Assembly: GCA_020353515.1 (NCBI GenBank)
Contig: CP070695.1
Coordinates: 3,823,908 to 3,887,907, forward strand
Direction: 5' to 3'
Length of the DNA: 64,000 nt
DNA from: Candidatus Heimdallarchaeota archaeon
Lineage (GTDB): Archaea > Asgardarchaeota > Heimdallarchaeia > Hodarchaeales > Hodarchaeaceae
Shown: positions 1 through 64,000 of the stretch, piece by piece
How positions within the stretch are numbered: the first letter of the stretch is position 1
Layout of the letters: each line of letters opens with the position of its first letter
Position numbers and translations under genes: made by a program
Notes under the pieces: model-generated
Told to the model about the DNA's origin: nothing
Databases searched by the model: none
Seen by the model: the letters and a program-made list of their open reading frames with translations, nothing else

Positions 1-552
1 CTTCTACCAGATATTCACAATAATCCATTAATGCTTCTGCTTCTTGGTTTTTCTGCGGGTTTAGGAGCATCAATTGGTGAACTTACAGCATGGATCCTGG
101 GTAGAGCAGGAGAAAAGACACTAAAGGAATCATCAAAATTAGAGAAAATGAATCAATGGGTAGAAAAAGGATATGCCCCTTTTCTGATTTTTCTCTTTGC
201 AGCAACACCGCTACCTGATGATGCCTTCATGGTGGTATTAGGTCTGGCAAATTATACGTTGTGGAAAGTATTATTATTCTGTTTCATAGGAAAAGTAACT
301 TTGACATGTACAACCGCTTTTATAGCTTCTACAGCCAGCGAAACAACTCTGGGCCAGTTCTTTTTCAAACTTTATGGCATCGATTTGAAGATGATAGAAA
401 CAGGCGTGATTCAACCAACTTCCTTCATCGAGATAGTGCTTAGCACTGTAACTTGGATTCTCACGACATTATTAATCGCTGGATTTATTCTTATAGATTG
501 GAATGAAACGTATAACAAAATAACAAAATTTCTGAAACGAGAACATGTTTAA
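1..552 (+). CDS. VTT/DedA (SNARE-associated Golgi protein) family membrane protein, 5'-partial
   Basis: Motifs GLGASIGELTAWILGR and FLFAATPLPDD; hydrophobic; the frame is open back to base 1, so the start lies outside the window. Confidence 0.8.
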   Translation, partial: LLPDIHNNPLMLLLLGFSAGLGASIGELTAWILGRAGEKTLKESSKLEKMNQWVEKGYAPFLIFLFAATPLPDDAFMVVLGLANYTLWKVLLFCFIGKVTLTCTTAFIASTASETTLGQFFFKLYGIDLKMIETGVIQPTSFIEIVLSTVTWILTTLLIAGFILIDWNETYNKITKFLKREHV

Positions 553-562
553 GTGTTAAAAA

Positions 563-1543
563 TTATTTTAATTCTGGAATAAGATTGGGAGGTTGGTCTC
601 CTCGTTCTATTGCTAGAATATTATCTGCTACCATTTTGGCCATTGCATTACGTGCTTGAGTCGTTGCAGACCCAATATGTGGAGTCAAAACAACGTTCTT
701 CAATTCTCTTAGCTCAGTAGGAATAGAGGGTTCGTCATAAAATACATCTAATGCCGCTCCTGCAATTACTTTGTTTTTTAAAGCATTAATGAGTACTTTT
801 TCATTAATCACTTTCCCACGAGCAGTGTTAATTAGATATGCAGAGGGTTTCATAATCTCGAATTCACGTTCAGAAATTAAGTGGTGAGTTTCTGATGTAT
901 AAGGAACATTTATACTTATTATATCTGCTTCCTTAAGAACATCTTTAAGGTTTTCCTTGAAGACTAAGTTATATTCAGCTTCAATACTATGTTTCCGAGT
1001 TCGGGAATGATAGAGAACTCTCATATCAAAACCATAAGCTCTTTTCGCCACCGCAGTTCCGATACGTCCGAGACCGATAATCCCAAGAGTTTTTCCAGTG
1101 ATTTCAAATCCAAGTAAATATTTGGGTAACCATCCTGGGAATTTGTTATCACGACAAATAGTATCTCCCTCAACAATCCTACGTGTTACTGTGAGGATCA
1201 ATCCCCAAACAAGATCAGCAGTCGCGTTTGTTAACACGTCAGGAGTATTAGTTACAAGAATGTTTCTTTTTTTTGCAGAATTAATATCAATATTATTATA
1301 TCCAACTGCATAGTTTGCAATTCCCCGAAGTGATGGAGCTAAATCCATCAAATCTTCAGTTATATCTACAGAGAGAAGTGGTATAAGAAAATCGGCAGTT
1401 GGGAGTAGCTCTTGCAATTGAGATTTAATCGAAATGGTTTCATCTAAAATCTTTATATCCATAGATTTCTTTAAGATATTTAGACCTGTTTCAGGGATTG
1501 AATGTGTGCATAGCACTAGTGGACGTGAATTCATCATAATCAC
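563..1543 (-). CDS. gyaR: D-2-hydroxyacid dehydrogenase (glyoxylate/hydroxypyruvate reductase, GyaR-like)
   Basis: AVGYNNID, GIIGLGRIG Rossmann motif, LINTARG, AALDVF, TPHIGSAT. Confidence 0.85.
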   Translation of the reverse strand: MIMMNSRPLVLCTHSIPETGLNILKKSMDIKILDETISIKSQLQELLPTADFLIPLLSVDITEDLMDLAPSLRGIANYAVGYNNIDINSAKKRNILVTNTPDVLTNATADLVWGLILTVTRRIVEGDTICRDNKFPGWLPKYLLGFEITGKTLGIIGLGRIGTAVAKRAYGFDMRVLYHSRTRKHSIEAEYNLVFKENLKDVLKEADIISINVPYTSETHHLISEREFEIMKPSAYLINTARGKVINEKVLINALKNKVIAGAALDVFYDEPSIPTELRELKNVVLTPHIGSATTQARNAMAKMVADNILAIERGDQPPNLIPELK

Positions 1544-2661
1544 TCATCATTCAGATATTTCTGTACTTCTCCAATATCATCAAATCTTAAAATCTCCATA
1601 TCACGGTTTTTACAGAATTCCTGCAACATAAAATTAAGTTTAGTAGCGTTTTTTTCAATTTTTTGGAAATCTTTTTTGGATATTCCCTCCATAAGATTAG
1701 GCAGCATTAATTTAAGGTAAAATGTTTTGATTTCCTCAAAGAAGTTGAAATTATCAACATCTACAATTTGGTTTCCTTCATAATGAGCAAGCTCCTCAGC
1801 AATCCATATTTGGAGTTCCGTTGCAGCATAACTAACTGCGAGTATATCTTTTTTATTACAAGCTGATAGGATCTTATTGACGTATGCTTTCATGCTGATA
1901 TAATTGTTACAGGTTTTATCTTCTGTAGTTTCATCTATAACAATATTCTGCTGTTTTTTCAATATCATTTCTCGCATTCCCATCATCAATTCCCGTCCTA
2001 AATCCACCATTTCAACAAAGTTATCCGTAGTGCTGAGAGCTGTGACTAGATTTTGATAATTATCGGGTAATGATGAGAAATGGAAAGCCTCATGTAGATT
2101 AGACCCCCAATTTTTCATCAAAAAGGAATTGTTAGCAAGAGAAAGGTTCCTAACCGTTTTATTTATGAGTTGCCATGCAGCCCAACGTGCGGAGAGTAGA
2201 TCAGAATTTTTTTGTGCAATCTTTATTTCTTCAAGGTGAGAATATCCTGAATTAAAATCTGCCATTATTTGTTTAAGATTATCTTCTTCCTTTCGTTGGG
2301 TTTCTATGATTAATAAGTTAAAACGAATTTTATCAGAATTAGATCTAGAATATAAAATCTTACCTTTAGTAAATAATGCAGCTGATACAGCCCATGGACT
2401 CCTATTCTCTTTTCCTAAAGCCATCGTTTCAGCTTGTTTCCAATCCATTTTCCAAAAATCTACTGTATGGCCTTGGAAGATAAATTCCCAAGGAAGATCA
2501 GTATCTTCATTATCATCAACAATTGCGTACATGTCGAGATCAGAGAATTTATTATCCTTTTCTCGAGCAGTTGAACCGTATAGAACAATTATAGCGATTT
2601 TATCAGGATTTCGTCTCACAGCTTGGTTTTTAAGACATTCAGATAATTCTAATAGTGTCAT
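1540..2661 (-). CDS. Nucleotidyltransferase of the kanamycin nucleotidyltransferase (KNTase)/DNA pol beta fold with helical C-terminal domain(s)
   Basis: LYGSTAR-x6-SDLD motif at the N-terminus; 4-nt overlap with the downstream gene. Confidence 0.7.
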   Translation of the reverse strand: MTLLELSECLKNQAVRRNPDKIAIIVLYGSTAREKDNKFSDLDMYAIVDDNEDTDLPWEFIFQGHTVDFWKMDWKQAETMALGKENRSPWAVSAALFTKGKILYSRSNSDKIRFNLLIIETQRKEEDNLKQIMADFNSGYSHLEEIKIAQKNSDLLSARWAAWQLINKTVRNLSLANNSFLMKNWGSNLHEAFHFSSLPDNYQNLVTALSTTDNFVEMVDLGRELMMGMREMILKKQQNIVIDETTEDKTCNNYISMKAYVNKILSACNKKDILAVSYAATELQIWIAEELAHYEGNQIVDVDNFNFFEEIKTFYLKLMLPNLMEGISKKDFQKIEKNATKLNFMLQEFCKNRDMEILRFDDIGEVQKYLNDE

Positions 2662-2679
2662 TTTACTTCCACGTAGACA

Positions 2680-4236
2680 TTACACTTTTGAATAGACCTC
2701 TTCTCCTCCAACAATTGTACTTTCTATCAAACTATCATTTAACTTTTCTGGATCTAAATTAAAGGGTGAATCTGATAAAATTACAAAATCTGCATATTTT
2801 CCAATAGCAATACTTCCGAGTTTGGATTCCATAAATAATGCTTGGGCATTACTGAGAGTATAAGCCTGAAGTGCTTCCTTGACTGAAATTTTTACATCGG
2901 TCTTAGGAAAAGTTATAGCTTTTTGGATTCCATAGAAAGGAGAGAGAGGCATATTATCTGAACCAAAATGAAGGGATAAACCATGTTGTAGAATGGTTGA
3001 GTATCGATTTAAGGTCATAAAACGTGCTTCTCCTAATCGTGTCTCGTAAAGTTCACCAGGGTACTCCCATTTGAGGAAATTAGGCTGCATTGAAAGAAGA
3101 ATCCCTAACTCTTTTGCCTTCTGAATTTGCACGTCAGTTATCATTTCAGCATGTTCAATCCGGTGTCTGCGAGACGATGAATTCTTCCCAGATTTCTTGA
3201 TTCCCTTTTCATAACAATTAAGAAGCTTCTCTATAGCAAGATCCCCAATTGCGTGGATACAGAGAGTATAATCATTTTCTTCTGCAAAGACAATCTGAGA
3301 AATAAGTTCATCTTCGTCCAAGAATTGGTCTCCTTTCCCTTCTGCATCTTGATACGAAAGACTGATCAAAGCCGTATGTGCCCCAAGAGCACCATCAAAA
3401 AAGCCTTTAAACCCTGAAAATCTCACTTTTGAGGAACCCCAATTTTGATTCATACCCAAAACTGAGAACTCATTCATTAATTCCCGTGTTGGATTAAGAA
3501 AGATTCGGATTGGTAACTTATCTTCCAAATCTAGTCTGAAATAAGCATGCATCAAATTTTGTTGTCCTGATGGCATAATTGTTAGATTATCAACTGCTGC
3601 TGTTATACCTTTTGTAGCTGCAATATAACAGGATTCATCTATGCTCTTAGGAATTTTTTCCTTATAATACGAGGATAAATCTAACCAAACATCTTTCAAA
3701 ATTCCTGTCAATTCTCCTGAAGGATCTTTTTCAAGACCAGGATGAGATTCAGGGATAGAAAGCTTTTCTAGAGCAAGAGAGTTTGCAACAACTAAATGAC
3801 CATCTTCTCTATGTGTGTATAAAGGATTTTGAGGACTAATTTCATCGAGTGCCCTTTTTGTGAGAAATTCTTGACGATCCTTCCATTTAGATTCATCCCA
3901 GTTTGAAGCAAAAATCCATTCCCCAGGTTTCTTGGTTTTTGCCTCCTTCTCTAGGCGCTTAATAACTTCTTCATATGTCTGATAAGAACCTAAATCAATC
4001 GAAATAATATGAGCTTCTTTCCAGAGATGTGTATGAAGATCGATAAATCCTGGAATAATTGTCTTTCCTTCAACATCAAGCACAGAAATCGCTTTATCAA
4101 TTATTTTTGATTTATCTTCACCTACATAGGTAAATTTATCAGCCTTAATCCCTATCATTTCTGCTGATTCTCTATTTGGATCCATTGTAACAATATTTGC
4201 ATTGTATAGTACCCAATCATAGGACTGATCAGTCAT
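2680..4236 (-). CDS. Amidohydrolase 3 family (YtcJ-like) metal-dependent hydrolase
   Basis: PGFIDLHTH, KGFFDGALG, HAIGD, RHRIEHAE, FGSD, GKYADFVIL. Confidence 0.9.
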   Translation of the reverse strand: MTDQSYDWVLYNANIVTMDPNRESAEMIGIKADKFTYVGEDKSKIIDKAISVLDVEGKTIIPGFIDLHTHLWKEAHIISIDLGSYQTYEEVIKRLEKEAKTKKPGEWIFASNWDESKWKDRQEFLTKRALDEISPQNPLYTHREDGHLVVANSLALEKLSIPESHPGLEKDPSGELTGILKDVWLDLSSYYKEKIPKSIDESCYIAATKGITAAVDNLTIMPSGQQNLMHAYFRLDLEDKLPIRIFLNPTRELMNEFSVLGMNQNWGSSKVRFSGFKGFFDGALGAHTALISLSYQDAEGKGDQFLDEDELISQIVFAEENDYTLCIHAIGDLAIEKLLNCYEKGIKKSGKNSSSRRHRIEHAEMITDVQIQKAKELGILLSMQPNFLKWEYPGELYETRLGEARFMTLNRYSTILQHGLSLHFGSDNMPLSPFYGIQKAITFPKTDVKISVKEALQAYTLSNAQALFMESKLGSIAIGKYADFVILSDSPFNLDPEKLNDSLIESTIVGGEEVYSKV

Positions 4237-4384
4237 TTGGTCTCACTTTCCTTTTTTTTTGACTTTAAGTGTTCTATTAAAAGTGGTTTTCTTTTTATCG
4301 AAGATTAGATGATTATACCTAAGTGGCTAAATGTAGAGAATTAATTCCTATTTCACCTCACAATCAATAGGCGTGAAGATAATC

Positions 4385-5431
4385 ATGGCTAAAAAAGAAA
4401 TTGATGACAGAATTGTTGAATTGGATATGGGACAGGGTGGGAAAAAAATGGATATTCTGTTAGATTTTATTACAGAACGAATAAAGATTAAAAAGATCTT
4501 AGAAGGTGTTGGGGTTGAATCTTACGATGATGGTGCAATCATTCCATTTGAGGTTTCATCGAAGGATCTAGTTGTAACCACAGATTCATACACAGTTTCT
4601 CCTCTCTTCTTTCGAGGAGGTAATATCGGAACATTGGCAGCGGCAGGCACAATAAATGATCTATTAATGATGGGAGCAAAACCCATTGCCATTACCTTAG
4701 CCTTAATCATTAAAGAGGGTTTTAAGTTTTCAGATTTAGGAACTATTATTGATACAATATCTGAAATTACAGCAGAACATAATATTGCTATCGTAGCGGG
4801 TGATACAAAAGTATTACCTCAAAGTACAATGGTTGAGGCTGGAATGTTCATTAATACAACTGGGGTTGGAATTATCCCTGCAGGAAAACGAATCATGGAT
4901 CGATTAATACACCCTGGTGACAAAATAATCGCTTCTGGCACGTTAGGAGATCATGGATTTGCTATGTTGGTAAGTCGGGAAGGAATTGAGCTTGAGACTA
5001 CTCTCGGATCCGATGTGGCAGCATTAAGCTCGTTGATACTACCAATCCTCAAATATCGTGTTCATGCTATGAAAGATCCAACAAGAGGAGGATTGACCGC
5101 GGTATTAGCAGAATGGGCTGTGAAATCATCAGTTTCTCTTTGGATTGAGGAGAGTGAAATACCGATTTCTGAAGAAGTCAGAGTTGTATCAGAAATCTTT
5201 GGTATTGATCCATTAAATGTTTCCTGTGAAGGAAAAGCAATAATTGCAATACATCCCGAGGATGCAGATGTTGTCCTTCAAATCCTTAAATCCTCCCCGT
5301 TAGGTCAAGATGCAGCAATTATTGGTGAAGCTCGAGAAGAAAGACCTGGGAAAGTCCTTATGAAAACCATCATTGGGGGTCATCGGATTCTAGATAAGCC
5401 AGTTGGGGAACCTATCCCCCGAGTCTGTTGA
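4385..5431 (+). CDS. hypE: [NiFe]-hydrogenase maturation carbamoyl dehydratase HypE
   Basis: TTDSYTVSPLFFRGG, GTINDL, MKDPTRGG, C-terminal PRVC; start moved to the ATG at 4385. Confidence 0.95.
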   Translation: MAKKEIDDRIVELDMGQGGKKMDILLDFITERIKIKKILEGVGVESYDDGAIIPFEVSSKDLVVTTDSYTVSPLFFRGGNIGTLAAAGTINDLLMMGAKPIAITLALIIKEGFKFSDLGTIIDTISEITAEHNIAIVAGDTKVLPQSTMVEAGMFINTTGVGIIPAGKRIMDRLIHPGDKIIASGTLGDHGFAMLVSREGIELETTLGSDVAALSSLILPILKYRVHAMKDPTRGGLTAVLAEWAVKSSVSLWIEESEIPISEEVRVVSEIFGIDPLNVSCEGKAIIAIHPEDADVVLQILKSSPLGQDAAIIGEAREERPGKVLMKTIIGGHRILDKPVGEPIPRVC

Positions 5432-5443
5432 TTAATTTCATCA

Positions 5444-5695
5444 TCAGCCTGTTGATGTTTTCTCCTCTTCTTGAAGTTTCCAAATTTCCTCCCACATCGC
5501 TAACGTTTCTTTAGCTTCTTCTGGCTCCATTTTAGAAACAGCATATCCTGTATGAATTAAAATCCAATCCCCAATTTTTATCTCTTCAGGCATCAAAGCT
5601 ATACTAACTTCACGAGTAACTCCTTTTCCAAAATCAGCAATGATGACATCGTCACTAATAAATTTCTTAACTTGCGCAGGAATTGCTAAACACAT
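5444..5695 (-). CDS. hypC: Hydrogenase maturation chaperone HypC
   Basis: MCLAIPA N-terminus (ATG at 5695), GDWILIHTGYA. Confidence 0.95.
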   Translation of the reverse strand: MCLAIPAQVKKFISDDVIIADFGKGVTREVSIALMPEEIKIGDWILIHTGYAVSKMEPEEAKETLAMWEEIWKLQEEEKTSTG

Positions 5696-5800
5696 CTTAA
5701 ACTTATACAACCCTTCATTTGATCATATTAATGTTCATCTTCTTGTGGTTTAAATTTTCTGTTTTTCTTTCATAAATCCAGTAAGAAGTATATAATTAAA

Positions 5801-6580
5801 TTACTCTTGAGGTGAGTCTAATTCGTTGAGAATTGTTGTCACATCAATCTGTTCAAAATTAATTCTTAAAGAACGAAGTAAAGCCCCAAGCAATATTCCT
5901 GCGTACATTGGTAAATTCAGATATGTTATCCAGTCTATCAATTCCCATGTTACTACATCTAAAGATAGATTATGTACTCCCTTGATCACAATCCATGAGA
6001 AACATGTTATAAATGTAAAGGCAGCACAACACGTTCCTAAGAGAAATATTAATTGCGTTAATTCTAGTAATTTGAGTTCTTCTCCTTCAAATTGATCAAG
6101 AACGGAATTTATTCGTATAATTGCCCTGATAAAAATGTATAGAAGAGAAATAATGGCCAGAAAGTATACTAATAGCTCTACGGTCAGAGAAATTTCTAAT
6201 AAATAAATATCTGGTTTGATAGCAACTAGTGCAGCTGATCCAATGGCCGCACCAAAAACAGGTAACAAATATCGTTCAATTTCTCGTGACCGATTGAGAA
6301 ATGCTGATAGATAAGAATTTCCTACTTCAAGAAAAAGAAGCCAAATGACTATATTTGTGATTAGAAAGAGCTGGAGTTGAAACGATTGTGGAAGAAGAAC
6401 TGCAATGAATAAAAGTACAAAAATCAATGTTCCCAGAAGAAAAGTAAAGGCAATATGAAGCATCGTTTTTTCTCCTTTCTGGCGATAATTTTTAAAAAAT
6501 ACCAGAAAATTCAGGAAAGCGAGTCCAGCTGTAAGGAGTAAAGGTAAAGCTAGGATTAATATTTCTAGTAAGCCACTCAT
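5801..6580 (-). CDS. Polytopic (~7 TM) membrane protein of unknown function
   Basis: Repeated long hydrophobic segments; ATGA overlap with the upstream RHH gene. Confidence 0.7.
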   Translation of the reverse strand: MSGLLEILILALPLLLTAGLAFLNFLVFFKNYRQKGEKTMLHIAFTFLLGTLIFVLLFIAVLLPQSFQLQLFLITNIVIWLLFLEVGNSYLSAFLNRSREIERYLLPVFGAAIGSAALVAIKPDIYLLEISLTVELLVYFLAIISLLYIFIRAIIRINSVLDQFEGEELKLLELTQLIFLLGTCCAAFTFITCFSWIVIKGVHNLSLDVVTWELIDWITYLNLPMYAGILLGALLRSLRINFEQIDVTTILNELDSPQE

Positions 6581-6786
6581 TGATAATACTCCTCATGATT
6601 ATTTTCATCAAGTCCTAATTCGTGGAATATCCTAGCAGCATAATCTTTTGCCCATAGTTCTGTTCTCTCCTCTAGAACCCTTGCGGCTAAAACACTAATT
6701 TTCAGATTCAAAATTTTGGCGTTTTTTTCAAGAATTTCTCTAGTTTTTTTATTGATTCTGATGGATAATACCGTAGTTCGTGACAT
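6577..6786 (-). CDS. Small ribbon-helix-helix (CopG-like) DNA-binding protein
   Basis: MSRTTVLSIRINKKTREILEKNAKILNLKISVLAARVLEE fits the RHH pattern; ATG at 6786 avoids overlap with menA. Confidence 0.65.
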   Translation of the reverse strand: MSRTTVLSIRINKKTREILEKNAKILNLKISVLAARVLEERTELWAKDYAARIFHELGLDENNHEEYYQ

Positions 6787-6908
6787 TTGAAAATCTCTCT
6801 TTATAAGTAAACTTTGTAAACGATGCAAACGGGGAGTTATCAAGTCATCTCTTAAATCTCTGCATGGAAATAATTTCTTCAATAATTGGACTAGGAGACT
6901 TTGTAAGA

Positions 6909-7868
6909 ATGAGTGACCTTACTCTCAATTTAGAACCCGCACAAACACAGTTAAATCATTCTCTTATAAGCCGAATTCTTATTTGGATTCAAGCTCTCCG
7001 AGCACCCTTTTTCACGGCTTCAATTGTTCCCCTTGTATTGGGAATGGCTATTGCTTGGTATGAAACTAGGATTTTTGATCCTCTTTTAGGATTTCTAACT
7101 CTCCTTGCGGGTGTCGCAATTCACGCAGGAACGAACTTAATTAACGATTATTTTGATCAACCCACAGATGATCTGAATCAAAATTTTTCCCCTTTCAATG
7201 GTGGCTCCCGAATGATTCAGAATAATGTTCTGGTACCACGTCAGATTCTAATTGCATCTGTAATCTGCTATCTCGTAGGGGTTGTTACAGCTCTCTTTAT
7301 TATCATATATACAGGCGGATTTTTATTGTTGCTCTTCTTAGCTATTGCAGTACTCTTAGGACTCTTCTATACAGCTCTTCCTGTTCAACTTAGTTATCGG
7401 GGATTAGGTGAGATTGCGGTATTCGTTGGTTTTGGACCTCTTGGAGTTTTAAGTGCATTTTTCATTCAATTAGGATATATTAATTGGGGATTATGTTTGA
7501 TGGCTTCAATCCCGATTGCTTTCTTAATTGCAATGGTTTTGTTTCTTAATGAATTTCAAGATAGGGAAGCAGATCAAGAAGCTGGTAAAAAAACTCTTGT
7601 TGTCGTTTTAGGGAAGAGTTCAGGAATTAAAATCTATTTAACAGGCATGATCATTGCATATATCTTCCTTCTCGTTGGTATATTCTTTACAATATTTCCC
7701 TTATCATTATTATTACCTTTTATCACTCTTCCATTGGCAATTAAAGCAATATTGACTGCAACAGAAAATTATCAACTGATCAAAGAGCTACAACCTGCCA
7801 ATGCTATGACAATTCTCACTCATTTTATTTTTGGTATCATGATGGCATTGGCGTTCTTACTAGCATAG
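6909..7868 (+). CDS. menA: 1,4-dihydroxy-2-naphthoate prenyltransferase (UbiA/MenA family)
   Basis: ALRAPFF, NLINDYFD, GGSR, NEFQDREADQEAGKKTL; GGAG upstream of ATG 6909. Confidence 0.9.
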   Translation: MSDLTLNLEPAQTQLNHSLISRILIWIQALRAPFFTASIVPLVLGMAIAWYETRIFDPLLGFLTLLAGVAIHAGTNLINDYFDQPTDDLNQNFSPFNGGSRMIQNNVLVPRQILIASVICYLVGVVTALFIIIYTGGFLLLLFLAIAVLLGLFYTALPVQLSYRGLGEIAVFVGFGPLGVLSAFFIQLGYINWGLCLMASIPIAFLIAMVLFLNEFQDREADQEAGKKTLVVVLGKSSGIKIYLTGMIIAYIFLLVGIFFTIFPLSLLLPFITLPLAIKAILTATENYQLIKELQPANAMTILTHFIFGIMMALAFLLA

Positions 7869-7876
7869 ATCTTTCT

Positions 7877-9799
7877 TCATTCGAATAAATATCTAATGGT
7901 TTTTTGCTTTATATGGTCAGGAAACTCAGGAACCTCCCAATTAAGAATTGTTACTTCATCAGCTCTCTCGATTGAAGCATTTTTTGCCAATCCACTTTGA
8001 GCAAAGGACTTGAGAAGGTGAATTGCTGCACGATTCCCCATAATTAACTCAGTTACGAAACGTGTAACACCTCGTTCAAGAGCTCTCTTTGTAAGGTACT
8101 CCAAAAAATATCTAGCTAGTCCCTTATTTCGGTATTTTTCATGAACTAGGAGAGAAATTTCGGCAGTTTGATTATCATAGAGGATGTAAAAATGGCCAGT
8201 TCCGATTATTTGTTCCGATGATATTGGCCCAAGAAAAGCTGCAATCCCCATATCACGAGAAAAATCAATATTTGCTTCTTTTTGTGCTTTTTCATGAGGT
8301 AGGGCTCTAATTGCGCTAAAATATCTGGAATATCTACTTTGATCGGATAGAGAATAAAAGAATGTTCGTAGTTTATCTTCATCGCTGGTTAAAATTGGTC
8401 TGATCCTAACCATGGGTCCATGTTTTAATGTAAAGTATTCTTGACAATCTAACGGGTACAACATGATATCTGGGGGATCATTGTAGATTTGATCTTGATA
8501 ACAATACCCATAATCCTTTGCTTTTTCCAATAGTTCTTTTCTAAATTTCGGATGTGCCAGTTCAATCATGGCAAGAACCCGCTCTCTAAGAGTGGCACCG
8601 TGAAGATAAGCAATTCCGTATTCAGAAACTACATATTCAATGTCAGCTCGTGTGATGGCAACACCTGCCCCTGGAGATAAATGCGAAACAATTCTGGATT
8701 TTCTTCCGTCTCTAGATGTTGAGGGAAGAGCAATAATAACTTTACCACCTTCAGATCTTAAAGCTCCCCTGTGGAGATCCACTGCTCCTCCTATACCACT
8801 ATAAAGGTAGTGACCTAAACTATCAGCTGCCACTTGACCTGTAAGATCGATTTCCAATGCAGAATTGACTGTTACCATTCTAGGGTTCTTTGAGACAACC
8901 GTTGGGTCTAAAACATAATCTGATGTATAAAATTTGAAATTTGGGTTGTCATTAATTGCACTATATAGTCGCTGAGTTCCCAAACAAAACGCAGAGATTG
9001 TAGCTCCTTTATGAATGACTTTTTCGGAATTTGTTACAATCCTTTTTTCAATCAAATCTAAAACAGAATCCGTAATCATCTCGGAATGGATACCCAAGTT
9101 TTCTCTATTTAGAAGATATTTTGGAACAGCATTTGGTACGTTACCAATACCAAAATGAAGAGTTGATCCATCCTCTATTAATGTGGCGACATTTTTAGCA
9201 ACACGTTCGATTTGCGGGGTTGTTAGCGGGGGAATCCACTCTTGTATTGGTGCTCGATTCTCTACCATGTAATCAATATCAGAGACATGAATTAGGCTAT
9301 CTCCATGTGTCACAGGCATTTCAGGATTAATTTCTGCGATTACCAATTTGGCATTTTCAACTGCAGACTTAGTAATATCAACACTGATTCCTAGACTAAT
9401 ATATCCTGAATCATCTGGCATAGAAGTTTGAATTAACGCAACATCAATAGGAAGTAGTTGTTTTCGAAATAACTCTGGGAGTTTTCTTGAGGAGACAGGA
9501 GTGTAATCCGCTCTTCCTGTTCTTACTGCATTTCTAATATTGTCAGTAATAAAGAAACTATTATAGCGGAATCGTTTTACATACTGTTCCTTGACGTAAG
9601 GAGCGGAACCAAAGGAGATTACATGATAAATCTCATTATCCTCGGTCCGAGTCTCCATGTTTGAGAGATGAAGTATCAGCAACCGAGGTTGGGCACATCC
9701 TGTTCCAACGAAGATTCGATCTCCAGGTTTTATATGGGATAGTGCTGAATCAGGTGTAGTTATTTTGGCTTCATCTGCTTCAACTGGTTGATACAGCAA
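7877..9799 (-). CDS. Acetyl-CoA hydrolase/4-hydroxybutyrate CoA-transferase fused to a C-terminal GNAT domain
   Basis: LGIHSEM, NSALEIDLTGQV, SGIGG in the N-terminal part; C-terminal RIRPI...AEISLLVHEKYRNKGLA (Pat-type GNAT). Confidence 0.85.
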   Translation of the reverse strand: MLYQPVEADEAKITTPDSALSHIKPGDRIFVGTGCAQPRLLILHLSNMETRTEDNEIYHVISFGSAPYVKEQYVKRFRYNSFFITDNIRNAVRTGRADYTPVSSRKLPELFRKQLLPIDVALIQTSMPDDSGYISLGISVDITKSAVENAKLVIAEINPEMPVTHGDSLIHVSDIDYMVENRAPIQEWIPPLTTPQIERVAKNVATLIEDGSTLHFGIGNVPNAVPKYLLNRENLGIHSEMITDSVLDLIEKRIVTNSEKVIHKGATISAFCLGTQRLYSAINDNPNFKFYTSDYVLDPTVVSKNPRMVTVNSALEIDLTGQVAADSLGHYLYSGIGGAVDLHRGALRSEGGKVIIALPSTSRDGRKSRIVSHLSPGAGVAITRADIEYVVSEYGIAYLHGATLRERVLAMIELAHPKFRKELLEKAKDYGYCYQDQIYNDPPDIMLYPLDCQEYFTLKHGPMVRIRPILTSDEDKLRTFFYSLSDQSRYSRYFSAIRALPHEKAQKEANIDFSRDMGIAAFLGPISSEQIIGTGHFYILYDNQTAEISLLVHEKYRNKGLARYFLEYLTKRALERGVTRFVTELIMGNRAAIHLLKSFAQSGLAKNASIERADEVTILNWEVPEFPDHIKQKTIRYLFE

Positions 9800-10080
9800 A
9801 AACCACCTTGATGGAATATTTCAACTCGGTTTATATCTTATAATGTTAGTTTGAACAAGAATTTATTTGGGCTTTCTTATTCTTTTTTCGGATATAATTC
9901 AATTATTTCATAACTACTTCTTTTTTCAATTGTCATTTTAGGATAAGGTATTTTTTAACAATAGTTAATGGCGAACTCCTTTATTCTGAGCGTTAGAGTT
10001 TTATACTTCGCATACCTATTTTTACAAAACCAATGATAAGATGTCTATGACTATTTCCAAAGGAAAGAAAGTGGTAAAGT

Positions 10081-13047
10081 ATGCTAAAGAGCGTTTTCGA
10101 TCCAAAATCTATTGAGAGGGATTTAAAACCTAGGATCCAAGGGGATATTGCCATTGATGACATCAGTCGTAATTTCTTCAGCACTGATGCAAGTGTATAT
10201 AGGATTGTGCCTTCCTGCGCCGTTTATCCCAAAAATAAAGAAGATGTGAAAACTGTAATAAAATACGCAAGTAGTAAGGGAATTCCTATCCATGCCAGAG
10301 GAGCTGGATCTGGATTAACGGGCTCAAGTCTAGGACCAGGAATTGTACTCGCTTTTAGAAGATATATGAACCAGATTATCGAGATAAACGAAGATGAGGC
10401 ATATACGATTGTGCAACCTGGAGTCATCTGTGGGAATTTGAACCACGAACTAGCTAAGATAGGAAAGATTGTCTACGTCGATAATTCATCTGAAAATTAT
10501 GCCTCTATTGGAGGAATGATAGGAACAAACTCATCAGGGGCACATGCAGCAAAGTACGGATATATGGCTGATTTTGTTGAAGAACTAACGGTTATTTTAA
10601 GTAATGGTGAAGAAATCAAGACTTATCCCATCGAAATTGATTCTGAAGAATATAATAGCAAAGTTACAGCGGATACATTAGAAGGAAATCTTTACAAATC
10701 AGTAGTAGACATGATTAACAATCCAGAGATTCAAGGTCTTATTTCAGAAAAATGGCCCAAGGTTAAAATGAATGTTAGTGGCTATAACATAAGAGATATG
10801 GTAAAAGACAATATGGTTGACTTATCAAAAGCATTTTTGGGGTCTGAAGCAACTTTAGGAGTTGTTGTAGAGGCTAAACTTAAATATATTGACAAACCAA
10901 TAGACAAAACCTTAGTAGTCATGGATTTCGACTCTCTTGCTAATTCAGGAAGAGCTGTAGACTTAATGGTAAATCAGATAGGAGTTGCTGCTATTGAAAT
11001 GCTTGGCAAGGGTGTTATTGAATTTGGTATCGAAATGAACCCCGATTTGAAACAATTTATCCCCAAAATTGTTGATAATATCCTTTACATTGAATTCGAC
11101 GAACAAGATCCGAAAATCCGATCTGAAAAAGTCGAAAAAACGAGAAAATTAATTATTGAGCAAGAAAAATTAGCCACAGATATGAGATTTTCTGATGATC
11201 CAGTTGAACAAACAAACCTTTGGAAAGTTAGAAAAGATGCAGTACCTTTACTTCAGAAAGTTCGTGAACCTCGTCGTATTATGGCATTCGTAGAAGATCA
11301 AACAGTTCCCTTAGAACATTTAGGGCATTATATGACAAAGTTAAGAGAGGAAGTATTTCCTAAACATGGAATACGAGCAGCAATCTATGGACATGCATCG
11401 AAAGGACTTGTTCACACACGACCATTTGTTAATACAAAGGATCCAAAGGACTTACAAATTATAAAGGATGTCGCGGATGAAATCAATTCCTATGTTATCA
11501 GTATAGGAGGAGCTGTCTCTGGTGAACACAATGATGGCCTTGATCGTGTAAATTTCATTATAGATATGTATGGGGAAGACCTGTACGAAGTATTCAGGAA
11601 ATTAAAAGCACAATTTGATCCAAATGGAATTTTAAATCCTGGGAAAAAGATTACAGATGAACAAGACCTAATAATAAAGAACTTACGCTTTGGTGCTGAG
11701 TATTCAACTTTAGATATGGACACAAATCTCGTTTGGGATGATAAGTGGGGATTTACAGACGTTATTGAATCCTGTCACGGTTGTGGAAAATGTACTGTAG
11801 AATTGATTCCCCAAAGAGATTGTCCAATTTATAGAGCAAAAAGAGCAAGTACAGGAGAACTAGCCTCACCAAGGGCTCGAGCAAATTTAATGCGTGGTAT
11901 TATCTCTGGACAGTTAGATTACAAGATATTCCACTCAAAAGAAGCCAGAGAGGTATTAGAAGACTGTGCAGGATGCATGATGTGCATTGTCGACTGTCCC
12001 TCTTCAGTAAACATACCCAAAGCAATGTTTGACGCAAAAATCATGCACTATAAAAAATCAAAGTGGCCTTTTATCGGAAAAATTCCGAGAGGGCATTATT
12101 TCGCAGGTAACTATGAACTTATCGCTCGATTAGGAAGTACATTCGCGCCTCTATCAAATATAGGGTTGTGGGGACCAAACAAGTACATGATGCAACTCTT
12201 TGGAGGGGTTCACCACAAGGCAAACTTCCCAAAGTTTCGTAGAAAAACTTTCCAAAAATGGTTCAAGAATTATCGTAAATCAAACCCACCTCCCAGTAAT
12301 CCTACAAAGAAAGTAGCAATTTTCCATGGTTGTTTTGCTAACTACACCGAAAATACAGATATTGCTATTGCAGAAGTCCAAGTTCTGGAAAAAAATAACA
12401 TCGAAGTAGTTGTTCCTGATAAACAATATTGCTGTGGAATTCCACTTCTCTCTAATGGTCTCGGTCATGTGGCGATTAAGAAAGGTGAGAAAAACGCAAA
12501 AATTTTTGCAGAATATGTAAAGCAAGGATACGATGTTGTAACCCAATGTAGTTCCTGTTTCGCCACACTTAAGGATGAATTACACGATACACTAGTTGGG
12601 AACGATGACTCGAAGGTAGTCAAAGATAAAACCTATTTCTTCTCTGATTATATCCTAAAACTTAAAGAAGAGGGAAATTTAAACACTGATTTCAATGGTT
12701 CAACAGGAAAGAAACTTCGTTTTGGCTACCACGAACCATGTCATCTTCTTAGTACTGGTAGTAAAGGAATATCTGTAAATTTACTAAAAAATGTAGATAG
12801 TATAGACCTAATCCCTCTTAAAACTGAATGTTGTGGTCAGCTAGGATCTTGGGCTTTTAAATCAAAGAATTACAAGTATGGGCAAATCATTGCTGAAAGA
12901 AGTTTATACCCAGAGGCAAAGAGAGAGGATATTGATGTTCTCGTCACTGATTGTCCTACATGTAAACTCCAGCTCCTAAATGTTGATAAAGAGATCTATC
13001 ACCCCACCCAAGTTCTTCGAGACGCTTATGGTTTAGAAAAACCTTAA
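10081..13047 (+). CDS. FAD-linked D-2-hydroxyacid oxidoreductase fused to 2x[4Fe-4S] and two CCG domains (GlcD-GlcF/YdiJ-like)
   Basis: ARGAGSGLTG, SGEHNDG, NPGK, CHGCGKC...CP, CAGCMMC-x3-CP, two CCG motifs, CPTC. Confidence 0.9.
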   Translation: MLKSVFDPKSIERDLKPRIQGDIAIDDISRNFFSTDASVYRIVPSCAVYPKNKEDVKTVIKYASSKGIPIHARGAGSGLTGSSLGPGIVLAFRRYMNQIIEINEDEAYTIVQPGVICGNLNHELAKIGKIVYVDNSSENYASIGGMIGTNSSGAHAAKYGYMADFVEELTVILSNGEEIKTYPIEIDSEEYNSKVTADTLEGNLYKSVVDMINNPEIQGLISEKWPKVKMNVSGYNIRDMVKDNMVDLSKAFLGSEATLGVVVEAKLKYIDKPIDKTLVVMDFDSLANSGRAVDLMVNQIGVAAIEMLGKGVIEFGIEMNPDLKQFIPKIVDNILYIEFDEQDPKIRSEKVEKTRKLIIEQEKLATDMRFSDDPVEQTNLWKVRKDAVPLLQKVREPRRIMAFVEDQTVPLEHLGHYMTKLREEVFPKHGIRAAIYGHASKGLVHTRPFVNTKDPKDLQIIKDVADEINSYVISIGGAVSGEHNDGLDRVNFIIDMYGEDLYEVFRKLKAQFDPNGILNPGKKITDEQDLIIKNLRFGAEYSTLDMDTNLVWDDKWGFTDVIESCHGCGKCTVELIPQRDCPIYRAKRASTGELASPRARANLMRGIISGQLDYKIFHSKEAREVLEDCAGCMMCIVDCPSSVNIPKAMFDAKIMHYKKSKWPFIGKIPRGHYFAGNYELIARLGSTFAPLSNIGLWGPNKYMMQLFGGVHHKANFPKFRRKTFQKWFKNYRKSNPPPSNPTKKVAIFHGCFANYTENTDIAIAEVQVLEKNNIEVVVPDKQYCCGIPLLSNGLGHVAIKKGEKNAKIFAEYVKQGYDVVTQCSSCFATLKDELHDTLVGNDDSKVVKDKTYFFSDYILKLKEEGNLNTDFNGSTGKKLRFGYHEPCHLLSTGSKGISVNLLKNVDSIDLIPLKTECCGQLGSWAFKSKNYKYGQIIAERSLYPEAKREDIDVLVTDCPTCKLQLLNVDKEIYHPTQVLRDAYGLEKP

Positions 13048-13070
13048 ATTCTTATTAAACCGTAAATGTA

Positions 13071-13110
13071 AGAGATTTGATTGACAATTCATCTCTCTTC
13101 CTTTTTTATT
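13071..13110 (+). terminator. Putative intrinsic terminator
   Basis: AGAGAT...ATCTCT stem followed by a pyrimidine tract ending CCTTTTTTATT just after the stop at 13047. Confidence 0.45.
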
Positions 13111-13135
13111 AATATCCCTGAATATATTACAGACA

Positions 13136-13565
13136 ATGTTTGATGAGAGACGGATTGATGCAGAAACCAGAAAAGGAAAGTTTAACAGTGTTTTTTGCCG
13201 AAAATTATATACAGATAAATCTGCGTTTGTTTTGATGAATTTTACTGGAAAGCTAATTGATTTATTTACCCTTTCACATGAGCTCGGACATGCTCTCCAT
13301 GCATACCTTGAAACAAGAAATTACGGATATTTCCTTTCAAATAAGTCTGCAATCTTTGCGTTAAATTTCGTGTACAAAATTGATGGAAACTAATCGTGAG
13401 GGAGGGACCCGAAAATTTAAGCATCTTATGGGAGCAGGAATGTCTTCTATGAAAGAAAAAGGTAGATTTCTGGGAATTGATTTTGATGATCCAACTTGCT
13501 GGGATAAAAGCCTTCAGGAATATAAGAAATATCTTGATGAATATGAAAAATTAATTAATTCATAA
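13136..13565 (+). pseudogene. pepF: Oligoendopeptidase F (M3B) remnant, truncated, internally deleted and frameshifted
   Basis: First piece has RIDAETRKGK...VLMNFTG...TLSHELGHALH (HExxH). The second frame has the PepF C-terminus (GAG...GIDFDDPTCWDKSL). Only ~140 aa remain of a ~600 aa family. Confidence 0.8.
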
Positions 13566-15317
13566 CAATCTCCCTAAAAAGTACCTTTCTGGATCGAAAG
13601 ATCTAAGAAAACATAACCAGTCAGCAGAAGGCGACTTAAATTGAGTTAGGGGTCTTTTTATTTGTAGATCCCAACTAATAGTATCTCTAATCTTTTTAAG
13701 AATTTGATCTTCATTTGAACCTTCTCCAATATATCCAGTTAATACAAATGTTCCATCCTCATTTTTTTCAAATAGCGCTTCTGTAGTCACACATGCAGCA
13801 ACTTTTACACCTGGTACTGTGATATAGGGTACTTTAGGAGGAAATCTTCCAGATTTAAGAGGAATGAGTACGATGATTTCATGGGCGTTTGATCCCACAT
13901 CATTGGCACCCCCAGACCCAAATAAGACAAATGAGTTAACCCTGGTTGAATTAATATTACCAAATTGATCGATTTGTCCTGCTCCAAGTATACCAAGACT
14001 CTTCGTCTTACGCAGCAATACTCCTAGGGAAGTGATAGAATCAAGAATAGCTGTTGAGGAACGAAGGTTATTAAATTCAAATATGTAAGGACTTGCTGGT
14101 TTAGGTTGATAACCATAAAAACCGACCTCTGCAAGAAGATTAATGTCTTGGCCAGCCTCACTGAGTGAATGTGCCGCTAACCATGCAGCAAGATTAGATG
14201 CTCCTTGACCAGCCAAAATCGTAGAATATTTTTCCCTTATAACACGATCCTTTATGAGCTCTGTAGCAACCCAAATCATATTCTCGACTGGTGTGGCTGG
14301 ATGGTCTGATTGAATGATGTATTTCTTCTCTGTTACAATCCATTTCCAGTATGATTCATCTAAATGTCCACAATTCGCAGCCAAGTGTTCTATTCCTATT
14401 TTTTTTAAATAAGATTCTGGATTTGTGTTATGAATCCATTCTTTTATCCAAGAAGACACGGTTTCAGGCTTTTTCGCTGCTTCACGAAAATTGATCAGAT
14501 GATCAAGATCGATATCATATCCAGTTCCCCTTGGTCCATAATGAGAACCAGGATGTCCTCCAAACGGTGACTCAATCACAAAATCTACAATTCCCCCTGG
14601 AAGTGTTTGACACTGATGAGTATTTGCTAATTTCCTAATCACATCTGTAGGTAATATTTTTTCTGTTGTTAGTATTACTTTTTCACTTGCAAAACAACCC
14701 CAGAGGTTTTCACTGTATGGTGGGAAGACAATTGCGTTTCCTAATTGATCAGCTGCCCAAACATGAATGAAGCTTATATCAGGACTAAGTTCCTCCACAA
14801 TGGTGACGTCTTGGCTAGGATTAAAAGGATTGGAAACAGTTTTAAAGAAAACTTGATTATCCAATGCCATTGTACTTCCACTGATGGATGTAGTTGGAAT
14901 GAATTGAAGACCAAGGGCACCAGCGTACAAGCGAAGGGAGATTACCATCAAAGACCACTGTTCGATCTCGAGACCATTGTCCACAGCATGTTGAAACACA
15001 GGAGAAATTCCTGGTCTTGGGTAAACATCCCCAACATAGCTTGTAATCAACTTTGATACTAAGCCTTCTGCAATTATCAATTGAATTTGACTTGCAGAGC
15101 CCAGTGAGATTACTTCAAATTGAGGATTTTTGCCGACAGATTGCCTAATAATCTCCCTAATGGATGAATAGGGTAATGCGCTAATACAAGCAAAATGAAG
15201 CTGCATCTGTTCTATTAAGGTCTCATTTAGTGCATTTGATAGGTCGGTACGTTTATCAGAATGTACTTTCTGATAAGTTTTGAGCTTAGATTCAAGATCT
15301 TGAGAAAAAGAATGCAA
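13560..15317 (-). CDS. Family I CoA-transferase, fused alpha+beta subunits (glutaconate CoA-transferase-like)
   Basis: LRLYAGALGLQFIP, HVWAADQLGN, LLAEVG, GAGQIDQFGNINST, GSGGAND; likely TTG start at 15317 after GGGTGA. Confidence 0.8.
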   Translation of the reverse strand: MHSFSQDLESKLKTYQKVHSDKRTDLSNALNETLIEQMQLHFACISALPYSSIREIIRQSVGKNPQFEVISLGSASQIQLIIAEGLVSKLITSYVGDVYPRPGISPVFQHAVDNGLEIEQWSLMVISLRLYAGALGLQFIPTTSISGSTMALDNQVFFKTVSNPFNPSQDVTIVEELSPDISFIHVWAADQLGNAIVFPPYSENLWGCFASEKVILTTEKILPTDVIRKLANTHQCQTLPGGIVDFVIESPFGGHPGSHYGPRGTGYDIDLDHLINFREAAKKPETVSSWIKEWIHNTNPESYLKKIGIEHLAANCGHLDESYWKWIVTEKKYIIQSDHPATPVENMIWVATELIKDRVIREKYSTILAGQGASNLAAWLAAHSLSEAGQDINLLAEVGFYGYQPKPASPYIFEFNNLRSSTAILDSITSLGVLLRKTKSLGILGAGQIDQFGNINSTRVNSFVLFGSGGANDVGSNAHEIIVLIPLKSGRFPPKVPYITVPGVKVAACVTTEALFEKNEDGTFVLTGYIGEGSNEDQILKKIRDTISWDLQIKRPLTQFKSPSADWLCFLRSFDPERYFLGRLL

Positions 15318-15453
15318 AAAAATCACCCAAAATTGTTTTGACTGGTGTCTTTCAACATGGTCTTTATAAATTGTGAGGAGTATTATCACGATATTTGGTA
15401 GAGATAAATAATCAGCTTTGAGGTTGAAACGTGGATTTGTCACCAGGTGGTGA

Positions 15454-15936
15454 ATGGTGAAGTATCAAGAAATTGTGGATCCGATCCTGTTTAGACAGCA
15501 TATTAAACTTAACTATGCTGATGTAGTTTGGAATGCCTACATTCACAAAGAAAAAGTCGAACAACTACTTAACAAGGAGCTCGTCGGATCCTTAAACTCA
15601 TTAGTCCAGCTTTTTCTGCAGTATGTTGTAAAAGAGTGGGCTTGTCCTAAATGTTTACAAGTCATACTTCCATTTATGAAGAATTGTTATCGGGAGCTCC
15701 CAGAACGGGGAGATATTGTCTATGTTTCCTCTTCTTCTCTTTTAAGTAACTTTCCTGTATTATCGTGTCCGCATTGTGAAACACAAATTGTTGTGATAGC
15801 CACAAGTGAGCATAGTGATATTTTTGAATTTCGTTATCAATTTATCAAGGGGGAATTTTTTGATCTAATTGAGCAACGAGCTCTAACAGATTCTGAAATA
15901 TCAGAACTTGGCTTAACAAAAAAAGATCAACAGTAG
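15454..15936 (+). CDS. Hypothetical protein with two CxxC pairs (possible Zn ribbon)
   Basis: CPKC and CPHC; GGTGGTGA upstream. Confidence 0.6.
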   Translation: MVKYQEIVDPILFRQHIKLNYADVVWNAYIHKEKVEQLLNKELVGSLNSLVQLFLQYVVKEWACPKCLQVILPFMKNCYRELPERGDIVYVSSSSLLSNFPVLSCPHCETQIVVIATSEHSDIFEFRYQFIKGEFFDLIEQRALTDSEISELGLTKKDQQ

Positions 15937-15964
15937 TGGATAGACAAAAATTAAGAACACTTAG

Positions 15965-16805
15965 AATAAAAATACCAACGCAAAATCAAAGGAGGAAGAG
16001 GAGAAAACGGTTCAAATTGTTATTTCTAATCCATTTTCCCTTACACCTTCTTTCAATTGGGTGAATCTTATTATTGCCCTTTTGTTTATAGGTCTAGCTC
16101 TAATTGCAGTAATAGGGTCAGTTATTTTTTGGAAAAAAGGATTTTTGTTCAAAAAACCTTCTGTAACCATAGAGACTTTCACTTCTCCCAGTCCCAGCAC
16201 AGATAGCAAGCAAGCAAGCAACACCTAGTGTACCTACTACTATACCAAGTGCATCAGTGACTATGGATTCAGAATCACTTCAAGATCTACTTAGGGGTCG
16301 AGCTATTGCGATTGATACTCTTACCTCTGAGTTCAGTTGTAGTCAGTTAGAACTCCCCCAGATGATAAAAAACGCGATTGGTGATTCTATAAGAGGACGT
16401 AATCTTGTGATGAAAACAGGTCTATTTCTCATGGAAAATTGTCCACCTAATAAAACAAACTGCCAAATCTGTATAAGAGAGTTCGAAGGAGAGACCTATT
16501 TCCAATGCGAAGACTGTCGGAGGCATGTATGCACCCCTCACTACGTTGATCTGAAAACTGTCGGTTCTACTAATTGTCCAAATTGTGGTGGAACCCTGAT
16601 GTCTTTCCCATTCAGCTGTGAAGGGTATGGTTTAGATTTTAGTAATGTGATTGAATTACCACAGGAAACTACTCGATGTCCTCTCTGTAGCTACTCTTTA
16701 CCCTCTCAAACTGATTTAATAGAAGGAAGAACAAGTGCAATTACTTTTTCTACTCGAATTGAACCATCAGGAGTGGATTTTGAGTCCGAGAAGAAAGGAA
16801 AATAA
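15965..16805 (+). pseudogene. Frameshifted gene: single TM helix + P/S/T linker + RING-like/Zn-ribbon cytoplasmic domain
   Basis: The frame 15965-16228 encodes WVNLIIALLFIGLALIAVIGSVIFWKKG. Deleting one AGCA unit of the repeat at 16205-16220 joins it in frame to ORF 16257-16805 (CQIC-x11-CEDC-x4-CTPH-x11-CPNC; CEGY...CPLC). Confidence 0.7.
16205..16220 (+). repeat. (AGCA)4 tetranucleotide microsatellite at the frameshift point
   Basis: agat-AGCA-AGCA-AGCA-AGCA-acacct read directly from the sequence. Confidence 0.9.
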
Positions 16806-16833
16806 ATATGGTCTCTATGGAGACCGAATTGAT

Positions 16834-17700
16834 CTAGAGGTAATTTTTGACTGCTTCAGGGATTTCCCAGGGCGTCTCGGTGACTTTAGCACCGACTGCC
16901 TCTAAAGCGTCAATTTTTCCTTGAGCAGTCCCGACATTTCCAGAGATGATGGCGCCAGCGTGACCCATACGTTTTCCTTCAGGTGCACTCTTACCTGCTA
17001 TGTAAGCGACAACAGGTTTGTCAACCTTTTGATCTTTGATATACTGTGCCACTTTCTCTTCGTCATCACCACCGATTTCCCCAATTAATACGATTACTCG
17101 TGTCCCAAGATCCTTAACATAATAATCAAAAGCTTCAGTTAATGTTTTTCCTCGAACTGGATCTCCACCAATTCCAATATATGCGGAAACTCCAACATCG
17201 GCATTACCAAGAGCTTTTGTGATTTCATATGACAAAGTACCACTTTTTGCGATAACAGCTACATCTCCAAAATGAGCCATATCACCAGGCATGATACCTA
17301 ATTTAATTTTATCTGGGATTAACATTCCTGGAGTATTCGGGCCAATTAGGTTTAATTTTCTTGTCTTCGCAATCTCCACAAGACGAACCATATCAAAAAC
17401 AGGGACTCCCTCAGTAATGATACATGTCATATTGACTCCTGCATCTAGACTTTCCATAACAGCGCCATAGGTGAAACGAGCTGGAACAAAAATGATGCTT
17501 GTATCCACTTCCTGTTCGTCGACTGCTTCTTGGACAGTATTGTACACAGGAACTCCAAGTACTTCTTGCCCACCCTTTTTAGGAGTTACTCCTGCAACAA
17601 CGTTGGTCCCATATTCAAGCATCAATTGGGAATGGAACCTTCCTTGATTACCAGTAATGCCTTGAACAACAACTTTCGAATCTTCACTAATGTACATCAT
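16834..17700 (-). CDS. sucD: Succinyl-CoA synthetase alpha subunit
   Basis: [41 protein letters not shown] (phospho-His). Confidence 0.95.
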
Positions 17701-17709
17701 ATCACCTTC

Positions 17710-18831
17710 TTATGTCATAACCTCTTTAAGCTTAGCAACGGCATCCATCATATCTTGATAGGCATTAACCCCAGCATTATTGAGTATGGCGATACCTTCA
17801 GCCTCTCGTGTTCCAGTTAATCGAATTACCATAGGTGGAGCATCTGGGAACTCTTCCATGGTCTGTAAGATAGCCTCTGCCACAACATCACACCGTGTAA
17901 TGCCACCATATATGTTAATTAAGACAGCTCTTGGATTCATCGTATAGATAAGTTTAAGGGCTTCATATACACGTTCCTTGCTGGCTCCTCCACCAACATC
18001 TAGGAAATTCATTCCTGCCAAACCATGTTGAGCTAGAACGTCAAGTAATGCCATCGTTAGCCCTGCTCCATTTGCTAAAATCCCAATTTCGCCGTCGAGT
18101 TCGACAAAAGAAAATCCCACTCTTTGGGCTGTTTTTTCTAACTCCGTAAGCTTATGTTTTCGCAATTCCACTATTAGCTCTTGACGAAACGCAGCGTTGT
18201 CATCTAGAGTCATTTTTCCATCAACAGCGACCACTCCTGAAGGAGTGAGTACCAAGGGATTGATTTCAACCAGCTGGGCTTCTCTCTCGATTGTAATTTG
18301 CCATAATTTCAGGAAAAGGTCTGTGGCGGAATCAAGAAATGCACCTGAAAAACCTAATCTTTCAGCAACACTTTTAGCTACTTCTTTGCCTAATCCTTTA
18401 GCTATAGATATATTTTCTTTGATTATTGCCTCTGGGCGAGTAGCAGCAACCTCCTCAATGTCAATTCCCCCTTCTGCACTCGCAATAAGGACAAAACGCC
18501 GCCCAGATGAATCTAGTGCAATGGAACAATAATATTCATGTTTAATATCAGCCAAGCCTTCTATAAGGATCGCTTCGACTCCATATTCACCAACTTTCCT
18601 GCTGAAAAACTCTTCACACATAGCAAGAGCTTCATCTCTTGTTTGAGCAATTTTGATGAGTCCCCTCTTCTTTCGGCTTCCAACAGCTATTTGACTTTTT
18701 ACTATGGCAGGAAAGGCAAATTGATCGATTTTTTCCTTAATATTCTCCCCTTTTGTGATTACAAGACGATCAGCAAGGGGTATATCAAACTCATTAAAAA
18801 TTTCTTTACTTTCATATTCGAGAAGACGAAT
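17710..18831 (-). CDS. sucC: Succinyl-CoA synthetase beta subunit (probable ATT start)
   Basis: RLLEYESKEIF, EGGIDIEE, EINPL, NGAGL, NFLDVGGG, GGITRCD; GGAGGT lies 7 nt upstream of ATT at 18831. Confidence 0.92.
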   Translation of the reverse strand: MRLLEYESKEIFNEFDIPLADRLVITKGENIKEKIDQFAFPAIVKSQIAVGSRKKRGLIKIAQTRDEALAMCEEFFSRKVGEYGVEAILIEGLADIKHEYYCSIALDSSGRRFVLIASAEGGIDIEEVAATRPEAIIKENISIAKGLGKEVAKSVAERLGFSGAFLDSATDLFLKLWQITIEREAQLVEINPLVLTPSGVVAVDGKMTLDDNAAFRQELIVELRKHKLTELEKTAQRVGFSFVELDGEIGILANGAGLTMALLDVLAQHGLAGMNFLDVGGGASKERVYEALKLIYTMNPRAVLINIYGGITRCDVVAEAILQTMEEFPDAPPMVIRLTGTREAEGIAILNNAGVNAYQDMMDAVAKLKEVMT

Positions 18832-18918
18832 TGTGTAAACCTCCAAATAAATTGTAATTTAAAAATAAAAGGGTTGATAGGGAATTTTTCGCACTCTAAT
18901 TTCCTATTTTGTGCTTAA

Positions 18919-19524
18919 TTAAAAGGTAATACCTAAAAATTCACCTATTTTACCTAATTTTCCTTGAGCTTTTAGAGCTACATCTTTAAACAGACTCTCA
19001 CCGTTAGAATCGATTCCTACGATCAAAGGTCCGAATTTATCTACTTCTAACACCCAAAGACATTCCGGAGTACCTAAATCTAACCAATGAACCTCTTTAA
19101 CACGTTTTATCCCTTTTGCAGCAACTACTGCGGCACCACCAACGAAGGCGGTATATATTGCTTTATATTCCTTCATAGCTTTCGCTGTTCTATCTCCCAT
19201 GCCACCCTTACCAATAACAACATTAACATTAAATGTTTTAATGAATTCATCTTCAAAAAGATCCATACGTGTTGAGGTTGTAGGTCCTGCGGCAACAATT
19301 TCCCATTCATCCCCTACTTGTCTAACTACTGGTCCACAATGATAAACAGCTAATCCCTCGAAATCAATAGGCATTTTTTCACCTTTTCCTGCAAGATGCA
19401 ATGCTCTCTCATGAGCTTCATCTCTAGCAGTGAAAATTGTTCCCGATACGTATATCACATCGCCTATCTTAACTTTTTGTACATCTTCTTTTGAAATTGG
19501 AGTTGTAAAATGAAATTCCGCCAT
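18919..19524 (-). CDS. Fe-S fumarate hydratase (class I), beta subunit
   Basis: TARDEAH, YHCGPV, GPTTSTRM, IGKGGM. Confidence 0.92.
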   Translation of the reverse strand: MAEFHFTTPISKEDVQKVKIGDVIYVSGTIFTARDEAHERALHLAGKGEKMPIDFEGLAVYHCGPVVRQVGDEWEIVAAGPTTSTRMDLFEDEFIKTFNVNVVIGKGGMGDRTAKAMKEYKAIYTAFVGGAAVVAAKGIKRVKEVHWLDLGTPECLWVLEVDKFGPLIVGIDSNGESLFKDVALKAQGKLGKIGEFLGITF

Positions 19525-19526
19525 AT

Positions 19527-20423
19527 TTATTCCTCCTTATGTGTGAGAAACTCAACTCGTTTGTCAGGATAAATACGAGCTGTTGCTCTTCTTGCAGCCC
19601 AGCACTGAATAGCTACTGCAGCAGGTAATGAGGCTGGATGACGATGAGCATATTCGATTTTTACGTCTAAAGCTGTAGAGAAATCTCCACCTAATCCCAT
19701 AGATCCAATGCCTGTCATATTTATTGCTTTTAGTAGATCCTCTTCAAGTTTAGCTATCTCTGGATCAGAATGTCTTTCTCCAAGTGGGCGTAGTAATTGT
19801 TTTTTCCCGAGTTTTAGTGCAATGTCTGCACCACCACCAATACCAACACCCACGACCACAGGTGGACAAGGTTGGCCCCCTGCATTCATAATGGTGTCAA
19901 TAACGAATTTTTTTACCCCATTAATACCTTGGCCTGGTTTAAGCATTCCCAAGGCACACATATTCTCTGATCCACCACCCTTGGGAAAAGCAGTAATTTC
20001 CAAGTAATCTGCTCCAGGAATGAAATCATAATTTATGAATGGAATATGATTTCCCGTATTATCTCCTGAATTACCGCCAACAATAGGATTAACAGCGTTT
20101 GGTCTTAAAGGAACCTCCTTGGTTGCTCGAGCTGAAGCTTTTCTAAGCATTCCTTCAATTCCAGCAACTTTGGGAAAATTCTCACCAATATTTACATAAT
20201 AGATATGGATCCCTGTATCTTGACACATTGGGGTAGATGTCTCATCTGCAATGGTAAAGTTATCCACAATTGTTTTTAACGCAGCTTTACTTGTTGGTTG
20301 TGTTTCCTGTTTATACATGGTTTTTAATCCTTCGGAAACATCATTAGGTAGCTGTGTCGCAGCAAACCTGAGTAATTTTACAGCTGTATCTTCAATTATT
20401 GTGTTATCAAACGTTTCTGCCAT
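19527..20423 (-). CDS. Fe-S fumarate hydratase (class I), alpha subunit
   Basis: PMCQDTG, PLRPNAV, KGGGSEN, PCPP, HPASLP, IQCWAAR; start moved to ATG 20423. Confidence 0.92.
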   Translation of the reverse strand: MAETFDNTIIEDTAVKLLRFAATQLPNDVSEGLKTMYKQETQPTSKAALKTIVDNFTIADETSTPMCQDTGIHIYYVNIGENFPKVAGIEGMLRKASARATKEVPLRPNAVNPIVGGNSGDNTGNHIPFINYDFIPGADYLEITAFPKGGGSENMCALGMLKPGQGINGVKKFVIDTIMNAGGQPCPPVVVGVGIGGGADIALKLGKKQLLRPLGERHSDPEIAKLEEDLLKAINMTGIGSMGLGGDFSTALDVKIEYAHRHPASLPAAVAIQCWAARRATARIYPDKRVEFLTHKEE

Positions 20424-20553
20424 ACTTATCACAATTCTCAAGTAATTAGTATATGAAAAACTGATAAAATGATTTTTTTTGTCATAATAAAAATTCTATC
20501 ACTTATAACTTATGAATACAATGTAGCCTTTAGAATCAACTAATTTTAATTTG

Positions 20554-20596
20554 AAATAAAAGGGAGAGTGGGATGATGGCAACCAATTTTGCCATC
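20554..20596 (-). terminator. Putative terminator after sdhB
   Basis: Perfect 8-bp stem GATGGCAA/TTGCCATC, then CCCTTTTATTT on the minus strand. Confidence 0.55.
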
Positions 20597-20615
20597 CTTG
20601 AAGCTAGGAACTAGG

Positions 20616-21347
20616 CTAACGTGACCAAAATTTAAGTGCCTGAATCGCTGCTTGCCGTTTCAAAGCCTGAATAGCCTCTGTCGGATTAAGCTCCTTTGGA
20701 CAAGCTTCCACACAATTAAAGGCGGTATGACAACGGAAAACACCATCTTCAGCAGAGACACGTTTAACACGATCTTTAGTGTTTTCATCTCTAGTATCCT
20801 TTGCAAAACGGAATGCTTTTAAAAGTGCTCCAGGGCCTAAATAATTCTTGTCTGTCCATACTGATACGCATGAACTATGGCAACAGCCGCATAGAATGCA
20901 CTTAGTCGCTTCTTCGATAATTTTGAAGTCTTCGGGACTTTGAATAAGCTCAGTTTCTGGATCTTTGCTATGATCGCGCATTAAGAAAGGATCGATAGCA
21001 AGCAGTTTCTCATAAAACGGATCCATATCAACTACCAAGTCTTTAATCACAGGGAAGAAGGGGATGGGTTCTAGTTTAATCTCATCTTTCTTAAGTTGAA
21101 GAACTAAGGTCTCGCATGCTAATTGATACTTTTTATTGACTAGAACGGCACAGGAGCCACACACACCAGCCCGACAGTTATATCTCATGGCTATCGAGCC
21201 ATCTTGTTTAGCAATTAGTTCTTGTATTGCGATTAAAACAGTTGTCCCTTTGTCACAGTCTAATTCAAAAGTATCCCAATAAGGTTCAATATCCTTTTTT
21301 GGATTGAAGCGTTTGATCTTGAAAATTATTTTTTTAGTTTCACTCAT
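20616..21347 (-). CDS. sdhB: Succinate dehydrogenase/fumarate reductase Fe-S subunit
   Basis: CRAGVCGSC [2Fe-2S], CILCGCC [4Fe-4S], CHTAFNCVEACP [3Fe-4S]; GAGGTGA before ATG 21347. Confidence 0.95.
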   Translation of the reverse strand: MSETKKIIFKIKRFNPKKDIEPYWDTFELDCDKGTTVLIAIQELIAKQDGSIAMRYNCRAGVCGSCAVLVNKKYQLACETLVLQLKKDEIKLEPIPFFPVIKDLVVDMDPFYEKLLAIDPFLMRDHSKDPETELIQSPEDFKIIEEATKCILCGCCHSSCVSVWTDKNYLGPGALLKAFRFAKDTRDENTKDRVKRVSAEDGVFRCHTAFNCVEACPKELNPTEAIQALKRQAAIQALKFWSR

Positions 21348-21357
21348 TGTTTTCACC

Positions 21358-23079
21358 TCAGTACTTTCGTTCCTCCGGTTGCCACTTCGTAATAATGACA
21401 TCTAGATAGCTCAGTTTGGCTTCACCATCCACATAATTTACCAACGTGTGCTTCAGGAAGTTATCATCGTCTCTTCCCATGTTATCTAGTCTCCAGTGGC
21501 TACCACGGCATTCCTTTCGCTCAAGAGCACCTAAACAAATCGCTTCGGAAAGTTCCAACATTCCCTCGAGAGCCAAGACCCACTCTAACTCCCTATTGTA
21601 CAATCTGTCCTTGGATTTAAGGTAAACACCTTCTTTGAATCGTTTCTTAAGTTCCCTGATCTTATTGAGCGCTTCCGCTAAAGGAGCTTCTTCTCGATAA
21701 ACAAACACCTTCAACTTCATTGTATCACGCATTTCTTGCATGATCTGGAATGGATCGTTCTTACCTTCACCACTGAACCAGAAATCATGTTTTTCTTGTT
21801 CCTTAACGAATTCTTCGAAGATTGCATACTTTGCATCAGGAGATGGAGACACTCCTTCTACAAATTTTGCTGCCTCTAAACCAGATACTTTCCCGAAAAC
21901 AGCACAACCTAATAATGAATTACCACCCAGACGATTTGCACCATGCACTGAAATGCATGCGCCTTCACCGCAGGCATAGAAACCTTCCACTTCTTTACTT
22001 GCACAGTTCCCATCAACATGAATACCTCCCATTGCGTAATGAAAACCTGGTTGAACTGGGATAGGATCTTTAATCATGTCCTGGCCACTGAACCGTAAAG
22101 CTAGCTCTCTGATTTGGGGAAGACGTTCTAGGATCTGTTCAGCTGGAAGATGTGTTAAGTCAAGATGAACATATCCATTCTCTTTTGTCCCATACCCTCT
22201 GCCTTCAAGTACTTCTTGGTAAATTGACCTCGATACAATATCTCTCGGAGCAAGCTCCATCTTTTCTGGAGCATATTTTTCCATGAAACGCTCACCTTTG
22301 TTATTTCGTAAGTAACCACCTTCTCCTCGTGCTGCTTCTGAAATTAGAACGTTATTCCCATATAAAGTGGTTGGGTGAAACTGAATGAACTCCATATCTT
22401 TCAAAGCAACGCCTCCCCAATATGCGACAGCCATACCAAAACCTGTACAGTTTAAGGCATTTGATGTAGCCCCATAGATCTGCCCAGCTCCCCCAATGGC
22501 AAATATTGTTGCATCACACTCCCACATCTCAAGTTCACCACTTTTGAAATTGTATACGATAAGTCCTTTCACTTTTTGGTCTCTTACTACGAGTCGAACA
22601 ACAAGACGATCTTCGTAAACAGGTACACCTAATTTTACTGATCTTTCCCAGGCAACATGGAGAATTGAATGCCCAGTACGATCTGCTGCAAAGCAGGTAC
22701 GTGGATATCCTGCACCACCAAAAGGCCTTTGACCAATCCTACCATCTTCAAATCTTGAAAAAGGGCAGCCCCAGTGTTCTAACTCATAAATAGTTTCCTT
22801 GGCTAGTTCAATCATCTTGATTACTGCTGGTTGGTCAGCTAAATAATCAGAACCTTTTACAGTGTCAAAAGCATGCCTTTCAACCGAATCATCTTTAGAC
22901 TCAGGATGATTTCCGAGGGGAGCATTAATTCCACCTTGAGCTGCAACAGAGTGACTTCTTACAGGCTGACAAATTGAAATGACAGCTACATCTGCCCCAT
23001 TTTCTCTAGCGGCTACTGCTGCACGCATACCAGCTAAGCCAGATCCTACAACTAAGATACTATGTCTCTTTATTTGCAT
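21358..23079 (-). CDS. sdhA: Succinate dehydrogenase/fumarate reductase flavoprotein
   Basis: [16 protein letters not shown] (covalent FAD His), [30 protein letters not shown]; GGAGGT before ATG 23079. Confidence 0.95.
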
Positions 23080-23083
23080 GACT

Positions 23084-23596
23084 CTAACCTCCAAGGGTTC
23101 CTCCTATTTCGACAATTCCAGGAAGAATAGCTATTAGGAATAAGCCTAAAGCCCATGTAATAACTCCAAGAACTAGAAATATCCAAAATATCATCTTTTG
23201 ATGACGGATTCCTATACCGAGGTCAAATAAAACCACTCTTACTCCATTAGCACCATGATATATTCCTAAAGCCATTACTCCAGCATCAATGAAGAATCCA
23301 ATAGACAACATGTGATTTAACAATTCAACTCCAGTGTCAAAGAGATTTTGATTCATTGCATGAACTACTGTATTATATAATTCTCCCGCTTGAAATCCTA
23401 GGAACGGATCGAGTAACATCAAACCGATGATTGACATATGAATAAAAACGTAGATTAGAAGGCATAATCCAGTTATCCTCTGGAAAAGCCATGCATACAT
23501 ACCCATTCCACGAGAAAATGGATTGAACCAAGAGAGGAAATTAGATGCTTTACTGCTTGTTTCAATTTGTGAATCTTCAACTGTGACTTTTGTCAT
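23084..23596 (-). CDS. sdhC: Succinate dehydrogenase cytochrome b subunit
   Basis: WLFQRITG...FIH; [13 protein letters not shown]; 3 TM. Confidence 0.85.
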
Positions 23597-23606
23597 TTAC
23601 TTCACC

Positions 23607-24032
23607 TTATGCAACCATCACCGTATAATTTAGGAAGAACGCATAAACTACCAATAAAAAGCCAATAAGTAGGAGTACTATTGCGAGTAACCTTTTACTC
23701 ACTCTTCCAGGGGCTAAATCAAGTGTGACCGTTCTAAATCCGTTTAACATGTGAAAAACAACTGTTAAAACGAATAATACCGATATCCAGAAGTAAAAAG
23801 GAAAATTAATCATCTTCCATCGAACAGCTTGGAATGATGCAATACCATATGTTTCGACTATATCTAGTGGAAGATGAGCACTTAAATAGTGGTTTACCAG
23901 CATATGAAATAGGATCAGGAAAAATAACATTACTCCTGTTATTCGCTGAAGAACCCACCAAAGAGCACTCTTCTTACTATGTTTTGGCAAAAATTTTGCA
24001 AATTTGCTTTCAGAAAAAAGTTCAGTTCCCAT
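23607..24032 (-). CDS. sdhD: Succinate dehydrogenase membrane anchor subunit
   Basis: WVLQRITG...LFH; FHMLNGFR; 3 TM. Confidence 0.85.
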   Translation of the reverse strand: MGTELFSESKFAKFLPKHSKKSALWWVLQRITGVMLFFLILFHMLVNHYLSAHLPLDIVETYGIASFQAVRWKMINFPFYFWISVLFVLTVVFHMLNGFRTVTLDLAPGRVSKRLLAIVLLLIGFLLVVYAFFLNYTVMVA

Positions 24033-24310
24033 ATTTTGCTCACATCACACATAAAACTATTAATTTCTACGATTATCGTAAGCTAATAACTCTGTGGAAT
24101 ATATGGACATGTCGAGAATAGTATCTTAAATTATTTGTTGGAAAAAAGTGGCTATTTTTCAAACACAAAGTAAAATTCATAATAATTCAGGCTGAGTATT
24201 CCTGAGGGAATAATAACTAAAAACAAAAAAATGGATTGAAATAGAGAAATAGTAACTCTATTAACCTAACTGGGACTACTAATCTTAATTCGTAGAATTC
24301 AGGTGATTTT

Positions 24311-24640
24311 ATGTTTATTCGCATTATTACAGTACCAGCACGAGAAATCGCTTTTGAAAATCTAGAATCAATCCGAAAAACTCTAGTTGAAGAGAATTAT
24401 CGAGCATTAAAGGAACAAAAGGGATGGAAAAAGACAGTAGTTATGTATAATCAAGAAAAGAAACAATTCAAAGTAATCACTTACTGGTCTTCCAAGGAAC
24501 AAGCTGGAGTCCTTGATGAAAGGGATCCTGAGTTGTCTAGCTCAGCTTATATACAAGTTGGAAAACATGCAGAATATTTTGAAAATGAAAACCTCACTGT
24601 TGAACATTATGATCATTTAGAAACTATAGAAAACACCTAA
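24311..24640 (+). CDS. Small dimeric alpha-beta barrel (ABM-like) protein
   Basis: MFIRII...QKGW...VITYWSSKE pattern; GGTGA RBS. Confidence 0.55.
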   Translation: MFIRIITVPAREIAFENLESIRKTLVEENYRALKEQKGWKKTVVMYNQEKKQFKVITYWSSKEQAGVLDERDPELSSSAYIQVGKHAEYFENENLTVEHYDHLETIENT

Positions 24641-24701
24641 TCCAAAACAATTGAAATTTCACTACTAGGAAAAAAAAGAAATTGTGAGTAAGAATCTCAT
24701 T

Positions 24702-26051
24702 TTACCGATTCTTCACATCAATATAATTTCCTGCATCTGGGAGTATGTAGACAAGGGGATCTTGATTCTTTTCTTCTCTGTACTTCTGAATCCATGCAAG
24801 AAGGCTTTCCTGAACATCACCTGTTCGTGGAACATATTTTATCTGGAAAATCTCTTCGAGCTCGTCTTTATCCATCTCAGTAATCATGTGACAAGTACAT
24901 CGTTGTAAGATGCGTATTAAATCGACTACTTTCTGATTACCAATCTTAAAATTATCAATACTACATTTAGTTTTAATCACATGATCCATCGCTTCATCAA
25001 GTTCCATACCTTTAATTTCTTCCATCGTATCTTTGTAATTCTGAGACCCATGACCTAGGGGGCAGTGAGCAAGTAACAACACGTCCCCACCTTCTTTTAC
25101 TGCATTCCAACCAGCATGAAATCCTTTTCCACCTTGATACAAATTGATACTCAATGCTCCAGTAGATACAATGACAAGGTCAGCACCTTCATCCACCTCT
25201 ACAATCCTTAGTGGCTTTAAAGTTTCTAGAACTAATTCATGTAAAGAGTTGATATCTCCTGCATTCAGAATAACTATGTCGTCTCCTTCCATCACCGCAT
25301 CAATATCAAAGACAGGTACCATCTTTTTAGTTTTTTTTGCCATCTCTATCATATCTTGGATGACAGGATTCCCTTCGGTATTTCCGAGTCTACATGCAGG
25401 TTTAAACCCGTGATCCTTATCAAACATTTGAGGATGATTCCTGGCAATGGTTTCTTTTCCTGCACATCCTGGAAAGAAAGATTTTACGGTTCCTGCTACT
25501 CCAGCGAAATAGTGGTATTCACTATCAGAGACTGCAATGACTAAACCAGATTCCAACACATCAATGTCTACTTCAATAGGTGTACCCAGCGATGATGTTC
25601 CAATATTCTTACAGTTTTCCGCTTGCTTGTGGATTAAGACATATTCTTTCCACGCATTATAAATTTCAGAACCAAGGATTTTATTTTCAAGTAAATCATC
25701 ACTTGGTGGACTATGGGATCCACTTGCAATCATAATACGAATGTCATCTTTATCTACTCCATAATCGAACAGTTTTTCTAAAAGCATTGGAAGTAAAATC
25801 TTCGTGTGCTTATTTGGCCTTGTTGCATCATCCACAAGAATCATTATTTTCGGTCTTTGCCGATTTTTCACCATTTCCTCTAAAGGGGGTGAATCAACTG
25901 GATTTTTGATGATTTCATCAAAACGAGCTTGGAGATCTGTGAAAGTTCGTTTTGCTTTCTCGGGCTCCAGAACTCGTACATTCAGATCAGCTGGGATAAA
26001 ATGGGAAATCATTTCATCCCCGTATGCTAACGCTATATCCTTGTAAGTCAT
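24702..26051 (-). CDS. larA: Nickel-pincer-dependent alpha-hydroxyacid racemase (LarA family)
   Basis: VDDATRP, IASGSH, HYFAG, K...PG, NH, NLYQ; likely ATG start at 26051 (MTYKDIALAYG). Confidence 0.85.
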   Translation of the reverse strand: MTYKDIALAYGDEMISHFIPADLNVRVLEPEKAKRTFTDLQARFDEIIKNPVDSPPLEEMVKNRQRPKIMILVDDATRPNKHTKILLPMLLEKLFDYGVDKDDIRIMIASGSHSPPSDDLLENKILGSEIYNAWKEYVLIHKQAENCKNIGTSSLGTPIEVDIDVLESGLVIAVSDSEYHYFAGVAGTVKSFFPGCAGKETIARNHPQMFDKDHGFKPACRLGNTEGNPVIQDMIEMAKKTKKMVPVFDIDAVMEGDDIVILNAGDINSLHELVLETLKPLRIVEVDEGADLVIVSTGALSINLYQGGKGFHAGWNAVKEGGDVLLLAHCPLGHGSQNYKDTMEEIKGMELDEAMDHVIKTKCSIDNFKIGNQKVVDLIRILQRCTCHMITEMDKDELEEIFQIKYVPRTGDVQESLLAWIQKYREEKNQDPLVYILPDAGNYIDVKNR

Positions 26052-26187
26052 AAGTATCATCCCTACTAAATCCGTAATTTCCATTATTTTATAATAATTT
26101 TTCCTCCAATGCTTTATGAGAAGCAAGAATAAGCAGGTTTCACTTAATATTCTATTTCTAACCACAATAAAACGTAAATGTAATTAG

Positions 26188-26286
26188 AATGTAGATTACA
26201 TTTTTTATAATAAAATTCTTATTGACTTGTCAATTTTTTATAACTAGACTCTAGAATTCCCTCGTAAGTAAATAAGAGGGAAATTC
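26188..26286. promoter_or_regulatory. Cluster of inverted repeats in the divergent larA/aclB promoter region
   Basis: AATGTA-GAT-TACATT (26188-26202), ATTGAC-TT-GTCAAT (26221-26234), GAATTCCCTC...GAGGGAAATTC (26254-26286). Confidence 0.5.
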
Positions 26287-26353
26287 AAAATGTACGTTAC
26301 TTCCTGCCTTTTTCTATATTATATTTCTTAAGTAGATTTAGAGAGGAAAGAAT

Positions 26354-27643
26354 ATGGCACAAAAGTCAATATATGAATTTTCAGCAAAGAAATTACTTAT
26401 GTTAGAGTTACCAAAATATTTCCCTGAATATAATTATCATGGGAAACTCGCGGTAATTACGCCTGATACTGATTGGAATAAATTAGTCACCGCCAATCCT
26501 TGGCTTAAAACTGATAAGCTTGTAGCAAAGCCTGATCAACTTTTTGGAAAGCGTGGTAAAGCAAAATTATTGCTATTAGACGCGGATTTTGATGGACTGA
26601 AATCTTTCTGTTCTGATAGGTTAAATAAAGGAGTGGAAATTGATGGTATTAAAGGTACTCTCAATAGATTTCTAGTTGAACCATTCATTCCACACGAGAA
26701 AGAATTTTATGTCTCAATAACTTCTGATATGGAAAATGATATTATTCACTTTTCTTTCGAAGGAGGTATTTTCGTTGAGGAAAACTGGGATAAAGTAATA
26801 CATATTCCTGTCCCAATTGGAACTGATATTTCAACTTTTGATCTAGCAAGTAAGCTTCCAGATTTAGGTAACTTGAGAAATGAACTTATACAATTTATCA
26901 AAGGAGTTTATCAAGTCTATGTCGACCAAGATTTCGCTTTTCTAGAGATAAATCCTTTCGCCATCACTGAAGACAAAAAGATAGTTCCTTTAGATTTAAA
27001 AGCCAAACTTGATGATACTGCTAGTTTTTTACATATAGATACTTGGGGAAATCCAGATAATCCTATTGAGTTTCCAAGGGCTTTTGGACAAAAATTATCT
27101 AAAGAGGAACAATTTATTTCTGACTTGGATGAAAAAACTGGAGCTTCCTTAAAATTTACCATCTTGAACAGAGACGCCCGAGTATGGACGATGGTAGCAG
27201 GGGGCGGTGGATCTGTCGTGTACACAGATACTATCGCTGATATGGGGTTTTCTAAAGAATTAGGCAATTATGGAGAATATTCAGGAAACCCTAATCGAGA
27301 GCATACAGAACTTTACGCCCAGACGATCATTGATGTTATCACGGAAAAACCTGATCCTCAAGGACGCCCCAAGATTTTACTTATAGGTGGTGGAATTGCG
27401 AATTTCACTGATGTGAAAGCAACCTTTATGGGTATTGTAGCAGCCTTACGTAAATCTGCAGAAAAGTTGCGTAATGCTAATGTTAAAATCTACGTCCGGC
27501 GAGGTGGGCCAAATGAAAAAGAAGGATTGAAATTGATGAAGGATGTTGGTCAAGAAATAGGGGTTCCTATTGAAGTCTTTGATAGATATACACATATGAC
27601 AAAGATTGTTCCATTATCCTTGGAGCTAGTTAAAGGAGATTAG
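26354..27643 (+). CDS. aclB: ATP-citrate lyase, ATP-grasp/citrate-binding subunit
   Basis: KPDQLFGKRGK, WTMVAGGG, NYGEYSG, IGGGIANFT, RRGGPN. Confidence 0.95.
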   Translation: MAQKSIYEFSAKKLLMLELPKYFPEYNYHGKLAVITPDTDWNKLVTANPWLKTDKLVAKPDQLFGKRGKAKLLLLDADFDGLKSFCSDRLNKGVEIDGIKGTLNRFLVEPFIPHEKEFYVSITSDMENDIIHFSFEGGIFVEENWDKVIHIPVPIGTDISTFDLASKLPDLGNLRNELIQFIKGVYQVYVDQDFAFLEINPFAITEDKKIVPLDLKAKLDDTASFLHIDTWGNPDNPIEFPRAFGQKLSKEEQFISDLDEKTGASLKFTILNRDARVWTMVAGGGGSVVYTDTIADMGFSKELGNYGEYSGNPNREHTELYAQTIIDVITEKPDPQGRPKILLIGGGIANFTDVKATFMGIVAALRKSAEKLRNANVKIYVRRGGPNEKEGLKLMKDVGQEIGVPIEVFDRYTHMTKIVPLSLELVKGD

Positions 27644-27646
27644 AAA

Positions 27647-29485
27647 ATGACAGTTGAACTATTTAATCGGAATACTAAGGCAATTATTTACGGTTTTCAA
27701 CGTAATGCCATTCAACGAATGCTTGATTTTGACTTTGTATGTAAAAGAGAAACTCCTTCGGTCGCTGCAGTAATCAGACCGAGTCAAGCAGGGGCAATCG
27801 GTTACCATAAAGTGTTTTGGGGTGGGAAAGAAATTGTTATACCAATTTATCGCAAACTTGCACTCGCAATCAAAAAACATCCTGATGCCGACGTTTTAAT
27901 CAACTTTTCATCATTTCGCTCTGCGTATCCAACAACAATGGAAGCGTTGAATGCTGATACCATCAAGACTGTAGCTGTTATTGCAGAGGGAATCCCTGAA
28001 CGCCAAAGCCGTGAAATGCATAAGTTAGCCCAGAGTAAAGGAAAAGTAATAATTGGTCCTGCGACTGTGGGCGGAATACAAGCAGGGGCATTCAAAATTG
28101 GTAATACAGCCGGAACAATAGAAAATGTTGTTCTTTCTAAACTCTATCGTCCAGGTAGTGTTGGATTCGTGTCAAAAAGCGGAGGTATGAGTAATGAAAT
28201 GAATTTTGCAATCTCTCAGAACTCCGATGGTGTCTATGAAGGAATAGCTATCGGTGGTGACCGCTATGCTGGATCGACCCTATTGGATCATCTGCTTCGG
28301 TACGAGGCTAATCCTAAGATAAAGATGATGGTTTGTCTTGGTGAAGTTGGTGGTACAGGAGAAATAGATATTGTCAATGCTGTTAAAGATGGTCGTATCA
28401 CTAAACCCCTAGTGATGTGGTGTATTGGTACAGCAGCTAGTATCCTCCCATCTGGATTACAATTCGGACATGCAGGTGCAATGGCTGGTAGTGAGATGGA
28501 AACAGCTAGCGCAAAGAATAAAGCTCTCGCGGAAGTCGGAGTAATCGTTCCTGATTCCTATGACGATTTCGGTGACAAGATCAAGGAAACCTTTGAAAAA
28601 CTGAAAGCTGAAGGAAAGATTGACCCCATCGATGAATTTGAACCTCCAAAATTACCTATGGACTATGCCCAAGCTTCTAGACAAGGTATTGTAAGAAGAC
28701 CAACCGATGTTGTATGTACAATCAGTGATGAGCGAGGAGACGTTCCAATGTTTGCAGGTGTTGGTCTTGATAGAATTATTAGGGAAAATAAATCGATTGG
28801 GTATACAATAGGTTTACTCTGGTTCAAAAGGGAGTTACCACAATATGCCCAAGACTACATCGAAATGGTTGTAAAATTAACTGCAGATCATGGACCAGCT
28901 GTTAGTGGTGCCCATAATGCAATAATAACTGCTCGCGCTGGTCGAGATCTTATGTCTTCGCTTTCGAGTGGAATCTTAACAATAGGTCCACGATTTGGTG
29001 GTGCCATCTCTGATGCAGCGAAATACATCAAGGAAGCTGTTGATAAAGGCTCGAAACCAGTAGATTTCGTTGACTACATGAAAAACGTTGTCGGAATAAA
29101 TATTCCTGGTATCGGCCATAGGATAAAATCTGTCCAGAATCCTGATGTTCGTGTAACACTCCTAAAGGAATTCGTTTTCAAACACTTTGAGACACATCCT
29201 CATCTTGATTTTTCCTTAGAAGTAGAAAAAATTACTACTGCAAAGCGAAATAACCTTATCCTCAATGTTGACGGATGTATTGGGATCTGTTTCTTGGATC
29301 TCCTCTTAAATCTTGGTTTAACTGATGATGAAATACAAGATGTTATCGATAGCGAGTTACTCAACGGATTATTCGTTCTTGGCCGATCTATTGGAATGAT
29401 GGGGCATATCTTTGATCAGAAAAGACAGAGAGCCGCTCTTTATAGACAACCGTGGGATGAGATCTTGTTTAGTACAGAAAACTAG
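27647..29485 (+). CDS. aclA: ATP-citrate lyase, CoA-binding/citryl-CoA lyase subunit
   Basis: IGPATVGG, QFGHAGA (phospho-His), ADHGPAVSGAHN, PGIGHRIKS, LILNVDG. Confidence 0.95.
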   Translation: MTVELFNRNTKAIIYGFQRNAIQRMLDFDFVCKRETPSVAAVIRPSQAGAIGYHKVFWGGKEIVIPIYRKLALAIKKHPDADVLINFSSFRSAYPTTMEALNADTIKTVAVIAEGIPERQSREMHKLAQSKGKVIIGPATVGGIQAGAFKIGNTAGTIENVVLSKLYRPGSVGFVSKSGGMSNEMNFAISQNSDGVYEGIAIGGDRYAGSTLLDHLLRYEANPKIKMMVCLGEVGGTGEIDIVNAVKDGRITKPLVMWCIGTAASILPSGLQFGHAGAMAGSEMETASAKNKALAEVGVIVPDSYDDFGDKIKETFEKLKAEGKIDPIDEFEPPKLPMDYAQASRQGIVRRPTDVVCTISDERGDVPMFAGVGLDRIIRENKSIGYTIGLLWFKRELPQYAQDYIEMVVKLTADHGPAVSGAHNAIITARAGRDLMSSLSSGILTIGPRFGGAISDAAKYIKEAVDKGSKPVDFVDYMKNVVGINIPGIGHRIKSVQNPDVRVTLLKEFVFKHFETHPHLDFSLEVEKITTAKRNNLILNVDGCIGICFLDLLLNLGLTDDEIQDVIDSELLNGLFVLGRSIGMMGHIFDQKRQRAALYRQPWDEILFSTEN

Positions 29486-29486
29486 G

Positions 29487-29510
29487 AGAAAAGTCCCCCC
29501 TTTTCTTTTT
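29487..29510 (+). terminator. Putative terminator after aclA
   Basis: AGAAAAG/CTTTTCT stem running into a T tract. Confidence 0.4.
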
Positions 29511-29571
29511 ACTAAGGTTTAAAGATAAATCAATTAAATTAAAATTATTAAAATCGTAAAGGTGATAAATA

Positions 29572-30771
29572 ATGTCTGAAGAATATGTGAAAAAAGCAAC
29601 AGAGCATTTTGAAAAATTGGTAAGGGAACAGTTAGAACGCGTAGAAAGGATGAAAAAAGAGCCTGATTGGACAGATTACAGCACATTAAAACCGATCATC
29701 ATTGGTGCTTGTGGTGGAGATGGTATCGGGCCTAAAATCACTGAGCACGCTGTGGCTGTTTTAAACTTCCTCTTAAAGGATGAAATCAAGTCAGGAAAAA
29801 TCGAAATCCGAAATATTGAAGGTTTAACCATCGAGAACAGAGCAAAAGTGATGAAAGCGATTCCTGATGATGTTTTGGAAGATTTAAAGAAATGCCACGT
29901 CATCCTCAAAGGTCCAACCACCACTCCGTGGAAAGGAAATAAGTATGGTTGGCCAAATATTGAGAGTGCTAATGTGGCAATGCGTCGAGAACTAGACCTC
30001 TTTGCCAACGTTCGTCCTGTTCGTGTTCCCGAAAAGAACATCGATTGGATGTTTTATCGTGAGAATACAGAAGGAGCATACGTTCTTGGTTCAAAAGGTG
30101 TTGATGTCTCCGATGACCTGGCCATAGACTTCAAAGTGATTACTAATCAGGGTTCTGACCGTATTATCAGAGCAGCGTTTGATTATGCAAAGAAAAACAA
30201 TATCAATAAAGTTACTGTAGTCACAAAGGCCAATGTTGTCAAGAAAACAGATGGTAAATTCCTTGCAATTGCTGAAGAAGTTGCTAAAGACTATCCAGAG
30301 GTTGAATGGGACGATTGGTATATTGACATCATGACCGCAAAACTCATCGATCCTGCTCGACAGAGCTCGTTCCGAGTGATTACTGCTCCAAACCTGTATG
30401 GTGACATTGTTACCGACGAAGCAGCTCAGATTCAAGGGGGTTTAGGAACTGCAGGGGCCGCTAATATTGGAAAACGATATTCGATGTTTGAAGCTGTCCA
30501 CGGTTCTGCTCTTCGAATGGTTGAAGATGGCAGGGTGGACTACGCAGACCCTACAAGTATCATTAAGGCAGCTTCGATGTTATTGAACCATATTGGATTC
30601 ACAGAGAAGGCAGACAGACTTGACAAAGCTATTGAGATCTGTTCTCAGTATGAAAAGAAGTTTGTCATAACAGGCAGAGATACAGGAGCAACTGGAGAAG
30701 AATATGCCAAATATATAATGGAAACGCTCCAAGATCCCAATATTGACCAGAAATGGCAAAGTTATCAGTGA
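29572..30771 (+). CDS. icd: Isocitrate dehydrogenase (isocitrate/isopropylmalate dehydrogenase family)
   Basis: GDGIG, LKGPTTTP, SANVAMRR, RENTEG, TKANV, NLYGDIVTD, FEAVHGSA; lies between acl and aconitase. Confidence 0.8.
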   Translation: MSEEYVKKATEHFEKLVREQLERVERMKKEPDWTDYSTLKPIIIGACGGDGIGPKITEHAVAVLNFLLKDEIKSGKIEIRNIEGLTIENRAKVMKAIPDDVLEDLKKCHVILKGPTTTPWKGNKYGWPNIESANVAMRRELDLFANVRPVRVPEKNIDWMFYRENTEGAYVLGSKGVDVSDDLAIDFKVITNQGSDRIIRAAFDYAKKNNINKVTVVTKANVVKKTDGKFLAIAEEVAKDYPEVEWDDWYIDIMTAKLIDPARQSSFRVITAPNLYGDIVTDEAAQIQGGLGTAGAANIGKRYSMFEAVHGSALRMVEDGRVDYADPTSIIKAASMLLNHIGFTEKADRLDKAIEICSQYEKKFVITGRDTGATGEEYAKYIMETLQDPNIDQKWQSYQ

Positions 30772-30855
30772 AATGCTTAATTTTCCATTTCTTTCCTTTT
30801 TTCTTTGTTGTCACATCAATATTTTTTTTTAAATAAAGAGGGAGATTGGAAGGAA

Positions 30856-32775
30856 TTATATATAACTTAATTTTCCACCGGCAAGGAGTATTTTGCGATC
30901 ACGCTCTGAAAGATCATATGAAGTTTCTATGTCAAATCTTTGGGTAACATCTCGGATGATAATGGTTTGATTTTCTTCTAAGGCTTTACGCACTCCTTTA
31001 ATCTCTAAAATATCATTTTCTTTAATTTTGTCATAATCCGCTGTGTTTGCGAAAGATAAAGGAAGAATTCCGAAGTTAATTAAGTTGTCCCGATGAATAC
31101 GGGCAAAGGACTTCGTAAGGACGGTCTTTATTCCTAGATACATTGGAGCAAGTGCTGCATGTTCCCTGCTTGAACCTTGACCGTAATTCTCACCGCCAAT
31201 TATGATTCCCCCGCCTTCCTCTTTACTTTCAAGAGCTCGCTCGGGGAATGTTGGATCGACCTGCTCGAACACATGCTTACTAATTTCAGGAAGATTAGAC
31301 CTTAGAGGTAGAATCTTTGCTCCTGCAGGCATGATATGATCCGTAGTGACGTTATCTTCTGTTTTAATGAGCACTTTGAATTGAAAATCGTCAGGAAGCG
31401 CTTGGAATTCTGGTAATGGGGCAATATTGGGGCCTCGGATTATCTCGACCTCTTCAGGTTTGTCAGATGGTTTAAGAATCATTGAGTCATCGATTTCAAT
31501 TGATTTGGGAATTTCAATTTTTGGAAAGTCTCCTAATTTTCGGGGATCTGTGAACTCTCCAAAAACAGCGGCAGCCACAGCAACTTCTGGACTGACCAAA
31601 TATGCATTTGCACTTTTTGTTCCACTTCTACCATAAAAATTCCTGTTGAAAGTACGGGCAATTGTTGCATCTGTCTTAGGAGCAAAACCCATGCCAATGC
31701 ATGGACCACAAGCAGTCTCAAGAATCCGAGCTCCTGCGGTAATCATATCAGCCAAACTACCATCTTTTGATAATTGCATTAACACTTGACGTGATCCAGG
31801 AGAAATACCTAAAACTGTGTCTGGATGGATTTTCCGTCCTTTTAGAAGAGCTGCAGCAGTTAACATGTCTTTTAATGAACTATTAGTGCAAGATCCGATT
31901 GCTACTTGGTCTACCTTCATTCCTTCAACTTCAGATAGAGGAATAACGTCACCTGGAGAATGGGGTTTAGCAACAAGGGGTTCCAGTTCAGAAAGATTGA
32001 TCTCTATTATCTCATCAAAATCATCATCGCTTCCAGCAGGAATTTCCATCCATTGATCTTCCCTTTCTTGCCATTTAAGAAACTCACGCGTGATTTCATC
32101 AGAGGGGAAAATTGATGTTGTTGCTCCAGTTTCAGCCCCCATGTTTGTAATAGTAGCTCGCTCGGGAACTGATAGTGTTTTCACTCCTGAACCAAAGTAT
32201 TCTAGGATTTTACCAACACCACCTTTTACTGATATCCTCCTGAGAACTTCTAAGATTACATCTTTGGCAGTAACATAATCTGGTAAAGATCCAGTTAGTT
32301 TGACTCCTACCATCTTCGGTGTTTTGAGATAAAATGGACCCGCACCCATTGCTACAGCAACATCAAGACCACCAGCACCGATTGCAATTGCACCCATTCC
32401 ACCAGCTGTTGGAGTATGCGAATCAGAACCAATCATTGTCTTTCCTGGTCTCGCAAAACGCTCGAGAAAAACTTGATGGCAGATACCATTACCAGGTCTA
32501 GAAAACATAATGCCATATTTTGCTGCGACTGATTGTAGATACCGATGGTCATCAGGGTTTTTAAAATCTGTTTGTAACGTATTATGATCTACAATTGACA
32601 CAGATAATTCTGTCTTGACCTTATCAAGACCCATTGCTTCAAATTGAAGGTATGCCATCGTTCCAGTGGCATCTTGAGTCAGAGTATGATCAATACGAAT
32701 ACCAATTTCTTCTCCGATCTCAAATTTTCCCTCAACAAGATGATCTTCTAATATTTTCTTTGCTATGGATACCAT
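30856..32775 (-). CDS. Aconitate hydratase (short, single-chain ~640 aa type)
   Basis: TQDATG, DHN, GSDSHT, GSCTN, ACGPCIG, NRNF, TTDHI, GSSREHAA. Confidence 0.9.
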   Translation of the reverse strand: MVSIAKKILEDHLVEGKFEIGEEIGIRIDHTLTQDATGTMAYLQFEAMGLDKVKTELSVSIVDHNTLQTDFKNPDDHRYLQSVAAKYGIMFSRPGNGICHQVFLERFARPGKTMIGSDSHTPTAGGMGAIAIGAGGLDVAVAMGAGPFYLKTPKMVGVKLTGSLPDYVTAKDVILEVLRRISVKGGVGKILEYFGSGVKTLSVPERATITNMGAETGATTSIFPSDEITREFLKWQEREDQWMEIPAGSDDDFDEIIEINLSELEPLVAKPHSPGDVIPLSEVEGMKVDQVAIGSCTNSSLKDMLTAAALLKGRKIHPDTVLGISPGSRQVLMQLSKDGSLADMITAGARILETACGPCIGMGFAPKTDATIARTFNRNFYGRSGTKSANAYLVSPEVAVAAAVFGEFTDPRKLGDFPKIEIPKSIEIDDSMILKPSDKPEEVEIIRGPNIAPLPEFQALPDDFQFKVLIKTEDNVTTDHIMPAGAKILPLRSNLPEISKHVFEQVDPTFPERALESKEEGGGIIIGGENYGQGSSREHAALAPMYLGIKTVLTKSFARIHRDNLINFGILPLSFANTADYDKIKENDILEIKGVRKALEENQTIIIRDVTQRFDIETSYDLSERDRKILLAGGKLSYI

Positions 32776-32927
32776 TCACCAAACATCCTATTCTTAAAAG
32801 GTATTAAGCTGTTTTTTCAGTATTTAGCTTGATTAAAAAAAGGCTTTTACAAATTTATAAATTCTTTTTACTAAATGATTTCCATGAACGAATTATTAGC
32901 TCTCCTCTTTCGCGTAGTTTCAATAAT

Positions 32928-36047
<3,120 letters not shown>

Positions 36048-36196
36048 TCATCAACTTTTCTCGAATATCTCATTCCCCTTTTAAAGGTTTGAATTATTAT
36101 AACTTGATATATCTCTAGTATCTACCTTTTTCTGCTAAACGTTTAAAAAAAAAATCTTGAAAAATGTCCACAATCAAGAAAGGTGGATTAAATACA

Positions 36197-36664
36197 ATGA
36201 GCAAACAGGAAAAAGTGGAATTCTACAAAGAACAAATCAACATAGAGAACACAATAGTTGAAAAGGCTGAAAAAGCAGTCCAAGGGATGGAAAATATTCT
36301 GATTCGGGAACTAATTCTTGGGATCGCTTTGGATTCAAAAAAGCATGCAGGCATGTTAAATGCATTAGTGAGTATATATACCAAACCAACTCCCTCTGTT
36401 GCCGAAGAATTCGGAGAAGATCTGAAAAAAGCTATTGCAGAGCACATTGAGCTAGAACAGCAAGCAATTGATGCTTATCAGGAACAATTAGACAACACCG
36501 ATAATGAAAGTGAAAAACTCATCATCAAGGCCATCCTCAATGATGAAAAAAAGCACCACACGCTCCTCCAAACAATCCAAAAAATGATTGTTGAAAAATT
36601 AACCCTATCAGAAAATGAGCTTTGGGAGATGGTAGAAGAAAGCTTTTTTGATTTCGGGGAATAG
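36197..36664 (+). CDS. Ferritin/rubrerythrin-like diiron four-helix protein
   Basis: Duplicated E...DSKKH and E...DEKKH motifs; ATG at 36197. Confidence 0.75.
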   Translation: MSKQEKVEFYKEQINIENTIVEKAEKAVQGMENILIRELILGIALDSKKHAGMLNALVSIYTKPTPSVAEEFGEDLKKAIAEHIELEQQAIDAYQEQLDNTDNESEKLIIKAILNDEKKHHTLLQTIQKMIVEKLTLSENELWEMVEESFFDFGE

Positions 36665-36684
36665 AAGCTTATTATACGGATTTT

Positions 36685-36720
36685 GGAGACCCTTTTTAGG
36701 GTTCTGATCTCCCTTTTTTT
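36685..36720 (+). terminator. Putative terminator between convergent ferritin-like and hdrA genes
   Basis: GGAGA-CCCT-TTTT-AGGG-...-TCTCC followed by T7. Confidence 0.55.
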
Positions 36721-36790
36721 GTACAGTTATCTTAGGAATAGAAGAAAAGAAAACTCCCAATCCTTTTAGTTAAATTTGAAAAATCTGTAT

Positions 36791-39181
36791 TTAGGCAGCA
36801 GCCTTTGCTTCTTTGTGAGCAACCTCATGATTTTTACGAGCAATTTTACTCATCTCTGTGACGACATCAGCAAATTTCTTGCCCTCAGCAGCTGACATCC
36901 ATTCAATGATAAAGCGCTCATCAGCGATACCTTGTTTCTTCATCCAGCGACGAATCTTTCTCTCACGCTTCAATGCCCAATCGTTTCCAGAGATATAATG
37001 ACAGTCTTGAGGATGACACCCAGTCAGCATTACAGCACCTGCACCTCGTTCAAAAGCCCGCTTGATGAAGTCAACATCGACACGTCCAGAACACATAGTC
37101 CTAACTATACGGGAATTGGTTGGATACTGAATTCGGCTTGTTCCAGCAAGATCAGCGCCTCCATACGAGCACCAATTGCAAGCGAAGATCATCACCTTCT
37201 CTGAAGCGTTATCTCTTAGGGCAATGTCTACTTGTCGAAGGATCATCGCGTCAGTAAAGTTAGTCATGGTAATGCAGTCTTTTGGACAATCTGCGGCACA
37301 GGTTCCGCATCCTTTACACAAGATGGGGTTGACATGAGCTGGAGTCTTTTTCTTCGTATCCACACTAATAGCATTGTATGGGCAACGTTTTGCACATGTT
37401 CCACAGGAATTGCACAGTTCGGTATCTACATAGGCAAACAGGGGTTCAACACTAAACTCTCCTTTAGTAAGTAATCGTGTAACTCTTCCTGCTGAAGCAC
37501 TAGCCTGAGTAACACACTCACGAATGTCTTTTGGAGCTTCTGCCCCGCCAGCAATGAATACACCATCAGTTGGAGTATCAACGGGTTTTAATTTGGGGTG
37601 AGCTTCAATATAGAACCCTTTAGGATCTCTTGAGACAGGAAATGGTATGGGATATGCAGAACCTTCCGCCCCAACAGAAAGTACAACTAGATCGAATTCT
37701 TTAGTAAGAAGTTTTCCTGACCGAGTATCTTCTACAGATACAAAGAGATTATTATCTCCAGGATTCTCTTCTATCAAACTTGGACGTCCACGGATATAAT
37801 GAACTCCTTCCTCTCTAGAACGAGTGTAAAGCTCCTCAAAACCTTTACCAAAGGCTCTAATGTCCATATAGAAAACAGAAATATCTACTTCAGGCCAGTG
37901 TTCTTTGATGAGTAGACTATCTTTTATAACTTCCATGCAGCAGAAATTACTACAGTATGGGTTGAATCGAACGTCTCGTGATCCGACACAATTGATAAAT
38001 GCGACACTTTTAGGAGGTTTAAGGTCACTGGGCCTAACAAGTTCTCCCGAGGTAGGACCAGCAGCATTAATCAAACGTTCAAATTCGAAAGTTGTTACAA
38101 CATTAGGATACTGTCCCCATCCGTATTCAGGGATCTTAGAGGCATCAAAAATCTCAAAACCCGTTGCTACAATTATTGAACCAACTTTATAGGTATATGT
38201 CTTTTCAGTATCCTCGTAATTAATAGCTTCTTTATCACATGTGCCAGCACACTTTCCACATGCTAAAGGGGAAAGTCCAAGGCAGTTATCGGTATCTATC
38301 AAGTAAGCTGCTGGGACAGACTGTGGATATGGAATATATATTGCTTTTCTCCAACCTAGATTACCAGAATACTCGTCAATGACGTTTACAGGACAGATAT
38401 CTATGCAATCATTACATGCTGTACAAAGATCCTCGTCAACATAGCGTGCTTGCTTCTTAATTGTAACCTCAAAATTCCCCACATATCCTTCAATATTTGT
38501 TACTTCTGCACTTGCAATTAAATCGATATTCTGGTGATTACCCACATCAGCCATTTTTGGACCAAGGATACAAATAGAACAATCCATTGTAGGAAATGTT
38601 TTGTCAATTAAAGCCATTTTTCCGCCAATCGTCGGACTTTTCTCAACCATGACGACTTGATAATCATCAGCTAAGTCTAACGCTGCCTGAATCCCAGCTA
38701 CTCCTCCACCGATGATCAATACCCTTTTCTCAACAGGAACTACGATTTCGTCAACAGCCTCGAGTAACTCGGCCTTGGCTATTGCCATTTCAGTTAATTC
38801 TTTTGCTTTTAAGGTCGCTTCTTCTTTCTCATGAAGATGTACCCAAGAGCAATGTTCTCTGATATTAGCAACCTCGACTACTTCTGGGTTCATTCCAACA
38901 CGTTTTAACAGGTTTTTCCATGTTGGAAGATGTAATCTTGGGGAACAGGCTGATACAACTATTTTTTCTATTCCTTGTTCTTTAATTGCTTCCTCAATTT
39001 CAACTTGTCCTGGATCTGAACAAGTATAGGTGTTTACCTGAACGAGTTTTACTCCTGGTAACTGCTCTGCTTCTTTAGCTATTTCATCGATATCAACGGT
39101 ACCACCAATATTCTTCCCACATTTACAGAGAAAAACACCAATTTTAGATTCTTCAGTTGGTTGATCTACACTTTCAGTCAT
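36791..39181 (-). CDS. hdrA: Heterodisulfide reductase subunit A fused to MvhD (HdrA-MvhD)
   Basis: CKCG, ACSP, GGGVAG, KTFPTMDC, CVGSRD...YCSNFCC, ferredoxin CxxCxxC motifs; C-terminal MvhD ACNWCSY...MCSGRV...GCHPQDCHY. Confidence 0.95.
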   Translation of the reverse strand: MTESVDQPTEESKIGVFLCKCGKNIGGTVDIDEIAKEAEQLPGVKLVQVNTYTCSDPGQVEIEEAIKEQGIEKIVVSACSPRLHLPTWKNLLKRVGMNPEVVEVANIREHCSWVHLHEKEEATLKAKELTEMAIAKAELLEAVDEIVVPVEKRVLIIGGGVAGIQAALDLADDYQVVMVEKSPTIGGKMALIDKTFPTMDCSICILGPKMADVGNHQNIDLIASAEVTNIEGYVGNFEVTIKKQARYVDEDLCTACNDCIDICPVNVIDEYSGNLGWRKAIYIPYPQSVPAAYLIDTDNCLGLSPLACGKCAGTCDKEAINYEDTEKTYTYKVGSIIVATGFEIFDASKIPEYGWGQYPNVVTTFEFERLINAAGPTSGELVRPSDLKPPKSVAFINCVGSRDVRFNPYCSNFCCMEVIKDSLLIKEHWPEVDISVFYMDIRAFGKGFEELYTRSREEGVHYIRGRPSLIEENPGDNNLFVSVEDTRSGKLLTKEFDLVVLSVGAEGSAYPIPFPVSRDPKGFYIEAHPKLKPVDTPTDGVFIAGGAEAPKDIRECVTQASASAGRVTRLLTKGEFSVEPLFAYVDTELCNSCGTCAKRCPYNAISVDTKKKTPAHVNPILCKGCGTCAADCPKDCITMTNFTDAMILRQVDIALRDNASEKVMIFACNWCSYGGADLAGTSRIQYPTNSRIVRTMCSGRVDVDFIKRAFERGAGAVMLTGCHPQDCHYISGNDWALKRERKIRRWMKKQGIADERFIIEWMSAAEGKKFADVVTEMSKIARKNHEVAHKEAKAAA

Positions 39182-39199
39182 TGTTATCACTTAATATCA

Positions 39200-40069
39200 T
39201 TATTTCTTCTTTTGAGCCACATCTCGAAGATGTTGAACCTTCTGACTAAAACCCTCCCTTGGCGCATCAACAAACTCCCCGCAGATTATCTTCCCCTGTT
39301 TGAAGTCAAATGTAGCTTCATGAGGTGGCCAATCAGTTTTTATCCTCACTTGATTTTTTATCCAGTCTAACATCTGGACAGCGTCACCGAGCTTGTTCTT
39401 GCGACCGTATTGGGTGAAACATGGAGCAAGCACTTCGATGAAGCTAAATCCTGGATTATCAAATGATTTTAAAATGCTGTTTCTTAATCTGATAGTGTCA
39501 TATCCAGGCCAACGGGCAACATAACTTGCCCCTGAAGCTGCTGCTAATGAAACTAAATTGAATGGAGGTTCAATATTCCCATAAGGAGTGGTTGTTGTGA
39601 AGTCACCTATCTGAGTGGTCGGAGCACATTGACCTCCAGTCATCCCATAGACATTGTTATTTATACACAGAACGGTTATTTCTACATTTCTTCTACAGGC
39701 ATGGATGAAATGATTCCCACCAATGGCAAAAAGATCTCCGTCTCCTGAAAGAACAACTACTTCAAGATTAGGATTTGCCAGTTTCAACCCTGTAGCAAAG
39801 GGAATAGCTCTCCCATGCGTTGTGTGAAAAGCAGGAGAATTAAAACATCCACTAGATCGGCCAGTGCAACCAATACCTGAAACCACTGCATAATCTTTAG
39901 ATGTGAGACCTCTTTCTGCAAAACAGCTAGTTATAGATGTTATTGCTGATCCGATCAGACAACCAGGACAAAAGATAAATCGATGTAAGTTTAACCTTTC
40001 ATGTAAGGGATGATCCTCAGGGATCTCGTCAGAACTTTTTGGAGCTGGAATTTTATCTGTTGTTGTCAT
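39200..40069 (-). CDS. korB: 2-oxoacid:ferredoxin oxidoreductase beta (TPP-binding) subunit
   Basis: FCPGC, SGIGC, HTTHGR, GDGD, YGMTGGQ. Confidence 0.9.
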   Translation of the reverse strand: MTTTDKIPAPKSSDEIPEDHPLHERLNLHRFIFCPGCLIGSAITSITSCFAERGLTSKDYAVVSGIGCTGRSSGCFNSPAFHTTHGRAIPFATGLKLANPNLEVVVLSGDGDLFAIGGNHFIHACRRNVEITVLCINNNVYGMTGGQCAPTTQIGDFTTTTPYGNIEPPFNLVSLAAASGASYVARWPGYDTIRLRNSILKSFDNPGFSFIEVLAPCFTQYGRKNKLGDAVQMLDWIKNQVRIKTDWPPHEATFDFKQGKIICGEFVDAPREGFSQKVQHLRDVAQKKK

Positions 40070-40071
40070 AT

Positions 40072-41226
40072 TTAAACCTCCTTTAGCAACTCCTCATAAA
40101 TAAACCGTGGACTGAAGGGAATGGTTGTTGGTACTAAACTACCAGTTACTTCAAATCCAAGATGTCGGAATCGTTCAACTTCTCGGATCACTTGACCATA
40201 ATTCATTTCGCTAACAATCACTTTTTTCAAGCCAAGCTGACCTAATTTTTCCATGAGTTTTTCGGGAAAAGGCCACAACGTTCTTAATCTCACTAAACCG
40301 ACCTTATGGCCTTCTTTGCGTGCACGTTCAACTGCCTCGGGAACGCCTCTTGAATTAATACCATAAGATAAAATAACCGTCTCGGCATCATCTAAATGTT
40401 GTTCCTCCCATGGGACGTATTCATTAATCGCAACGCTCGCGTTTCTAATCTTATCACAAAGACGTGTAATAAGCTTTATCGCTCTCTCTGGAGTCATATC
40501 TGGACTTCCAGTGTCATCATGAGTCAACCCTGTTACATAAAAGTTATATTCTGTTCCAGCTGTAGCCATACCTGGAACCAAGTCCTCATCGAGAACTTCA
40601 AATGGTTTGTATTCCTCTGGAGGAACTTGGGGAGGTTTTCGGTTGATAACTTCAAAATTTGAGTGATACCTTACAGGTTCCATCATTTGACCTACTATGC
40701 CATCTGATGCAATAATAACTGGTGTTCGATACTTCTCAGCTAAATTAAAACCATATATAGAGAAATCGTAACATTCTTGAACTGTACCTGGAGCAAGAAC
40801 GATCATCTCATAATCCCCATGTGAAAGGTATCGTGTTTGCATAACATCAGATTGTGAGGCTTTAGTAGGTTGTCCAGTGCTAGGTCCCCCTCGCATCACA
40901 GTGATAACTACCATAGGTGCTTCCAACATGAATCCTAAACCAATAGTTTCCGCCATTAAGGACAATCCAGGACCAGATGTCGCAGTCATTGCTTTAACAC
41001 CAGCGTAGGAAGCTCCTACTACCGAAACAATCGAAGCTAGTTCATCTTCCATTTGGATGAAGGTACCACCAACTTGAGGAAGACGTCTTGACATATAATG
41101 GGCAATTTCTGAGGATGGAGTAATGGGATACCCTCCAAAGTAGCGGCAGCCAACCGCAATAGCTCCTTCAGCACTCGCATAATTTCCAGTAGTAAGTACT
41201 AGCTTTCCATTATTATCACTACTCAT
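40072..41226 (-). CDS. korA: 2-oxoacid:ferredoxin oxidoreductase alpha subunit
   Basis: GYPITPSS, QMEDE, TATSGPG, RGGPSTG, EMNYGQ. Confidence 0.9.
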   Translation of the reverse strand: MSSDNNGKLVLTTGNYASAEGAIAVGCRYFGGYPITPSSEIAHYMSRRLPQVGGTFIQMEDELASIVSVVGASYAGVKAMTATSGPGLSLMAETIGLGFMLEAPMVVITVMRGGPSTGQPTKASQSDVMQTRYLSHGDYEMIVLAPGTVQECYDFSIYGFNLAEKYRTPVIIASDGIVGQMMEPVRYHSNFEVINRKPPQVPPEEYKPFEVLDEDLVPGMATAGTEYNFYVTGLTHDDTGSPDMTPERAIKLITRLCDKIRNASVAINEYVPWEEQHLDDAETVILSYGINSRGVPEAVERARKEGHKVGLVRLRTLWPFPEKLMEKLGQLGLKKVIVSEMNYGQVIREVERFRHLGFEVTGSLVPTTIPFSPRFIYEELLKEV

Positions 41227-41507
41227 GAACTCTCCTCCTGTAGTAATTGTATCTCAGTTACAAATATTGAGACAGAGGGGCAGATCCGCTCACACTGTTG
41301 ACACCCTACACATTCATCTGGCTTAACAGCAATCGCAGGGTGTAACATTCTTGAGTTGTATGCCTCCATATCGATCTCCAATACGTCTGTTGGACAGAAC
41401 TCCACACATAATTCACATCCATCACACTGTTCAGGTAGTATCGTCACGACATACTCCTTATCAGTAGTTGGAGGAGGTAATATGGGCTTCCGTTGGCTTC
41501 TTAACAT
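41223..41507 (-). CDS. korD: 2-oxoacid:ferredoxin oxidoreductase delta subunit (2x[4Fe-4S] ferredoxin)
   Basis: CDGCELCVEFCP and CVGCQQCERICP. Confidence 0.9.
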   Translation of the reverse strand: MLRSQRKPILPPPTTDKEYVVTILPEQCDGCELCVEFCPTDVLEIDMEAYNSRMLHPAIAVKPDECVGCQQCERICPSVSIFVTEIQLLQEESS

Positions 41508-42076
41508 TTTCTTTCCTCTTTGTGAAGTTTAGACTTCCAATCAATATTTTTCTTAGTTGTGCTTCAATTTAATGACTAGGCTTTTAACTTTGTTTTCTAT
41601 TTCGCTGATTCGTTTTCACTTTATAGTTACTTCTTAATCATAAGATCTGATAACTAAAATCACTAATTAGCGAACCTTGTGTAATTTTTCAATTGTTAAC
41701 TATTAAAGATGAGATATTTTCTAATAATAACAACAAAAGATTTATCTGACTTGTAAAGATTCTTAGTCAATCTTTTTAAGCAGATGCTAGCAATAAGACT
41801 GATTACTTAATCTAGTATCTTGACGATCTATTCAAGGATTCTTTGATTCAATAGGTAGAGTAATATCTCCAACTATTCCGATACATAATAGCTGATGATT
41901 ATTTATAATAATTATTCTACGCAGGTCAAAATTAAACAATTGTTATGTGTGAAAATAATACCATTCTATCTAATGGTAGATCCTGCTTCAAAATATAATA
42001 TAGATTGTAGCAAGTAAAAGTAATAATAATGAAATTATTCTTGATTCAAAAATTGAAAAAAAAAAAGGGAGTATCT

Positions 42077-42658
42077 CTATTTTAGGATTGGATATTTCTC
42101 TACGAAAGAAAGTTTTGACCATTTTTCGCCTAAGCCAAGGTAATTCCCAACTGGCACTATAATGAATAATAATAGTACTAGAATATAGATAATGTGTTCA
42201 TCGATTAAAGGATTAAATACCATAGTACCTTGAGCTGGAGCAATTATCCACTCCGAGAGGTATACTGAAGATAGAAAGATTATTGTAGAAATACTTGATA
42301 GTCTTACAAGTACACCAGACATGAGTCCAACACCAGCGAACAGCAACATTCCCATATAAGCAATATCTACTAGTTGATATGCATTCCCTAAGGTGTCGGA
42401 GAAGAGGAAGGCGAATGGGCTATTCTGGTTTACACCATAAAACTGCAAAAATCCTTGTGTAGGAGATGCACCAGCAAGCCACGAGTTTTCAGGTGCTGTA
42501 GCAAACCTTAAACCGAACATTTTATCTAAGAATGGCCAAAGGAACACAAAACCCATCGCTATTCTTATTATACCAAGAGTTTTTTGATCAAGATTATATT
42601 TTTCGAACTTAGAATTCAATTCTTTTCCCTCTATGATTAGTTTGATTCTAATTAACAA
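42077..42658 (-). CDS. DoxX-family membrane protein (start probably ~35 nt downstream of 42658)
   Basis: RIAMGFVFLWPFLDK, GASPTQGFL, NPLIDEHIIY, YLGLG. Confidence 0.8.
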   Translation of the reverse strand: MLIRIKLIIEGKELNSKFEKYNLDQKTLGIIRIAMGFVFLWPFLDKMFGLRFATAPENSWLAGASPTQGFLQFYGVNQNSPFAFLFSDTLGNAYQLVDIAYMGMLLFAGVGLMSGVLVRLSSISTIIFLSSVYLSEWIIAPAQGTMVFNPLIDEHIIYILVLLLFIIVPVGNYLGLGEKWSKLSFVEKYPILK

Positions 42659-42665
42659 TTGTTAA
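42652..42665. promoter_or_regulatory. Perfect 14-bp palindrome TTAACAATTGTTAA, candidate operator
   Basis: Lies between the divergent DoxX and M50-like genes; partial copies at 41690-41699 and 41935-41944. Confidence 0.45.
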
Positions 42666-42720
42666 ACTAGATATATTATCTTTAGGTTTTGTTTTTCGGA
42701 ACCCTTATTATTGAGATTAT

Positions 42721-43404
42721 TTGTTTAATTATTTGGATATAATGAAAAGAAAAGAACATGAATCGCTTTTAGTTGTAAAAAAAAGTAAATTTCTATTTTC
42801 AATTACATTCACTTTCGTACTTCCAATCTGTACCGTGTTCTCTCCACTTCCATTGTTAATTTTCAATATCCTTTATTTTCCTTTTACTCTAGCTCATGAA
42901 GTAGGACATTTCGTTGTAATAAAATTAGTTTTACCATCATTGGATCCTCATTTAAAGTTCTATATTTCCAATGGAGAATTTTGTTGTGCATGTTTAACTA
43001 CTAATGAATTTCCTCACTGTTGGCAATCTATTATTGCCATGTTTGCTGGATCTACTTCAGTAATCACTTTAGCAATTCTAGGTTCATTGTTTTGGATGAA
43101 ATCGGGGAGTTTAAATGATACAGGAAAGTATTATCTTACTTTTGGCGTATTAGCTGATCTTCCCAACCTTTTACCTATTTTACCCTCTACTTTAAGGTTT
43201 GTTAACGATGGTTTTGCAATAAATTCTTATCTCTGCCAGATGGGATATTCATTCTCCTTATCAAATAAGATATCATATCTTTTTTCAGTAATCTCGATTC
43301 TAATGGTTCTAACATCCTTCTTCTTCCTTGGGATGTTTCTTTACCGCTTAGGTGAACATCTAGTAACTAAATTCGAAAAAGGAGAAATGAATGAATCAAT
43401 TTGA
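42721..43404 (+). CDS. Membrane zinc metalloprotease-like protein (M50-like)
   Basis: TLAHEVGH inside a hydrophobic segment, FAG, NLLP...NDG. Confidence 0.65.
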   Translation: MFNYLDIMKRKEHESLLVVKKSKFLFSITFTFVLPICTVFSPLPLLIFNILYFPFTLAHEVGHFVVIKLVLPSLDPHLKFYISNGEFCCACLTTNEFPHCWQSIIAMFAGSTSVITLAILGSLFWMKSGSLNDTGKYYLTFGVLADLPNLLPILPSTLRFVNDGFAINSYLCQMGYSFSLSNKISYLFSVISILMVLTSFFFLGMFLYRLGEHLVTKFEKGEMNESI

Positions 43405-43419
43405 TTACTCATAACTATA

Positions 43420-44157
43420 TCAGTTTTTGCTAAGAATATCTATTTTCAAAAGGTTTTCAGGAGGTTCTTGCGCATTAATAGACCAATCATACTTTATATA
43501 TTTGATTCTCGCCTTTTTGTAGGTTTCAATGATTGACTTTTCAGCGTCCTGTAGATATTTCAATATGAATCCTTTCACTCCACCCTGAATCTCAAAATCT
43601 TTCGTATACCACTTGAATATAGGATTTAAATATAAAATATCCTTCTCTGTATCTAAGAAGACATGATCCTTATCATTAATGAAACTTAATGTAAGTGAAT
43701 CCAAAAATTTATCTAAAGTTTCTGGATCGAAAAGTCTCTTAGGTAAATTGGGACACGATTTTGAAGCACAATTGATTGCAAAGTGAATTCTGGGATCTTT
43801 GAAACGTTTCCGTAAGATTTTATTCTCTAGATTACGTAAATTGATTTTTTTTCCTGCCACATTGAATCTTCTTAAAAAGAAGAATCTTATTTTATTGAAG
43901 AGAGAAAGATTCCCTTTCCAGTTTGGATTTCGCTCTAATTCTATATATACTCCTTTAATCGTAAGTATATTGTAAGCATTTAACCAAAATGCGAACTCTT
44001 CGTTCTGATTCATGTTATGTAAGTCTGCTGTTTTCAGGTGTTGAACTTGATCAATTAACCATTCGTCTTTCTTTAACTTTTCATAGTTTACGAGACCATT
44101 ACTATCTATATATGGTTTAAGGGCACTTAAATGGTCAAAAGGAGTTGTAGAGGACAT
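43420..44157 (-). CDS. DUF547 domain protein
   Basis: AFWLNAYN, DPRIHFAINCASKSCP, IFKWY, YDWSIN. Confidence 0.9.
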   Translation of the reverse strand: MSSTTPFDHLSALKPYIDSNGLVNYEKLKKDEWLIDQVQHLKTADLHNMNQNEEFAFWLNAYNILTIKGVYIELERNPNWKGNLSLFNKIRFFFLRRFNVAGKKINLRNLENKILRKRFKDPRIHFAINCASKSCPNLPKRLFDPETLDKFLDSLTLSFINDKDHVFLDTEKDILYLNPIFKWYTKDFEIQGGVKGFILKYLQDAEKSIIETYKKARIKYIKYDWSINAQEPPENLLKIDILSKN

Positions 44158-44392
44158 TGATACTCAGATATTACTTGAGAAAATTCCAATTATAAGGAAT
44201 TCTAGAAAAAATTCAAAATCTTGGTTATTAAAAATAATAATGGGTTTGGATGTGGGTTTTTATGTTCGAAAAAAGAACAAACATACAAAATAAATAATCT
44301 TGAACCAATATAGAATGTTCAGAAATCAACAGTTTTGGACTATAAACAAAAATTTGATTCAATATCTGTAATAAAAGATAGAGTTGAAAGTT

Positions 44393-44896
44393 ATGGGAAA
44401 AACAGAAGAGAATTTAATGGCAGCATTTGCTGGTGAAAGTCAGGCAAATCGAAAATATCTTGCATATGCAAAAAAGGCAGAAAAGGATGGATTTCCTCAA
44501 GTAGGACGTCTTTTTCGTGCAGTTGCACATGCAGAAACCGTGCATGCACATAGTCATTTACATCTTTATGGTGGAATTAAAACGACTCTTGAAAATATTA
44601 AGGCAGCAATTGAAGGAGAACATTATGAATTTACTAAAATGTACCCTGAATTCTTGGAAGACGCCAAAGAGGAAACACAGAAGGCTGCAGAGCGAACTTT
44701 TGATTTCGCTAATCAAGTAGAGAAAATTCACCATGAATTATATTCACGAGCACTACAAGCGATTGAGGATGGAAAAGATCTCCCAGAAAAGACGATGTAT
44801 GTGTGTGAAGTCTGTGGCTATACCGTTGAGGATGGAATCCCAGACAAATGCCCTATTTGCAACACCTCCCACGAAAGATTTGTTAAGATAGAATAA
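44393..44896 (+). CDS. rbr: Rubrerythrin
   Basis: AFAGESQANRKY, AETVHA, EKIH, C-terminal CEVCG...CPIC rubredoxin site. Confidence 0.95.
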   Translation: MGKTEENLMAAFAGESQANRKYLAYAKKAEKDGFPQVGRLFRAVAHAETVHAHSHLHLYGGIKTTLENIKAAIEGEHYEFTKMYPEFLEDAKEETQKAAERTFDFANQVEKIHHELYSRALQAIEDGKDLPEKTMYVCEVCGYTVEDGIPDKCPICNTSHERFVKIE

Positions 44897-44948
44897 GAAT
44901 TTTCTATCCACTTCTATTCAATTTTTCATGAGATTAGGTGATAATGGA

Positions 44949-45512
44949 TTGACATTTGAGAATTTGGTTAAGAGAAGAAGAGCATATAGATCATTAGAAC
45001 CGGTCAAAATTACACAAGATCTAATTGAAGAAACAGCACGAGTAGCTCAATTAGCTCCTTCGTGCTTCAACAAACAACCATGGAGATATGTATTTGTTTA
45101 TGATAAAACAACTCTCACTAAATTGCAAACTGAAGGTCTTTCGAAAGGAAATCAGTGGGCAAAAGCTGCTAGTATGATCATTGCAGTATTTTCAAGAGTC
45201 GACATGGATTGTGTAATTGGTGATCGCCAGTATTATCTGTTTGATTCTGGTATGGCAACAGCAATAATGATTTTACACTTAACTGATCAAGGTTTAGTTG
45301 CGCATCCAATTGCAGGATTTGATCCAGTTAAAGTAAAGGAACTTTTGGAAATTCCTAATGAGATGCATCTGATAACCTTAATAATCGTTGGGAAAAAATC
45401 CAATACAATTCCAGACTTCTTCAAAGACTATCAAAAGAAAAGTGAAGTAACACGTCCTGAACGAAAATCACTAAATGAATTCATCTATTTAAATAAATAT
45501 ATTGAAAAATAA
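44949..45512 (+). CDS. Nitroreductase family protein
   Basis: RRAYRS, APSCFNKQPW, GLVAHPIAGFD; likely TTG start after GGTGA. Confidence 0.9.
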   Translation: MTFENLVKRRRAYRSLEPVKITQDLIEETARVAQLAPSCFNKQPWRYVFVYDKTTLTKLQTEGLSKGNQWAKAASMIIAVFSRVDMDCVIGDRQYYLFDSGMATAIMILHLTDQGLVAHPIAGFDPVKVKELLEIPNEMHLITLIIVGKKSNTIPDFFKDYQKKSEVTRPERKSLNEFIYLNKYIEK

Positions 45513-45885
45513 TTTTAATCATTCTTTCTTACTAATAATCAACAATATCGAAGTATTTTTTGGGGGCTCTACACCAAGGACAAACCCAATCATCGGGGAG
45601 CTCTTCAAAAGGAATACCTTGGGCTTCCTCGTCATAGGTATATCCACACATGCGACATTCCCAGATTGCCATTTTTTTACGCCTTAATATAAATTAGAAA
45701 TACTGTGATTAAAATTTTCGGATTGAAAATTTAGTTTTGAAAAAATTATCTACCTACCATCATTCTCATATAAGATGGATAGATAACGAAATTCATATTG
45801 AAAAAAATATATTGCTAAGAATTAATATCTAATCGGAGAGTACTTTGAATTTAATTAGAGAGACTCTGATATATGTGATGAGTAA

Positions 45886-46434
45886 ATGAAAATTACTACT
45901 TTATTAGACGTCTTTAAGAGAAAAAAACATCGCTTGATTAGTTTGGAATATGTCATTATCTGTCAAAATTCTGGACAACCAATCTATGCGAAATGTTGGG
46001 GAAATGTATGCGGGATGTTGGGAAAAAAAGATGAATTGATGACGGCATTTTTAGCTGCTTTGTCCACAATGCCAACGATGTTTGCAGAATCAGACAATCA
46101 ACTCCATAATATGAGTATTGGATCCTTAAAACTAATGTTTTGCCACACAGAATCACAAAATATTATATCTCTAGCATTTCCCGAAAATAATGTAAATGAG
46201 AACACAATGGAAATCATAGAAGCTCTTTTCGAAGATATTGAGCAATTTTTAAACAAAGATTATCAAGAAACTCCTTGGGATAGATTGAACGATCCAAAAG
46301 TCCAATTATTTGAAAAAGAACTGCTTAAGAAAGTCATACATCCTTGGTTTTATCGTATATTACCAAACACTAAAGAGAAACACGAAGTAAATTGTCCAAT
46401 ATGTATGCCAATGATTCTACAATCATGTTCCTAA
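45886..46434 (+). CDS. Longin-like domain protein with conserved Cys/His (paralog 1)
   Basis: YVII-x3-SGQPIY...DELMTAFLAAL...IGSLKLMF resembles the longin beta-beta-alpha-beta-beta pattern; C-terminal HEVNCPIC. Confidence 0.6.
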   Translation: MKITTLLDVFKRKKHRLISLEYVIICQNSGQPIYAKCWGNVCGMLGKKDELMTAFLAALSTMPTMFAESDNQLHNMSIGSLKLMFCHTESQNIISLAFPENNVNENTMEIIEALFEDIEQFLNKDYQETPWDRLNDPKVQLFEKELLKKVIHPWFYRILPNTKEKHEVNCPICMPMILQSCS

Positions 46435-46507
46435 ATATTTTCCCAAAAATGCTTTGAAGTAATCCTAACAACATTAATAAGATTGTATTAATTGACGTGA
46501 GGAATAT

Positions 46508-47605
46508 ATGAAACTCAAAACTGTTTTAAATATTTTTAAGAAAAAGAAAGAATCTAAGGGAGTTAATCTAGAGTACCTAATAATATATGAGGATTCTGGA
46601 CAGCCAATCTATTCCAGATGTTGGGGGACTGTGTGTGGATTGTTAGGAAAAAAAGATGAACTTTTAACCGCATTTTTAGCAGCTGTATCCACAATGCCAG
46701 GAATGTTTGCTGAATCAGACACTAAAGTTCATAGTATGGGAATTGGGTCTTTAAAATTGTTATTTTTCTATACAAAATCAGAAAATGTTATCTGTGCAGC
46801 GTTTAAAGAGGGAGAGATAAACAATGAAGCAATGGAAACTATTAATACCCTCTTCAATAGTATTTCCTATTTATTAGATGAGAAATACCAAGAAACACCC
46901 TGGGATCGATTAAATGATCCAAAAGTTCAAGCATTTGAAAAAGAACTCCTTTCAAAGATCATTTACCCTTGGTTTCATGTTGCCTCCCCAGCTGATGGCA
47001 GTTCACATGAAGATGATTGTCCTCTATGCCTGCCAACAATAACCACTAGTAATAAGGAGCTCCCTGTTTGGGGAAGAATCAAGAACAGTTATTCAACCAA
47101 GACACAAACATTGACAGAAGTTGAAACACAATATGGAACTCTAAAAATAGGTGATCCTGCTCCCAACTTCGTAGCGGAAACAGATGAGAATGAAACAATA
47201 ATACTTTCTGATTTTCAATACAGAAAGAATGTAGTACTCTTCTTTTACCCTAAAGCGAATACACCTGGATGTATAATTGAAGCACAAGGATTTCGTGATG
47301 CTTACAATGAGCTGAAAGATTTAGATGTAGAAGTCCTTGGGATTTCAGTTGATGATAAATCTGATCTAAAATCCTTTAGAAATGACCAACAATTAACATT
47401 CCCGCTAGTATCTGATCTAAAAAAGGAAATTACGACAAATTACGGTTGCTTAAACGATGAATGGGGAATGGCAAACCGATTAACCTTTTTAGTTGATAAA
47501 CAAGGAAAGATCAGGAATATTTGGAACTTGACAGGGAAGTATGCTCAAACAAAACTAGCACAGCACGCCCTTGCCATTAAACAATTCCTTTTAGAATTAG
47601 AATAA
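46508..47605 (+). CDS. Longin-like domain (paralog 2) fused to a C-terminal BCP/PrxQ peroxiredoxin
   Basis: The N-terminal ~180 aa are strongly similar to 45886-46434. From ~47141: LKIGDPAPNF, FFYPKANTPGCIIEA, VLGISVD, RLTFLVDKQG. Confidence 0.8.
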   Translation: MKLKTVLNIFKKKKESKGVNLEYLIIYEDSGQPIYSRCWGTVCGLLGKKDELLTAFLAAVSTMPGMFAESDTKVHSMGIGSLKLLFFYTKSENVICAAFKEGEINNEAMETINTLFNSISYLLDEKYQETPWDRLNDPKVQAFEKELLSKIIYPWFHVASPADGSSHEDDCPLCLPTITTSNKELPVWGRIKNSYSTKTQTLTEVETQYGTLKIGDPAPNFVAETDENETIILSDFQYRKNVVLFFYPKANTPGCIIEAQGFRDAYNELKDLDVEVLGISVDDKSDLKSFRNDQQLTFPLVSDLKKEITTNYGCLNDEWGMANRLTFLVDKQGKIRNIWNLTGKYAQTKLAQHALAIKQFLLELE

Positions 47606-47653
47606 ATAAGAATTTTTGAGGTTGTTTCTTCATAAACATCGGAGGTTTGAACT

Positions 47654-48637
47654 TTGGTAGGTTTAATTAGTGATTTTGATGTTATAGTTGTAGGAGGGGG
47701 TCCTGCTGGTCTTTCTGCAGGAATAATTTCCTCATTGAAGGGATTAGTCACAGCAGTTTTTGAAGGGGGAACATGGGGAGGATTATTAAGCACCATCTAC
47801 CCGAAAAAGAAAATCTATAATTATCCTGGGACGCCTCGTATACGTGCAGAACATCTCGTTTCAGAGTGGGTTCGTCAAGCTGCAGATCATGGAGTCCATC
47901 TCATAAAAGAGCGGGTAACTAGGATTTACAAGAACCTTCAGGTTGAAACTTCCGAAGATACAATCTATCAGGCAAAATCAGTTATCATTGCAACGGGAAT
48001 GAAACCTAATGAATTAGGGATCCCTGGTGAATCAAAACTCTCTAAAAAGGACAGAGGGGTATACCCTTACGTAACTGAACCTGAAATCTTTTATAACCGT
48101 CGTGTATTAGTTGTAGGTGGTGGAGACACCGCTATTGATGCGGTCATCGATCTAAACAAAATTGCTAAGAAAGTGTATCTAGCACACCGTCGAAGTGATT
48201 TCAGAGCTTCGGAATCAAACTTGGAACTGGTAAAAAAGGAAGAAATTGCCGAAATCCTAACAAATGTAACAATAAGAGAGATTCTTGGCCAACGTAAAGT
48301 AGAGGGAGTAATTCTAGAGAATGGTATCACCCATGAGAAAATAGAACTAAATGTTGAGAAAGTCATTCTCGCGGTAGGTTTAAAACCAAACACAGAGATT
48401 TTTGACAATCTAGGACTAGAATTTCAAGGAAAGTTCCTTAAAACTGATGAACTTCAGCGTACAAATATTGAAGGAGTCTTTGCAGCTGGAGATATTGTAA
48501 CTCCCTACCAGCTAGCTACATTGGCAGCTGCTCAAGGAGCCCTAGCAGCACATGGGGCTTATCTTTATATCCGTGATCCATACTGGAAACAGGAACACAT
48601 TAAAGCGAAATCTGATATTAAACGAGAGATTGTCTAA
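47654..48637 (+). CDS. TrxR-fold ferredoxin-NADP+ reductase (YumC-like; no CxxC)
   Basis: GGGPAG, IYPKKKIYNYPG, GGGDTA, HRR, AAGD; GVYPYV sits where TrxR has GVSYCATC. Confidence 0.75.
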   Translation: MVGLISDFDVIVVGGGPAGLSAGIISSLKGLVTAVFEGGTWGGLLSTIYPKKKIYNYPGTPRIRAEHLVSEWVRQAADHGVHLIKERVTRIYKNLQVETSEDTIYQAKSVIIATGMKPNELGIPGESKLSKKDRGVYPYVTEPEIFYNRRVLVVGGGDTAIDAVIDLNKIAKKVYLAHRRSDFRASESNLELVKKEEIAEILTNVTIREILGQRKVEGVILENGITHEKIELNVEKVILAVGLKPNTEIFDNLGLEFQGKFLKTDELQRTNIEGVFAAGDIVTPYQLATLAAAQGALAAHGAYLYIRDPYWKQEHIKAKSDIKREIV

Positions 48638-48679
48638 AGTATCTTTAAAGAAGTGAATTATCTGCGTCGAGGAAGAAAA

Positions 48680-50035
48680 ATGAAGGTTGTAGTTATTGGT
48701 GGTAACCCTGCAGGGTTAAGTGCTGCAAGTGCAATCCGTAGGATCCATTCTGATTGGGAAATTGATGTATACGAAAAAGACCAATATGTCTCCTATGGTG
48801 CATGCGGAATACCCTATTATGTCGCAGATGAGGTCAAGAATTTAGATCAATTAATTACACTTACAAAAGAAAAACTTGAAGAACATAGAAATATTCCAGT
48901 CCATTTATTTCATGAGGTTATTAAAGTCGACTTTGAAGCCAAAATGGTTTTAGTAAGGGATCTTAAGAGTCCTAAAGAGTTTAATAAACCATATGATCAT
49001 TTGATTATTGCTACTGGTGCTAAAGCTAAATCTGATCCGTGTTTAGACATTGATCACCCTCGAATTTTCAAAGTTCACACTTTAAATCACGCAGAGCATT
49101 TGAAATCATTTTTAGAGAATAATACAATTGATTCTGCAGTAATTATTGGGAGTGGTTATATAGGATTGGAGATGTTAGAATCTTACATAGCTCAAGGGAT
49201 AAAAGGAGAGCAAATCAGTGTTATCGGACCACGATTAATCTTTCGATCCCAAACCCAGAAATATGTGGAAGCAGAACTAAAAAATTATGGAGTGAATCTA
49301 ATTCTTCAAAAACGAGTTAAGAGAGTTGAACCTATTTCTGATACTCATTTGAAGGTAATTTTAGACGACGGACAAATTATTACAACAGATCTAATCCAAA
49401 TTTCGATAGGTGTGGTTCCAGCAACAGATATGTTCAAAAATACAAATCTTGAACTACTCCCCAATGGTGCCATTATTACAAATCAATTTATGCAAACTAA
49501 TATCCCAGATGTTTATGCAGCTGGCGATTGTGCCTCTTCTTATCATCAAATTCTAAAGAAAAATGTGTATATCCCTCTAGCTCCAGCAGCTAACAAGCAA
49601 GGCCGTATAGCAGGATCTTACATTGCTGGAAAGAAAGATTCCCCCTTTCCAGGTGTTGTAGGTACAGCTATCTATAAGGTACTTGATTTGTATTGTGCTA
49701 CAACAGGAATAACTCAAAAAGAAGCAAAACAACTAGGATATGATGCTCAGTTCATTAATATTGAAAGTATGGAAATTGCACATTATTATCCTGGAGCTAA
49801 AAAAATGTCCGTCTCACTTATTTTTGACGCAGAAAGTCATCTACTTTTAGGAGCGGAAATAACTGCTCCAAGTACATTAGGGGCAAAGAAAATTGATGTG
49901 TTTGCAACTGCACTTGCAGCAAAGATGCGTATAGACGACATTCAAAAGCTTGATCTTTCTTATGCTCCACCATTTGCTCCAGTATGGGATCCAATTTTAA
50001 TAGCTGCAAATGTTGCAAGGAAAAAATGTAGATAG
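48680..50035 (+). CDS. CoA-disulfide reductase / NADH oxidase family flavoprotein
   Basis: SYGACGIPY single-Cys active site, GSGYIGLE, YAAGDC, LSYAPPF. Confidence 0.9.
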   Translation: MKVVVIGGNPAGLSAASAIRRIHSDWEIDVYEKDQYVSYGACGIPYYVADEVKNLDQLITLTKEKLEEHRNIPVHLFHEVIKVDFEAKMVLVRDLKSPKEFNKPYDHLIIATGAKAKSDPCLDIDHPRIFKVHTLNHAEHLKSFLENNTIDSAVIIGSGYIGLEMLESYIAQGIKGEQISVIGPRLIFRSQTQKYVEAELKNYGVNLILQKRVKRVEPISDTHLKVILDDGQIITTDLIQISIGVVPATDMFKNTNLELLPNGAIITNQFMQTNIPDVYAAGDCASSYHQILKKNVYIPLAPAANKQGRIAGSYIAGKKDSPFPGVVGTAIYKVLDLYCATTGITQKEAKQLGYDAQFINIESMEIAHYYPGAKKMSVSLIFDAESHLLLGAEITAPSTLGAKKIDVFATALAAKMRIDDIQKLDLSYAPPFAPVWDPILIAANVARKKCR

Positions 50036-50059
50036 ATTCAATTTATTTGAGCCAGAACA

Positions 50060-50902
50060 TTAATCATTCGGCAAAAAATAATCTTTTTCTTCCTCAAATA
50101 ACTTAACTAATTTTCCTAGGACAGCTGACTCATCAGGGGAGATATGTTCATCTTGTTTTGATATTTCCTTAACAGCTGGGAGAAAATTATTCAGGAAATT
50201 TTCCCTTGTTATTCTTTCAGTTTCCCCTAATTTCCCAGAGTTACGAGCCACTGTGAAAGCTCTGTAAAAAAGCTCCTTGTTTTTCCCAAGGTTTTTGATT
50301 ATCTCTCTTTCTTCTTCAGATAATGTCCTTTTTTTGAGAACAGCCTCTTTAAACCCGTTTAAAACCTTATCAAAACCCCCAAGGCTTGGATGTAATTCAA
50401 CTATATAATGTAATATATTTCGAATATTGATTACCCGAATCGGATCATCCTCGATAATCGCATAAGAATAACCTTGAACTTCCATCATATGAAGAGCATA
50501 CGCCACTGTGTCAGTCTTTTTGAGAACAACAGGCGATTTTAACATTACTTCTCGAATTGGTTTTTCTAAATTTATAGGGATTTCATTGCATACTCTTCGA
50601 AGTAGAGATCGTTCAGTAAATATCCCTTCTATCGATTTTTCTGAACCTACAACAACTACTGAGCATTTCTGTTGATCAATCATCAACCTAACTACTTCTT
50701 TTACAGGCATATTATGGGGAACTTCGAGCGCTAGTGATTCGATTCCACCAACTTCTTCAAGAGAATCCTCTAATATCGCTTTTTCGATTCTAGAATCCGT
50801 TAGTGGTTTTCTCTTTCCAACCACTATATCGCTGTTACAATTGGAACAATAAAGGGATCCAGGTAGGTTCTCATGCCCACAAACAGTACATTTTATCATC
50901 AA
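50060..50902 (-). CDS. Zinc ribbon + CBS pair + helical (TerB-like) domain protein
   Basis: CTVCG...CSNC; GIFTERSLL CBS motif; C-terminal QDEHISPDE. Confidence 0.7.
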   Translation of the reverse strand: MMIKCTVCGHENLPGSLYCSNCNSDIVVGKRKPLTDSRIEKAILEDSLEEVGGIESLALEVPHNMPVKEVVRLMIDQQKCSVVVVGSEKSIEGIFTERSLLRRVCNEIPINLEKPIREVMLKSPVVLKKTDTVAYALHMMEVQGYSYAIIEDDPIRVINIRNILHYIVELHPSLGGFDKVLNGFKEAVLKKRTLSEEEREIIKNLGKNKELFYRAFTVARNSGKLGETERITRENFLNNFLPAVKEISKQDEHISPDESAVLGKLVKLFEEEKDYFLPND

Positions 50903-50931
50903 AGTTTCCTCTTAATGATTAGTTCTTTAAA

Positions 50932-51948
50932 CTAGGTAACAGTCCAAGTTTCTCCTTCATTTAGTAATTCTTGGATTGATTTGGTGCGATTCTTTTTAGC
51001 TTCTCTCATTGATTGGTCTAACATATCATCGTAGGTCTCTTTTTGTATTGCTCTAAATACACCAACCGGTTCAGGAAATTGAGGGTGACACATTCGTGAT
51101 AAAAAGAAGGCTAAAGTAGATTCTGTAGCGTATTCATCATGATGAAGTAAATCTTTTTCATTAAATCCTGCATCTTTAAATTTAATAACTTTTGGAGTTA
51201 AACCATGAAGAAAGATACCTTTTTCACGATCCCGACCGAAAACCATAGGTTCACCATGTTTAAGCTCCAAGATATTATCGTACCTCAATTCTTTATCTGT
51301 GGCATATTTAAACGTTCCATCGTTAAAAATCAGACAGTTTTGGTAGATTTCGATAAATGCAGTTCCCTTATGATCAGCAGCTCGTCGAAGAATCTCTCGC
51401 ATATGATCACCGTAGGAATAAACTGTTCTAGCAATGAATGTAGCCTCAGCACCAAGGGCCCATGAAATAGGATTTACTGCATAATCAAGAGATCCCGTTG
51501 GGGAAGATTTAGTTCGTTTTCCAAAAATTGAGGTGGGAGAGTATTGTCCTTTCGTTAAACCATAAATTTGATTGTTAAATAAGAGAATTTTAATGTTGAC
51601 ATTTCTCCTCATTGCATGCATCAAATGGTTTCCTCCAATACTTAATCCATCACCATCTCCCGTTATCACCCAGACAGAAAGATCAGGACGACTACATTTG
51701 AGTCCTGTAGCAATTGCTGGAGCCCTTCCATGAATAGTATTCATCCCATAGGTGTTCATATAATAGGGGAATCGTGAACTACAACCAATACCACTAATGA
51801 ATACAATATTCTCCTTAGGAATGTTTAACGTTGGTAAAGTTTTCTTAATATTGGCTAAAATACTGTAATCTCCACAACCAGGACACCAACGAACATCTAG
51901 ATCAGTCGCAAAGTCTTTTGGTGCCAAAACATGTTCAGACGTTTTCAT
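50932..51948 (-). CDS. 2-oxoacid:ferredoxin oxidoreductase beta subunit (two-subunit type)
   Basis: WCPGCGDY, SGIGCSSRFPYY, IHGR, GDGD, YGLTKGQYSPT. Confidence 0.92.
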   Translation of the reverse strand: MKTSEHVLAPKDFATDLDVRWCPGCGDYSILANIKKTLPTLNIPKENIVFISGIGCSSRFPYYMNTYGMNTIHGRAPAIATGLKCSRPDLSVWVITGDGDGLSIGGNHLMHAMRRNVNIKILLFNNQIYGLTKGQYSPTSIFGKRTKSSPTGSLDYAVNPISWALGAEATFIARTVYSYGDHMREILRRAADHKGTAFIEIYQNCLIFNDGTFKYATDKELRYDNILELKHGEPMVFGRDREKGIFLHGLTPKVIKFKDAGFNEKDLLHHDEYATESTLAFFLSRMCHPQFPEPVGVFRAIQKETYDDMLDQSMREAKKNRTKSIQELLNEGETWTVT

Positions 51949-51952
51949 AAAT

Positions 51953-53836
51953 TTATTCCACTCCTATAATAGTTGAAATTTTATTCTCGATCTCTCTTAC
52001 TTGGATTGGCCTTCCCTGCACCTTTGATAATCCAATAGTTGCAATTGAATAACGTGCTTGAACTAAAAATTGTAATTGTCCTAAGTTCATTTCAGGAATC
52101 AAGATCTTCTCATAAGACTGAATAATTTCCTCTAAATTCCGAGGGAATGGATTCAGGTACTTTAAATTCGCATTTGCAACACTAAAACCCTGTTTTCTCA
52201 TATTTTCTGCTGCTGTACGAGCTGTTCCATATGTAGAACCCCAACTCAGAACTAGCAACTTCCCATTTTTGGGACCCTCAACCTTTTGCCTTGGAATGTC
52301 GTTTGTGATTCTCTTAATCTTTTCAGCTCTTATTTTGACCATTTTCTCATGGTTCAAAGGATCATAACTAACATTACCCGTTTCATCCTCGTTCTCGAGT
52401 CCCCCAGTACGATACTCTAATCCTTTAGTGCCTGGGATCGCCCATGGCCTAACTAAATCCTCATTACGACTATAAGGTAAGAATTCCTCAGAATCTTTAA
52501 GGCCCTCGTTTGTAGGATGTTGCACTTCTATTTGTTGATATTGTGAGAGATTAGGAATTCTCCAAGGATCAATGTTATTTGCTACAAAACCATCACTAAG
52601 TATAATGACTGGAGTCATAAATTTGGTAGCAAGTCTCACGGCTTCGATCGCAGTCTCAAAACAGTCTCCAGGCGTTTGTGGAGCTATCACTGGTAAAGGA
52701 GACTCTCCATTTCGACTGAATAATGCTTGTAATAAATCTGCTTGTTCTGGTTTCGTTGGCATACCTGTACTAGGGCCTGCTCGCTGTACATTAATAACTA
52801 CAAGAGGAAGTTCAGTAATAACTGCAAGCCCTAATGCCTCAGTCATTAATGCAAATCCTGGCCCTGAGGTTCCTGCAACTCCAATAACTCCTCCAAATGA
52901 GGCGCCAATTGCTGAACCAATGGCGGCTATCTCATCCTCGGCTTGAAAAACTCGTATTCCAAATTCTTTGTGTTTAACTAACTCATGTAAGAGATCACTA
53001 GCTGGAGTAATTGGATAAGCGCCATAAAATAGTTCCTTTTTGGCGAGATTAGCTGCTGCAACTAATCCTAAACTCAGAGCTTCATTTCCTGAAATGTATT
53101 TGTAGAGTCCTGGCTCCATTTTTGCTGGAGGAACATGATATTGGATAGGAAAGAGTTCAGTGGTTTCTCCGAAATTATACCCTGCTTTTAATGTCTTAAT
53201 ATTCGCTTTTACAATAACAGGACGATGTTTGAATTTTTCTTTAATCCACTCAACAGTAGGGGTAAGGGGGCGATCAAAAAGCCAAGAAATCAACCCAAGT
53301 GCAAAAAAGTTTTTTGTCAAATTTACCTGTTTGAAAGTTAATCCCTCAGATTCCACCGCAGTCTGATTTAGTGTAGTAATGCTGACTGGATAGACACGAT
53401 AATTTCGTAAGGAATCATCCTCCAAAGGATTTTTTGTGTAACCAGCCTTTATTAGATTTTTATCAATGAAAGTATCTTGATTTACTATCAGGATTCCGTT
53501 TAGTTTTAAATCTAATAGATTGACTTTTAATGCAGCAGGATTCATCACAACAAGAGCATCAAGATCATCCCCAGGTGTTGAAATAATTTTTGACGAAAAA
53601 TGAATCTGAAAACCTGAAACACCAGCAAGTGTACCTGCGGGCGCTCGAATTTCTCCTGGAAAATCAGGAAAAGTTGAAATGTCATTGCCAAATATAACTG
53701 ATGCCGTGGTGAATTTTAAACCAGCTAATTGCATTCCATCTCCACTATCTCCTGCAAGTCGAATCACGACATGATCTAAAGTAGATACCTCTTTACTAGG
53801 AATGGTTTTCCTCTCCTCAGGGAGCATTTCTTCCAT
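51953..53836 (-). CDS. 2-oxoacid:ferredoxin oxidoreductase alpha subunit (gamma-alpha fused)
   Basis: AGDSGDGMQLAG, EIRAPAGT, YPITPAS, QAEDE, QRAGPSTG, EMNLGQ; GGTGA before ATG 53836. Confidence 0.92.
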   Translation of the reverse strand: MEEMLPEERKTIPSKEVSTLDHVVIRLAGDSGDGMQLAGLKFTTASVIFGNDISTFPDFPGEIRAPAGTLAGVSGFQIHFSSKIISTPGDDLDALVVMNPAALKVNLLDLKLNGILIVNQDTFIDKNLIKAGYTKNPLEDDSLRNYRVYPVSITTLNQTAVESEGLTFKQVNLTKNFFALGLISWLFDRPLTPTVEWIKEKFKHRPVIVKANIKTLKAGYNFGETTELFPIQYHVPPAKMEPGLYKYISGNEALSLGLVAAANLAKKELFYGAYPITPASDLLHELVKHKEFGIRVFQAEDEIAAIGSAIGASFGGVIGVAGTSGPGFALMTEALGLAVITELPLVVINVQRAGPSTGMPTKPEQADLLQALFSRNGESPLPVIAPQTPGDCFETAIEAVRLATKFMTPVIILSDGFVANNIDPWRIPNLSQYQQIEVQHPTNEGLKDSEEFLPYSRNEDLVRPWAIPGTKGLEYRTGGLENEDETGNVSYDPLNHEKMVKIRAEKIKRITNDIPRQKVEGPKNGKLLVLSWGSTYGTARTAAENMRKQGFSVANANLKYLNPFPRNLEEIIQSYEKILIPEMNLGQLQFLVQARYSIATIGLSKVQGRPIQVREIENKISTIIGVE

Positions 53837-53866
53837 AAAAGTCACCAATTTTCAATAATTCGCTGT

Positions 53867-54346
53867 TTAAGCTCCTTCTCTCTTTTTCTGGTCTGGTTGA
53901 TCTGGTATTAAAGTATAAATACTCTCAGCAAAGTAATCTACTAAATAAGACACAAAATCTCTAACTGAGACAACACCTTTCACTTTTCCATGGTCAGTGA
54001 TGGGCATATGCATGAAATTATTCTTACTCATTGTCATCACAAGTTTGGATATTGGTTCATTTCGTTCCATGCAACACTCTAATTCCGTTGTCATTATTGA
54101 AGCTACTGGAGCTTCCTCATCTAGGGTACTATTACTTACCCATCGCACAATACATTGTTCTGTTAGAATACCCTTGAATCTCCCTTGATCGTCCAAAATG
54201 CAAACGTAATCAATTTCTTTCTCCAGCATTGATATAATAGCATCTCGAATAGTTGCTGTTTCGGGCAAGACATTAAGCTGTTTTCGAATCAATCGTTCAC
54301 AACGATCCTTTCGGAACAGATTAAGAATTGAATCTCCATACTCCAA
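53867..54346 (-). CDS. CBS-pair protein
   Basis: GILTEQ, HMPI, GVVSVRD. Confidence 0.85.
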   Translation of the reverse strand: MEYGDSILNLFRKDRCERLIRKQLNVLPETATIRDAIISMLEKEIDYVCILDDQGRFKGILTEQCIVRWVSNSTLDEEAPVASIMTTELECCMERNEPISKLVMTMSKNNFMHMPITDHGKVKGVVSVRDFVSYLVDYFAESIYTLIPDQPDQKKREGA

Positions 54347-54408
54347 TATTTAATCACCTTCTAATTTAGTTCAAACTAAAACACTTATAGTCGTACTATT
54401 GATACCAA

Positions 54409-57102
54409 TTAACTTATGGTTGAAACCAAGTATTGTAGGATGCCACCACTCTTATAGTATTCAATTTCAATATCCGAATCTAAACGCATAGTAACAGAGA
54501 ATTCGACTGTTGAACCATCTGATTTTTGTGCAATTACTTTTAGCTTCTTTTTTGGAGTTAAACCTTCGTTCAAACCAATGATGTCAAATTTTTCGGTTCC
54601 ATCAAATCCAAGTTCTTGCCATCCCTGATTCGATTCAAATTCTAATGGAAGAACACCCATACCAATAAGATTACTCCTGTGGATCCTCTCGAAAGATCTT
54701 GCTATTACTGCTTTTGTTCCAAGTAGAGCTGGCCCTTTTGCTGCCCAATCTCGTGAACTTCCCACACCATAGAGATTTGAGCCTAAGACAATCGTAGGGA
54801 TATTCTTTTGGTCATACTTCATTGCTGCATCATATACGCTAGTAATTTCATTAGTAGGATGATATCTGGTCCACCATCCTTCCTTATCGGGAGTTAGCTG
54901 GTTTTTGACCCGTACATTTGCGAAAGTTCCCCTCATCATAACTTCGTGATTCCCTCTTCGACTACCATATGTATTAAATTCTAGTTCAGATATTCCTTTG
55001 TCTATCAAATATTTCCCTGCTGGACTTTCTGTAGCTATGGCCCCTGCGGGAGAAATATGATCTGTCGATACTTTATCTTCAAGCAGGATTAATACGTTAG
55101 CTTCCTTGATATCCTCGGGTTCCTTAGGTTCTGGGGAAAAGAATTTCTTACTGAAAAACGGAGGTTTTTTAATATATGTAGAAGAAGGATCCCATTCAAA
55201 AAGAGTTGTTGTAGGAGCTTCTAATTTTTGCCAATAAGGATCTCCTTCTGTTATCTTAGCATATTCTTTCTTATAAATTTCAGCTGAAATACAACGATTG
55301 ATAGCATCTTGTATCTCTTCCTGACTAGGCCAGATATCTTTCAGAAATACAGGTTTTCCATTTGGTGTATAGCCAATCGGTTCAGTCGTTATATCAATGT
55401 CAATGGTTCCTGCCAAGGCATATGTTACAACTAGCATTGGAGATGCAAGGAAATTTCCACGAGTTAATTGGTGAATTCGCCCACCATAATTCCGATTTCC
55501 ACTTAGAATGGACGTAACGTACAAATCATTTTCTCTGATGACATCTTCAATTTCTGTTCTTAGTGGACCACTATTTCCAATACACGTTGTACAACCATAT
55601 CCAACAAGATGGAAACCTAAAGCTTCTAGATATGGGGAGAGACCAAGATCATCAAGATAATCAGTCACAACTTTGGAGCCTGGGGCTAAGCTAGTCTTAA
55701 TGTTAGATTTCACTCTCAATCCTAATTCAACAGCTTTCTTTGCTAATAAGCCTGCACCCACCATAACTGATGGATTCGAAGTATTTGTACAAGATGTGAT
55801 TGCAGCAATAACTAGATCTCCCTCTTTGATGGGCCAAGACATCCCATCTAAATCAACGTTAGTAACTAACCGTTCTCTTCCCCGGGCTCTTGTATGTTCA
55901 TCTAAAAACTTGTTTAACCTAGGTTTAACTTCAGAAATAACAACCTGTTCTTCAGGATTTAATGGACCAGATATAGATGATTTGATTTTACTCAAGTCTA
56001 CCTCAATAACCTCAGTAAATGTTGGATCAGGCGTATCAGGATTCCGAAAGAGTTTATTCTTCTTTGCATAATTTTCAACGAATTTGATATGCTCAGGATC
56101 TCTACCACTTAATTTCAAATATGAAATAGTCTGATCATCAATTGGGAAGAATCCAATAGTGATTGCTTGCTCTGGAGACATGTTTGAGAGGGATGCTCGA
56201 TCTGGAACGGTCAAACTCGCAACTCCTGGCCCAAAATATTCTACAAATCGTCCAACTAGACTTCTCTTTCGGAGGATTTCAGTTATAGTTAATACAAGGT
56301 CGGTCGCTGTAGTCCCCTCAGGGAGTGTTCCAGTTAATTTGATTCCTATAACTTCAGGAAGAGGTATATAATATGGTTGGCCCAACATTACCGCTTCTGC
56401 TTCTATTCCCCCAACTCCCCAGCCAATCACAGCAACACCATTCACCATTGGAGTATGTGAATCTGTACCAACACACGTATCTGGAACAGCAGTTTTTTCT
56501 CCTTTAAAGTCTCGAATATCAACAACTGATGCTAAATATTCTAAATTTACTTGATGGCAAATCCCCGAACCAGTGGGTACAATTCTTGTGTTATCAAAAG
56601 AATTTTGTGCCCATTTAATCAACTTATAACGCTCACTATTCCTTTCATATTCTTTCTCCAAATTTAGCGGATAAGCATCATGAACCCCAAAAAAATCCAC
56701 TTGAACACTATGATCAATAACTAAATCTGTTGGGATTAATGGATTAATTTTAGTAGGGTCTCCACCCAGTTCATGGACAGCATCTCGAATAGCAGCCATA
56801 TCCACAATCAATGGCACACCTGTTAAATCTTGTAAAAGGACACGAGAAGGCATGTATGGGATTGTTTGCCCAGTAGACTGAGGCCAATTCGCAACAGTAT
56901 TCACATGTTCAAGAGTGACAAGTTTACCATCAAAATTTCGGATATTATTTTCAAGAAGTACGCGAATCGAAAAAGGTAGTTGATCAAGATCTAAATCCGC
57001 AAGTTTGGCTAATATTGGTAGGCTATAAACTGTACATTCGCCTAAACTTAAATCTTGTTTCATTTTAGTTTGTTTGATAATATCCTCATTTATTTCGCTC
57101 AT
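54409..57102 (-). CDS. acnA: Aconitate hydratase A (AcnA/IRP family)
   Basis: RVLLQDLTG, DHSVQ, GTDSHT, ITSCTNTSNP, GCTTCIGNSG, TDHISPAG, GSSRDWAAKG. Confidence 0.95.
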   Translation of the reverse strand: MSEINEDIIKQTKMKQDLSLGECTVYSLPILAKLADLDLDQLPFSIRVLLENNIRNFDGKLVTLEHVNTVANWPQSTGQTIPYMPSRVLLQDLTGVPLIVDMAAIRDAVHELGGDPTKINPLIPTDLVIDHSVQVDFFGVHDAYPLNLEKEYERNSERYKLIKWAQNSFDNTRIVPTGSGICHQVNLEYLASVVDIRDFKGEKTAVPDTCVGTDSHTPMVNGVAVIGWGVGGIEAEAVMLGQPYYIPLPEVIGIKLTGTLPEGTTATDLVLTITEILRKRSLVGRFVEYFGPGVASLTVPDRASLSNMSPEQAITIGFFPIDDQTISYLKLSGRDPEHIKFVENYAKKNKLFRNPDTPDPTFTEVIEVDLSKIKSSISGPLNPEEQVVISEVKPRLNKFLDEHTRARGRERLVTNVDLDGMSWPIKEGDLVIAAITSCTNTSNPSVMVGAGLLAKKAVELGLRVKSNIKTSLAPGSKVVTDYLDDLGLSPYLEALGFHLVGYGCTTCIGNSGPLRTEIEDVIRENDLYVTSILSGNRNYGGRIHQLTRGNFLASPMLVVTYALAGTIDIDITTEPIGYTPNGKPVFLKDIWPSQEEIQDAINRCISAEIYKKEYAKITEGDPYWQKLEAPTTTLFEWDPSSTYIKKPPFFSKKFFSPEPKEPEDIKEANVLILLEDKVSTDHISPAGAIATESPAGKYLIDKGISELEFNTYGSRRGNHEVMMRGTFANVRVKNQLTPDKEGWWTRYHPTNEITSVYDAAMKYDQKNIPTIVLGSNLYGVGSSRDWAAKGPALLGTKAVIARSFERIHRSNLIGMGVLPLEFESNQGWQELGFDGTEKFDIIGLNEGLTPKKKLKVIAQKSDGSTVEFSVTMRLDSDIEIEYYKSGGILQYLVSTIS

Positions 57103-57159
57103 GTTCTAAAGATTGGAAATAATAAATTTAAGATTTAGGATGGTTTTTTTCGTAATATT

Positions 57160-57909
57160 TTATTTCGGTTTTTTTGTTTTTACCCTTGTTTTCGGGATCT
57201 TAGTTTTAATATCATTAAAAATAGGTGGGGGAATAACTTTTTTCTTTACAGGGGATTTTATATGAATTTTTGGTGGGGGTGGTTGGTTTACCACGTTTTT
57301 CTGTTTCTTTTTACCTCCCTTAGTAGAATATTGGATTGAGGGTGTTTTTGGGATTTTATCTTTAAGTATTGGTGGGAGTTGGTTAATAACATTTTTTTGT
57401 CCTTTTTTTGCACCCATAGTAGGAGATTGGATTATGGTGTCTTGGGGCATTTTTTTGTGATTTTTCGGGGGCGGAGGCTTGTTTATTGTATCAGATAATT
57501 CTTTTTTTGAATGAACTACTCCTGTTGAACGAGGAATCGTACCGATTTTATAAACTTGTTTAGGGGTAGGAGTTTTCTTATTAAATTGTGACTTTTTTTG
57601 AACATTTTTTGGAATTAATCCTATATTCGTGGGAGATTTGGTTTCGTAAGGAAGAGAATTATTTATTGGAGGAGAAACATTTGAGTCAATAGACTCTTTT
57701 TTAGTTTGGTCAGAACTACCATATTTTGAGGGTAGTTTTATTCCATCCTTTGGAATTCTTCCTCTCGCCTTTGGGGGAGGGAGTTCAAATGATTTACCAT
57801 TAAAACTGGTTGGTGTCTTTTGTTTGATCTCTTGCACTCTTAAACTCACTGGAATTTTACTTTTGATATTATCTCTAGGCTTTTTCTTACGAATCTTATG
57901 TCTGGCCAA
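57160..57909 (-). CDS. Lys/Pro-rich, basic, probably disordered protein
   Basis: 249 aa dominated by K/P/S/T/Q/N with several PPP tracts; TTG start. Confidence 0.65.
   Translation of the reverse strand: MARHKIRKKKPRDNIKSKIPVSLRVQEIKQKTPTSFNGKSFELPPPKARGRIPKDGIKLPSKYGSSDQTKKESIDSNVSPPINNSLPYETKSPTNIGLIPKNVQKKSQFNKKTPTPKQVYKIGTIPRSTGVVHSKKELSDTINKPPPPKNHKKMPQDTIIQSPTMGAKKGQKNVINQLPPILKDKIPKTPSIQYSTKGGKKKQKNVVNQPPPPKIHIKSPVKKKVIPPPIFNDIKTKIPKTRVKTKKPK
57274..57432 (-). repeat. Intragenic imperfect repeat, 32-aa period
   Basis: IQSPTMGAKKGQKNVINQLPP (57370-57432) vs IQYSTKGGKKKQKNVVNQPPP (57274-57336). Confidence 0.7.
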
Positions 57910-58012
57910 TGTTTTCTCAGAATCCTGGTCGGTATTAGAAATAGTTTCAATGTATTTTGTAATATTAGGATAACAGGATCTTATAATACTAACGAAACAA
58001 ATGAGAACATCC

Positions 58013-58597
58013 TTACCTACTAAGTGAAAATCCTATTCCTGAAAAGAGAAAGAATAAACCATAGAGAACTCCAATTAGATCAGTAGCAAATAATCCAGTT
58101 AATAAGAATAAAATACCAAACACAAAAAAAGTGAATAGTGCCGTCCATTCGGCAGACGGCCCTCTCTCAGACTGGGAGGTTAATCTAATAAATTTGTATC
58201 GTGTGAAACTTCGGATTAAAAGGGCTATCGATACAGCAAGATAAGGAAATGCCAAGATTGAGGCAAGGGTTATTTGTAGCTGAATAAAATTCTCTGATGG
58301 TATAATCTCAATATTAAATGTTAACAATGCTGCTTGTCCAGGAGGAAAAAACGGACTAGCCAGTAAAACGCATAACGGAATGATATTTGCCAATGAAAAG
58401 AAGTATATTTCATTTAAAGTAGCTTTTACGTCTATATAGTATAATAGTCTTAAGAAATAGAAAATTGTGATCGTAGTATAGAATGTTAAAAATATCAGAC
58501 TTAATGCAATATTATCCTCATCTCTAATGAAAAAAAAGATACTTGCTGCAAGACCCATGAGGAAAACAAAATAGGCAATTGAATGTCGTGAAACGAT
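58013..58597 (-). CDS. Polytopic membrane protein, apparent paralog of the TM domain of the upstream RING protein (possible ATC start at 58597; first ATG at 58558)
   Basis: GGAGGT lies 7 nt before an in-frame ATC; colinear motif matches to 58603-59760 (see findings). Confidence 0.7.
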   Translation of the reverse strand: MVSRHSIAYFVFLMGLAASIFFFIRDEDNIALSLIFLTFYTTITIFYFLRLLYYIDVKATLNEIYFFSLANIIPLCVLLASPFFPPGQAALLTFNIEIIPSENFIQLQITLASILAFPYLAVSIALLIRSFTRYKFIRLTSQSERGPSAEWTALFTFFVFGILFLLTGLFATDLIGVLYGLFFLFSGIGFSLSR

Positions 58598-58602
58598 CCT
58601 GA

Positions 58603-59760
58603 TTACCTCCAGCGGCTATTTAAATGATTATTTTGATACATTTTAATTAATTTCTGATAACTTTTCCCAGAAAGCCGATACATTTTCTCTGTTGAAATTT
58701 CTTTATTACAACGGGAGCAGATATTCGCTACACTCAACCATTTCTCTAGTTCATGGGAATGTGCTGGATGTCCGCAATGGGGGCATATAACAACTCGCTT
58801 ATTAGCCTCTGTAGGAAATTCATAGCAGAAAATGCAGCGAAAATCATCATCTGTTAAGTGTTGACCTATAGGTATGAGTTTTGAAAGAATAGCTGGAGGT
58901 ATTTTCTCTATACGGGTTATATTTACCCCTGTGTCTATTCCTGGAACAATATTCATTGTTGATTGAGATGAGGCTCGTTCCCTGTTCAATATTTCACGTG
59001 AACTTGGTCGTACTGCAGTTGGTAACGAATTGAAAGAGGATTGTGGCTGTCTACTTGATTGTGAAGATGTTTGAGGTGCTCTAGTTCGATTTAACTGCCT
59101 AGGCAATGATCTTTGCGTTGCCCCACGAATGGGTATTCGACGGATTGGTACTAATATGACCTTTAATACATAATGCTGTACAAATAGAATAGAACTAATA
59201 GAAATAAACCCTAATCCACTTAGTTCTATGGATCCTGTCTGGATCCAGTAGAAACTTAAACTTAAAAACATCCCAACGTTATATAGAATAATTAATTCAT
59301 TCTGATACTTCTTTCTAGAGATGAATATTAATGGATAAAGACCAGAATAATATCTTCGGATGAGTAATAAAAGAAAAATGAAGGGTGGTAAAACAAAAAC
59401 TACGCTAAATAGATTTAGAAACAAAAAAAATCTATCTATATTGAGAAAATTAATATCAAGTGTCATTTCAAGAATATATGCTTGAAGAATTCCATCTTCT
59501 CCTAGTGATGCATATTGAGCGAGGAATGTTCCTCCTAAAGCAATCAACGAAGGAATTAAGATGAATACTGCAGATGCAATTGGTGCATTAAAACGTTGAA
59601 AGTATTGCCACTCTTCAATAAATTTGATTGATAGTACGATTACTGAAGTGATATAAAGGATGGTTAGAGCGACTTCTGTCTGTTGTTCTGTAATTAATGT
59701 GAGTACTGCAAAAACGAATCCTACAGCACAAATGGAAAGATATACATTCCGCCTAACCAA
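58603..59760 (-). CDS. Membrane-anchored RING-type E3 ligase candidate
   Basis: ~6-7 N-terminal TM helices, S/Q/R-rich linker, CIFC-x13-CPHC-GHPA-HSHE-LEKW-x6-CSRC. Confidence 0.8.
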   Translation of the reverse strand: MVRRNVYLSICAVGFVFAVLTLITEQQTEVALTILYITSVIVLSIKFIEEWQYFQRFNAPIASAVFILIPSLIALGGTFLAQYASLGEDGILQAYILEMTLDINFLNIDRFFLFLNLFSVVFVLPPFIFLLLLIRRYYSGLYPLIFISRKKYQNELIILYNVGMFLSLSFYWIQTGSIELSGLGFISISSILFVQHYVLKVILVPIRRIPIRGATQRSLPRQLNRTRAPQTSSQSSRQPQSSFNSLPTAVRPSSREILNRERASSQSTMNIVPGIDTGVNITRIEKIPPAILSKLIPIGQHLTDDDFRCIFCYEFPTEANKRVVICPHCGHPAHSHELEKWLSVANICSRCNKEISTEKMYRLSGKSYQKLIKMYQNNHLNSRWR

Positions 59761-59778
59761 CTAGATTTCAACCTCATA

Positions 59779-60687
59779 CTACTTTTCATGATCATATTCT
59801 AAAAACATACGGCCTTTCTCCTCTGTAAGAGGAAGGAGCGTATTTATCAATTCAGGAAGACTTCCTAAGGGACAATTCAATACCATATACTGGGGCTCTT
59901 CCCAAGTTTTCATATCTTCCTTTAATCGAAAGATTTTGAAACCATAAGAACCACTTGAAATCTTTGTAGGGTCAATAACTAAAGCAATGGGGGCAGTAAT
60001 TTGTGAATTACGTGCTCCAAGCCGTTGATACCGAACTTGAGTCTCATAATCCGTTTGACTCATGAATGCTCCGTATGAAGGATGAGAGTGATACCATCCA
60101 AGAATAAGTTGATTTTTATTATGAGATTTAATCTCATTATAAACTCTAACCATAGATTGTGGGTCATTAATTTGGGTATTCACATTTGTGCCGTGGCCAA
60201 TCGGGAAAGCATCTTCAATAACTAAACAGGCTAATGGTGTATCATTACTTTCTATATGACCTGTAAGGAGACCTATTACCTCTATCCAATTATTTTGGGG
60301 TACATCTGGATTCGCATATTTTAATGCGTGCAATGCTAATTTTATATAGGCTTTAAGATGAATTTTCACTCGTGAAGGCTCTGATTCGGGATTTAAGTTG
60401 TTCAAACTTAACTCAACACTTTTTGTGGCATCTAGGGCTTTAATTTGTTCCTTTTTTTTGATAAAATCAGATTTAGGAATATTTTTTTCATCTGAATTTG
60501 AAGAAATTAAATAAGAGGGATTTATTTGTATTTCTTTGCCTGTAAAACTTTCAAAATCTGCATTAGGTTTATATTTGAATGCAGGAAATTTTAAAGTAAA
60601 AGAGAAAGTCTCTGGATCAAAGGTTAGAGCAAGATCTCTAAGCAGCAATTCAAAAATATTTTGTAGATCCTTTTTCTCTTTTGACAT
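59779..60687 (-). CDS. JAMM/MPN+ metalloprotease (Rpn11/CSN5-like deconjugase)
   Basis: EVIGLL...GWYHSHPSYGAFMSQTD (E...HxH-x7-S-x2-D), ALVIDP. Confidence 0.92.
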   Translation of the reverse strand: MSKEKKDLQNIFELLLRDLALTFDPETFSFTLKFPAFKYKPNADFESFTGKEIQINPSYLISSNSDEKNIPKSDFIKKKEQIKALDATKSVELSLNNLNPESEPSRVKIHLKAYIKLALHALKYANPDVPQNNWIEVIGLLTGHIESNDTPLACLVIEDAFPIGHGTNVNTQINDPQSMVRVYNEIKSHNKNQLILGWYHSHPSYGAFMSQTDYETQVRYQRLGARNSQITAPIALVIDPTKISSGSYGFKIFRLKEDMKTWEEPQYMVLNCPLGSLPELINTLLPLTEEKGRMFLEYDHEK

Positions 60688-60718
60688 TTTCTAACCCATC
60701 GCTCATTAATCTTAATTC

Positions 60719-61246
60719 TCACCACTTCTTATTCGCATATTTTTTTGTAATCTTGCGAGCTTTTGTCATGAAATTCTTTCTATTGCTCAAATATTCTTGA
60801 GCTGCCTTTCTATTGAATACATCATGCGGATTAGTGTAAGCAGTATCAATATTGAACATCGCAAGGATTGAATAAATTATTGTTCCAATATTCTTTGATG
60901 GTGACCAACCATCTGGTCTACCAATTAGGTCAGGATCAACCAGTGCTAAACAAATGTTCCGTTTTCCCTTATACTCATCAGGTTTCGGCCAGAAGTTCGG
61001 ATGCCAGATTGGTGTATGCAAACGAACGAATGGGGGAGAATAGGGATAATTTGGGCCAAATTTGATTTCTAGCTTAAATTTTCCTTTCTCATATGGAGTC
61101 CCTTTAGGCCCCTCTAGAAGGACTGCAAGGTGTTCGACCGATTTTTTCCCACCTGGAAATGCTTTAACTTGTTTTATGGTTTTTTGTTTGTATAACTTCT
61201 TTAATTGATTATAATCATCAGCAATCCTCTTAATACGTATGGACAT
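60719..61246 (-). CDS. Ubiquitin-conjugating enzyme E2
   Basis: GPKGTPYEKGKF, YPYSPP, IWHPN...ICL, WSP. Confidence 0.95.
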   Translation of the reverse strand: MSIRIKRIADDYNQLKKLYKQKTIKQVKAFPGGKKSVEHLAVLLEGPKGTPYEKGKFKLEIKFGPNYPYSPPFVRLHTPIWHPNFWPKPDEYKGKRNICLALVDPDLIGRPDGWSPSKNIGTIIYSILAMFNIDTAYTNPHDVFNRKAAQEYLSNRKNFMTKARKITKKYANKKW

Positions 61247-61263
61247 GTAATTTTACCTCCTGT

Positions 61264-62508
61264 TTATATGAATTTCAAGCTTAAATAGATCTGAGTGCCA
61301 TCTTCAAATCCTGTGACTAAGATAGTCTCATAATTACGAAGTTTAGCCTCAGAGAGGTTTAATTTCCAATCGATCTCATTGACCTCAGAAGTGTCAATTC
61401 GAAAGATGCTTGGGGGGAAATCTGGGTCGATTAGGTATTTTTTTTCTTGTGCCAATTTTGTTACAATTTTCTTCAATAGAAAGTTTGGCTTGACTTTTAT
61501 TCTATAGAGAGGAGCACGAGTATTTCCACACATGGTGCAATTTGAATTCCTCGGTTTTTCCATCTCATAGAATTTCCCAGTCAGTCCATTATAGATCACA
61601 TAATTTAATTGAAGAGAACCTAACTTCTTTTCATTTTTGGGGGTGTGTATATGGTGAAGGATTTTCACTGCTTCTTGAGATTGTAATGAGGCCATTACAC
61701 AATTAATCGTGATTACTGTGGCTTCATGATTATCAACTATTTGAATAACCTGATCTGTTGAGAATGGTTGAGACTCTGGAAAATAGGCTTTGAGTAAGGT
61801 ATTTGCATATTCCCTAACTGCACTGATTTCTTTTGGTTTCAATATATCAACAGGCCGTCCATGATCCTGTTCAAATTGTAATTGCCCTTTTAAGATACAA
61901 TGTGCTGGTTTTCGTGGCACACCAACTAACGTACAAGCACCTAACTGATCCTGTTCACGTTCAGTTAATGGATCACATTCTAAACAAGCGTTACTGAAGG
62001 GAAACATGCAATAGACATGACCATTGTAAGCTGCTGTTCCTGCATCAATTAAGGGTTTATGATTGTGAACAGCTCTTCGATTTAGTTCGGATCGGGCCTC
62101 AATTGAGTCTAAACCCGCGATAAAAAGATCTGCTTCTTGATAAAGACGGGGAGGAAGGTTTTGCAAAGCACAATTATATGCTTCAATTGAAATAAAAGGA
62201 TTCATTTCTCGAAGTCGTTTAGCAGCAAATTCTGCCTTAGACACTCCTTCTGGTGCTCCAATAAATAATACTTGTCGATTAAGGTTAGAATATTCAACTG
62301 TATCAAGATCAACAAGAATTAATTTTCCAACACTGACCATTGCCAAGTTTTTTGCAACTTCAACCCCTAATCCACCAATTCCGACAATTAAAACAGTACT
62401 TCGCTTTAAAGTTTCTTGTTTCCATCCTGGAAGGCGAAATTGACGATCAAAACGTCTTTTTTCTTCATCAGTGAATTCTTCACTTGTGAAATCTGATACA
62501 TTTGACAT
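61264..62508 (-). CDS. Ubl-activating enzyme E1 (UBA3/UBA2-like, with catalytic Cys domain and C-terminal ubiquitin-fold-like domain)
   Basis: RFDRQ, GIGGLG, DLDTVEYSNLNRQ, GLDSIEAR, CLEC, ACTLVGVPRKPAHC, CTMC. Confidence 0.93.
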   Translation of the reverse strand: MSNVSDFTSEEFTDEEKRRFDRQFRLPGWKQETLKRSTVLIVGIGGLGVEVAKNLAMVSVGKLILVDLDTVEYSNLNRQVLFIGAPEGVSKAEFAAKRLREMNPFISIEAYNCALQNLPPRLYQEADLFIAGLDSIEARSELNRRAVHNHKPLIDAGTAAYNGHVYCMFPFSNACLECDPLTEREQDQLGACTLVGVPRKPAHCILKGQLQFEQDHGRPVDILKPKEISAVREYANTLLKAYFPESQPFSTDQVIQIVDNHEATVITINCVMASLQSQEAVKILHHIHTPKNEKKLGSLQLNYVIYNGLTGKFYEMEKPRNSNCTMCGNTRAPLYRIKVKPNFLLKKIVTKLAQEKKYLIDPDFPPSIFRIDTSEVNEIDWKLNLSEAKLRNYETILVTGFEDGTQIYLSLKFI

Positions 62509-62520
62509 TCTTACTCAACT

Positions 62521-62868
62521 TCAGTAGTAGATTCCTGCTGTTGAAACAGGGATAATCAAGCATTCTAAACCATTTTCAATATCATAATTAGATAGCACAT
62601 CATCACTATCTAGAGTACGGCCACCGATAGAAATATGAAAATCCTGTGGATAAAGACCAAATATTCCTCCAAGTGTTTCTTTTAATTCCGAAACACCCAT
62701 TTCAGGATTGACAGAGAGTTTTTCAATTTTTTCACCTGGTCCTATTGTAGATCTAAAGAATAGGGTTATTTGAGTCCCACTTGGTACTTTTGTTCTCATT
62801 TGAGTTTCTAGAATCTCTTCTTCCTCTTCTTCGATTTCCAATTCATCAAAATCCTCATTTTCAGACAT
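62521..62868 (-). CDS. Ubiquitin-like protein 2 (acidic N-tail; ends STAG-IYY, pro-form)
   Basis: GRTLD-x4-LSNY beta-grasp motif; GGAG upstream of ATG 62868 gives 115 aa, the same length as its paralog. Confidence 0.88.
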   Translation of the reverse strand: MSENEDFDELEIEEEEEEILETQMRTKVPSGTQITLFFRSTIGPGEKIEKLSVNPEMGVSELKETLGGIFGLYPQDFHISIGGRTLDSDDVLSNYDIENGLECLIIPVSTAGIYY

Positions 62869-63044
62869 TGAATAATACTCCATTTCCATTCTTTTTGTTG
62901 GAAGCATTTTACAATATTTTATCTGGTAAAAGAGCTTTATAGACTGACTCTTTACTGGTGAATAATTATCCGTTTCAATCATTTTAATTATTCCCAATTA
63001 CTGTTTGAGTACTTTTTCGAGGAATTTTAATAATGAATATTGGG

Positions 63045-63239
63045 TCAGATACAAATTTCGTTTGATTGAATTACTCCAAGAGACTGAAGAATCCAAAGAT
63101 TTGCTCGGATATAATAATCGGTTGCTGAGATTATGATATCTAAATCATTACTAGACCCATGATGGATTCGCATCTTTTTCTTCGCATTTTCACGTTCATA
63201 CATTGCTTCAACTATAGATTTGACTAAACTTTCAATCAT
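63045..63239 (-). CDS. Small hypothetical protein between the two Ubl genes
   Basis: 64-aa ORF on the operon strand filling the gap; no recognisable motif. Confidence 0.4.
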   Translation of the reverse strand: MIESLVKSIVEAMYERENAKKKMRIHHGSSNDLDIIISATDYYIRANLWILQSLGVIQSNEICI

Positions 63240-63326
63240 AACCGTTATTCCATAGCTTTTCTGAGGGGATGAGAAAGAGAGGATGATTACTTTCTCTCAA
63301 TTTACGAAAGTAAGAAAGAAAAGCGT

Positions 63327-63674
63327 TCATCCTGCTGTACTATGGGGAATCAATAGAATTTCGTCACCATTATCAACGCCATAGTCGCCGATAGGAGCAG
63401 ATTCATCTAAGGTGCGACCAGCATGACTTAAGTGAAAATCATTGGGATTCAAGCCAAATATGTTAGCTAAGGTGTCTCTGACATCTCTAACTGGTGTATT
63501 TTCACCTACACTAAGTTTTTCGGTTCGTTCAGGCCCAACGGTAGATTTAAAAAATACATTCTTTTTTGGTCCTGCGGTAATATTTGTTATAGGAGTCTTA
63601 GATTGTGTAGGGGTTTTAGATTGAATTGTTGTCTGTTCTTCTACATCAAAGTCTAAATCTTCAAAATCACTCAT
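63327..63674 (-). CDS. Ubiquitin-like protein 1 (acidic N-tail; ends STAG-stop, mature form)
   Basis: HAGRTLDESAPIGDYGV aligns with ubiquitin FAGKQLEDGRTLSDYNI; exposed terminal Gly. Confidence 0.9.
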   Translation of the reverse strand: MSDFEDLDFDVEEQTTIQSKTPTQSKTPITNITAGPKKNVFFKSTVGPERTEKLSVGENTPVRDVRDTLANIFGLNPNDFHLSHAGRTLDESAPIGDYGVDNGDEILLIPHSTAG

Positions 63675-63775
63675 TTTTTATCACTTTTTTACATTTTTCG
63701 TGAGTTTTTCTTTACAGGAAACTCATGTAATATACGTACCACATGTACTATTTAAATCTTACGAAATACCCGTAA

Positions 63776-63798
63776 CACCCGAAACCTATATAAGGGTG
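63776..63798 (+). promoter_or_regulatory. Candidate BRE/TATA element flanked by a CACCC/GGGTG inverted repeat
   Basis: CACCC-GAAACC-TATATAA-GGGTG in the divergent intergenic region, ~55 nt upstream of the RHH start. Confidence 0.45.
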
Positions 63799-63850
63799 AA
63801 TGTTTTTCCATTCATTGAAAATGTAAGTAACTGCTTTTGAGGTTAATATT

Positions 63851-64000
63851 TTGCCACAAAATGCTCAAAATATTAAAATATCAAATCGTGCGTGGGAACT
63901 TCTACGATGGGCAAAATTTGAGCTTGATGCAAAGTCTTACAGTGATGTTATCATCTTAATGAATAGTAGAATAAAAAATCGGTCAAAAAGTCTTGAAAAA
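63851..64000 (+). CDS. 3'-partial ribbon-helix-helix-like protein divergent from the Ubl operon (not in the ORF track)
   Basis: GAGGT RBS, then TTG: MPQNAQNIKISNRAWELLRWAKFELDAKSYSDVIILM..., open to the window end. Confidence 0.65.
   Translation, partial: MPQNAQNIKISNRAWELLRWAKFELDAKSYSDVIILMNSRIKNRSKSLEK

Follow-up and report, generated by a model that had tools for sequence, protein, structure and literature searches.

The locus and its genes

The window analysed here, 64,000 nucleotides from the genome of a Hodarchaeales (Asgard) archaeon (96% complete, 7.4% contamination), holds a 16-kb block (16834-32775) in which citric-acid-cycle genes are packed together with those of ATP-citrate lyase (ACL). 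Gene calls were checked by Pfam and NCBIfam profile scans, and every gene that an earlier note on this DNA had listed for the block was found in its place; the note's assignment of the host to the Asgard archaea was likewise borne out. The minus strand carries sucD (16834-17700; Pfam CoA_binding 98.8 bits, Ligase_CoA 71.8 bits) and sucC (17710-18846; ATP-grasp_2 169 bits, Ligase_CoA 69 bits; its TTG start codon is uncertain) for the alpha and beta subunits of succinyl-CoA ligase, and then fumB (18919-19524) and fumA (19527-20441), together encoding a two-subunit class I Fe-S fumarate hydratase (Fumerase 314 bits, Fumerase_C 163 bits). These are followed on the same strand by sdhB (20616-21401; Fer2_3 and Fer4), sdhA (21358-23094; TIGR01812 sdhA_frdA_Gneg 703.5 bits, cut-off 567) and two membrane anchors, sdhC/D (23084-23596 and 23607-24032; Pfam Sdh_cyt). 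The sdh genes (20616-24032) belong to the membrane-bound succinate:quinone oxidoreductase / quinol:fumarate reductase family, and their Sdh_cyt anchors are typical of SQR and unlike those of E. coli Frd.

The plus strand carries aclB (26354-27643; Citrate_bind 264 bits, Citrate_synth_N 230 bits, cut-off 83) and, after a spacing of 3 bp, aclA (27647-29485; CoA_binding, Ligase_CoA and Citrate_synt), the beta and alpha subunit genes of ACL. Starting 86 bp past aclA, icd (29572-30771, plus) encodes a beta-decarboxylating dehydrogenase of the isocitrate dehydrogenase type (Iso_dh 222 bits); among solved structures it comes closest to small NAD-type ICDHs (6m3s, 190 bits), and all its scores against NCBIfam equivalog models fall under the cut-off. 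Convergent with icd is a gene for a 639-aa aconitate hydratase (30856-32775, minus; NCBIfam PRK07229 974 bits, cut-off 612). Between sdh and acl, and divergent from aclB, lies a gene absent from the earlier list, a homolog of LarA-family (nickel-pincer) 2-hydroxyacid racemases (24702-26165, minus; Lar_N 145 bits).

Of the neighbours that had been named around the block, the two 2-oxoacid oxidoreductases and AcnA are real and MenA is borderline, while the gene called 'FNR' (47654-48637) encodes a flavoprotein resembling thioredoxin reductase. The first oxidoreductase is a Kor-like, ferredoxin-dependent operon, korD-korA-korB-hdrA2(mvhD) (36791-41507, minus), with an HdrA2-MvhD flavoprotein as its last gene. 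Its KorA-like subunit scores 475 bits (cut-off 411) against PRK08659, a general 2-oxoacid:acceptor model; the Kor-specific models stay under cut-off (370/579 and 242/364, score/cut-off), as do the delta subunit (54.7/93) and HdrA2 (1074/1100). The second is a two-subunit 2-oxoacid:acceptor oxidoreductase, a gamma-alpha fusion plus beta (50932-53848, minus; TIGR03710 OAFO_sf 649 bits, cut-off 483). The AcnA-type aconitase measures 897 aa (54409-57102, minus; Aconitase 514 bits, Aconitase_C 138 bits), and the MenA-like DHNA prenyltransferase of menaquinone synthesis (6864-7868, plus) has a UbiA score of 107 bits and 102.5 against a cut-off of 102.15 for TIGR00751 menA.

An intact two-subunit ATP-citrate lyase

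AclB carries an ATP-grasp domain and the ACL-specific citrate-binding domain; in AclA a CoA-binding/CoA-ligase part is fused at its C-terminal side with a citryl-CoA lyase domain resembling citrate synthase. Over its full length AclA aligns with the alpha-type chain of Methanothrix (Methanosaeta) concilii ACL (6hxi_B, 790 bits), likewise the product of a two-gene system, and with human ACLY (6hxh, 763 bits). Conserved in these alignments are the GHAGA phosphohistidine loop and the His/His/Asp motifs of the lyase domain, at positions that we take to match the residue numbers of human ACLY. The structures, PDB 6hxi from M. concilii and 6hxh of the human enzyme, reportedly come from Verschueren and colleagues in 2019. 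By domains and motifs aclBA is a two-subunit ATP-citrate lyase (EC 2.3.3.8), with ATP-dependent citrate cleavage as its predicted activity. The two-subunit ACL of the earlier note is thus intact, and it is of the archaeal/eukaryote-like type, with 763 bits for AclA against human ACLY and 430 against Chlorobium AclA.

Human and animal ACLY is a fused protein, whereas the Hodarchaeales enzyme is encoded by two genes. The link to ACLY origins that the earlier note suggested is a limited one, as published trees group eukaryotic ACL with DPANN or Thermoplasmatota-E3 and not with Asgard archaea (PMC11976288; bioRxiv 10.1101/2022.10.25.513756). Our own ACL tree was built from non-eukaryotic sequences and is hence silent on eukaryote placement. 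Homologs of 1020-1040 aa, considered as ACLY-type fusions, were rejected as such: they are tandem AclA-AclA' duplications and therefore uninformative on ACLY origin.

Conservation and distribution of the cluster

At least two congeners (G008 and G011) share the full block in synteny, with a sucD ortholog in G008 that is 89% identical, and an acn-aclBA(-icd) core also recurs among Loki, Thor and Hod genomes as well as in bacterial relatives. Since the block is syntenic in these congeners and its acn-aclBA-icd core recurs in Lokiarchaeia, the clustering is not due to chance. Among 78 aclA loci, aclB is adjacent in 73, icd in 38 and a small aconitase gene in 30. The small aconitase adjoins aclBA also in MK-D1 and L. 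ossiferum, cultured non-autotrophic syntrophs that ferment peptides and amino acids and whose acn-aclBA modules are orthologous. The conserved Asgard core is acn-aclBA-icd, and an ACL-centred cluster layout has already been published for Asgard archaea (Bulzu 2018; Santana-Molina 2025); ACL is not discussed in the main text of Imachi 2020, of Eme 2023 or of the oxygen-plasticity preprint.

ACL was found in 94 of the 301 Asgard genomes sampled, and 66 of these 94 lack citrate synthase (threshold E<=1e-60). Across the 301 genomes the two enzymes are independent (odds ratio 1.1, p 0.68), a statistic that is descriptive only because related genomes are not independent samples. Within the genus of the host, where ACL is present in 19 of 22 genomes, it counts among the core genes, whereas citrate synthase is accessory.

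The absence of citrate synthase claimed in the earlier note holds for the window, where Citrate_synt matches nothing but the AclA lyase domain, and fails for the genome, which has three more such matches and two citrate synthase genes. One, fused to a phosphotransacylase (CS-PTAC), opens a complete microcompartment operon that lies 112 kb away from the window and has been described (bioRxiv 10.1101/2025.11.08.687404). The other, prpC, is positioned between prpB and prpD of a methylcitrate operon. Neither gene encodes a free-standing enzyme of the cycle; the true citrate synthase genes of the genus are of these two types only. ACL without any citrate synthase was seen in G011 (96% complete), G017 (93%), G006 (91%), G021 (88%) and G010 (87%).

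Enzymes present and absent genome-wide

The host genome contains no terminal oxidase (no COX1, no cytochrome bd), no nitrate reductase (formate dehydrogenase being its sole molybdopterin enzyme), no CODH/ACS and no E2 match (2-oxoacid_dh) of a 2-oxoacid dehydrogenase complex. No PEPcase, PEPcase_2, PYC_OADA or PEPCK_GTP was found in this 96%-complete genome; two PEPCK_ATP matches of ~33 bits were rejected as PEPCK, the one tested giving a partial match of 45 bits against a cut-off of 369. At least three NiFe hydrogenases, PEP synthase and formate dehydrogenase are encoded, and the only candidate malate dehydrogenase, 3.3 Mb away, is of the Ldh_2 family. The E2 domain is present in the congeners G001 and G002, and most congeners combine the same cluster with cytochrome bd and/or heme-copper oxidase. 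An anti-correlation of ACL with cytochrome bd (3 vs 3 genomes) vanished once scoring took in the whole genus (22 genomes).

A proposed branched or reversed network in peptide fermentation

We agree with the earlier note that direction of flux cannot be read from sequence; from the observed gene identities, synteny, distribution and absences we infer both direction and physiological role. With a probability of roughly one half, the cluster serves a ferredoxin- and menaquinone-based, branched or reversed citric-acid network in fermentative, syntrophic peptide use, independent of a dedicated citrate synthase. Its role is most likely anaerobic amino-acid breakdown rather than CO2 fixation. The branched or reversed course is suggested because O2 and nitrate reductases, a 2-oxoacid dehydrogenase complex and an oxaloacetate-making carboxylase are all missing; the proposed direction thus draws on absent genes in a genome with 7.4% contamination. 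The aerobic chain with a dedicated citrate synthase that had been named as evidence for an oxidative cycle does not apply to a genome devoid of oxidases.

In such a network the acn-aclBA-icd module would interconvert 2-oxoglutarate plus CO2 with isocitrate, citrate and, through the ATP-coupled, near-equilibrium ACL step, acetyl-CoA plus oxaloacetate. The sdhCDAB-fumAB-sucCD module would connect malate, fumarate, succinate and succinyl-CoA, and the nearby ferredoxin-dependent Kor-like oxidoreductase could bridge the succinyl-CoA end to 2-oxoglutarate. 2-Oxoglutarate derived from glutamate might then be split between an oxidative branch to succinate, with a gain of ATP, and a reductive branch to isocitrate and citrate, which ACL would cleave to oxaloacetate and to acetyl-CoA for biosynthesis or for ATP via acetate. 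The Sdh complex would act mainly as a menaquinol:fumarate reductase and hence as an electron sink; it is the only candidate quinol oxidase found in the genome, though its SQR-type anchors speak against this role. Cultured Hodarchaeales are obligately peptide-dependent syntrophs that are inhibited by H2 and formate (bioRxiv 10.1101/2025.02.26.640444); the supplements of that preprint hold no TCA or ACL expression data. Because the cluster accompanies oxidases in most congeners, strict anaerobiosis is no requirement for it, and in those genomes it may run oxidatively. Sulfur compounds or metals could also serve as electron acceptors for succinate oxidation.

Alternative directions of flux

ACL might instead run in reverse, serving as a citrate synthase that conserves ATP (acetyl-CoA + oxaloacetate + ADP + Pi -> citrate + ATP), feeding 2-oxoglutarate and glutamate synthesis or an oxidative cycle. 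The reaction lies near equilibrium, and Desulfobacter postgatei operates an oxidative cycle with ACL in just this capacity, being likewise an anaerobe in which ACL replaces citrate synthase and 2-oxoglutarate oxidation depends on ferredoxin. Many ACL-positive Asgard genomes lack citrate synthase, so that ACL would be their only route from acetyl-CoA to citrate. The co-orientation of icd with aclBA would suit a path from citrate to 2-oxoglutarate, as the oxidases of most congeners would suit an oxidative cycle. In Desulfobacter, however, sulfate respiration takes up the electrons, and no comparable acceptor was found in the Hodarchaeales genome: electrons from succinate oxidation would meet neither an O2 nor a nitrate reductase. 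Furthermore, a net biosynthetic drain would have no carboxylase to refill oxaloacetate, and the cultured relatives live on peptides and therefore receive glutamate directly. For this host we thus regard reversed ACL as rather unlikely.

It is tempting to speculate that ACL completes a citrate shuttle, in which CS-PTAC within the microcompartment shell condenses acetyl-CoA and oxaloacetate, freeing CoA, and exported citrate is returned to acetyl-CoA and oxaloacetate by ACL in the cytosol. If this is true, a prokaryotic lineage close to the eukaryotic stem would possess a counterpart of the mitochondrial citrate/ACLY shuttle. One accessory citrate synthase is indeed confined to the complete microcompartment operon that it heads, and, as this genome offers neither a carboxylase nor an acceptor for electrons from succinate, no way but ACL is evident for regaining oxaloacetate from citrate. 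The two congeners that have the compartment and lack ACL (G002 and G004) both possess oxidases. Nevertheless, the acl and microcompartment loci are unlinked, ACL is common among Loki and Thor genomes, and co-occurrence of ACL with the compartment was rejected on the genus counts, ACL being present in 7/9 PTAC-positive and in 12/13 PTAC-negative genomes. We consider the shuttle improbable.

Still less probable is an autotrophic reductive TCA (Arnon-Buchanan) cycle fixing CO2 with H2 or formate as donor, given that PEP carboxylase, pyruvate carboxylase, a real PEPCK and CODH/ACS are missing, that cultured Hodarchaeales require peptides and find H2 and formate inhibitory, and that the same ACL module occurs in the obligately heterotrophic, non-autotrophic syntrophs MK-D1 and L. 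ossiferum. All three marker families invoked for this cycle (ACL, Kor-like oxidoreductase and Sdh/Frd complex) are encoded, as are PEP synthase, NiFe hydrogenases and formate dehydrogenase, and its citrate cleavage step could be supplied by aclBA and by a further SucC-like / SucD-CCL pair that is encoded outside the cluster. The same families are common to the reductive cycles of Chlorobium, Campylobacterota and Nitrospirota; the differences are that AclA reaches just 430 bits against Chlorobium AclA, that an anaplerotic carboxylase is lacking and that cultured relatives are heterotrophic and syntrophic.

A reductive cycle was first proposed for Lokiarchaeia by Bulzu et al. (bioRxiv 10.1101/385732), whose reconstruction includes ACL, ICDH, 2-oxoglutarate:ferredoxin oxidoreductase and a malate dehydrogenase solely of the COG2055/Ldh_2 type. 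The enzyme set is the same, and the orthologous acn-aclBA-icd genes are 67-77% identical. Loki genomes were, however, reported without sdhCD, whereas the Hodarchaeales block joins the membrane-anchored SdhCDAB with fumAB, sucCD and the LarA-like gene. We do not adopt the autotrophy inferred for Lokiarchaeia, because the Hodarchaeales genome has neither the Wood-Ljungdahl pathway nor the carboxylases. ACL appears in Asgard archaea as a routine acn-aclBA-icd module, often the sole link of acetyl-CoA and oxaloacetate to 2-oxoglutarate. Since this module is found in cultured non-autotrophs, ACL should not count as a marker of CO2 fixation when reconstructing the archaeal ancestor of eukaryotes.

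A LarA-like gene beside acl

The LarA-like gene adjoins acl in nine Hodarchaeales loci. A detour around malate dehydrogenase through LarA and a D-2-hydroxyacid dehydrogenase was set aside, given the Ldh_2-family candidate for that enzyme. Its product scores 259 bits against the NCBIfam malate racemase model, under the cut-off of 500, and its top solved relative is the malate racemase Mar2 (6d6z, 166 bits), with which it aligns at both catalytic His residues, at the cofactor Lys and at the Ni-ligand His. LarC is also encoded in the genome.

Gene content and conserved core

The clustering of TCA-cycle genes in the window (G000:C1:3823908-3887907, from a single-record genome of 4.94 Mb with 96% completeness and 7.4% contamination) is meaningful, as judged from synteny and from the recurrence of acn-aclBA-icd in other genomes. 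Pfam and NCBIfam scans recovered, each in its assigned position, all of the genes that an earlier note had described as a supercluster with ATP-citrate lyase (ACL). The genes sucD, sucC, fumB, fumA, sdhB, sdhA and two Sdh_cyt anchors occupy 16834-24032 on the minus strand, and a LarA-family gene (24702-26165, minus) lies between sdh and acl. On the plus strand follow aclB, aclA and icd (26354-30771), with gaps of 3 bp and 86 bp, respectively, and a 639-aa aconitase (30856-32775; PRK07229, 974 bits) is convergent with icd. Proteins nearly identical to those of the window carry source names that assign the genome to Hodarchaeales. Profile searches likewise upheld the neighbouring genes, namely a korD-korA-korB-hdrA2/mvhD operon (36791-41507, minus), a two-subunit 2-oxoacid:ferredoxin oxidoreductase (50932-53848), AcnA (54409-57102) and a borderline match to MenA (6864-7868). 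The aconitase gene is also adjoined by a 1036-aa GH2 beta-galactosidase (32928-36038, minus), which is syntenic in the congener G011 and has no evident tie to the TCA genes.

The whole block, sucDC-fumBA-sdhBADC-larA-aclBA-icd-acn, is syntenic in two congeners, G008 and G011, at protein identities of 52-96%, and partly so in further congeners. An AclA relative is encoded at 78 loci in named genomes, and the adjoining genes include aclB at 73 of these, icd at 38 and the small aconitase at 30. The acn-aclBA order is present also in Anaerolineae, Elusimicrobia and Thermoplasmatota relatives, and acn-aclB-aclA-icd forms a single co-linear unit in a Harpocratesius (Lokiarchaeia) genome, whereas linkage of LarA and sdh to acl is limited, among the AclA loci, to the Hodarchaeales group. 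Thus, the conserved functional core is acn-aclBA-icd, and the supercluster is a lineage-specific union of this core with sdhCDAB-fumAB-sucCD.

The LarA-family gene, which adjoins aclB in nine Hodarchaeales loci, has the malate racemase Mar2 as its closest solved relative and keeps the catalytic and cofactor residues; LarC is encoded in the genome. Together with a 988-aa YdiJ-like (D-2-hydroxyglutarate dehydrogenase) fusion of FAD-oxidase and CCG domains (10081-13047, plus; 377 bits, below the cut-off) and a glyoxylate-reductase-like D-2-hydroxyacid dehydrogenase (563-1543, minus), it makes the region rich in predicted 2-hydroxyacid enzymes. The kor operon has no gamma subunit, and its last gene encodes an HdrA2-MvhD fusion that scores 1074 bits, short of the cut-off of 1100; this arrangement suggests that 2-oxoacid oxidation may be wired to a flavin-based electron-bifurcating module. 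HdrA-like genes lie beside acn-aclBA in Thor loci too.

Citrate synthases in genome, genus and phylum

The earlier claim that no citrate synthase is present holds for the window but fails for the genome, which carries two true citrate synthase genes. A genome-wide Citrate_synt search gave four matches: a citrate synthase-phosphotransacylase fusion (CS-PTAC), prpC, a SucD-like/citryl-CoA-lyase fusion and AclA. The CS-PTAC (614 aa; L024:9435-11279, minus, where L024 is G000:C1:3990000-4009000) consists of a type II citrate synthase and a phosphotransacylase of the PduL type and heads a microcompartment operon 112 kb downstream of the window, with two BMC-H, one BMC-T and two BMC-P shell proteins, an aldehyde dehydrogenase, a Nuo51/RnfC-like flavoprotein, RpiB and a DERA fusion. 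The operon matches the Hodarchaeales microcompartment, CS-PTAC fusions included, described previously (bioRxiv 2025.11.08.687404). The prpC gene is flanked by prpB and prpD. Neither of the two true citrate synthases stands alone as a cycle gene, and across the genus these two kinds are the only ones.

The third match (713 aa; L025:8076-10217, minus, where L025 is G000:C1:4052000-4069000) is paired with a 428-aa SucC-like protein without the ACL citrate-binding domain (L025:10214-11500, minus) and is convergent with a homolog of the citrate CoA-transferase CitF (L025:6523-8067, plus). The pair may represent a second citrate-cleavage-like system, and the fusion is kept in at least eight congeners in frames of 716-721 aa.

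ACL is encoded in 19 of the 22 genus genomes, and in a 20th, G003, the edge of a contig holds what is probably part of AclA. It occurs without citrate synthase in G011 (96% complete), G017 (93%), G006 (91%), G021 (88%) and G010 (87%). Among 301 Asgard genomes of at least 80% completeness, 94 have ACL and 85 citrate synthase, with 28 having both and 66 ACL only. Hence substitution of ACL for citrate synthase is common in the phylum, although this is not strictly true of G000 itself.

Redox and anaplerotic context

Profile searches of G000 revealed no heme-copper oxidase, cytochrome bd, E2 of 2-oxoacid dehydrogenase complexes, real PEPCK or CODH/ACS, and no molybdopterin enzyme other than formate dehydrogenase. 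The earlier note had named PEP and pyruvate carboxylases and malate dehydrogenase as enzymes to seek elsewhere in the genome: both PEP carboxylase types and pyruvate carboxylase were not found, and malate dehydrogenase of the Ldh_1 type is likewise missing, but an Ldh_2-family dehydrogenase (399 bits) is encoded. Also present are two malic enzymes, PEP synthase and at least three NiFe hydrogenases.

Cytochrome bd occurs in 13 and COX1 in nine of the 22 genus genomes, most congeners possessing one or both alongside the same cluster, and E2 is present in two of three congeners searched (G001 and G002). Possession of the cluster is therefore not a trait of strict anaerobes alone, and G000, judged by its gene content, seems to be strictly anaerobic in a genus that otherwise tolerates oxygen.

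Possible direction of flux

The ACL reaction is near equilibrium, and the redox steps that set direction are all ferredoxin- or menaquinone-linked and reversible. The most economical reading of the genes is that the cluster would serve as a branched or reversible network for amino-acid fermentation. In such a network, 2-oxoglutarate could be converted to succinate via Kor and SucCD with a yield of ATP, or alternatively undergo reductive carboxylation followed by ACL cleavage to acetyl-CoA and oxaloacetate, with fumarate reduction as the electron sink. By our own bookkeeping, for each ATP made the ACL route would release half as many reducing equivalents as the oxidative one, a probable advantage for an H2-limited syntroph. 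Cultured Hodarchaeales are obligately anaerobic, peptide-requiring syntrophs inhibited by H2 and formate (bioRxiv 10.1101/2025.02.26.640444).

The main rival to this fermentative network is that ACL acts as an ATP-conserving citrate synthase. Also appealing is the idea that citrate made by the microcompartment citrate synthase and then exported would be recycled by ACL; however, co-occurrence of ACL and microcompartment lends this no support. Because G000 lacks both an acceptor for succinate-derived electrons and an anaplerotic carboxylase, the reading as a closed oxidative cycle is poorly supported for this genome, as is that as an autotrophic reductive cycle.

An ACL-based TCA reconstruction has been published for Lokiarchaeia (bioRxiv 10.1101/385732), and ACL across Asgard archaea is already in the literature (PMC11976288; bioRxiv 2022.10.25.513756). 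Our findings add, modestly, the Hodarchaeales version, in which the core is joined to membrane-anchored SdhCDAB and a LarA homolog; the assignment of the genus citrate synthases to other pathways; the oxidase-free gene content of G000; and the ACL module in cultured non-autotrophs. Indeed, Promethearchaeum syntrophicum MK-D1 and Lokiarchaeum ossiferum, both syntrophic fermenters in culture, encode orthologous modules, which weakens ACL as a marker of autotrophy.

Identity and phylogeny of ACL

Profile searches identified the ACL-specific ATP-grasp and citrate-binding domains in AclB. AclA keeps the GHAGA phosphohistidine loop and lyase-domain motifs. Its full-length alignments score 790 bits with the alpha-type ACL chain of M. 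concilii and 763 bits with human ACLY; the score against Chlorobium AclA is only 430 bits. A quick FastTree phylogeny (LG+gamma) of 64 AclA sequences, none of them eukaryotic, placed all 47 Asgard-labelled sequences in one clade (support 0.95), within which a Hod/Heimdall-labelled group including the window (0.88) is sister to Thor (0.96). This topology is consistent with inheritance inside Asgard archaea. In published trees, eukaryotic ACLA/B and ACLY group with DPANN and Thermoplasmatota-E3, not Asgard (PMC11976288; bioRxiv 2022.10.25.513756).

Four metagenomic relatives of 1020-1040 aa (P0035, P0043, P0045 and P0048) are tandem AclA-AclA' fusions, in which copy 1 has the GHAGA loop and altered lyase motifs, and copy 2 has the lyase motifs without GHAGA; they look like a subfunctionalised duplicate of the alpha subunit. 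Several Thermoplasmatota loci show AclA identities of 54-57%, similar to those of the fusions. Finally, a contig labelled as a Nanopelagicaceae bacterium, an actinobacterial MAG (L071; DATKTW010000007.1), carries a Loki-type aclBA-icd whose AclA is 75% identical and nests within the Lokiarchaeia clade, probably reflecting a binning error.

Follow-up and report, generated by a model that had tools for sequence, protein, structure and literature searches.

Does a 2-oxoacid:ferredoxin oxidoreductase (OFOR) whose genes run directly into hdrA exchange electrons with the encoded flavoprotein, and what subunits does it work with? Reductive carboxylation by OFORs requires electrons near −500 mV, and how these are supplied to the reverse TCA cycle in non-phototrophic anaerobes is an open problem. 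The locus that raises the question, korD-korA-korB-hdrA/mvhD, comes from the Hodarchaeales, the Asgard lineage nearest to eukaryotes. It lies in a 64,000-nucleotide stretch of contig CP070695.1 from a Candidatus Heimdallarchaeota archaeon, referred to as the window. The original prediction, made from this sequence, was of a directly coupled HdrA-OFOR module with neither a gamma subunit nor HdrBC.

Architecture and setting of the korDAB-hdrA/mvhD genes

The four genes occupy the minus strand with spacings of −4, 2 and 9–18 nt in the list of open reading frames, packed closely as first noted (Table 1). The korD stop and korA start codons share the overlap ATGA, korA and korB are separated by 2 nt, and korB, whose ATG is preceded by the SD-like sequence AAAGGAGG, is followed by hdrA-mvhD after 9 nt (GTG start) or 18 nt (ATG start). 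The gap of 18 nt reported at first is correct when counted from the ATG. Runs of TTTTT and TTTTCTTTTCTTC at 10–50 nt past the TAA of hdrA-mvhD probably constitute an archaeal terminator and the end of the operon. At the other border, inspection of the sequence revealed an AT-rich presumed promoter region 5′ of korD, at the site occupied by the gamma gene in relatives; the open reading frame beyond it encodes a membrane protein unrelated to gamma. At the level of sequence, a single tight operon of korD, korA, korB and hdrA-mvhD is supported.

Table 1 Features of the window discussed in the text (positions are those of the window).
Feature	Position	Strand	Size	Basis and remarks
hypE	4373-5431			
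hypC	5444-5710			
GlcD-like fusion	10081-13047			CCG domain
sucD, sucC, class I fumarase beta/alpha, sdhB, sdhA, sdhD, sdhC	16834-24032	−		Pfam
aclB	26354-27643			Pfam ATP-citrate lyase domains: Citrate_bind, ATP-citrate synthase ATP-grasp
aclA	27647-29485			Pfam ATP-citrate lyase domains: CoA_binding, Ligase_CoA, Citrate_synt
icd	29572-30771			Pfam Iso_dh
Aconitase gene	30856-32775			Pfam Aconitase
Ferritin/rubrerythrin-like gene	36164-36664	+	166 aa	Pfam Rubrerythrin 7.5e-8; convergent with hdrA-mvhD
T-rich stretch 3′ of hdrA-mvhD	36735-36790	−		Putative terminator
hdrA-mvhD fusion	36791-39190	−	799 aa	GTG start 39190, alternative ATG 39181; Pfam FlpD/MvhD, Fer4; FAD motifs
korB (beta)	39200-40069	−	289 aa	Pfam TPP_enzyme_C 4e-33; predicted TPP and one [4Fe-4S]
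korA (alpha)	40072-41226	−	384 aa	Pfam POR_N 1.5e-66, PFOR_II; OFOR domains I and II, without domain III
korD (delta)	41223-41507	−	94 aa	Pfam Fer4 families; ferredoxin-like, 2 × [4Fe-4S]
AT-rich region 5′ of korD	41508-42076	−	569 nt	Presumed promoter
Membrane protein gene	42077-42658			
Two-subunit OFOR	51953-53848			PF01558

Domains and motifs identify the kor products as alpha, beta and delta subunits of the four-subunit Oor/Kor type. KorD contains two CxxCxxCxxxCP motifs (residues 28 and 66) and has OorD as its top NCBIfam match (8e-15, under the cut-off of that model). KorA scores 475 bits against NCBIfam PRK08659, above the cut-off of 411, and 370 against the OorA model, below its cut-off; the top PDB matches are 1YD7 and the alpha subunit of the 2-oxoglutarate synthase 8YS5. 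KorB combines a GDG...NN motif for TPP with four cysteines (Cys34/37/68/217) for one [4Fe-4S] cluster, and is closest to PRK09628 (2-oxoglutarate Fd oxidoreductase beta) in NCBIfam and 8YS5_C in the PDB. The top family models for the Kor subunits are Oor/2-oxoglutarate types, with all four equivalog scores below the curated cut-offs. Kor is an Oor/Kor-type four-subunit 2-oxoacid:ferredoxin oxidoreductase, most likely with 2-oxoglutarate as its substrate, a choice supported by its setting in an island of TCA cycle genes.

The HdrA-MvhD fusion is intact. Residues 13–662 align with residues 2–654 of HdrA (5ODC_A, E 2.5e-221), retaining every cluster cysteine and the N-terminal, FAD, inserted and C-terminal ferredoxin domains, with the FAD motif GGGVAG at residue 161. 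Residues 664–780 align with MvhD/VhuD PDB chains, and the FlpD/MvhD Pfam domain spans residues 666–782 (1.4e-45); the fused [2Fe-2S] adaptor (residues 664–786) includes Cys671/674/700/725/730. The NCBIfam HdrA2 model NF040770 covers residues 16–786 at 1074.3 bits, narrowly missing its cut-off of 1100, and the protein would resemble fused HdrA-MvhD in action without being filed as HdrA2. A genome-wide profile search also found a separate, complete hdrBC-hdrA-mvhDGA set, which suggests that the HdrA-MvhD of the operon is an extra paralogue dedicated to Kor.

The presence of ATP-citrate lyase and TCA cycle genes near the operon is consistent with a tie to reductive carboxylation. The synteny of the acl, icd and aconitase genes with the kor operon is retained in close Hodarchaeales only; the ATP-citrate lyase genes of Asgard archaea are debated as ancestors of the eukaryotic enzyme. 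Genome-wide, PF00890 and PF08442 matches map to the suc-fumarase-sdh block, where the SDH/FRD has Sdh_cyt membrane anchors. The island also holds a second, two-subunit OFOR, which weakens the argument from setting for the substrate of Kor. The ferritin/rubrerythrin-like gene keeps its position in close relatives, with 78–87% identity.

Gamma and HdrCB genes outside the operon

A Pfam search did not find PF01558, the gamma family, in the operon, and the sole match in the window belongs to the two-subunit OFOR. The absence of a gamma gene stands for the operon, but not for the composition of the enzyme: an intact orthologue of 186 aa with PF01558, the GRGGQG motif and OorC as its best match is encoded 2.3 Mb away (genome position 1570843-1571403), so the CoA-binding domain III expected of a four-subunit Oor/Kor is present in a gene outside the operon. 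Its orthology follows from adjacency to korD in relatives. The relocated protein is 59–66% identical to the gamma encoded immediately 5′ of korD in L040-L076, where it is on the same strand, and in L086, and 71–88% identical to that encoded divergently from korD in L035-L037 and L039. The former position is seen in Loki/Thor-type relatives, the divergent one in other Hodarchaeales. In four genomes (G013, G018, G020, G022) gamma adjoins korA. We propose that gamma would be supplied in trans to KorDAB, its gene having been displaced by rearrangement.

Profile searches found neither HdrB nor HdrC in the operon or window, where the only CCG domain is that of a GlcD-like fusion, and no MvhA/G and no NiFe hydrogenase in the window. 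The lack of hdrB/C and mvhA/G in the window had been noted at first, as had the presence of hypE and hypC, both confirmed as real genes. Elsewhere in the genome, hdrC and hdrB form a stand-alone pair at a distance of 1.1 kb from the relocated gamma gene. The search for korC, hdrBC and mvhAG beyond the window thus returned the gamma gene, hdrCB beside it and the separate hdrBC-hdrA-mvhDGA set. The lack of HdrBC applies to the operon and window, but not to the genome, nor to basal Asgard and bacterial versions of the cluster: hdrCB is immediately 3′ of hdrA-mvhD in L039, L065, L073, f6, f17, f21 and bacterial loci. The same hdrCB and gamma block is carried by G014, and in a congener (G001) it is contiguous with the operon, so that hdrCB, gamma and korDAB-hdrA/mvhD all fall inside 15 kb. 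The stand-alone HdrCB shares 40–45% identity with HdrCB encoded behind hdrA-mvhD in basal Asgard loci, compared with 74–81% for HdrA itself, which makes its orthology doubtful.

Conservation and possible routes of electron transfer

In a neighbourhood survey of 46 Asgard-type loci, korB was no more than 200 nt 5′ of hdrA-mvhD in 45. Among 14 family representatives whose KorA reaches at least 50% identity, 11 have Kor and HdrA linked, the gene order taking at least five forms. The link spans about 12 Asgard families and extends to Bathyarchaeia, Thermoplasmata, Desulfobacterota, Acidobacteriota, Fibrobacterota and Eisenbacteria; the same Kor type, but with HdrA not adjacent, occurs in three or four Asgard families (L148, L154, L159, L161). 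All versions of the cluster retain MvhD, fused or separate, and none has a hydrogenase or retains a ferredoxin gene. In bacterial clusters an HdrL-like gene and an MvhD are added, and the operons of Hodarchaeales and Loki-type crown groups encode neither a mid-potential donor nor HdrBC. Conservation of OFOR-HdrA adjacency far past chance inheritance is supported. Judged by gene order, it shows a functional link; contact between the proteins is not implied.

The reading we favour, although we give it no better than an even chance, is that an oxoglutarate oxidoreductase/synthase with gamma in trans is co-transcribed with, and wired to, a flavin-based HdrA-MvhD bifurcation module. The direction of electron flow and the physical coupling of Kor to HdrA are what we infer here. 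HdrA-MvhD would bind the OFOR, so that the KorD/KorB clusters and the iron-sulfur chain of HdrA could exchange electrons directly. At the bifurcating FAD, Kor would then take the low-potential (‘ferredoxin’) side, a position that the OFOR couple of about −500 mV matches thermodynamically, and the high-potential disulfide side would be served by the HdrCB pair whose genes neighbour the relocated gamma. The MvhD domain would be the docking site of a mid-potential partner, donating or accepting electrons, either MvhAG with H2 or another module; in the bacterial versions, the HdrL-like gene and MvhD point to a possible donor supply, with NAD(P)H entering via the HdrL-like product. Such a reversible system could convert succinyl-CoA and CO2 to 2-oxoglutarate without free ferredoxin or, in the alternative direction, feed low-potential electrons from 2-oxoglutarate oxidation into confurcation. 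As a counterpoint, MvhD occurs with Kor as the sole other redox enzyme of the cluster, and Kor could equally dock at MvhD. Also weighing against this reading are the crown-group operons that encode neither HdrBC nor a mid-potential donor, the doubtful orthology of the stand-alone HdrCB and the failure of proteomics to detect the Syntrophobacter fumaroxidans HdrAL/POR cluster. The stronger version, in which Asgard archaea including Hodarchaeales own a dedicated Kor-HdrA/MvhD(-HdrCB) supercomplex with the oxoglutarate enzyme hard-wired to the flavin bifurcation site, is distinctly more tentative.

The proteins may instead form no physical complex, co-transcription serving a common ferredoxin pool that HdrA-MvhD, with HdrBC and hydrogenase encoded elsewhere, fills or drains for a free-standing KorDABG. 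The gamma and hdrCB genes have moved by megabases without being lost, so tight stoichiometric co-translation is not essential, and the Asgard families with HdrA not adjacent to Kor point the same way. We nevertheless consider this unlikely: the adjacency survives the reshuffling of gene order across domains, a complete canonical Hdr-Mvh set, including an HdrA and an MvhD, is encoded elsewhere in the genome, and the cluster retains no ferredoxin gene.

If anything slightly less probable is a scheme in which Kor is the electron-input module on MvhD, taking the place of Mvh or Fdh in methanogens. Electrons from 2-oxoglutarate oxidation would pass through the HdrA flavin to a disulfide via HdrBC and to a ferredoxin, giving a 2-oxoacid:heterodisulfide/ferredoxin oxidoreductase that works in the oxidative direction only. 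The universal retention of MvhD without hydrogenase fits this scheme, as does the established function of MvhD/VhuD as an adaptor to which different input modules can be coupled (PMC13518236). Loki-type lineages that live by fermentation have the same operon, and their Kor would work oxidatively. By established thermodynamics, however, a donor at about −500 mV does not lie between the two acceptors, so that most of the energy would be wasted and carboxylation could not be powered by running the scheme backwards. The bacterial HdrL-like gene and second MvhD suit the input role better, and the ATP-citrate lyase/TCA island favours a reversible enzyme.

A gamma-less, CoA-independent OFOR with HdrA-MvhD as structural stand-in for gamma, suggested by the position of HdrA-MvhD in gamma's place of Oor-type DABG operons, is very improbable and was rejected, given the intact orthologous gamma, the presence of gamma and HdrA in one cluster in most relatives and the absence of PF01558 similarity from HdrA-MvhD in Pfam.

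Were the direct Hdr-Kor wire real, it would be the second bifurcating flavoprotein plugged into a CO2-fixing enzyme, after methanogen Hdr-Fwd, but in the central carbon metabolism of Asgard archaea and beside ATP-citrate lyase genes. The hardest redox reaction in the (reverse) TCA cycle could then be driven, or harvested, free of ferredoxin.

Comparison with known systems

The hard-wiring of Hdr to a CO2-fixing enzyme is an established principle in methanogens (PMC13518236). The Hodarchaeales protein shares full-length HdrA, the cluster cysteines, the FAD motif and the MvhD [2Fe-2S] domain with the MvhAGD-HdrABC and Hdr-Vhu/Fdh-Fwd(Fmd) assemblies (5ODC, 7BKB, 8RVU). In contrast to these, its operon encodes no hydrogenase, formate dehydrogenase or polyferredoxin, an OFOR takes the place of formylmethanofuran dehydrogenase as partner, and the host is not a methanogen. 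The fused HdrA-MvhD architecture is that of HdrA2 from Methanosarcina acetivorans (HdrA2B2C2). HdrA2 is reported to use F420H2 and ferredoxin with HdrB2C2 and is not known to be linked to any OFOR; in ANME, clear gene clustering of HdrA2 is largely absent. The Kor part resembles Helicobacter pylori OorDABC and four-subunit Kor (8YS5) in subunit types, D-A-B order and the best family and PDB matches of all four subunits, but differs from them in its equivalog scores below cut-off, a gamma gene outside the operon and an HdrA-MvhD gene in fourth position.

Kor-Hdr clusters are already in print for Syntrophobacter and tubeworm symbionts; the pairing described here is drawn from genes. The ‘HdrAL/POR’ cluster of Syntrophobacter fumaroxidans (Sfum_0012-0018), named in passing and not detected in the proteome (Sedano-Nunez et al. 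2018, PMC5947623), likewise ties an Hdr-like system genetically to an OFOR. Our bacterial loci L089-L097, with korDABG, an HdrL-like gene, mvhD, hdrA/mvhD and hdrCB, resemble this type, whereas the Hodarchaeales operon has neither the NAD(P)H-type HdrL nor the selenocysteine HdrA of S. fumaroxidans. In the rTCA clusters of tubeworm symbionts and Thioflavicoccus mobilis, aclAB, korABCD and tfrAB are interspersed with flxABCD-hdrABC, and a complex shuttling electrons straight to OGOR was proposed (Rubin-Blum et al. 2019, PMC6315080). As in the Hodarchaeales, kor and hdr genes are interleaved with aclAB close by, and the published clusters also include a rubrerythrin gene (PMC6315080); here the ATP-citrate lyase, TCA cycle and rubrerythrin-like genes are within 15 kb. 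Those clusters are bacterial, with an FlxABCD NADH-input module, a separate HdrABC and the thiol:fumarate reductase TfrAB. Flx-like genes and tfrAB were not found among the annotated genes of the window, where the SDH is membrane-anchored. The Hodarchaeales operon differs from them in its archaeal host, its single fused hdrA-mvhD directly behind korB and its displaced hdrCB and gamma genes.

Organisation and setting of the operon

The four minus-strand genes korD, korA, korB and hdrA-mvhD abut, and their open reading frames, domains and junctions were all confirmed. Read directly from the sequence, korD and korA share an ATGA overlap, korA and korB are 2 nt apart, and hdrA follows korB after either 9 nt (GTG start) or 18 nt (ATG at 39181), the latter matching the spacing first reported. 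GGAGG, resembling a Shine-Dalgarno motif, lies 5′ of both korA and korB, and T-runs follow the hdrA-mvhD stop codon. A bacterial sigma-70/terminator scan gave fewer matches than shuffled sequence; because bacterial models do not fit an archaeon, it was set aside and the T-runs alone were used. HdrA residues 13-662 match residues 2-654 of 5ODC_A, from the methanogen MvhAGD-HdrABC structure (E 2.5e-221), with all cluster-binding cysteines and the FAD motif kept, and residues 664-780 of the fusion align to MvhD. Against the NCBIfam HdrA2 model the fusion scored 1074 bits, narrowly below the cut-off of 1100. Domain searches found no PF01558 (gamma) domain in the operon and neither bona fide HdrB/C nor NiFe hydrogenase in the window, where hypE and hypC are located. 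Together with the tight gene spacing, these results confirm the observation on which the original prediction was built.

Features of the window, with the genes of the operon listed first
Feature	Position	Strand	Description
korD	41507-41223	-	94 aa, 2x CxxCxxCxxxCP
korA	41226-40072	-	384 aa, POR_N + PFOR_II
korB	40069-39200	-	289 aa, TPP domain with GDG...NN, 4 cluster Cys
hdrA-mvhD fusion	39190-36791	-	799 aa
sucDC, class I fumarase, sdhBADC	16834-24032		
aclB/aclA	26354-29485		ATP-citrate lyase
icd	29572-30771		isocitrate dehydrogenase
Aconitase	30856-32775		
Two-subunit OFOR and second aconitase	50.9-57.1 kb		
GH2 beta-galactosidase	32928-36038	-	1036 aa
D-2-hydroxyacid dehydrogenase	563-1543		
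GlcD-HdrD-like fusion	10081-13047	+	988 aa, GlcD-like FAD-linked oxidase + HdrD-like double CCG domain
LarA-like gene	24702-26165		
ORF upstream of korD	42077-42658		193 aa
Oxidative-stress/thiol-redox run	44384-50035	+	rubrerythrin, nitroreductase, AhpC/peroxiredoxin fusion, thioredoxin-reductase-like, dimeric pyridine-nucleotide-disulfide oxidoreductase
JAB/MPN deubiquitinase-like and ThiF/E1-like genes	59779-62508	-	Asgard-type ubiquitin-like modifier system

The operon lies within a TCA island. From sucDC to the first aconitase (16834-32775) this island holds a near-complete set of genes for the cycle, with a membrane-anchored Sdh; malate dehydrogenase was not identified among these genes. 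Synteny of aconitase, icd and acl with the operon is limited to close Hodarchaeales. The beta-galactosidase gene and a ferritin/rubrerythrin-like gene lie between aconitase and the operon; the former, an odd insertion amid redox and TCA genes, is kept at the same spot in close relatives (L027-L032) at 70-76% identity. The GlcD-HdrD-like fusion is a candidate for a lactate/glycolate dehydrogenase that would deliver its electrons to a disulfide-type site, and the LarA-like and D-2-hydroxyacid dehydrogenase genes are close to it. The oxidative-stress run sits shortly upstream of the O2-sensitive Kor-Hdr operon, and the deubiquitinase-like gene lies near the ThiF/E1-like gene.

Conservation of the Kor-HdrA linkage

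Asgard MAGs labelled Hodarchaeota or Heimdallarchaeota supply the closest public loci, at 92-96% identity. Public loci encoding an HdrA-MvhD with 70% identity or more numbered 51, and 46 of them extended 400 nt or further upstream of the gene. The end of korB is no more than 63 nt before hdrA-mvhD in 45 of these 46 (modal gap 25 nt), so the adjacency that the neighbourhood survey was to examine is conserved; in the remaining locus, L065, korB lies ~420 nt upstream. For more remote homologues (50-58% identity), korA is present in 18 of the 29 loci, and most of the others have short flanks. Gene order varies from group to group: hdrA/mvhD then korDAB(G) in Bathyarchaeia; korDABG, HdrL-like, mvhD, FeS gene, hdrA/mvhD and hdrCB in Fibrobacterota, Eisenbacteria and Thermoplasmata; and korDABG, hdrA/mvhD and hdrCB in the Desulfobacterota type.

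In a sample of 151 Asgard genomes, with each of 20 families represented by a single locus, 11 representatives have their top KorA (at least 50% identity) next to HdrA, and at least five arrangements occur among them. No such link is present in f13, f23 and f26, nor for the top KorA of f19 (48% identity) or the KorA paralogues at 41-45% identity. A FastTree phylogeny of 61 HdrA-MvhD sequences placed the Asgard-type copies in a single clade with 100% support, within which Hodarchaeales and Loki-type copies are sister groups. On this topology, which fits slow vertical evolution, recent transfer between the two was rejected as the source of their 77-79% HdrA-MvhD identity.

Three loci from bins labelled Nanopelagicaceae, Desulfobacterales and Rhodobacteraceae (L060, L065 and L070) carry an Asgard-type operon at 72-77% identity and group within the Asgard clade; mis-binning of Asgard contigs is a more probable origin for them than transfer. 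Six bacterial HdrA-MvhD genes (L078, L085, L088, L090, L093 and L100) contain an in-frame TGA about 580-620 nt from the match start, exactly where the DCSIC motif has its second Cys (Cys207 in the host protein), and presumably encode a selenocysteine HdrA. Cys occupies this position in the copies checked from Asgard archaea, Bathyarchaeia and delta-proteobacteria.

Gamma subunit and HdrCB elsewhere in the genome

The host genome, a single contig of 4.94 Mb, encodes six PF01558 domains: two fused within two-subunit OFORs, two in por/vor-type gamma-delta-alpha-beta sets, one in IorB, and one in a solitary 186-aa gene at genome positions 1570843-1571403(-), whose top model is OorC and which is assigned by orthology as the operon's gamma. 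Loci labelled Loki, Thor, Odin and Hermod carry gamma immediately 5′ of korD and in the same orientation (59-66% identical; order gamma-korD-korA-korB-hdrA/mvhD), other Hodarchaeales have it divergently upstream of korD (71-88%), and in G013, G018, G020 and G022 it adjoins korA. The original prediction of an enzyme lacking gamma thus does not hold, since the subunit is displaced and intact, and the proposal that HdrA-MvhD replaces it is rejected. The ORF upstream of korD was considered as a decayed gamma and dismissed, having zero similarity to gamma; it encodes an apparent hydrophobic membrane protein. No shared 9-mer or longer was found between the regions upstream of korD and of the relocated gamma that could represent a common promoter motif. 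At the iorA-iorB locus (L107, G000:C1:4055379-4060066), a 4HBT thioesterase gene separates the two genes and a citrate lyase alpha (CitF) homologue follows.

The absence of HdrBC likewise applies to the operon and window only. At genome positions 1568343-1569712, hdrC (165 aa) and hdrB (290 aa) form a stand-alone pair, 1.1 kb from the relocated gamma and convergent with it, and the hdrC-hdrB-orf136-DUF5320 block facing gamma is arranged identically in G014. With 1.5-kb flanks this neighbourhood seemed unconserved; with wider flanks, gamma and hdrCB share a contig in G014, G021, G001, G008 and G013. In the congener G001, hdrCB comes first, followed by a canonical-type hdrA-mvhD and then by gamma, which faces away from korDAB-hdrA/mvhD, the whole spanning no more than 15 kb. 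In the host lineage the two halves were therefore parted by a break that fell between gamma and korD. Elsewhere hdrC-hdrB directly follows hdrA-mvhD, as in L039, L065 and L073 (basal within the Asgard clade), families f6, f17 and f21, and the bacterial versions. The stand-alone pair is a candidate orthologue of these cluster-encoded copies, unproven because identity is only 40-45%; a second HdrB-like gene (genome 356999-357880) scores close to the stand-alone HdrB against them.

The wider stand-alone hdrCB locus (L108, G000:C1:1566126-1571987) comprises a type III SQR-like flavoprotein, an Lrp/AsnC regulator, hdrC, hdrB, a 136-aa ORF and DUF5320, convergent with gamma, which comes after a second AsnC-type regulator; the SQR-like neighbour may hint at a thiol or sulfur substrate for HdrCB.

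The search for hdrBC and mvhAG elsewhere recovered, at 1.528-1.534 Mb, all genes of a canonical hdrBC-hdrA-mvhD-mvhG-mvhA set; at 2.98 Mb another HdrA-MvhD fusion adjoins NiFe hydrogenase. The Kor-linked HdrA-MvhD therefore comes in addition to these paralogues. The 2.98-Mb fusion (L111, G000:C1:2978893-2983545) is 795 aa long, 30% identical, and followed by the hydrogenase large subunit. A 1042-aa HdrL-like triple-HdrA protein is encoded with MvhD and several CCG proteins at 1.747-1.757 Mb.

Electron flow and known systems

With a potential near -500 mV, the 2-oxoglutarate/succinyl-CoA couple would suit the ferredoxin arm of HdrA and not its mid-potential input arm. In the bacterial clusters, HdrL-like and the separate MvhD would provide that mid-potential input. 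In methanogen Hdr, the low-potential arm is structurally wired into a CO2-fixing enzyme, and MvhD/VhuD takes exchangeable input modules (PMC13518236). On these three grounds we favour an arrangement in which Kor would sit on the low-potential arm and HdrCB on the high-potential arm, with a donor docking at MvhD. One main rival makes Kor itself the input module docked at MvhD; the methanogen precedent at MvhD/VhuD speaks for this placement as well, and the potential of the couple argues against it. The other main rival is co-regulation of Kor and HdrA-MvhD without any contact.

We found no description of an Asgard korGDAB-hdrA/mvhD operon in the literature searched; ATP-citrate lyase in Asgard archaea has already been published (PMC11976288). 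Sedano-Nunez et al. named an 'HdrAL/POR' cluster, which was undetected (PMC5947623). Rubin-Blum et al. described rTCA clusters in which korABCD and tfrAB are intermixed with flxABCD-hdrABC, and proposed direct electron shuttling to OGOR (PMC6315080). The position of ATP-citrate lyase beside the kor-hdrA operon in the host parallels these published rTCA clusters.

Follow-up and report, generated by a model that had tools for sequence, protein, structure and literature searches.

A longin domain with a conserved Cys/His cluster is joined to a peroxiredoxin in a Hodarchaeales peroxide-defence operon

The 64-kb stretch of DNA analysed in our study (hereafter, the window) contains two adjacent genes for paralogous proteins with a predicted longin domain, one of which continues into a peroxiredoxin (Prx) domain, and the locus is a conserved peroxide-defence operon of Hodarchaeales. 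The longin-Prx architecture probably connects peroxide chemistry with a metal or thiol switch, and nothing in the operon ties it to GTPase signalling. The original prediction, made from the DNA sequence, had not recognised this architecture from known proteins, and the literature that we searched gave no paper relevantly pairing a longin domain with a peroxiredoxin.

The two longin proteins and the fused peroxiredoxin

The first gene (positions 45886 to 46434, plus strand) encodes P0001, a standalone Cys-cluster longin protein of 182 amino acids (aa) with a longin core at residues ~20 to 158. The second (46508 to 47605, plus strand) encodes P0002, the longin-Prx fusion of 365 aa, in which alignments place the N-terminal longin domain at 46568 to 47092 (plus strand) and the Pfam AhpC-TSA model (E 4.9e-38) places a BCP/PrxQ-type Prx domain at 47147 to 47518 (plus strand). 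The two had been described as close paralogs with several motifs in common. BLASTP aligned them with 107 identities over 181 residues (59%; E 2e-83), and the motifs SGQPIY, CWGxVCG, GKKDEL(M/L)TAFLAA, YQETPWDRLNDPKVQ and H-x3-CPxCxP are each present in that alignment. The Cys residues of P0001 are C26, C37, C42, C86, C170, C173 and C181, the last of which, at the C terminus, is an additional invariant Cys, and those of P0002 are C38, C43, C96, C171, C174, C255 (peroxidatic) and C314. A conserved tail helix, VWGRIKNSY, follows the longin domain of P0002 and forms the linker to the Prx domain; this tail motif is common to the wider longin family. Residues 171 to 190 of P0002 have a pLDDT of ~79 in the full-length AF2 model, and the tail of P0001 (residues 160 to 180) has a low-confidence pLDDT of ~51 to 53 in the single-domain AF2 model.

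The N-domain shared by the two proteins is, according to its structure models, a longin fold. Longin domains consist of a five-stranded antiparallel sheet with helix a1 on one face and helices a2 and a3 on the other. The AF2 model of P0001 (pLDDT 73) has the topology bb-a-bbb-a-a, with strands at residues 22 to 27, 32 to 37, 73 to 78, 81 to 87 and 92 to 99 and helices at residues 41 to 67, 105 to 125 and 137 to 158, and the full-length AF2 model of P0002 shows the same longin topology. With VIA-align, the best match was sedlin (2j3w_A; Z 12.9, rmsd 3.4 over 132 residues), and ranks 1 to 29 were all longins, with Z falling from 12.9 to 9.6 (Fuzzy, Z 10.7; Mon1-Ccz1, Z 9.7); the first roadblock domain (3kye_A) came at rank 30, in a tie at Z 9.6, and other roadblocks scored 7.9 to 8.6. 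Foldseek, which the original prediction had suggested as a check of its longin assignment, gave 41 matches at E <= 1e-3, longin or roadblock throughout among the matches listed, with longins at the top (E 1e-5 to 1e-3), so that the assignment is borne out by the AF2 topology and by both structure searches. The best structural matches, namely, the longins of sedlin/TRAPPC2, synbindin, Sec22/VAMP7 and AP sigma/mu, have the bb-a-bbb-a-a topology of the N-domain and align over the whole core (Z 11 to 13, rmsd ~3 A over 120 to 132 residues); however, they share only 5 to 14% sequence identity with it and have neither the Cys cluster nor an enzyme fusion.

Among Pfam longin models, only PF19036 (Fuz/Mon1/HPS1 longin-1) matched. 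Both P0001 (24.8 bits, E 2.6e-5) and P0002 (15.6 bits) stay below its cut-off of 26.1, and the alignment covers only about half of the model, in its N-terminal half; the relatives P0033, P0037 and P0040 pass the cut-off with 27.1, 27.9 and 28.9 bits. The Atlas clusters closest to the N-domain consist of Asgard PF19036-type longins, with PF19036 on 22 to 48% of their proteins. No NCBIfam model matches the N-domain, and a profile of the 45-member family, run against all PDB sequences, gave no significant match (best hits, a cyclodipeptide synthase at E 0.11 and, as the best longin, TRAPPC2 at E 0.26); thus, sequence alone does not place the N-domain. The likeness to the first longin domain (LD1) of Mon1/Fuzzy/HPS1 and to the small Asgard PF19036-like longins concerns both the Pfam model and the structure, and the pairing of two paralogues recalls Mon1-Ccz1. 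Different from Mon1/Fuzzy/HPS1, the proteins described here have a single longin domain rather than a tripartite arrangement, a Cys4(His) cluster and a tail helix, with one copy fused to Prx and no known GTPase partner.

The continuation of the second open reading frame (ORF) into a BCP peroxiredoxin was also recovered: residues 214 to 337 match Pfam AhpC-TSA (130.3 bits; cut-off, 26) and hold the TPGC active site, the codon of the peroxidatic C255 lying at nucleotides (nt) 47270 to 47272. Among solved structures, S. solfataricus Bcp1 is the nearest (3drn_A, E 1.7e-28). The fused domain has the AhpC-TSA domain, the PxxxTxxC motif and the conserved Arg of Bcp1 (PDB 3DRN) and of the free BCP of the same genome, with P248, T252 (at least 90%), C255 and R324 kept in 16 fused sequences. 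Different from BCP/PrxQ, it has a Gln at position CP+5 (TPGC-IIEA-Q in P0002) and a longin domain of ~200 residues at its N terminus. None of the 16 fused proteins has the canonical resolving Cys, and C255 is the sole invariant Cys of their Prx domains, whereas the free BCP (151 aa; 38% identical to the fused Prx) reads TPGCTKEAC, with the resolving Cys present. With 108 bits, the fused Prx does not reach the NCBIfam equivalog cut-off of 140 bits. BCPs of the 1-Cys type that use external reductants are common, so the loss of the resolving Cys needs no internal acceptor.

Origin of the fusion and the wider Asgard family

At least 15 relatives, falling into three clusters below 50% identity, carry the longin-Prx fusion (fused relatives comprise 14 close and 3 distant proteins), and the fused architecture of 361 to 369 aa recurs in sequences from NCBI, JGI, ENA and Logan, in 13 further clusters formed at 90% identity. 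The frame of the fusion ORF has no stops, and contigs of a second study span the junction (46860 to 47119 and 47038 to 47188) with no differences. Nothing was found in favour of an artefact; these relatives, the open frame and the contigs of the second study rule out an assembly or annotation artefact, that is, a chimeric contig or a read-through, to which we assign a negligible probability; the fusion, for which the original prediction had itself raised this concern, is real. Among 64 hits of the family profile, Prx is the sole fused domain, except for three long repeat proteins that we take to be spurious.

In every close relative examined, the standalone copy adjoins the fusion gene in the same orientation. 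In the N-domain tree the standalone copies form a clade (100/96) inside the clade of close fused N-domains (100/95), and this nesting indicates that the standalone protein is a tandem duplicate. The distant fused proteins P0072 and P0104 fall in another clade, on a long branch, have only one Cys in the second motif and lack both the operon context and a recognisable relative of the family immediately upstream. In an AU test, a single clade for all fused and standalone sequences was not rejected (p 0.34), and the Prx halves and linkers of the fused proteins have specific features in common; the fusion may have arisen once or more than once. A 219-aa gene upstream of P0072 scored 2.9 bits with hmmsearch (E 0.023) and was discarded as a family member, and the pairing of a standalone with a fused copy is therefore not universal. 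We also discarded, as a second association with Prx, a third, weak paralogue in the genome (155 aa; G000:C1:1604147-1604512), which lies ~5 kb from another peroxiredoxin on the opposite strand, with five unrelated genes between them.

In an alignment of 28 N-domains (mean column identity of 73% over both), the residues C37, C42, H166, C170 and C173 (P0001 numbering; C38/C43 and H167/C171/C174 in P0002) are invariant. They are laid out as a Cx4C motif at the b2/a1 junction (C37/C42, nt 45994 to 46011) and an Hx3CPxC motif just after helix a3 (H166/C170/C173, nt 46381 to 46404), and the ends of b2 and a3 would share one edge of the longin domain. The wider longin family is Asgard-only and comprises ~60 clusters, most of them without Prx. 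Its members are labelled in databases as "hypothetical protein" or plain "peroxiredoxin." Across a 45-member family alignment, C170 never varies, and the conservation of C37 and C42 is 90% or higher. Most members keep all four Cys positions, with the second pair varying from Cx2C to Cx5C, and some clades have a His or lack a Cys. This variable spacing fits a metal site better than a fixed disulfide. Judging from the family alignments, the Cys cluster is inherited from the wider family and predates the Prx fusion, so that it did not arise for Prx; moreover, since many family members have the cluster without Prx, its primary role may be purely structural.

A conserved Cys/His arrangement (HxCx2H...Cx2C), proposed to bind zinc, occurs in the eukaryotic longin protein Folliculin/Lst7 (PMC3438538, PMC4703059). 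Both families are longin proteins with conserved Cys/His residues, and we liken their metal modules without claiming homology: the putative split zinc module of Folliculin (FLCN) precedes its longin domain, whereas the motifs described here lie at the b2/a1 junction and after a3, in proteins with no DENN domain and no Arg that is invariant across the alignments.

The peroxide-defence operon

The gene order rubrerythrin, nitroreductase, rubredoxin, longin, longin-Prx and TrxR-fold flavoprotein, with or without a CoA-disulfide reductase (CoADR)-like gene, is conserved in Hodarchaeales across the four related loci that we compared (L001, L003, L004 and L005), and the intergenic gaps in the operon are short (73, 48 and 15 nt). 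The rubrerythrin (44384 to 44896, plus strand; Pfam Rubrerythrin and RUBY_RBDX) is conserved in relatives, and the nitroreductase-family flavoprotein (44928 to 45512, plus strand; Pfam PF00881, E 2.5e-16) is present in L001, L003 and L004 and absent from L005. A rubredoxin of 46 aa (45532 to 45672, minus strand; CxxCG...CPxC) is oriented divergently to the longin pair; its NCBIfam RubredRD match (E 3.6e-10) reaches 39.7 bits, under the 90-bit cut-off, and Pfam Rubredoxin is recorded for its orthologues in L001, L003, L004 and L005. The original prediction had listed rubrerythrin, nitroreductase, FNR and CoA-disulfide reductase as neighbours; all four are present, and the locus is a conserved oxidative-stress cluster, but the small rubredoxin on the minus strand had been missed.

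The divergent intergenic region contains a 22-nt box, GATAACGAAATTCATATTGAAA (45782 to 45803), which is near-invariant in four genomes amid divergent spacers and is a candidate operator; we take it to resemble a Fur box. A FUR-family gene occurs in the island of two relatives, and in this genome FUR hits occur only outside the window. No other copy of the box was found in the window or the genome with up to 3 mismatches, and from this single site no regulon can be defined.

The FNR-like flavoprotein with a TrxR fold (47654 to 48637, plus strand; Pfam Pyr_redox_2) begins 48 nt downstream of the fusion gene and follows it in 4 of 4 related loci examined. It scores 237 bits with NCBIfam TRX_reduct, under the cut-off of 343, and contains no Cys in the window or in the orthologues of L001, L003 and L005; with no redox-active CxxC, it cannot be a dithiol reductase. 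The CoADR/NADH oxidase-like flavoprotein (48653 to 50035, plus strand; NCBIfam CoA_CoA_reduc, E 3.4e-126, 421.6 bits against a cut-off of 578.8) has its active-site Cys at C51 in SYGACGIPYY and is accessory, being present in L003 and L004 and absent from L001 and L005. Neither the window nor the related loci yielded a thiol reductase that is a conserved part of the operon and could reset a switch, which counts against the relay considered below.

Possible roles of the longin cysteines

It is possible to hypothesize, tentatively and at somewhat less than an even chance, that the two proteins pair as a longin heterodimer and together defend against peroxide, the Prx handing its oxidation to the Cys/metal cluster of the longin domain. 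The two Cys motifs would form one metal-knuckle site, with Zn as the most likely metal and Fe as a possible one, stapling the C-terminal tail onto the longin core, and the longin domains of P0001 and P0002 would pair as those of Mon1-Ccz1 or FLCN-FNIP do. The Prx domain would react with peroxide and, having no resolving Cys of its own, would transfer the oxidation of its sulfenate to cluster thiolates, either in its own longin domain or in that of the partner, which would make the longin pair a built-in resolving and redox-switch module. The output may be an altered assembly, localisation or activity. Rubredoxin, rubrerythrin and the flavoprotein would represent a parallel, NAD(P)H-driven peroxide-reducing chain served by the same promoter region. 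The relay of oxidation from Prx to the longin cysteines, already part of the original prediction, is plausible, and the absence of the resolving Cys from the 16 fused sequences, compared with its presence in the free BCP, favours it.

The same logic is found in Prx redox relays (Orp1-Yap1, Tpx1-Pap1 and Prx2-STAT3) and in zinc-thiolate switches (Hsp33 and RsrA): a fast peroxidatic Cys would oxidise slower partner thiols, with a Cys4 zinc site as the switch. However, neither these systems nor natural Prx fusions such as Prx-Grx and Prx-nitroreductase involve a longin domain, and in our case the putative acceptor is covalently fused and duplicated. Longin domains are "eukaryotic signature" modules expanded in Asgard archaea, and the Hodarchaeales are central to the debates on eukaryogenesis and oxygen adaptation. 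To our knowledge, almost no Asgard longin domain has a known function, and the family offers a biochemical handle on these domains, combining a Cys/His cluster, a fused enzyme that can readily be assayed, a dedicated paralogue as partner and an oxidative-stress operon. Should the Prx drive the cluster as a switch, we would know of no earlier prokaryotic Prx relay set in a longin platform, and natural Prx fusions would gain a new kind; should the cluster be a structural zinc site only, the fusion would still represent an undescribed peroxiredoxin architecture and the family a definable Asgard-only longin subfamily.

Modelling of the heterodimer, which had been suggested together with the original prediction, gives the P0001/P0002 pairing weak support. 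Complex prediction with residues 1 to 200 of P0002, P0001 and two Zn reached an ipSAE of 0.55 (0.52 to 0.55 among runs), compared with 0.00 for the best of three controls, with at least 50% contact agreement among the runs and a partner pLDDT of at least 71. Of 80 solved complexes, 58 attained the mark applied to such predictions, as did 2 of 110 mismatched pairs; those that attained it with an ipSAE of 0.60 or under were only 7 of the 80 solved complexes but both of the passing mismatches. The complex model may remember known longin heterodimers. In the full-length AF2 model of P0002 (pTM 0.51) the two domains are not fixed relative to each other, and for this reason no contact between CP and the cluster is predicted.

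This loose interdomain geometry would be expected if the longin part served only as a scaffold or a targeting device, a reading that we consider unlikely but worth weighing. The Cys4(His) cluster would then be an inherited structural zinc site, and the longin domain and its paralogue would merely dimerise, localise or dock an ordinary 1-Cys BCP, for instance at the membrane through a basic N-terminal helix and an amphipathic tail or onto another protein, with cellular thiols reducing the Prx. The cluster and the "IWxxLxxxY" tail are older than the fusion and are found, in a variety of contexts, in relatives that have no Prx; longin domains typically serve as platforms for assembly, and 1-Cys BCPs are common. 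However, only the fused Prx has lost the resolving Cys, the free BCP having retained it; known natural Prx fusions pair the peroxidase with redox partners (Grx, Trx and nitroreductase); and the high conservation of both N-domains, at the mean identity given above, suggests more than a tether.

Should the knuckles instead bind Fe, as a rubredoxin-like Fe(Cys)4 site, or Fe-S, they could pass electrons from the Cys-free flavoprotein to the peroxidase or constitute an Fe-S sensor labile to O2 or reactive oxygen species, although we regard this as improbable. The flavoprotein is always present just downstream of the fusion gene and has the fold of TrxR-type ferredoxin reductases, but the adjacent rubredoxin already offers it a natural substrate. 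Similarly, the CPxC and CxnC knuckles resemble the motifs of the neighbouring rubredoxin and rubrerythrin genes, yet a Zn site would account at least equally well for a second pair of variable spacing and for clades with a His or without one of the Cys, and we know of no peroxiredoxin that is reduced by a one-electron metal centre.

The original prediction had gone further than a relay, proposing that peroxide is sensed and that the longin domain, once oxidised, acts on a small GTPase or a trafficking-type pathway. The domain does belong to the longin class that forms GEF/GAP platforms and scores closest to the Mon1/Fuzzy/HPS1 longin-1 model, but we find this coupling very doubtful, and the operon speaks against it: there is no GTPase in or beside it, either in the window or in the four related Hodarchaeales loci, and a sample of Prx-less members from Hodarchaeales showed none within ~7 kb. 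Moreover, the columns of the 28- and 45-sequence alignments that are invariant or nearly so contain no Arg that could correspond to an arginine finger. GAP-type longins (FLCN/NPRL2/SMCR8) have a GP motif directly before strand b2 (PMC12290439). In the family considered here, the loop before b2 reads S-G-x-P-I-Y; G30 and P32 reach at least 90% conservation across the wide family, and a single residue separates them, G-x-P as compared with GP.

As a long shot, one could also imagine that Cys4(His) longins are Asgard-specific redox-switched platforms that ancestrally regulated an Arf-like GTPase/membrane module, and that the Hodarchaeales copy captured a Prx and became an H2O2-specific switch; peroxide signalling in a prokaryote would then be coupled to trafficking regulators of eukaryotic type, and this in a proposed sister lineage of the eukaryotes. 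GTPase neighbours do occur, near distant Prx-less members only: in another Asgard family, such a member lies a few kb downstream of an Arf-like GTPase gene and coiled-coil genes at 11 syntenic loci, and on one unrelated metagenome contig a GTPase of the same BLAST cluster lies within 2.5 kb. However, the 11 loci are kin, which brings these cases to about two independent observations, among Asgard genomes that hold many GTPases.

The longin-peroxiredoxin fusion and its duplicated standalone form

The two open reading frames of the original prediction are both present on the plus strand, one (45886-46434) encoding a standalone longin protein of 182 aa (P0001) and the other (46508-47605) a longin-peroxiredoxin fusion of 365 aa (P0002). 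Their products are identical at 107 of 181 residues (59%, E 2e-83), with all the proposed shared motifs in the alignment, and the peroxiredoxin (Prx) attributed to the second is an AhpC-TSA domain at residues 214 to 337 (Pfam E 4.9e-38), whose active site reads TPGC. The nearest NCBIfam models for this domain are BCP-type thiol peroxidases, at a score below the equivalog cut-off. Both paralogues open with a conserved basic amphipathic stretch, MKxxxxLxxFKRKK (45886-45936 and 46508-46561), modelled with low confidence and missing from most of the wider family, which may form a helix that binds the membrane or a partner.

Word-index searches retrieved the fused architecture in 13 other 90%-identity clusters of 361 to 369 aa, plus one partial (sources: NCBI, JGI, ENA and Logan), and the standalone form in at least 15 clusters of 182 to 184 aa; the fused clusters that bear a name come from MAGs labelled Hodarchaeota, Hodarchaeales, Promethearchaeota or Thorarchaeota. 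An exhaustive profile search brought up two further groups of fusions, at less than 50% identity: P0053, of 360 aa, and P0072/P0104, of 341 and 348 aa. Furthermore, contigs of a second study span 46860-47119 and 47038-47188 with zero differences, and so take in the Cys motif, the linker and the first part of the Prx domain. An assembly artefact, the objection raised beforehand against the fusion, is therefore excluded, since both the fused relatives and these independent contigs carry the junction.

The tree of the N-terminal domain groups the standalone proteins together (100/96), nested in a larger clade that also includes the close fused proteins (100/95); on this topology, the pair arose by tandem duplication, one copy being without the Prx half. 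P0072 and P0104 fall elsewhere, on a long branch. A single clade of all fused and standalone sequences was not rejected by the AU test (p 0.34), and the linker and the C-terminal features of the Prx are common to all three fused groups, so that a single origin of the fusion is possible.

Public annotations of the standalone and fused proteins read "hypothetical protein" and "peroxiredoxin." Asgard genomes have been reported to encode roadblock/longin proteins of about 130 orthologous groups, among which lineage-specific fusions are numerous (bioRxiv 10.1101/2020.10.19.343400). The literature searched contains no paper that relevantly links a longin to a peroxiredoxin; the longin-Prx protein is a genuine, conserved architecture built from known kinds of domains and apparently undescribed, and the pair provides a testable approach to what one Asgard longin family does.

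The Cys-cluster longin domain and the fused peroxiredoxin

The AF2 model of the N-terminal domain, built from a 28-sequence alignment (pLDDT 73, pTM 0.72), has the element order b-b-a-b-b-b-a-a. Among the PDB matches listed, Foldseek returned only longin and roadblock proteins (E 1e-5 to 1e-3), namely, AP sigma, zeta-COP, TRAPP Trs20/sedlin/Tca17, Sec22b, VAMP7, LAMTOR and MglB. The independent VIA-align search placed sedlin at the top (2j3w_A; Z 12.9, with an rmsd of 3.4 A across 132 residues), followed by TRAPPC2L/C4, Sec22, VAMP7, AP mu/sigma, SRX, Fuzzy (Z 10.7) and Lst4, and lower down by a Lokiarchaeota longin (Z 9.9) and Mon1-Ccz1 (Z 9.7); the top roadblock domain was tied at rank 30 (Z 9.6), the remaining ones scoring 7.9 to 8.6. 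The only Pfam model matched is PF19036, the first longin domain of Fuzzy/Mon1/HPS1, where P0001, at 24.8 bits, falls short of the 26.1-bit threshold that three family members exceed, and the closest ESM-Atlas clusters are Asgard longins, 22 to 48% of which carry PF19036. Taken together, the predicted topology, both structural searches, the PF19036 score and the ESM-Atlas neighbours identify the shared domain as a longin, bearing out the fold originally proposed, with a borderline place in the Mon1/Fuzzy subfamily.

The exhaustive profile search delimited a family of Cys-cluster longins, mostly of 160 to 240 aa, with 64 representative clusters at E <= 1e-3 (41 at <= 1e-10), all the named ones being Asgard (Hodarchaeales, Heimdall- and Thorarchaeota labels). 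Its hallmarks are LEYLIIxxxSGxPIYSxC(F/W)Gx(F/V)C, whose Cx4C falls where b2 ends and a1 begins, a Cys pair after a3, as Hx3CPxC or Cx5CP, and an "IWxxLxxxY" tail helix. In a 45-member alignment numbered after P0001, every sequence has C170, and C37, C42, G30 and P32 are each retained in at least 90%. The interdomain linker of P0002 is the retained family tail (VWGRIKNSY); P0001 stops earlier, with an invariant additional Cys (…QSCS). Among 301 Asgard genomes scanned, 282 gave generic longin matches and only a few families gave full-length Cys-cluster matches (E below 1e-40); frames of 365 to 374 aa occur, among the matches listed, in the window's own genus only, each adjoining a standalone copy. 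Prx is the sole fusion partner across the 64 clusters, setting aside three long repeat proteins taken to be spurious. A third, weaker member of 155 aa (G000:C1:1604147-1604512, minus strand, in the window's genome; L013:5061-5528) has Cx5C in place of Cx4C and no C-terminal Cys pair, keeps the basic tail helix, and lies about 5 kb from another peroxiredoxin, not adjacent to it.

GAP-type longins are characterised by an Arg finger and a GP motif (PMC12290439); in the present family, the loop is G-x-P, and none of the invariant alignment positions is an Arg. A precedent for a putative zinc module on a longin protein is Folliculin/Lst7 (PMC3438538, PMC4703059), where the module is sited differently.

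The closest solved structure to the Prx half is Bcp1 of Sulfolobus solfataricus (3drn_A, E 1.7e-28). Across 16 fused proteins, its only invariant Cys is the peroxidatic one (CP, C255 in P0002), C314 being confined to the close fused group; the CP+5 position, which holds the resolving Cys in atypical 2-Cys BCPs, is never Cys (Gln in P0002). Since the free BCP of the same genome (151 aa, 38% identical) retains the canonical TPGCTKEAC, the comparison indicates that the fused enzyme specifically gave up its internal resolving Cys, and by its residues it is a 1-Cys-type BCP.

A conserved redox operon

The gene order recurs in four related loci, which come from three assemblies, and runs rubrerythrin, nitroreductase, rubredoxin (minus strand), longin, longin-Prx and a flavoprotein of the thioredoxin reductase (TrxR) fold, with or without a CoA-disulfide reductase, and the gaps in the plus-strand run are 73, 48 and 15 nt. 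The neighbours originally named are thus all present (rubrerythrin, nitroreductase-family protein, TrxR-fold flavoprotein and CoA-disulfide-reductase-like protein); missing from that list was the rubredoxin (45532-45672, minus strand, 46 aa, CxxCG...CPWC), which separates the nitroreductase from the longin pair, is divergent from the latter, and is conserved in all four loci.

The flavoprotein (47654-48637, plus strand) directly follows the fusion gene in every locus examined and scores best, under the cut-off, as a thioredoxin reductase, with GGGDTAID replacing the TrxR signature. Being without any cysteine in all of four orthologues, it cannot, on its sequence, be a dithiol reductase; its fold suggests that it is probably a TrxR-type ferredoxin/rubredoxin reductase, whose natural chain would be the rubredoxin and rubrerythrin encoded nearby.

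Between the divergent rubredoxin and longin genes lies a 22-nt box, GATAACGAAATTCATATTGAAA (45782-45803), near-invariant in four genomes and single in the window's genome at up to 3 mismatches. We take it to resemble a Fur-family box. A FUR gene lies inside the island of two relatives; none was found within the window, the genome's only FUR hits being elsewhere.

Two unannotated genes of 193 and 227 aa (42077-43404 and 43420-44157), apparent membrane proteins by eye and without Pfam match, accompany the oxidative-stress island in relatives together with a DUF547 protein (counterparts of 180, ~226-238 and ~241-243 aa in loci L001, L003, L004 and L005). A zinc-ribbon and CBS-pair protein (50060-50902, minus strand) keeps its place in relatives, flanked by the redox genes on one side and the 2-oxoacid:ferredoxin oxidoreductase on the other, and the gene upstream of P0053 also shows a weak zinc-ribbon match. 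The context of P0072 is unrelated, with no recognisable family member directly upstream.

Possible mechanisms and the GTPase question

Because the ends of b2 and a3 lie on the same longin edge and the spacing of the second Cys pair varies, which fits metal ligation, we infer that the two Cys motifs may form one putative metal-knuckle site. The tail has low confidence in the single-domain model and a pLDDT of ~79 in the full-length AF2 model. The same ligands could instead hold Fe or an Fe-S cluster, as a centre of electron transfer or of sensing, which we regard as improbable.

The P0001 and P0002 longins would heterodimerise: predicted as a complex with two Zn, they gave an ipSAE of 0.55 (runs 0.52-0.55) against 0.00 for the best control, with at least 50% of contacts agreeing between runs and partner pLDDT of at least 71. 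The modelled heterodimer stands clear of its controls and is weakly suggested. Of 80 solved complexes, 58 reach the mark, as do 2 of 110 mismatched pairs; those that do so with an ipSAE of 0.60 or under are only 7 of the solved complexes and both of these mismatched pairs. The score may be inflated by likeness to solved longin heterodimers.

It is possible to hypothesize, as the mechanistic core together with metal and heterodimer, a relay in which the sulfenate oxidation of the Prx would be handed to the cluster thiolates, the longin cluster tentatively taking the resolving role; this is the favoured reading, at somewhat less than even odds. Since full-length AF2 leaves the two domains unfixed relative to each other (pTM 0.51), no direct CP-to-cluster geometry backs this relay. 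The cluster might alternatively be a purely structural scaffold, a reading that we consider less likely.

The GTPase or trafficking coupling of the original prediction is unsupported for the operon, which contains no GTPase, and a GTPase-coupled sensor appears the least likely of these readings. In another Asgard family, Prx-less Cys-cluster longins have an Arf-like GTPase upstream of them in 11 syntenic loci, and a similar GTPase occurs within 2.5 kb on one unrelated contig, amounting to about two independent observations; no GTPase of that Arf-like cluster was found near the Hodarchaeales members sampled. In L026-L036 and L040 (e.g., L032:7096-12966; 11 genomes, several genera), a conserved co-directional run comprises a 293-aa Arf-like GTPase with an N-terminal extension, three coiled-coil proteins and two small proteins, one of them OB/ChsH2-like, followed by an acyl-CoA dehydrogenase and then the Cys-cluster longin.

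Follow-up and report, generated by a model that had tools for sequence, protein, structure and literature searches.

The window, a 64,000-nt stretch of the genome of Candidatus Heimdallarchaeota archaeon (GCA_020353515.1 CP070695.1:3823908-3887907), carries on its minus strand (58013-63674) genes for two ubiquitin-like modifiers (Ubl1 and Ubl2) with a small open reading frame (ORF) between them, an E1, an E2, a JAMM metalloprotease, a zinc-finger protein with six transmembrane helices (TM-RING) and a second membrane protein (TM2). A preliminary description of this DNA had listed eight ORFs in this order on one strand, with gaps of at most about 45 nt from Ubl2 onward; both statements are correct, the gaps from Ubl1 to TM2 being 87, 47, 12, 17, 31, 18 and 44 nt for the ORFs as first called. 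The features, with those flanking the cluster, are:

63851..64000, plus strand: divergent gene cut by the end of the window; about 126-149 aa long in relatives
63327..63674, minus strand: Ubl1, 115 aa; ubiquitin-fold core behind an acidic N-terminal tail that carries two KTP motifs, mature end ...IPHSTAG
63045..63239, minus strand: small ORF, 64 aa; open frame with the same stop position in three close relatives
62521..62868, minus strand: Ubl2, about 115 aa (start at Met44); Ubl1 paralog with ...IPVSTAG followed by the extra residues IYY
61264..62508, minus strand: E1 activating enzyme, 414 aa; ThiF, 180.9 bits (Pfam)
60719..61246, minus strand: E2 conjugating enzyme, 175 aa; UQ_con, 94.5 bits (Pfam)
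59779..60687, minus strand: JAMM/MPN+ metalloprotease, 302 aa; JAB, 57.5 bits (Pfam)
59140..59760, minus strand: TM-RING membrane domain, residues 1-207; six transmembrane helices in the AF2 model
58873..59139, minus strand: TM-RING disordered linker, about residues 208-296; rich in Ser, Arg, Thr and Pro
58606..58872, minus strand: TM-RING RING/U-box-fold domain, residues 297-385; predicted cytoplasmic, flanked by a C-terminal helix
58013..58597, minus strand: TM2 membrane protein, about 194 aa; at least four transmembrane helices
57160..57909, minus strand: basic, Lys/Pro-rich disordered protein, 249 aa, downstream of TM2

Modifiers, enzymes and flanking genes

Ubl1 matches the Pfam ubiquitin family above its cut-off (31.2 bits), and Ubl2, which is 43-48% identical to Ubl1, scores 20 bits, under the cut-off. 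The solved proteins nearest Ubl1 are ubiquitin and the Caldiarchaeum Ubl; UFM1 was not among the 60 Ubl matches listed. As the preliminary description had it, neither modifier ends in GG: both end in Ala-Gly inside a conserved STAG, which is found family-wide with rare variants (SIAG, SRAG) and stands in relatives with or without C-terminal tails, and the IYY tail of Ubl2 would need to be removed to expose it. Both modifiers also have an acidic, KTP-bearing N-terminal tail, which is conserved in every relative examined. For Ubl2 the probable start is Met44 (62868), which makes the protein 115 aa long. Comparison with the related locus L007 points to it, as do the 43 codons upstream, which are poorly conserved: only close relatives keep them, about as well as they keep the nucleotides on either side. 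The small ORF has no Pfam match and is missing from most relatives, the more distant operons among them. Three close relatives keep its frame open to a stop at the same position, with identities of 83% (L026), 74% (L029) and 46% (L031) and with the core 'YYI-ANLW-LQS' retained, so this is probably a real gene confined to the lineage.

Judged by their sequences, E1, E2 and JAMM are of canonical ubiquitin type. The E1 has a GIGGLG nucleotide loop at residues 43-48, two CxxC pairs (175-178 and 324-327) and a catalytic cysteine, Cys192 in 'GACTLVG', that aligns with the cysteine of UBA1 'PICTL'; its C-terminal extension of about 70 aa may be a ubiquitin-fold domain that recruits the E2. The E2 has HPN at residues 82-84 and the catalytic Cys99, in alignment with the cysteine of its nearest solved relatives, UBE2T, Ubc13 and UbcH7. 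Across classes its orthologs share 57-91% identity, and two inserted loops specific to this family are invariant: FWPKPxEYxGxRN ahead of the cysteine and one ending GWSPSK after it. In the JAMM protein, an N-terminal extension of about 105 aa precedes a protease domain in which Glu136 and an intact H-x-H-x7-S-x2-D motif (HSHPSYGAFMSQTD) can be read; the nearest solved proteins are Rpn11, the Rpn11-like protein of Caldiarchaeum (6fjv) and CSN5.

Two genes flank the cluster. The divergent gene stands head to head with Ubl1 in six related loci (L006, L007, L009, L031, L038 and L042) and gives only a faint VAPB_antitox match (E = 0.0027); it is a possible ribbon-helix-helix-type regulator. Part of this gene is N in the genome copy. 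The basic protein (60 K+R against 13 D+E) has no Pfam match and contains 13 K-x-P motifs where 7.5 are expected, a count reached by 38 of 2,000 shuffles. Homologs were found at L006, L008, L009, L031, L038 and L042, the position downstream of TM2 being kept only in this operon family, and we speculate that the protein is a candidate substrate or scaffold.

The TM-RING protein and TM2

The TM-RING protein has 385 aa and is thus not small and soluble as srfp, the RING protein of classical Asgard ubiquitin operons, is. Its six helices (2-23, 28-56, 64-81, 117-139, 150-175 and 180-207; pLDDT mostly 70-94) enclose an acidic beta-hairpin loop at residues 82-116 that is predicted to lie outside. With 1 K+R against 7 D+E in the outside loops, and 7 K+R in the stretch past the sixth helix, the charge distribution places the RING in the cytoplasm (N-in/C-in). 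Among solved folds, the membrane domain had no match above helical noise, and we recognized no substrate-binding feature in it; between classes it is only 20-24% identical, with few invariant residues. The linker (pLDDT < 50 at residues 207-282 in the AF2 model) differs between homologs in both length and sequence and in the window contains no lysine. The architecture of six helices and a RING is preserved in all TM-RING homologs, and the RING is the part of the protein that is best conserved across classes.

All Pfam RING families scored under their cut-offs against TM-RING (best E = 0.014), so the assignment rests on the predicted fold and on homology to srfp. The domain folds as a compact beta-beta-alpha cross-brace with candidate zinc ligands C309, C312, C326, C329, H334, E337, C348 and C351, of which the seven Cys/His residues are invariant in the family. 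A hidden Markov model of the domain matches srfp genes of 82-86 aa, at E = 3e-12 to 5e-14, inside operons of the order srfp-Ub(GG)-E2-E1, and the aligned sequences share the signature CIxC...CPxCxxPAH...W...CxxC, by which the TM-RING zinc finger is homologous to the srfp of the classical operons. The srfp of Caldiarchaeum is an experimentally shown E3 (PMC5654768), whereas the sequences aligned here are Asgard srfps. Positions that usually contact the E2 are retained as Ile310, at least 90% conserved, and Trp341, invariant across classes. The zinc site is non-canonical, with an invariant Glu337 at the position of ligand 6, where His or Cys is normal and which is His in srfp, and with ligands 4 and 5 spaced four residues apart, and ligase competence cannot be assumed from such a site.

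Complex prediction lends weak support to docking of the E2 on this RING. The pair scored 0.43, the best of three controls 0.01. This passes a mark that 58 of 80 solved complexes attain, as do 2 of 110 mismatched pairs; among passes at or below 0.60, however, there are both of these mismatches and just 7 of the 80 complexes. The runs agreed in at least 97% of contacts, with a partner pLDDT of at least 84. We caution that the pass may reflect the model's memory, because RING-E2 complexes have already been solved.

TM2 probably starts at an in-frame ATC (58597) after GGAGG, which gives 194 aa, matching its relatives. It has no Pfam match. Comparison of TM2 with the E3 family by hhalign gave a probability of 62.5% (E = 7.3e-5; 138 collinear columns), whereas BLASTP alone was negative; TM2 is possibly a RING-less paralog of the first four helices of the E3. 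An operon HMM found TM2 in eight loci, only in Heimdall-class operons; Loki-type loci lack it.

Distribution and relation to known systems

In all 20 related loci, the gene immediately 5' of TM-RING encodes the JAMM protease, a recurrence that rules out chance for the arrangement, and E2, E1 and Ubl are linked to this pair wherever the contig permits. The linkage of TM-RING to E1 and E2 on which the preliminary description had in part staked its proposal is therefore conserved among relatives, and the idea of a self-contained Ubl-E1-E2-JAMM operon with the polytopic protein as its sole RING is supported. That description had treated a single operon; the feature is in fact a family across at least two Asgard classes. 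The related loci span five or more families of Heimdall-type and Loki-type lineages, and full-length matches were obtained in about 115 of 301 sampled Asgard genomes. Within several families, the operon is present in 18/20, 26/29 and 58/68 genomes, in single copy and with its gene order kept; across the genomes sampled, this is a pattern of vertical inheritance, unlike that of patchy defence islands. The genome from which the window comes also encodes GG-ending ubiquitins in other, separate clusters, and the enzymes of those systems are only 28-37% identical to the ones described here. We found no published description; the operon is real and is apparently an undescribed variant of the archaeal ubiquitin operon with its RING anchored in the membrane.

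Compact archaeal operons (Ub/E1/E2/srfp/Rpn11 in Caldiarchaeum subterraneum; srfp-Ub-E2-E1 in Asgard archaea) have the same parts list: a Ubl, a ThiF-type E1 with a catalytic cysteine, a UBC E2 with HPN and cysteine, a RING and a JAMM protease, which here, as in the srfp operons, are encoded in a single cluster. A Helarchaeial E1/E2/RING cascade has reportedly been reconstituted. The differences are that the soluble RING of about 85 aa in the compact operons is here the C-terminal domain of a six-helix membrane protein of about 385 aa, that Glu replaces His as sixth zinc ligand, that the modifier ends in STAG instead of GG and has a conserved acidic KTP tail, and that two invariant loops are inserted in the E2. 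In the compact operons and here alike, JAMM is expected to process precursors with C-terminal extensions (PMC6043591).

The eukaryotic ligases Hrd1/gp78, TRC8/RNF145, RNF121 and Pex2/10/12 are built along similar lines, with several membrane helices and a RING on the cytosolic side for recruitment of a soluble E2, and an E3-related partner subunit, as TM2 may be, recalls the multi-subunit Pex2/10/12 and Hrd1 complexes. TM-RING differs in its long disordered linker before a terminal RING and in having its own E1, E2, Ubl and protease alongside; no sequence or structural homology between its membrane domain and the eukaryotic polytopic RING E3s was detected, and the likeness is functional and architectural, not one of family membership. 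SUMO offers parallels in its dedicated single E1 and E2, in a flexible N-terminal modifier tail with a short lysine motif (at K11 in SUMO2/3) and in precursor tails removed by a protease, as predicted here, but it uses a ULP/SENP cysteine protease and a GG end in place of JAMM and AG, and our E2 is no nearer Ubc9 than other E2s. With UFM1 the operon shares a modifier ending in a single Gly after a non-Gly residue, and the eukaryotic UFM1 system also acts at a membrane, that of the ER. The UFMylation-type system entertained in the preliminary description is nevertheless not supported, as all three enzymes differ from the UBA5-type E1, HPN-less UFC1-type E2 and UFSP cysteine protease: the E1 scores 123.5 bits against UBA1, 108 against UBA3, 103 against SAE2 and only 57 against UBA5, the E2 has HPN and a UQ_con match, and the protease belongs to the JAMM class, with Rpn11 as its nearest solved relative. 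The E3 of UFM1 is UFL1, whereas here it would be a RING.

Proposed pathway and alternative readings

We consider it probable (roughly 0.68) that the operon encodes a dedicated ubiquitin-like conjugation pathway with its ligase in the cytoplasmic membrane. JAMM would trim C-terminal tails such as the IYY of Ubl2, exposing the Ala-Gly of the STAG Ubls, and probably also reverses conjugates. The E1 would adenylate the terminal Gly of a Ubl and load it on Cys192, from which it would pass to Cys99 of the cognate E2. The charged E2 would then dock on the cytoplasmic RING, tethered by the long flexible linker to the six-helix membrane domain, and the Ubl would pass to lysines of membrane-embedded or membrane-associated proteins chosen by this domain, acting in Heimdall-class archaea with the neighbouring TM2. 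The operon would be a paralog of the compact Asgard operon (srfp-Ub-E2-E1-JAMM), in which a small RING was fused to a membrane domain, the ubiquitin end changed from GG to AG and the E2 gained two loops.

An unlikely alternative is that the Ubl is conjugated while TM-RING is no ligase but an anchor or receptor that localizes the E2, JAMM or Ubl, or is itself the main target, as a sensor- or transporter-like protein would be if modification of its linker regulated it. The Glu at zinc ligand 6, the sub-cut-off Pfam RING scores, the long, disordered, Ser/Arg/Thr-rich linker, the weak E2-RING prediction and the recurrence of KTP motifs in the Ubl tails and the downstream basic protein are all consistent with such a role, and some E2s, as Ubc9 does, modify consensus sites without an E3. 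However, the RING is the part of the protein under the strongest conservation across classes, with the E2-contact Ile and Trp retained, and it shares homology with the srfp class, one member of which has been proven to be an E3 (PMC5654768). The linker in the window, having no lysine, would moreover be a poor target for modification.

Two further proposals concern the role of the tagging. One is quality control or extraction of membrane proteins in the manner of ERAD, a possibility raised by the preliminary description, by a system evolutionarily related to Hrd1/gp78; the membrane domain, with or without TM2, would recognize or retrotranslocate misfolded proteins, whether secreted or of the membrane, and Cdc48 and the proteasome would degrade them. 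We consider this improbable. The 20 operon neighbourhoods examined contain no Cdc48/p97, Derlin-type or proteasome genes. Bacterial Ubl-E1-E2-JAB operons serve defence, and an anti-virus or conflict system of this kind (CBASS Cap2/Cap3, Bil-type), tagging invader or host proteins at the membrane, might explain the PADLOC 'E1-E2' matches of the E1 (up to 70.6 bits) and a HerA-like ATPase fused to a STAG-family Ubl in one Loki-type locus. These PADLOC matches cover only the generic E1 adenylation domain, however, the JAB match is marginal, and the E2, the Ubls, TM-RING and TM2 have none; with a single-copy operon of constant order, a strongly conserved E2 and a non-patchy distribution within families, membership in the bacterial defence E1/E2/JAB systems was rejected and a defence role is very improbable.

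If the ligase reading is carried further, Heimdall-type and Loki-type lineages would share a second, membrane-dedicated ubiquitin-type pathway, with a STAG Ubl, an integral-membrane RING ligase and, in the Heimdall class, a RING-less paralogous subunit, that marks proteins of the membrane to be turned over, sorted or extracted and, being common to both lineages, would predate their divergence. It might be a prokaryotic forerunner or an independent analogue of ERAD, peroxisomal or endosomal ligases, and the twin KTP lysines of the Ubl tails and the KxP repeats of the basic protein might form a SUMO-like acceptor consensus for chain building and substrate choice. We offer this fuller picture tentatively and regard it, taken whole, as doubtful. 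A widely conserved Asgard operon for a complete ubiquitin-like pathway with a putative six-helix RING ligase suggests that membrane-bound ubiquitin-type ligases predate eukaryotes.

Gene layout and ubiquitin-type components

We class the locus as an archaeal ubiquitin operon with two new elements, a putative integral-membrane RING ligase (TM-RING, the E3 candidate) and a non-GG modifier. The operon and its flanking genes are arranged as follows:

58013-63674, minus strand: eight co-oriented ORFs (Ubl1, small ORF, Ubl2, E1, E2, JAMM, TM-RING and the membrane protein TM2), with intergenic gaps of 12-87 nt
58559-58597, minus strand: apparent non-canonical start region of TM2, with an in-frame ATC at 58597, 8 nt past GGAGG
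57160-57909, minus strand: Lys/Pro-rich basic disordered protein of 249 aa directly 3' of TM2, with 13 K-x-P motifs and conserved termini
63851-64000, running past the window, plus strand: divergent gene of ~126-149 aa, faintly matching VapB/ribbon-helix-helix

Pfam matched Ubl1 (31.2 bits) and, weakly, Ubl2 (20 bits) to ubiquitin, and the 414-aa, 175-aa and 302-aa proteins to ThiF (180.9 bits), UQ_con (94.5 bits) and JAB (57.5 bits), respectively; RING and zinc-ribbon matches of the 385-aa TM-RING were all sub-threshold, and the 181-aa and 64-aa ORFs had zero matches in the same search. Comparison with relatives moved the probable start of Ubl2 to Met44 (62868), giving a protein of 115 aa, equal to Ubl1. 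Thirteen codons 5' of the listed TM2 ATG are open and homologous to the N-terminus of relatives, and the start appears to be the ATC at 58597, which yields 194 aa as in relatives. Most relatives do not have the small ORF; it is open with the same end in three close relatives (83, 74 and 46% identity, the last with undetectable nucleotide similarity) and is probably a real, lineage-restricted gene.

Judged by their sequences, the operon enzymes are of canonical ubiquitin type. Against solved proteins, the E1 scored 123.5 bits with UBA1, 108 with UBA3 (nearly full length), 103 with SAE2 and 57 with UBA5; its Cys192, in 'GACTLVG', aligned to the cysteine of UBA1 'PICTL', and it carries two CxxC pairs. 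The best solved relatives of the E2 were UBE2T, Ubc13 and UbcH7, with HPN (82-84) and the catalytic Cys99 aligned, and its orthologs are 57-91% identical across Heimdall-type and Loki-type lineages and keep both loop insertions unchanged. The JAMM protein has an intact H-x-H-x7-S-x2-D motif and lies nearest to Rpn11, the Caldiarchaeum Rpn11-like protein and CSN5, while Ubl1 is nearest to ubiquitin and the Caldiarchaeum Ubl. Because the enzymes and Ubl1 are nearest to canonical ubiquitin-type proteins, the UFMylation-type analogy drawn in the preliminary description is unsupported: the E1 scores far lower with UBA5 than with UBA1, the E2 has HPN and the nearest protein to JAMM is Rpn11. A UFM1-type system was rejected on the affinities of E1, E2 and protease. 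ESM Atlas feature look-ups with E2 and TM2 yielded nothing beyond Asgard UBC clusters and archaeal clusters without a name. The JAMM protein also has an N-terminal extension of ~105 residues (residues 1-105; gene at 59779-60687, minus strand) that is absent from Rpn11-type relatives, and JAB gene length differs between operons (235-326 aa).

All operon Ubls end in x-S-T-A-G (rarely SIAG or SRAG), which in some is followed by a tail of 1-7 residues; Ubl1 ends in AG without a C-terminal tail. The N-terminal tail of the Ubls (62790-63674, minus strand; compared loci L045-L057) carries an acidic F-D-E-D-L-type patch, KTP motifs (mostly two) and GKK, a signature that was present in 8/8 distant loci checked, is kept from Heimdall-type to Loki-type operons, and may serve as an acceptor lysine, a phospho-site or a docking motif. 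Nearly every Ubl tail has two K-x-P, compared with 0.1-0.7 expected, and the downstream Lys/Pro-rich protein has 13, compared with 7.5 expected (38 of 2000 shuffles attain 13); a role of these lysines as acceptor sites is speculative. Conservation of the Lys/Pro-rich protein at its position is confined to the window's own family; the protein could be a multi-site substrate or scaffold. The divergent gene, partly N in the genome copy, faces Ubl1 head to head in six relatives, again of the same family only, and may regulate the operon. Loki-type loci hold extra Ubl-domain proteins (L051:13672-15414, minus strand; L050:10570-11460, plus strand; L053:2844-3638, minus strand; and equivalents), comprising a 580-aa HerA-like ATPase with the conjugatable end ...SSRAG, a 296-aa protein ending in STAG plus a tail, and opposite-strand proteins of ~260-280 aa whose Ubl domain has no terminal Gly.

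The membrane protein and its RING-type domain

Hydropathy and an AlphaFold2 model divide TM-RING into a membrane part of six TM helices (residues 2-207), a disordered linker rich in Ser, Arg and Thr (~208-296) and a folded C-terminal domain. With 1 K+R against 7 D+E in the outside loops and 7 K+R in the segment past TM6, the charge distribution predicts a cytoplasmic N-terminus, linker and C-terminal domain. TM-RING resembles Hrd1 in its architecture; no recognisable relatives of the membrane domain were found, and kinship with Hrd1 is at most possible. Identity of TM-RING across classes falls to 20-24%.

Sequence and model evidence identifies the zinc finger as a RING-type domain with kinship to archaeal srfp, the small RING finger protein of classical Asgard ubiquitin operons. 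Folded alone with 30 homologs, the C-terminal domain reached a pLDDT of 89.6, and its top 50 Foldseek matches were all RING or U-box (best E 1.8e-3), many of them helix-flanked dimeric RINGs (Rad18, RNF8, Ring1b/Bmi1, TRIM). D306, C309, C312, C326, C329, P332, H334, E337, W341, C348 and C351 are invariant across classes. A RING-domain HMM matched 82-86-aa srfp proteins (E 1e-12 to 1e-14) in classical compact srfp-Ub-E2-E1 operons of other Asgard families, in which ubiquitin ends in TEGG/TTGG. In this alignment, srfp 'PAH-x2-H-L-x-E-W' corresponds to 'PAH-x2-E-L/F-x-x-W' of the TM-RING family, so that the seemingly absent eighth ligand would be a His-to-Glu replacement at ligand 6. The srfps in this comparison are from Asgard archaea; E3 action has been demonstrated for the srfp of Caldiarchaeum (PMC5654768).

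A predicted complex of E2, RING domain and two zinc ions scored 0.43 (best of 3 controls, 0.01), with contacts agreeing by at least 97% between runs and partner pLDDT of at least 84. The mark that it passes was attained by 58/80 solved complexes and 2/110 mismatched pairs, and at 0.60 or under by 7 of the 80 solved complexes and both passing mismatches; the prediction lends weak support to pairing, and the pass possibly reflects likeness and not binding because RING-E2 complexes have already been solved.

TM2 was negative against the E3 by BLASTP (E 0.88), and profile-profile comparison aligned TM2 9-147 collinearly with E3 3-148 (probability 62.5%, E 7.3e-5), a moderate signal. Patches common to the two include 'YY..(H)KATLNE / YY..YNAPLAS' and 'LLIRSFTRYQFIR / LLRRYYSGRYPxIF', and the alignment is suggestive of TM2 being a RING-less paralog of the E3 membrane domain. 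Among 20 neighbourhoods, TM2 was found in Heimdall-class loci only. One Heimdall-class operon has, after TM2, a second membrane-anchored RING of the same cluster (L046:9901-10494, plus strand), a 197-aa protein that combines a zinc ribbon at its N-terminus and two TM helices with a canonical RING-H2 (zf-RING_2, 32.5 bits, above cut-off).

Distribution, linkage and parallel systems

A first word-based search found TM-RING in 56 clusters; each was 'hypothetical' and had no Pfam domain. A profile search over 1.84 billion representatives, a library without taxon labels, returned a closed family of 123 proteins, nearly all of 330-450 aa, with no flood of RING-family matches and a few weak ones to the RING region only. 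Of 301 sampled Asgard genomes, 154 match with an E of 1e-5 or lower, small soluble RINGs being the weakest of these, and full-length-type matches at E 1e-20 or better occur in about 115/301 (counted from the table). The full-length-type group takes in 18/20 genomes of the window's own family, most genomes of f3 (26/29 matching at E 1e-5) and f4 (8/11), and 58/68 of f14; of f11, 0/76 matched. Clustered at 90% identity, the f14-type form makes up at least 388 clusters, of which some carry a Lokiarchaeota label, and one distant cluster is labelled Helarchaeota; we give class names as Heimdall-type and Loki-type only because submitters' taxon labels are heterogeneous.

The linkage of TM-RING to E1 and E2 seen in the preliminary description is kept in relatives: JAB directly precedes TM-RING in 20/20 neighbourhoods, and linkage extends to E2, E1 and Ubl where the contig allows. 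At L046 and L047, an E1 or Ubl-E1 pair stands apart from the E2-JAB-TM-RING block, yet linked to it. Sequencing runs containing the operon were sediment-metagenome DNA only, with no RNA run listed.

The window's own genome, a single 4.94 Mb contig, holds three further E1/E2 sets besides the STAG operon:

G000:C1:3968000-3985000 (L012), about 90 kb from the operon: ESCRT-linked ubiquitin cluster of known type
G000:C1:1379000-1390000 (L013): further E1/E2 set
G000:C1:4399000-4409000 (L014): further E1/E2 set

The ESCRT-linked cluster contains Vps28, a UEV-like E2 variant, two Ras/Arf-like (Rab-like) GTPases, a KaiC-like ATPase, E1, a canonical E2 and a ubiquitin ending in TTGG-FPN (TTGG plus a tail). 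One further set has Ubl-E1 and E2-JAB pairs; its Ubl ends in KGG, its E2 carries similar loops, and a zinc-ribbon protein and a TM protein are also present. In the other, ThiF and Prok-JAB accompany a weak E2-like protein. Since the enzymes of these sets are only 28-37% identical to those of the operon, the STAG system would be a separate, parallel pathway.

Alternative roles and implications

A defence system is an unlikely interpretation of the operon, because PADLOC matches were limited to generic E1 ones and marginal JAB ones and the operon appears vertically inherited. It is possible that TM-RING is a non-ligase anchor or target, and the ERAD-like role suggested in the preliminary description is a weaker possibility. 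Small soluble RINGs together with GG-ubiquitin characterise the described archaeal ubiquitin systems (PMC5654768; 10.1101/2023.07.25.550441; PMC9192718), a 2026 review credits Asgard archaea only with a primitive precursor cascade (PMC13328587), and a 2026 structural survey leaves the family unmentioned (10.64898/2026.10.28.762692). In the full-text literature searched, with subscription-journal papers and supplements outside the search, neither a polytopic archaeal RING nor a prokaryotic integral-membrane RING ligase was found described.

The STAG system is small, with five soluble parts, one or two membrane proteins and clear catalytic residues, and it also occurs in Loki-type lineages; direct biochemical reconstitution is therefore feasible. 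ERAD, peroxisomal receptor recycling and endosomal sorting rest on integral-membrane RING ligases. If TM-RING is a working membrane ligase, ubiquitin-type tagging would have been coupled to membranes before eukaryotes and would have coexisted with an ESCRT-linked ubiquitin system in the same cells, which would bear on the origins of endomembrane proteostasis.
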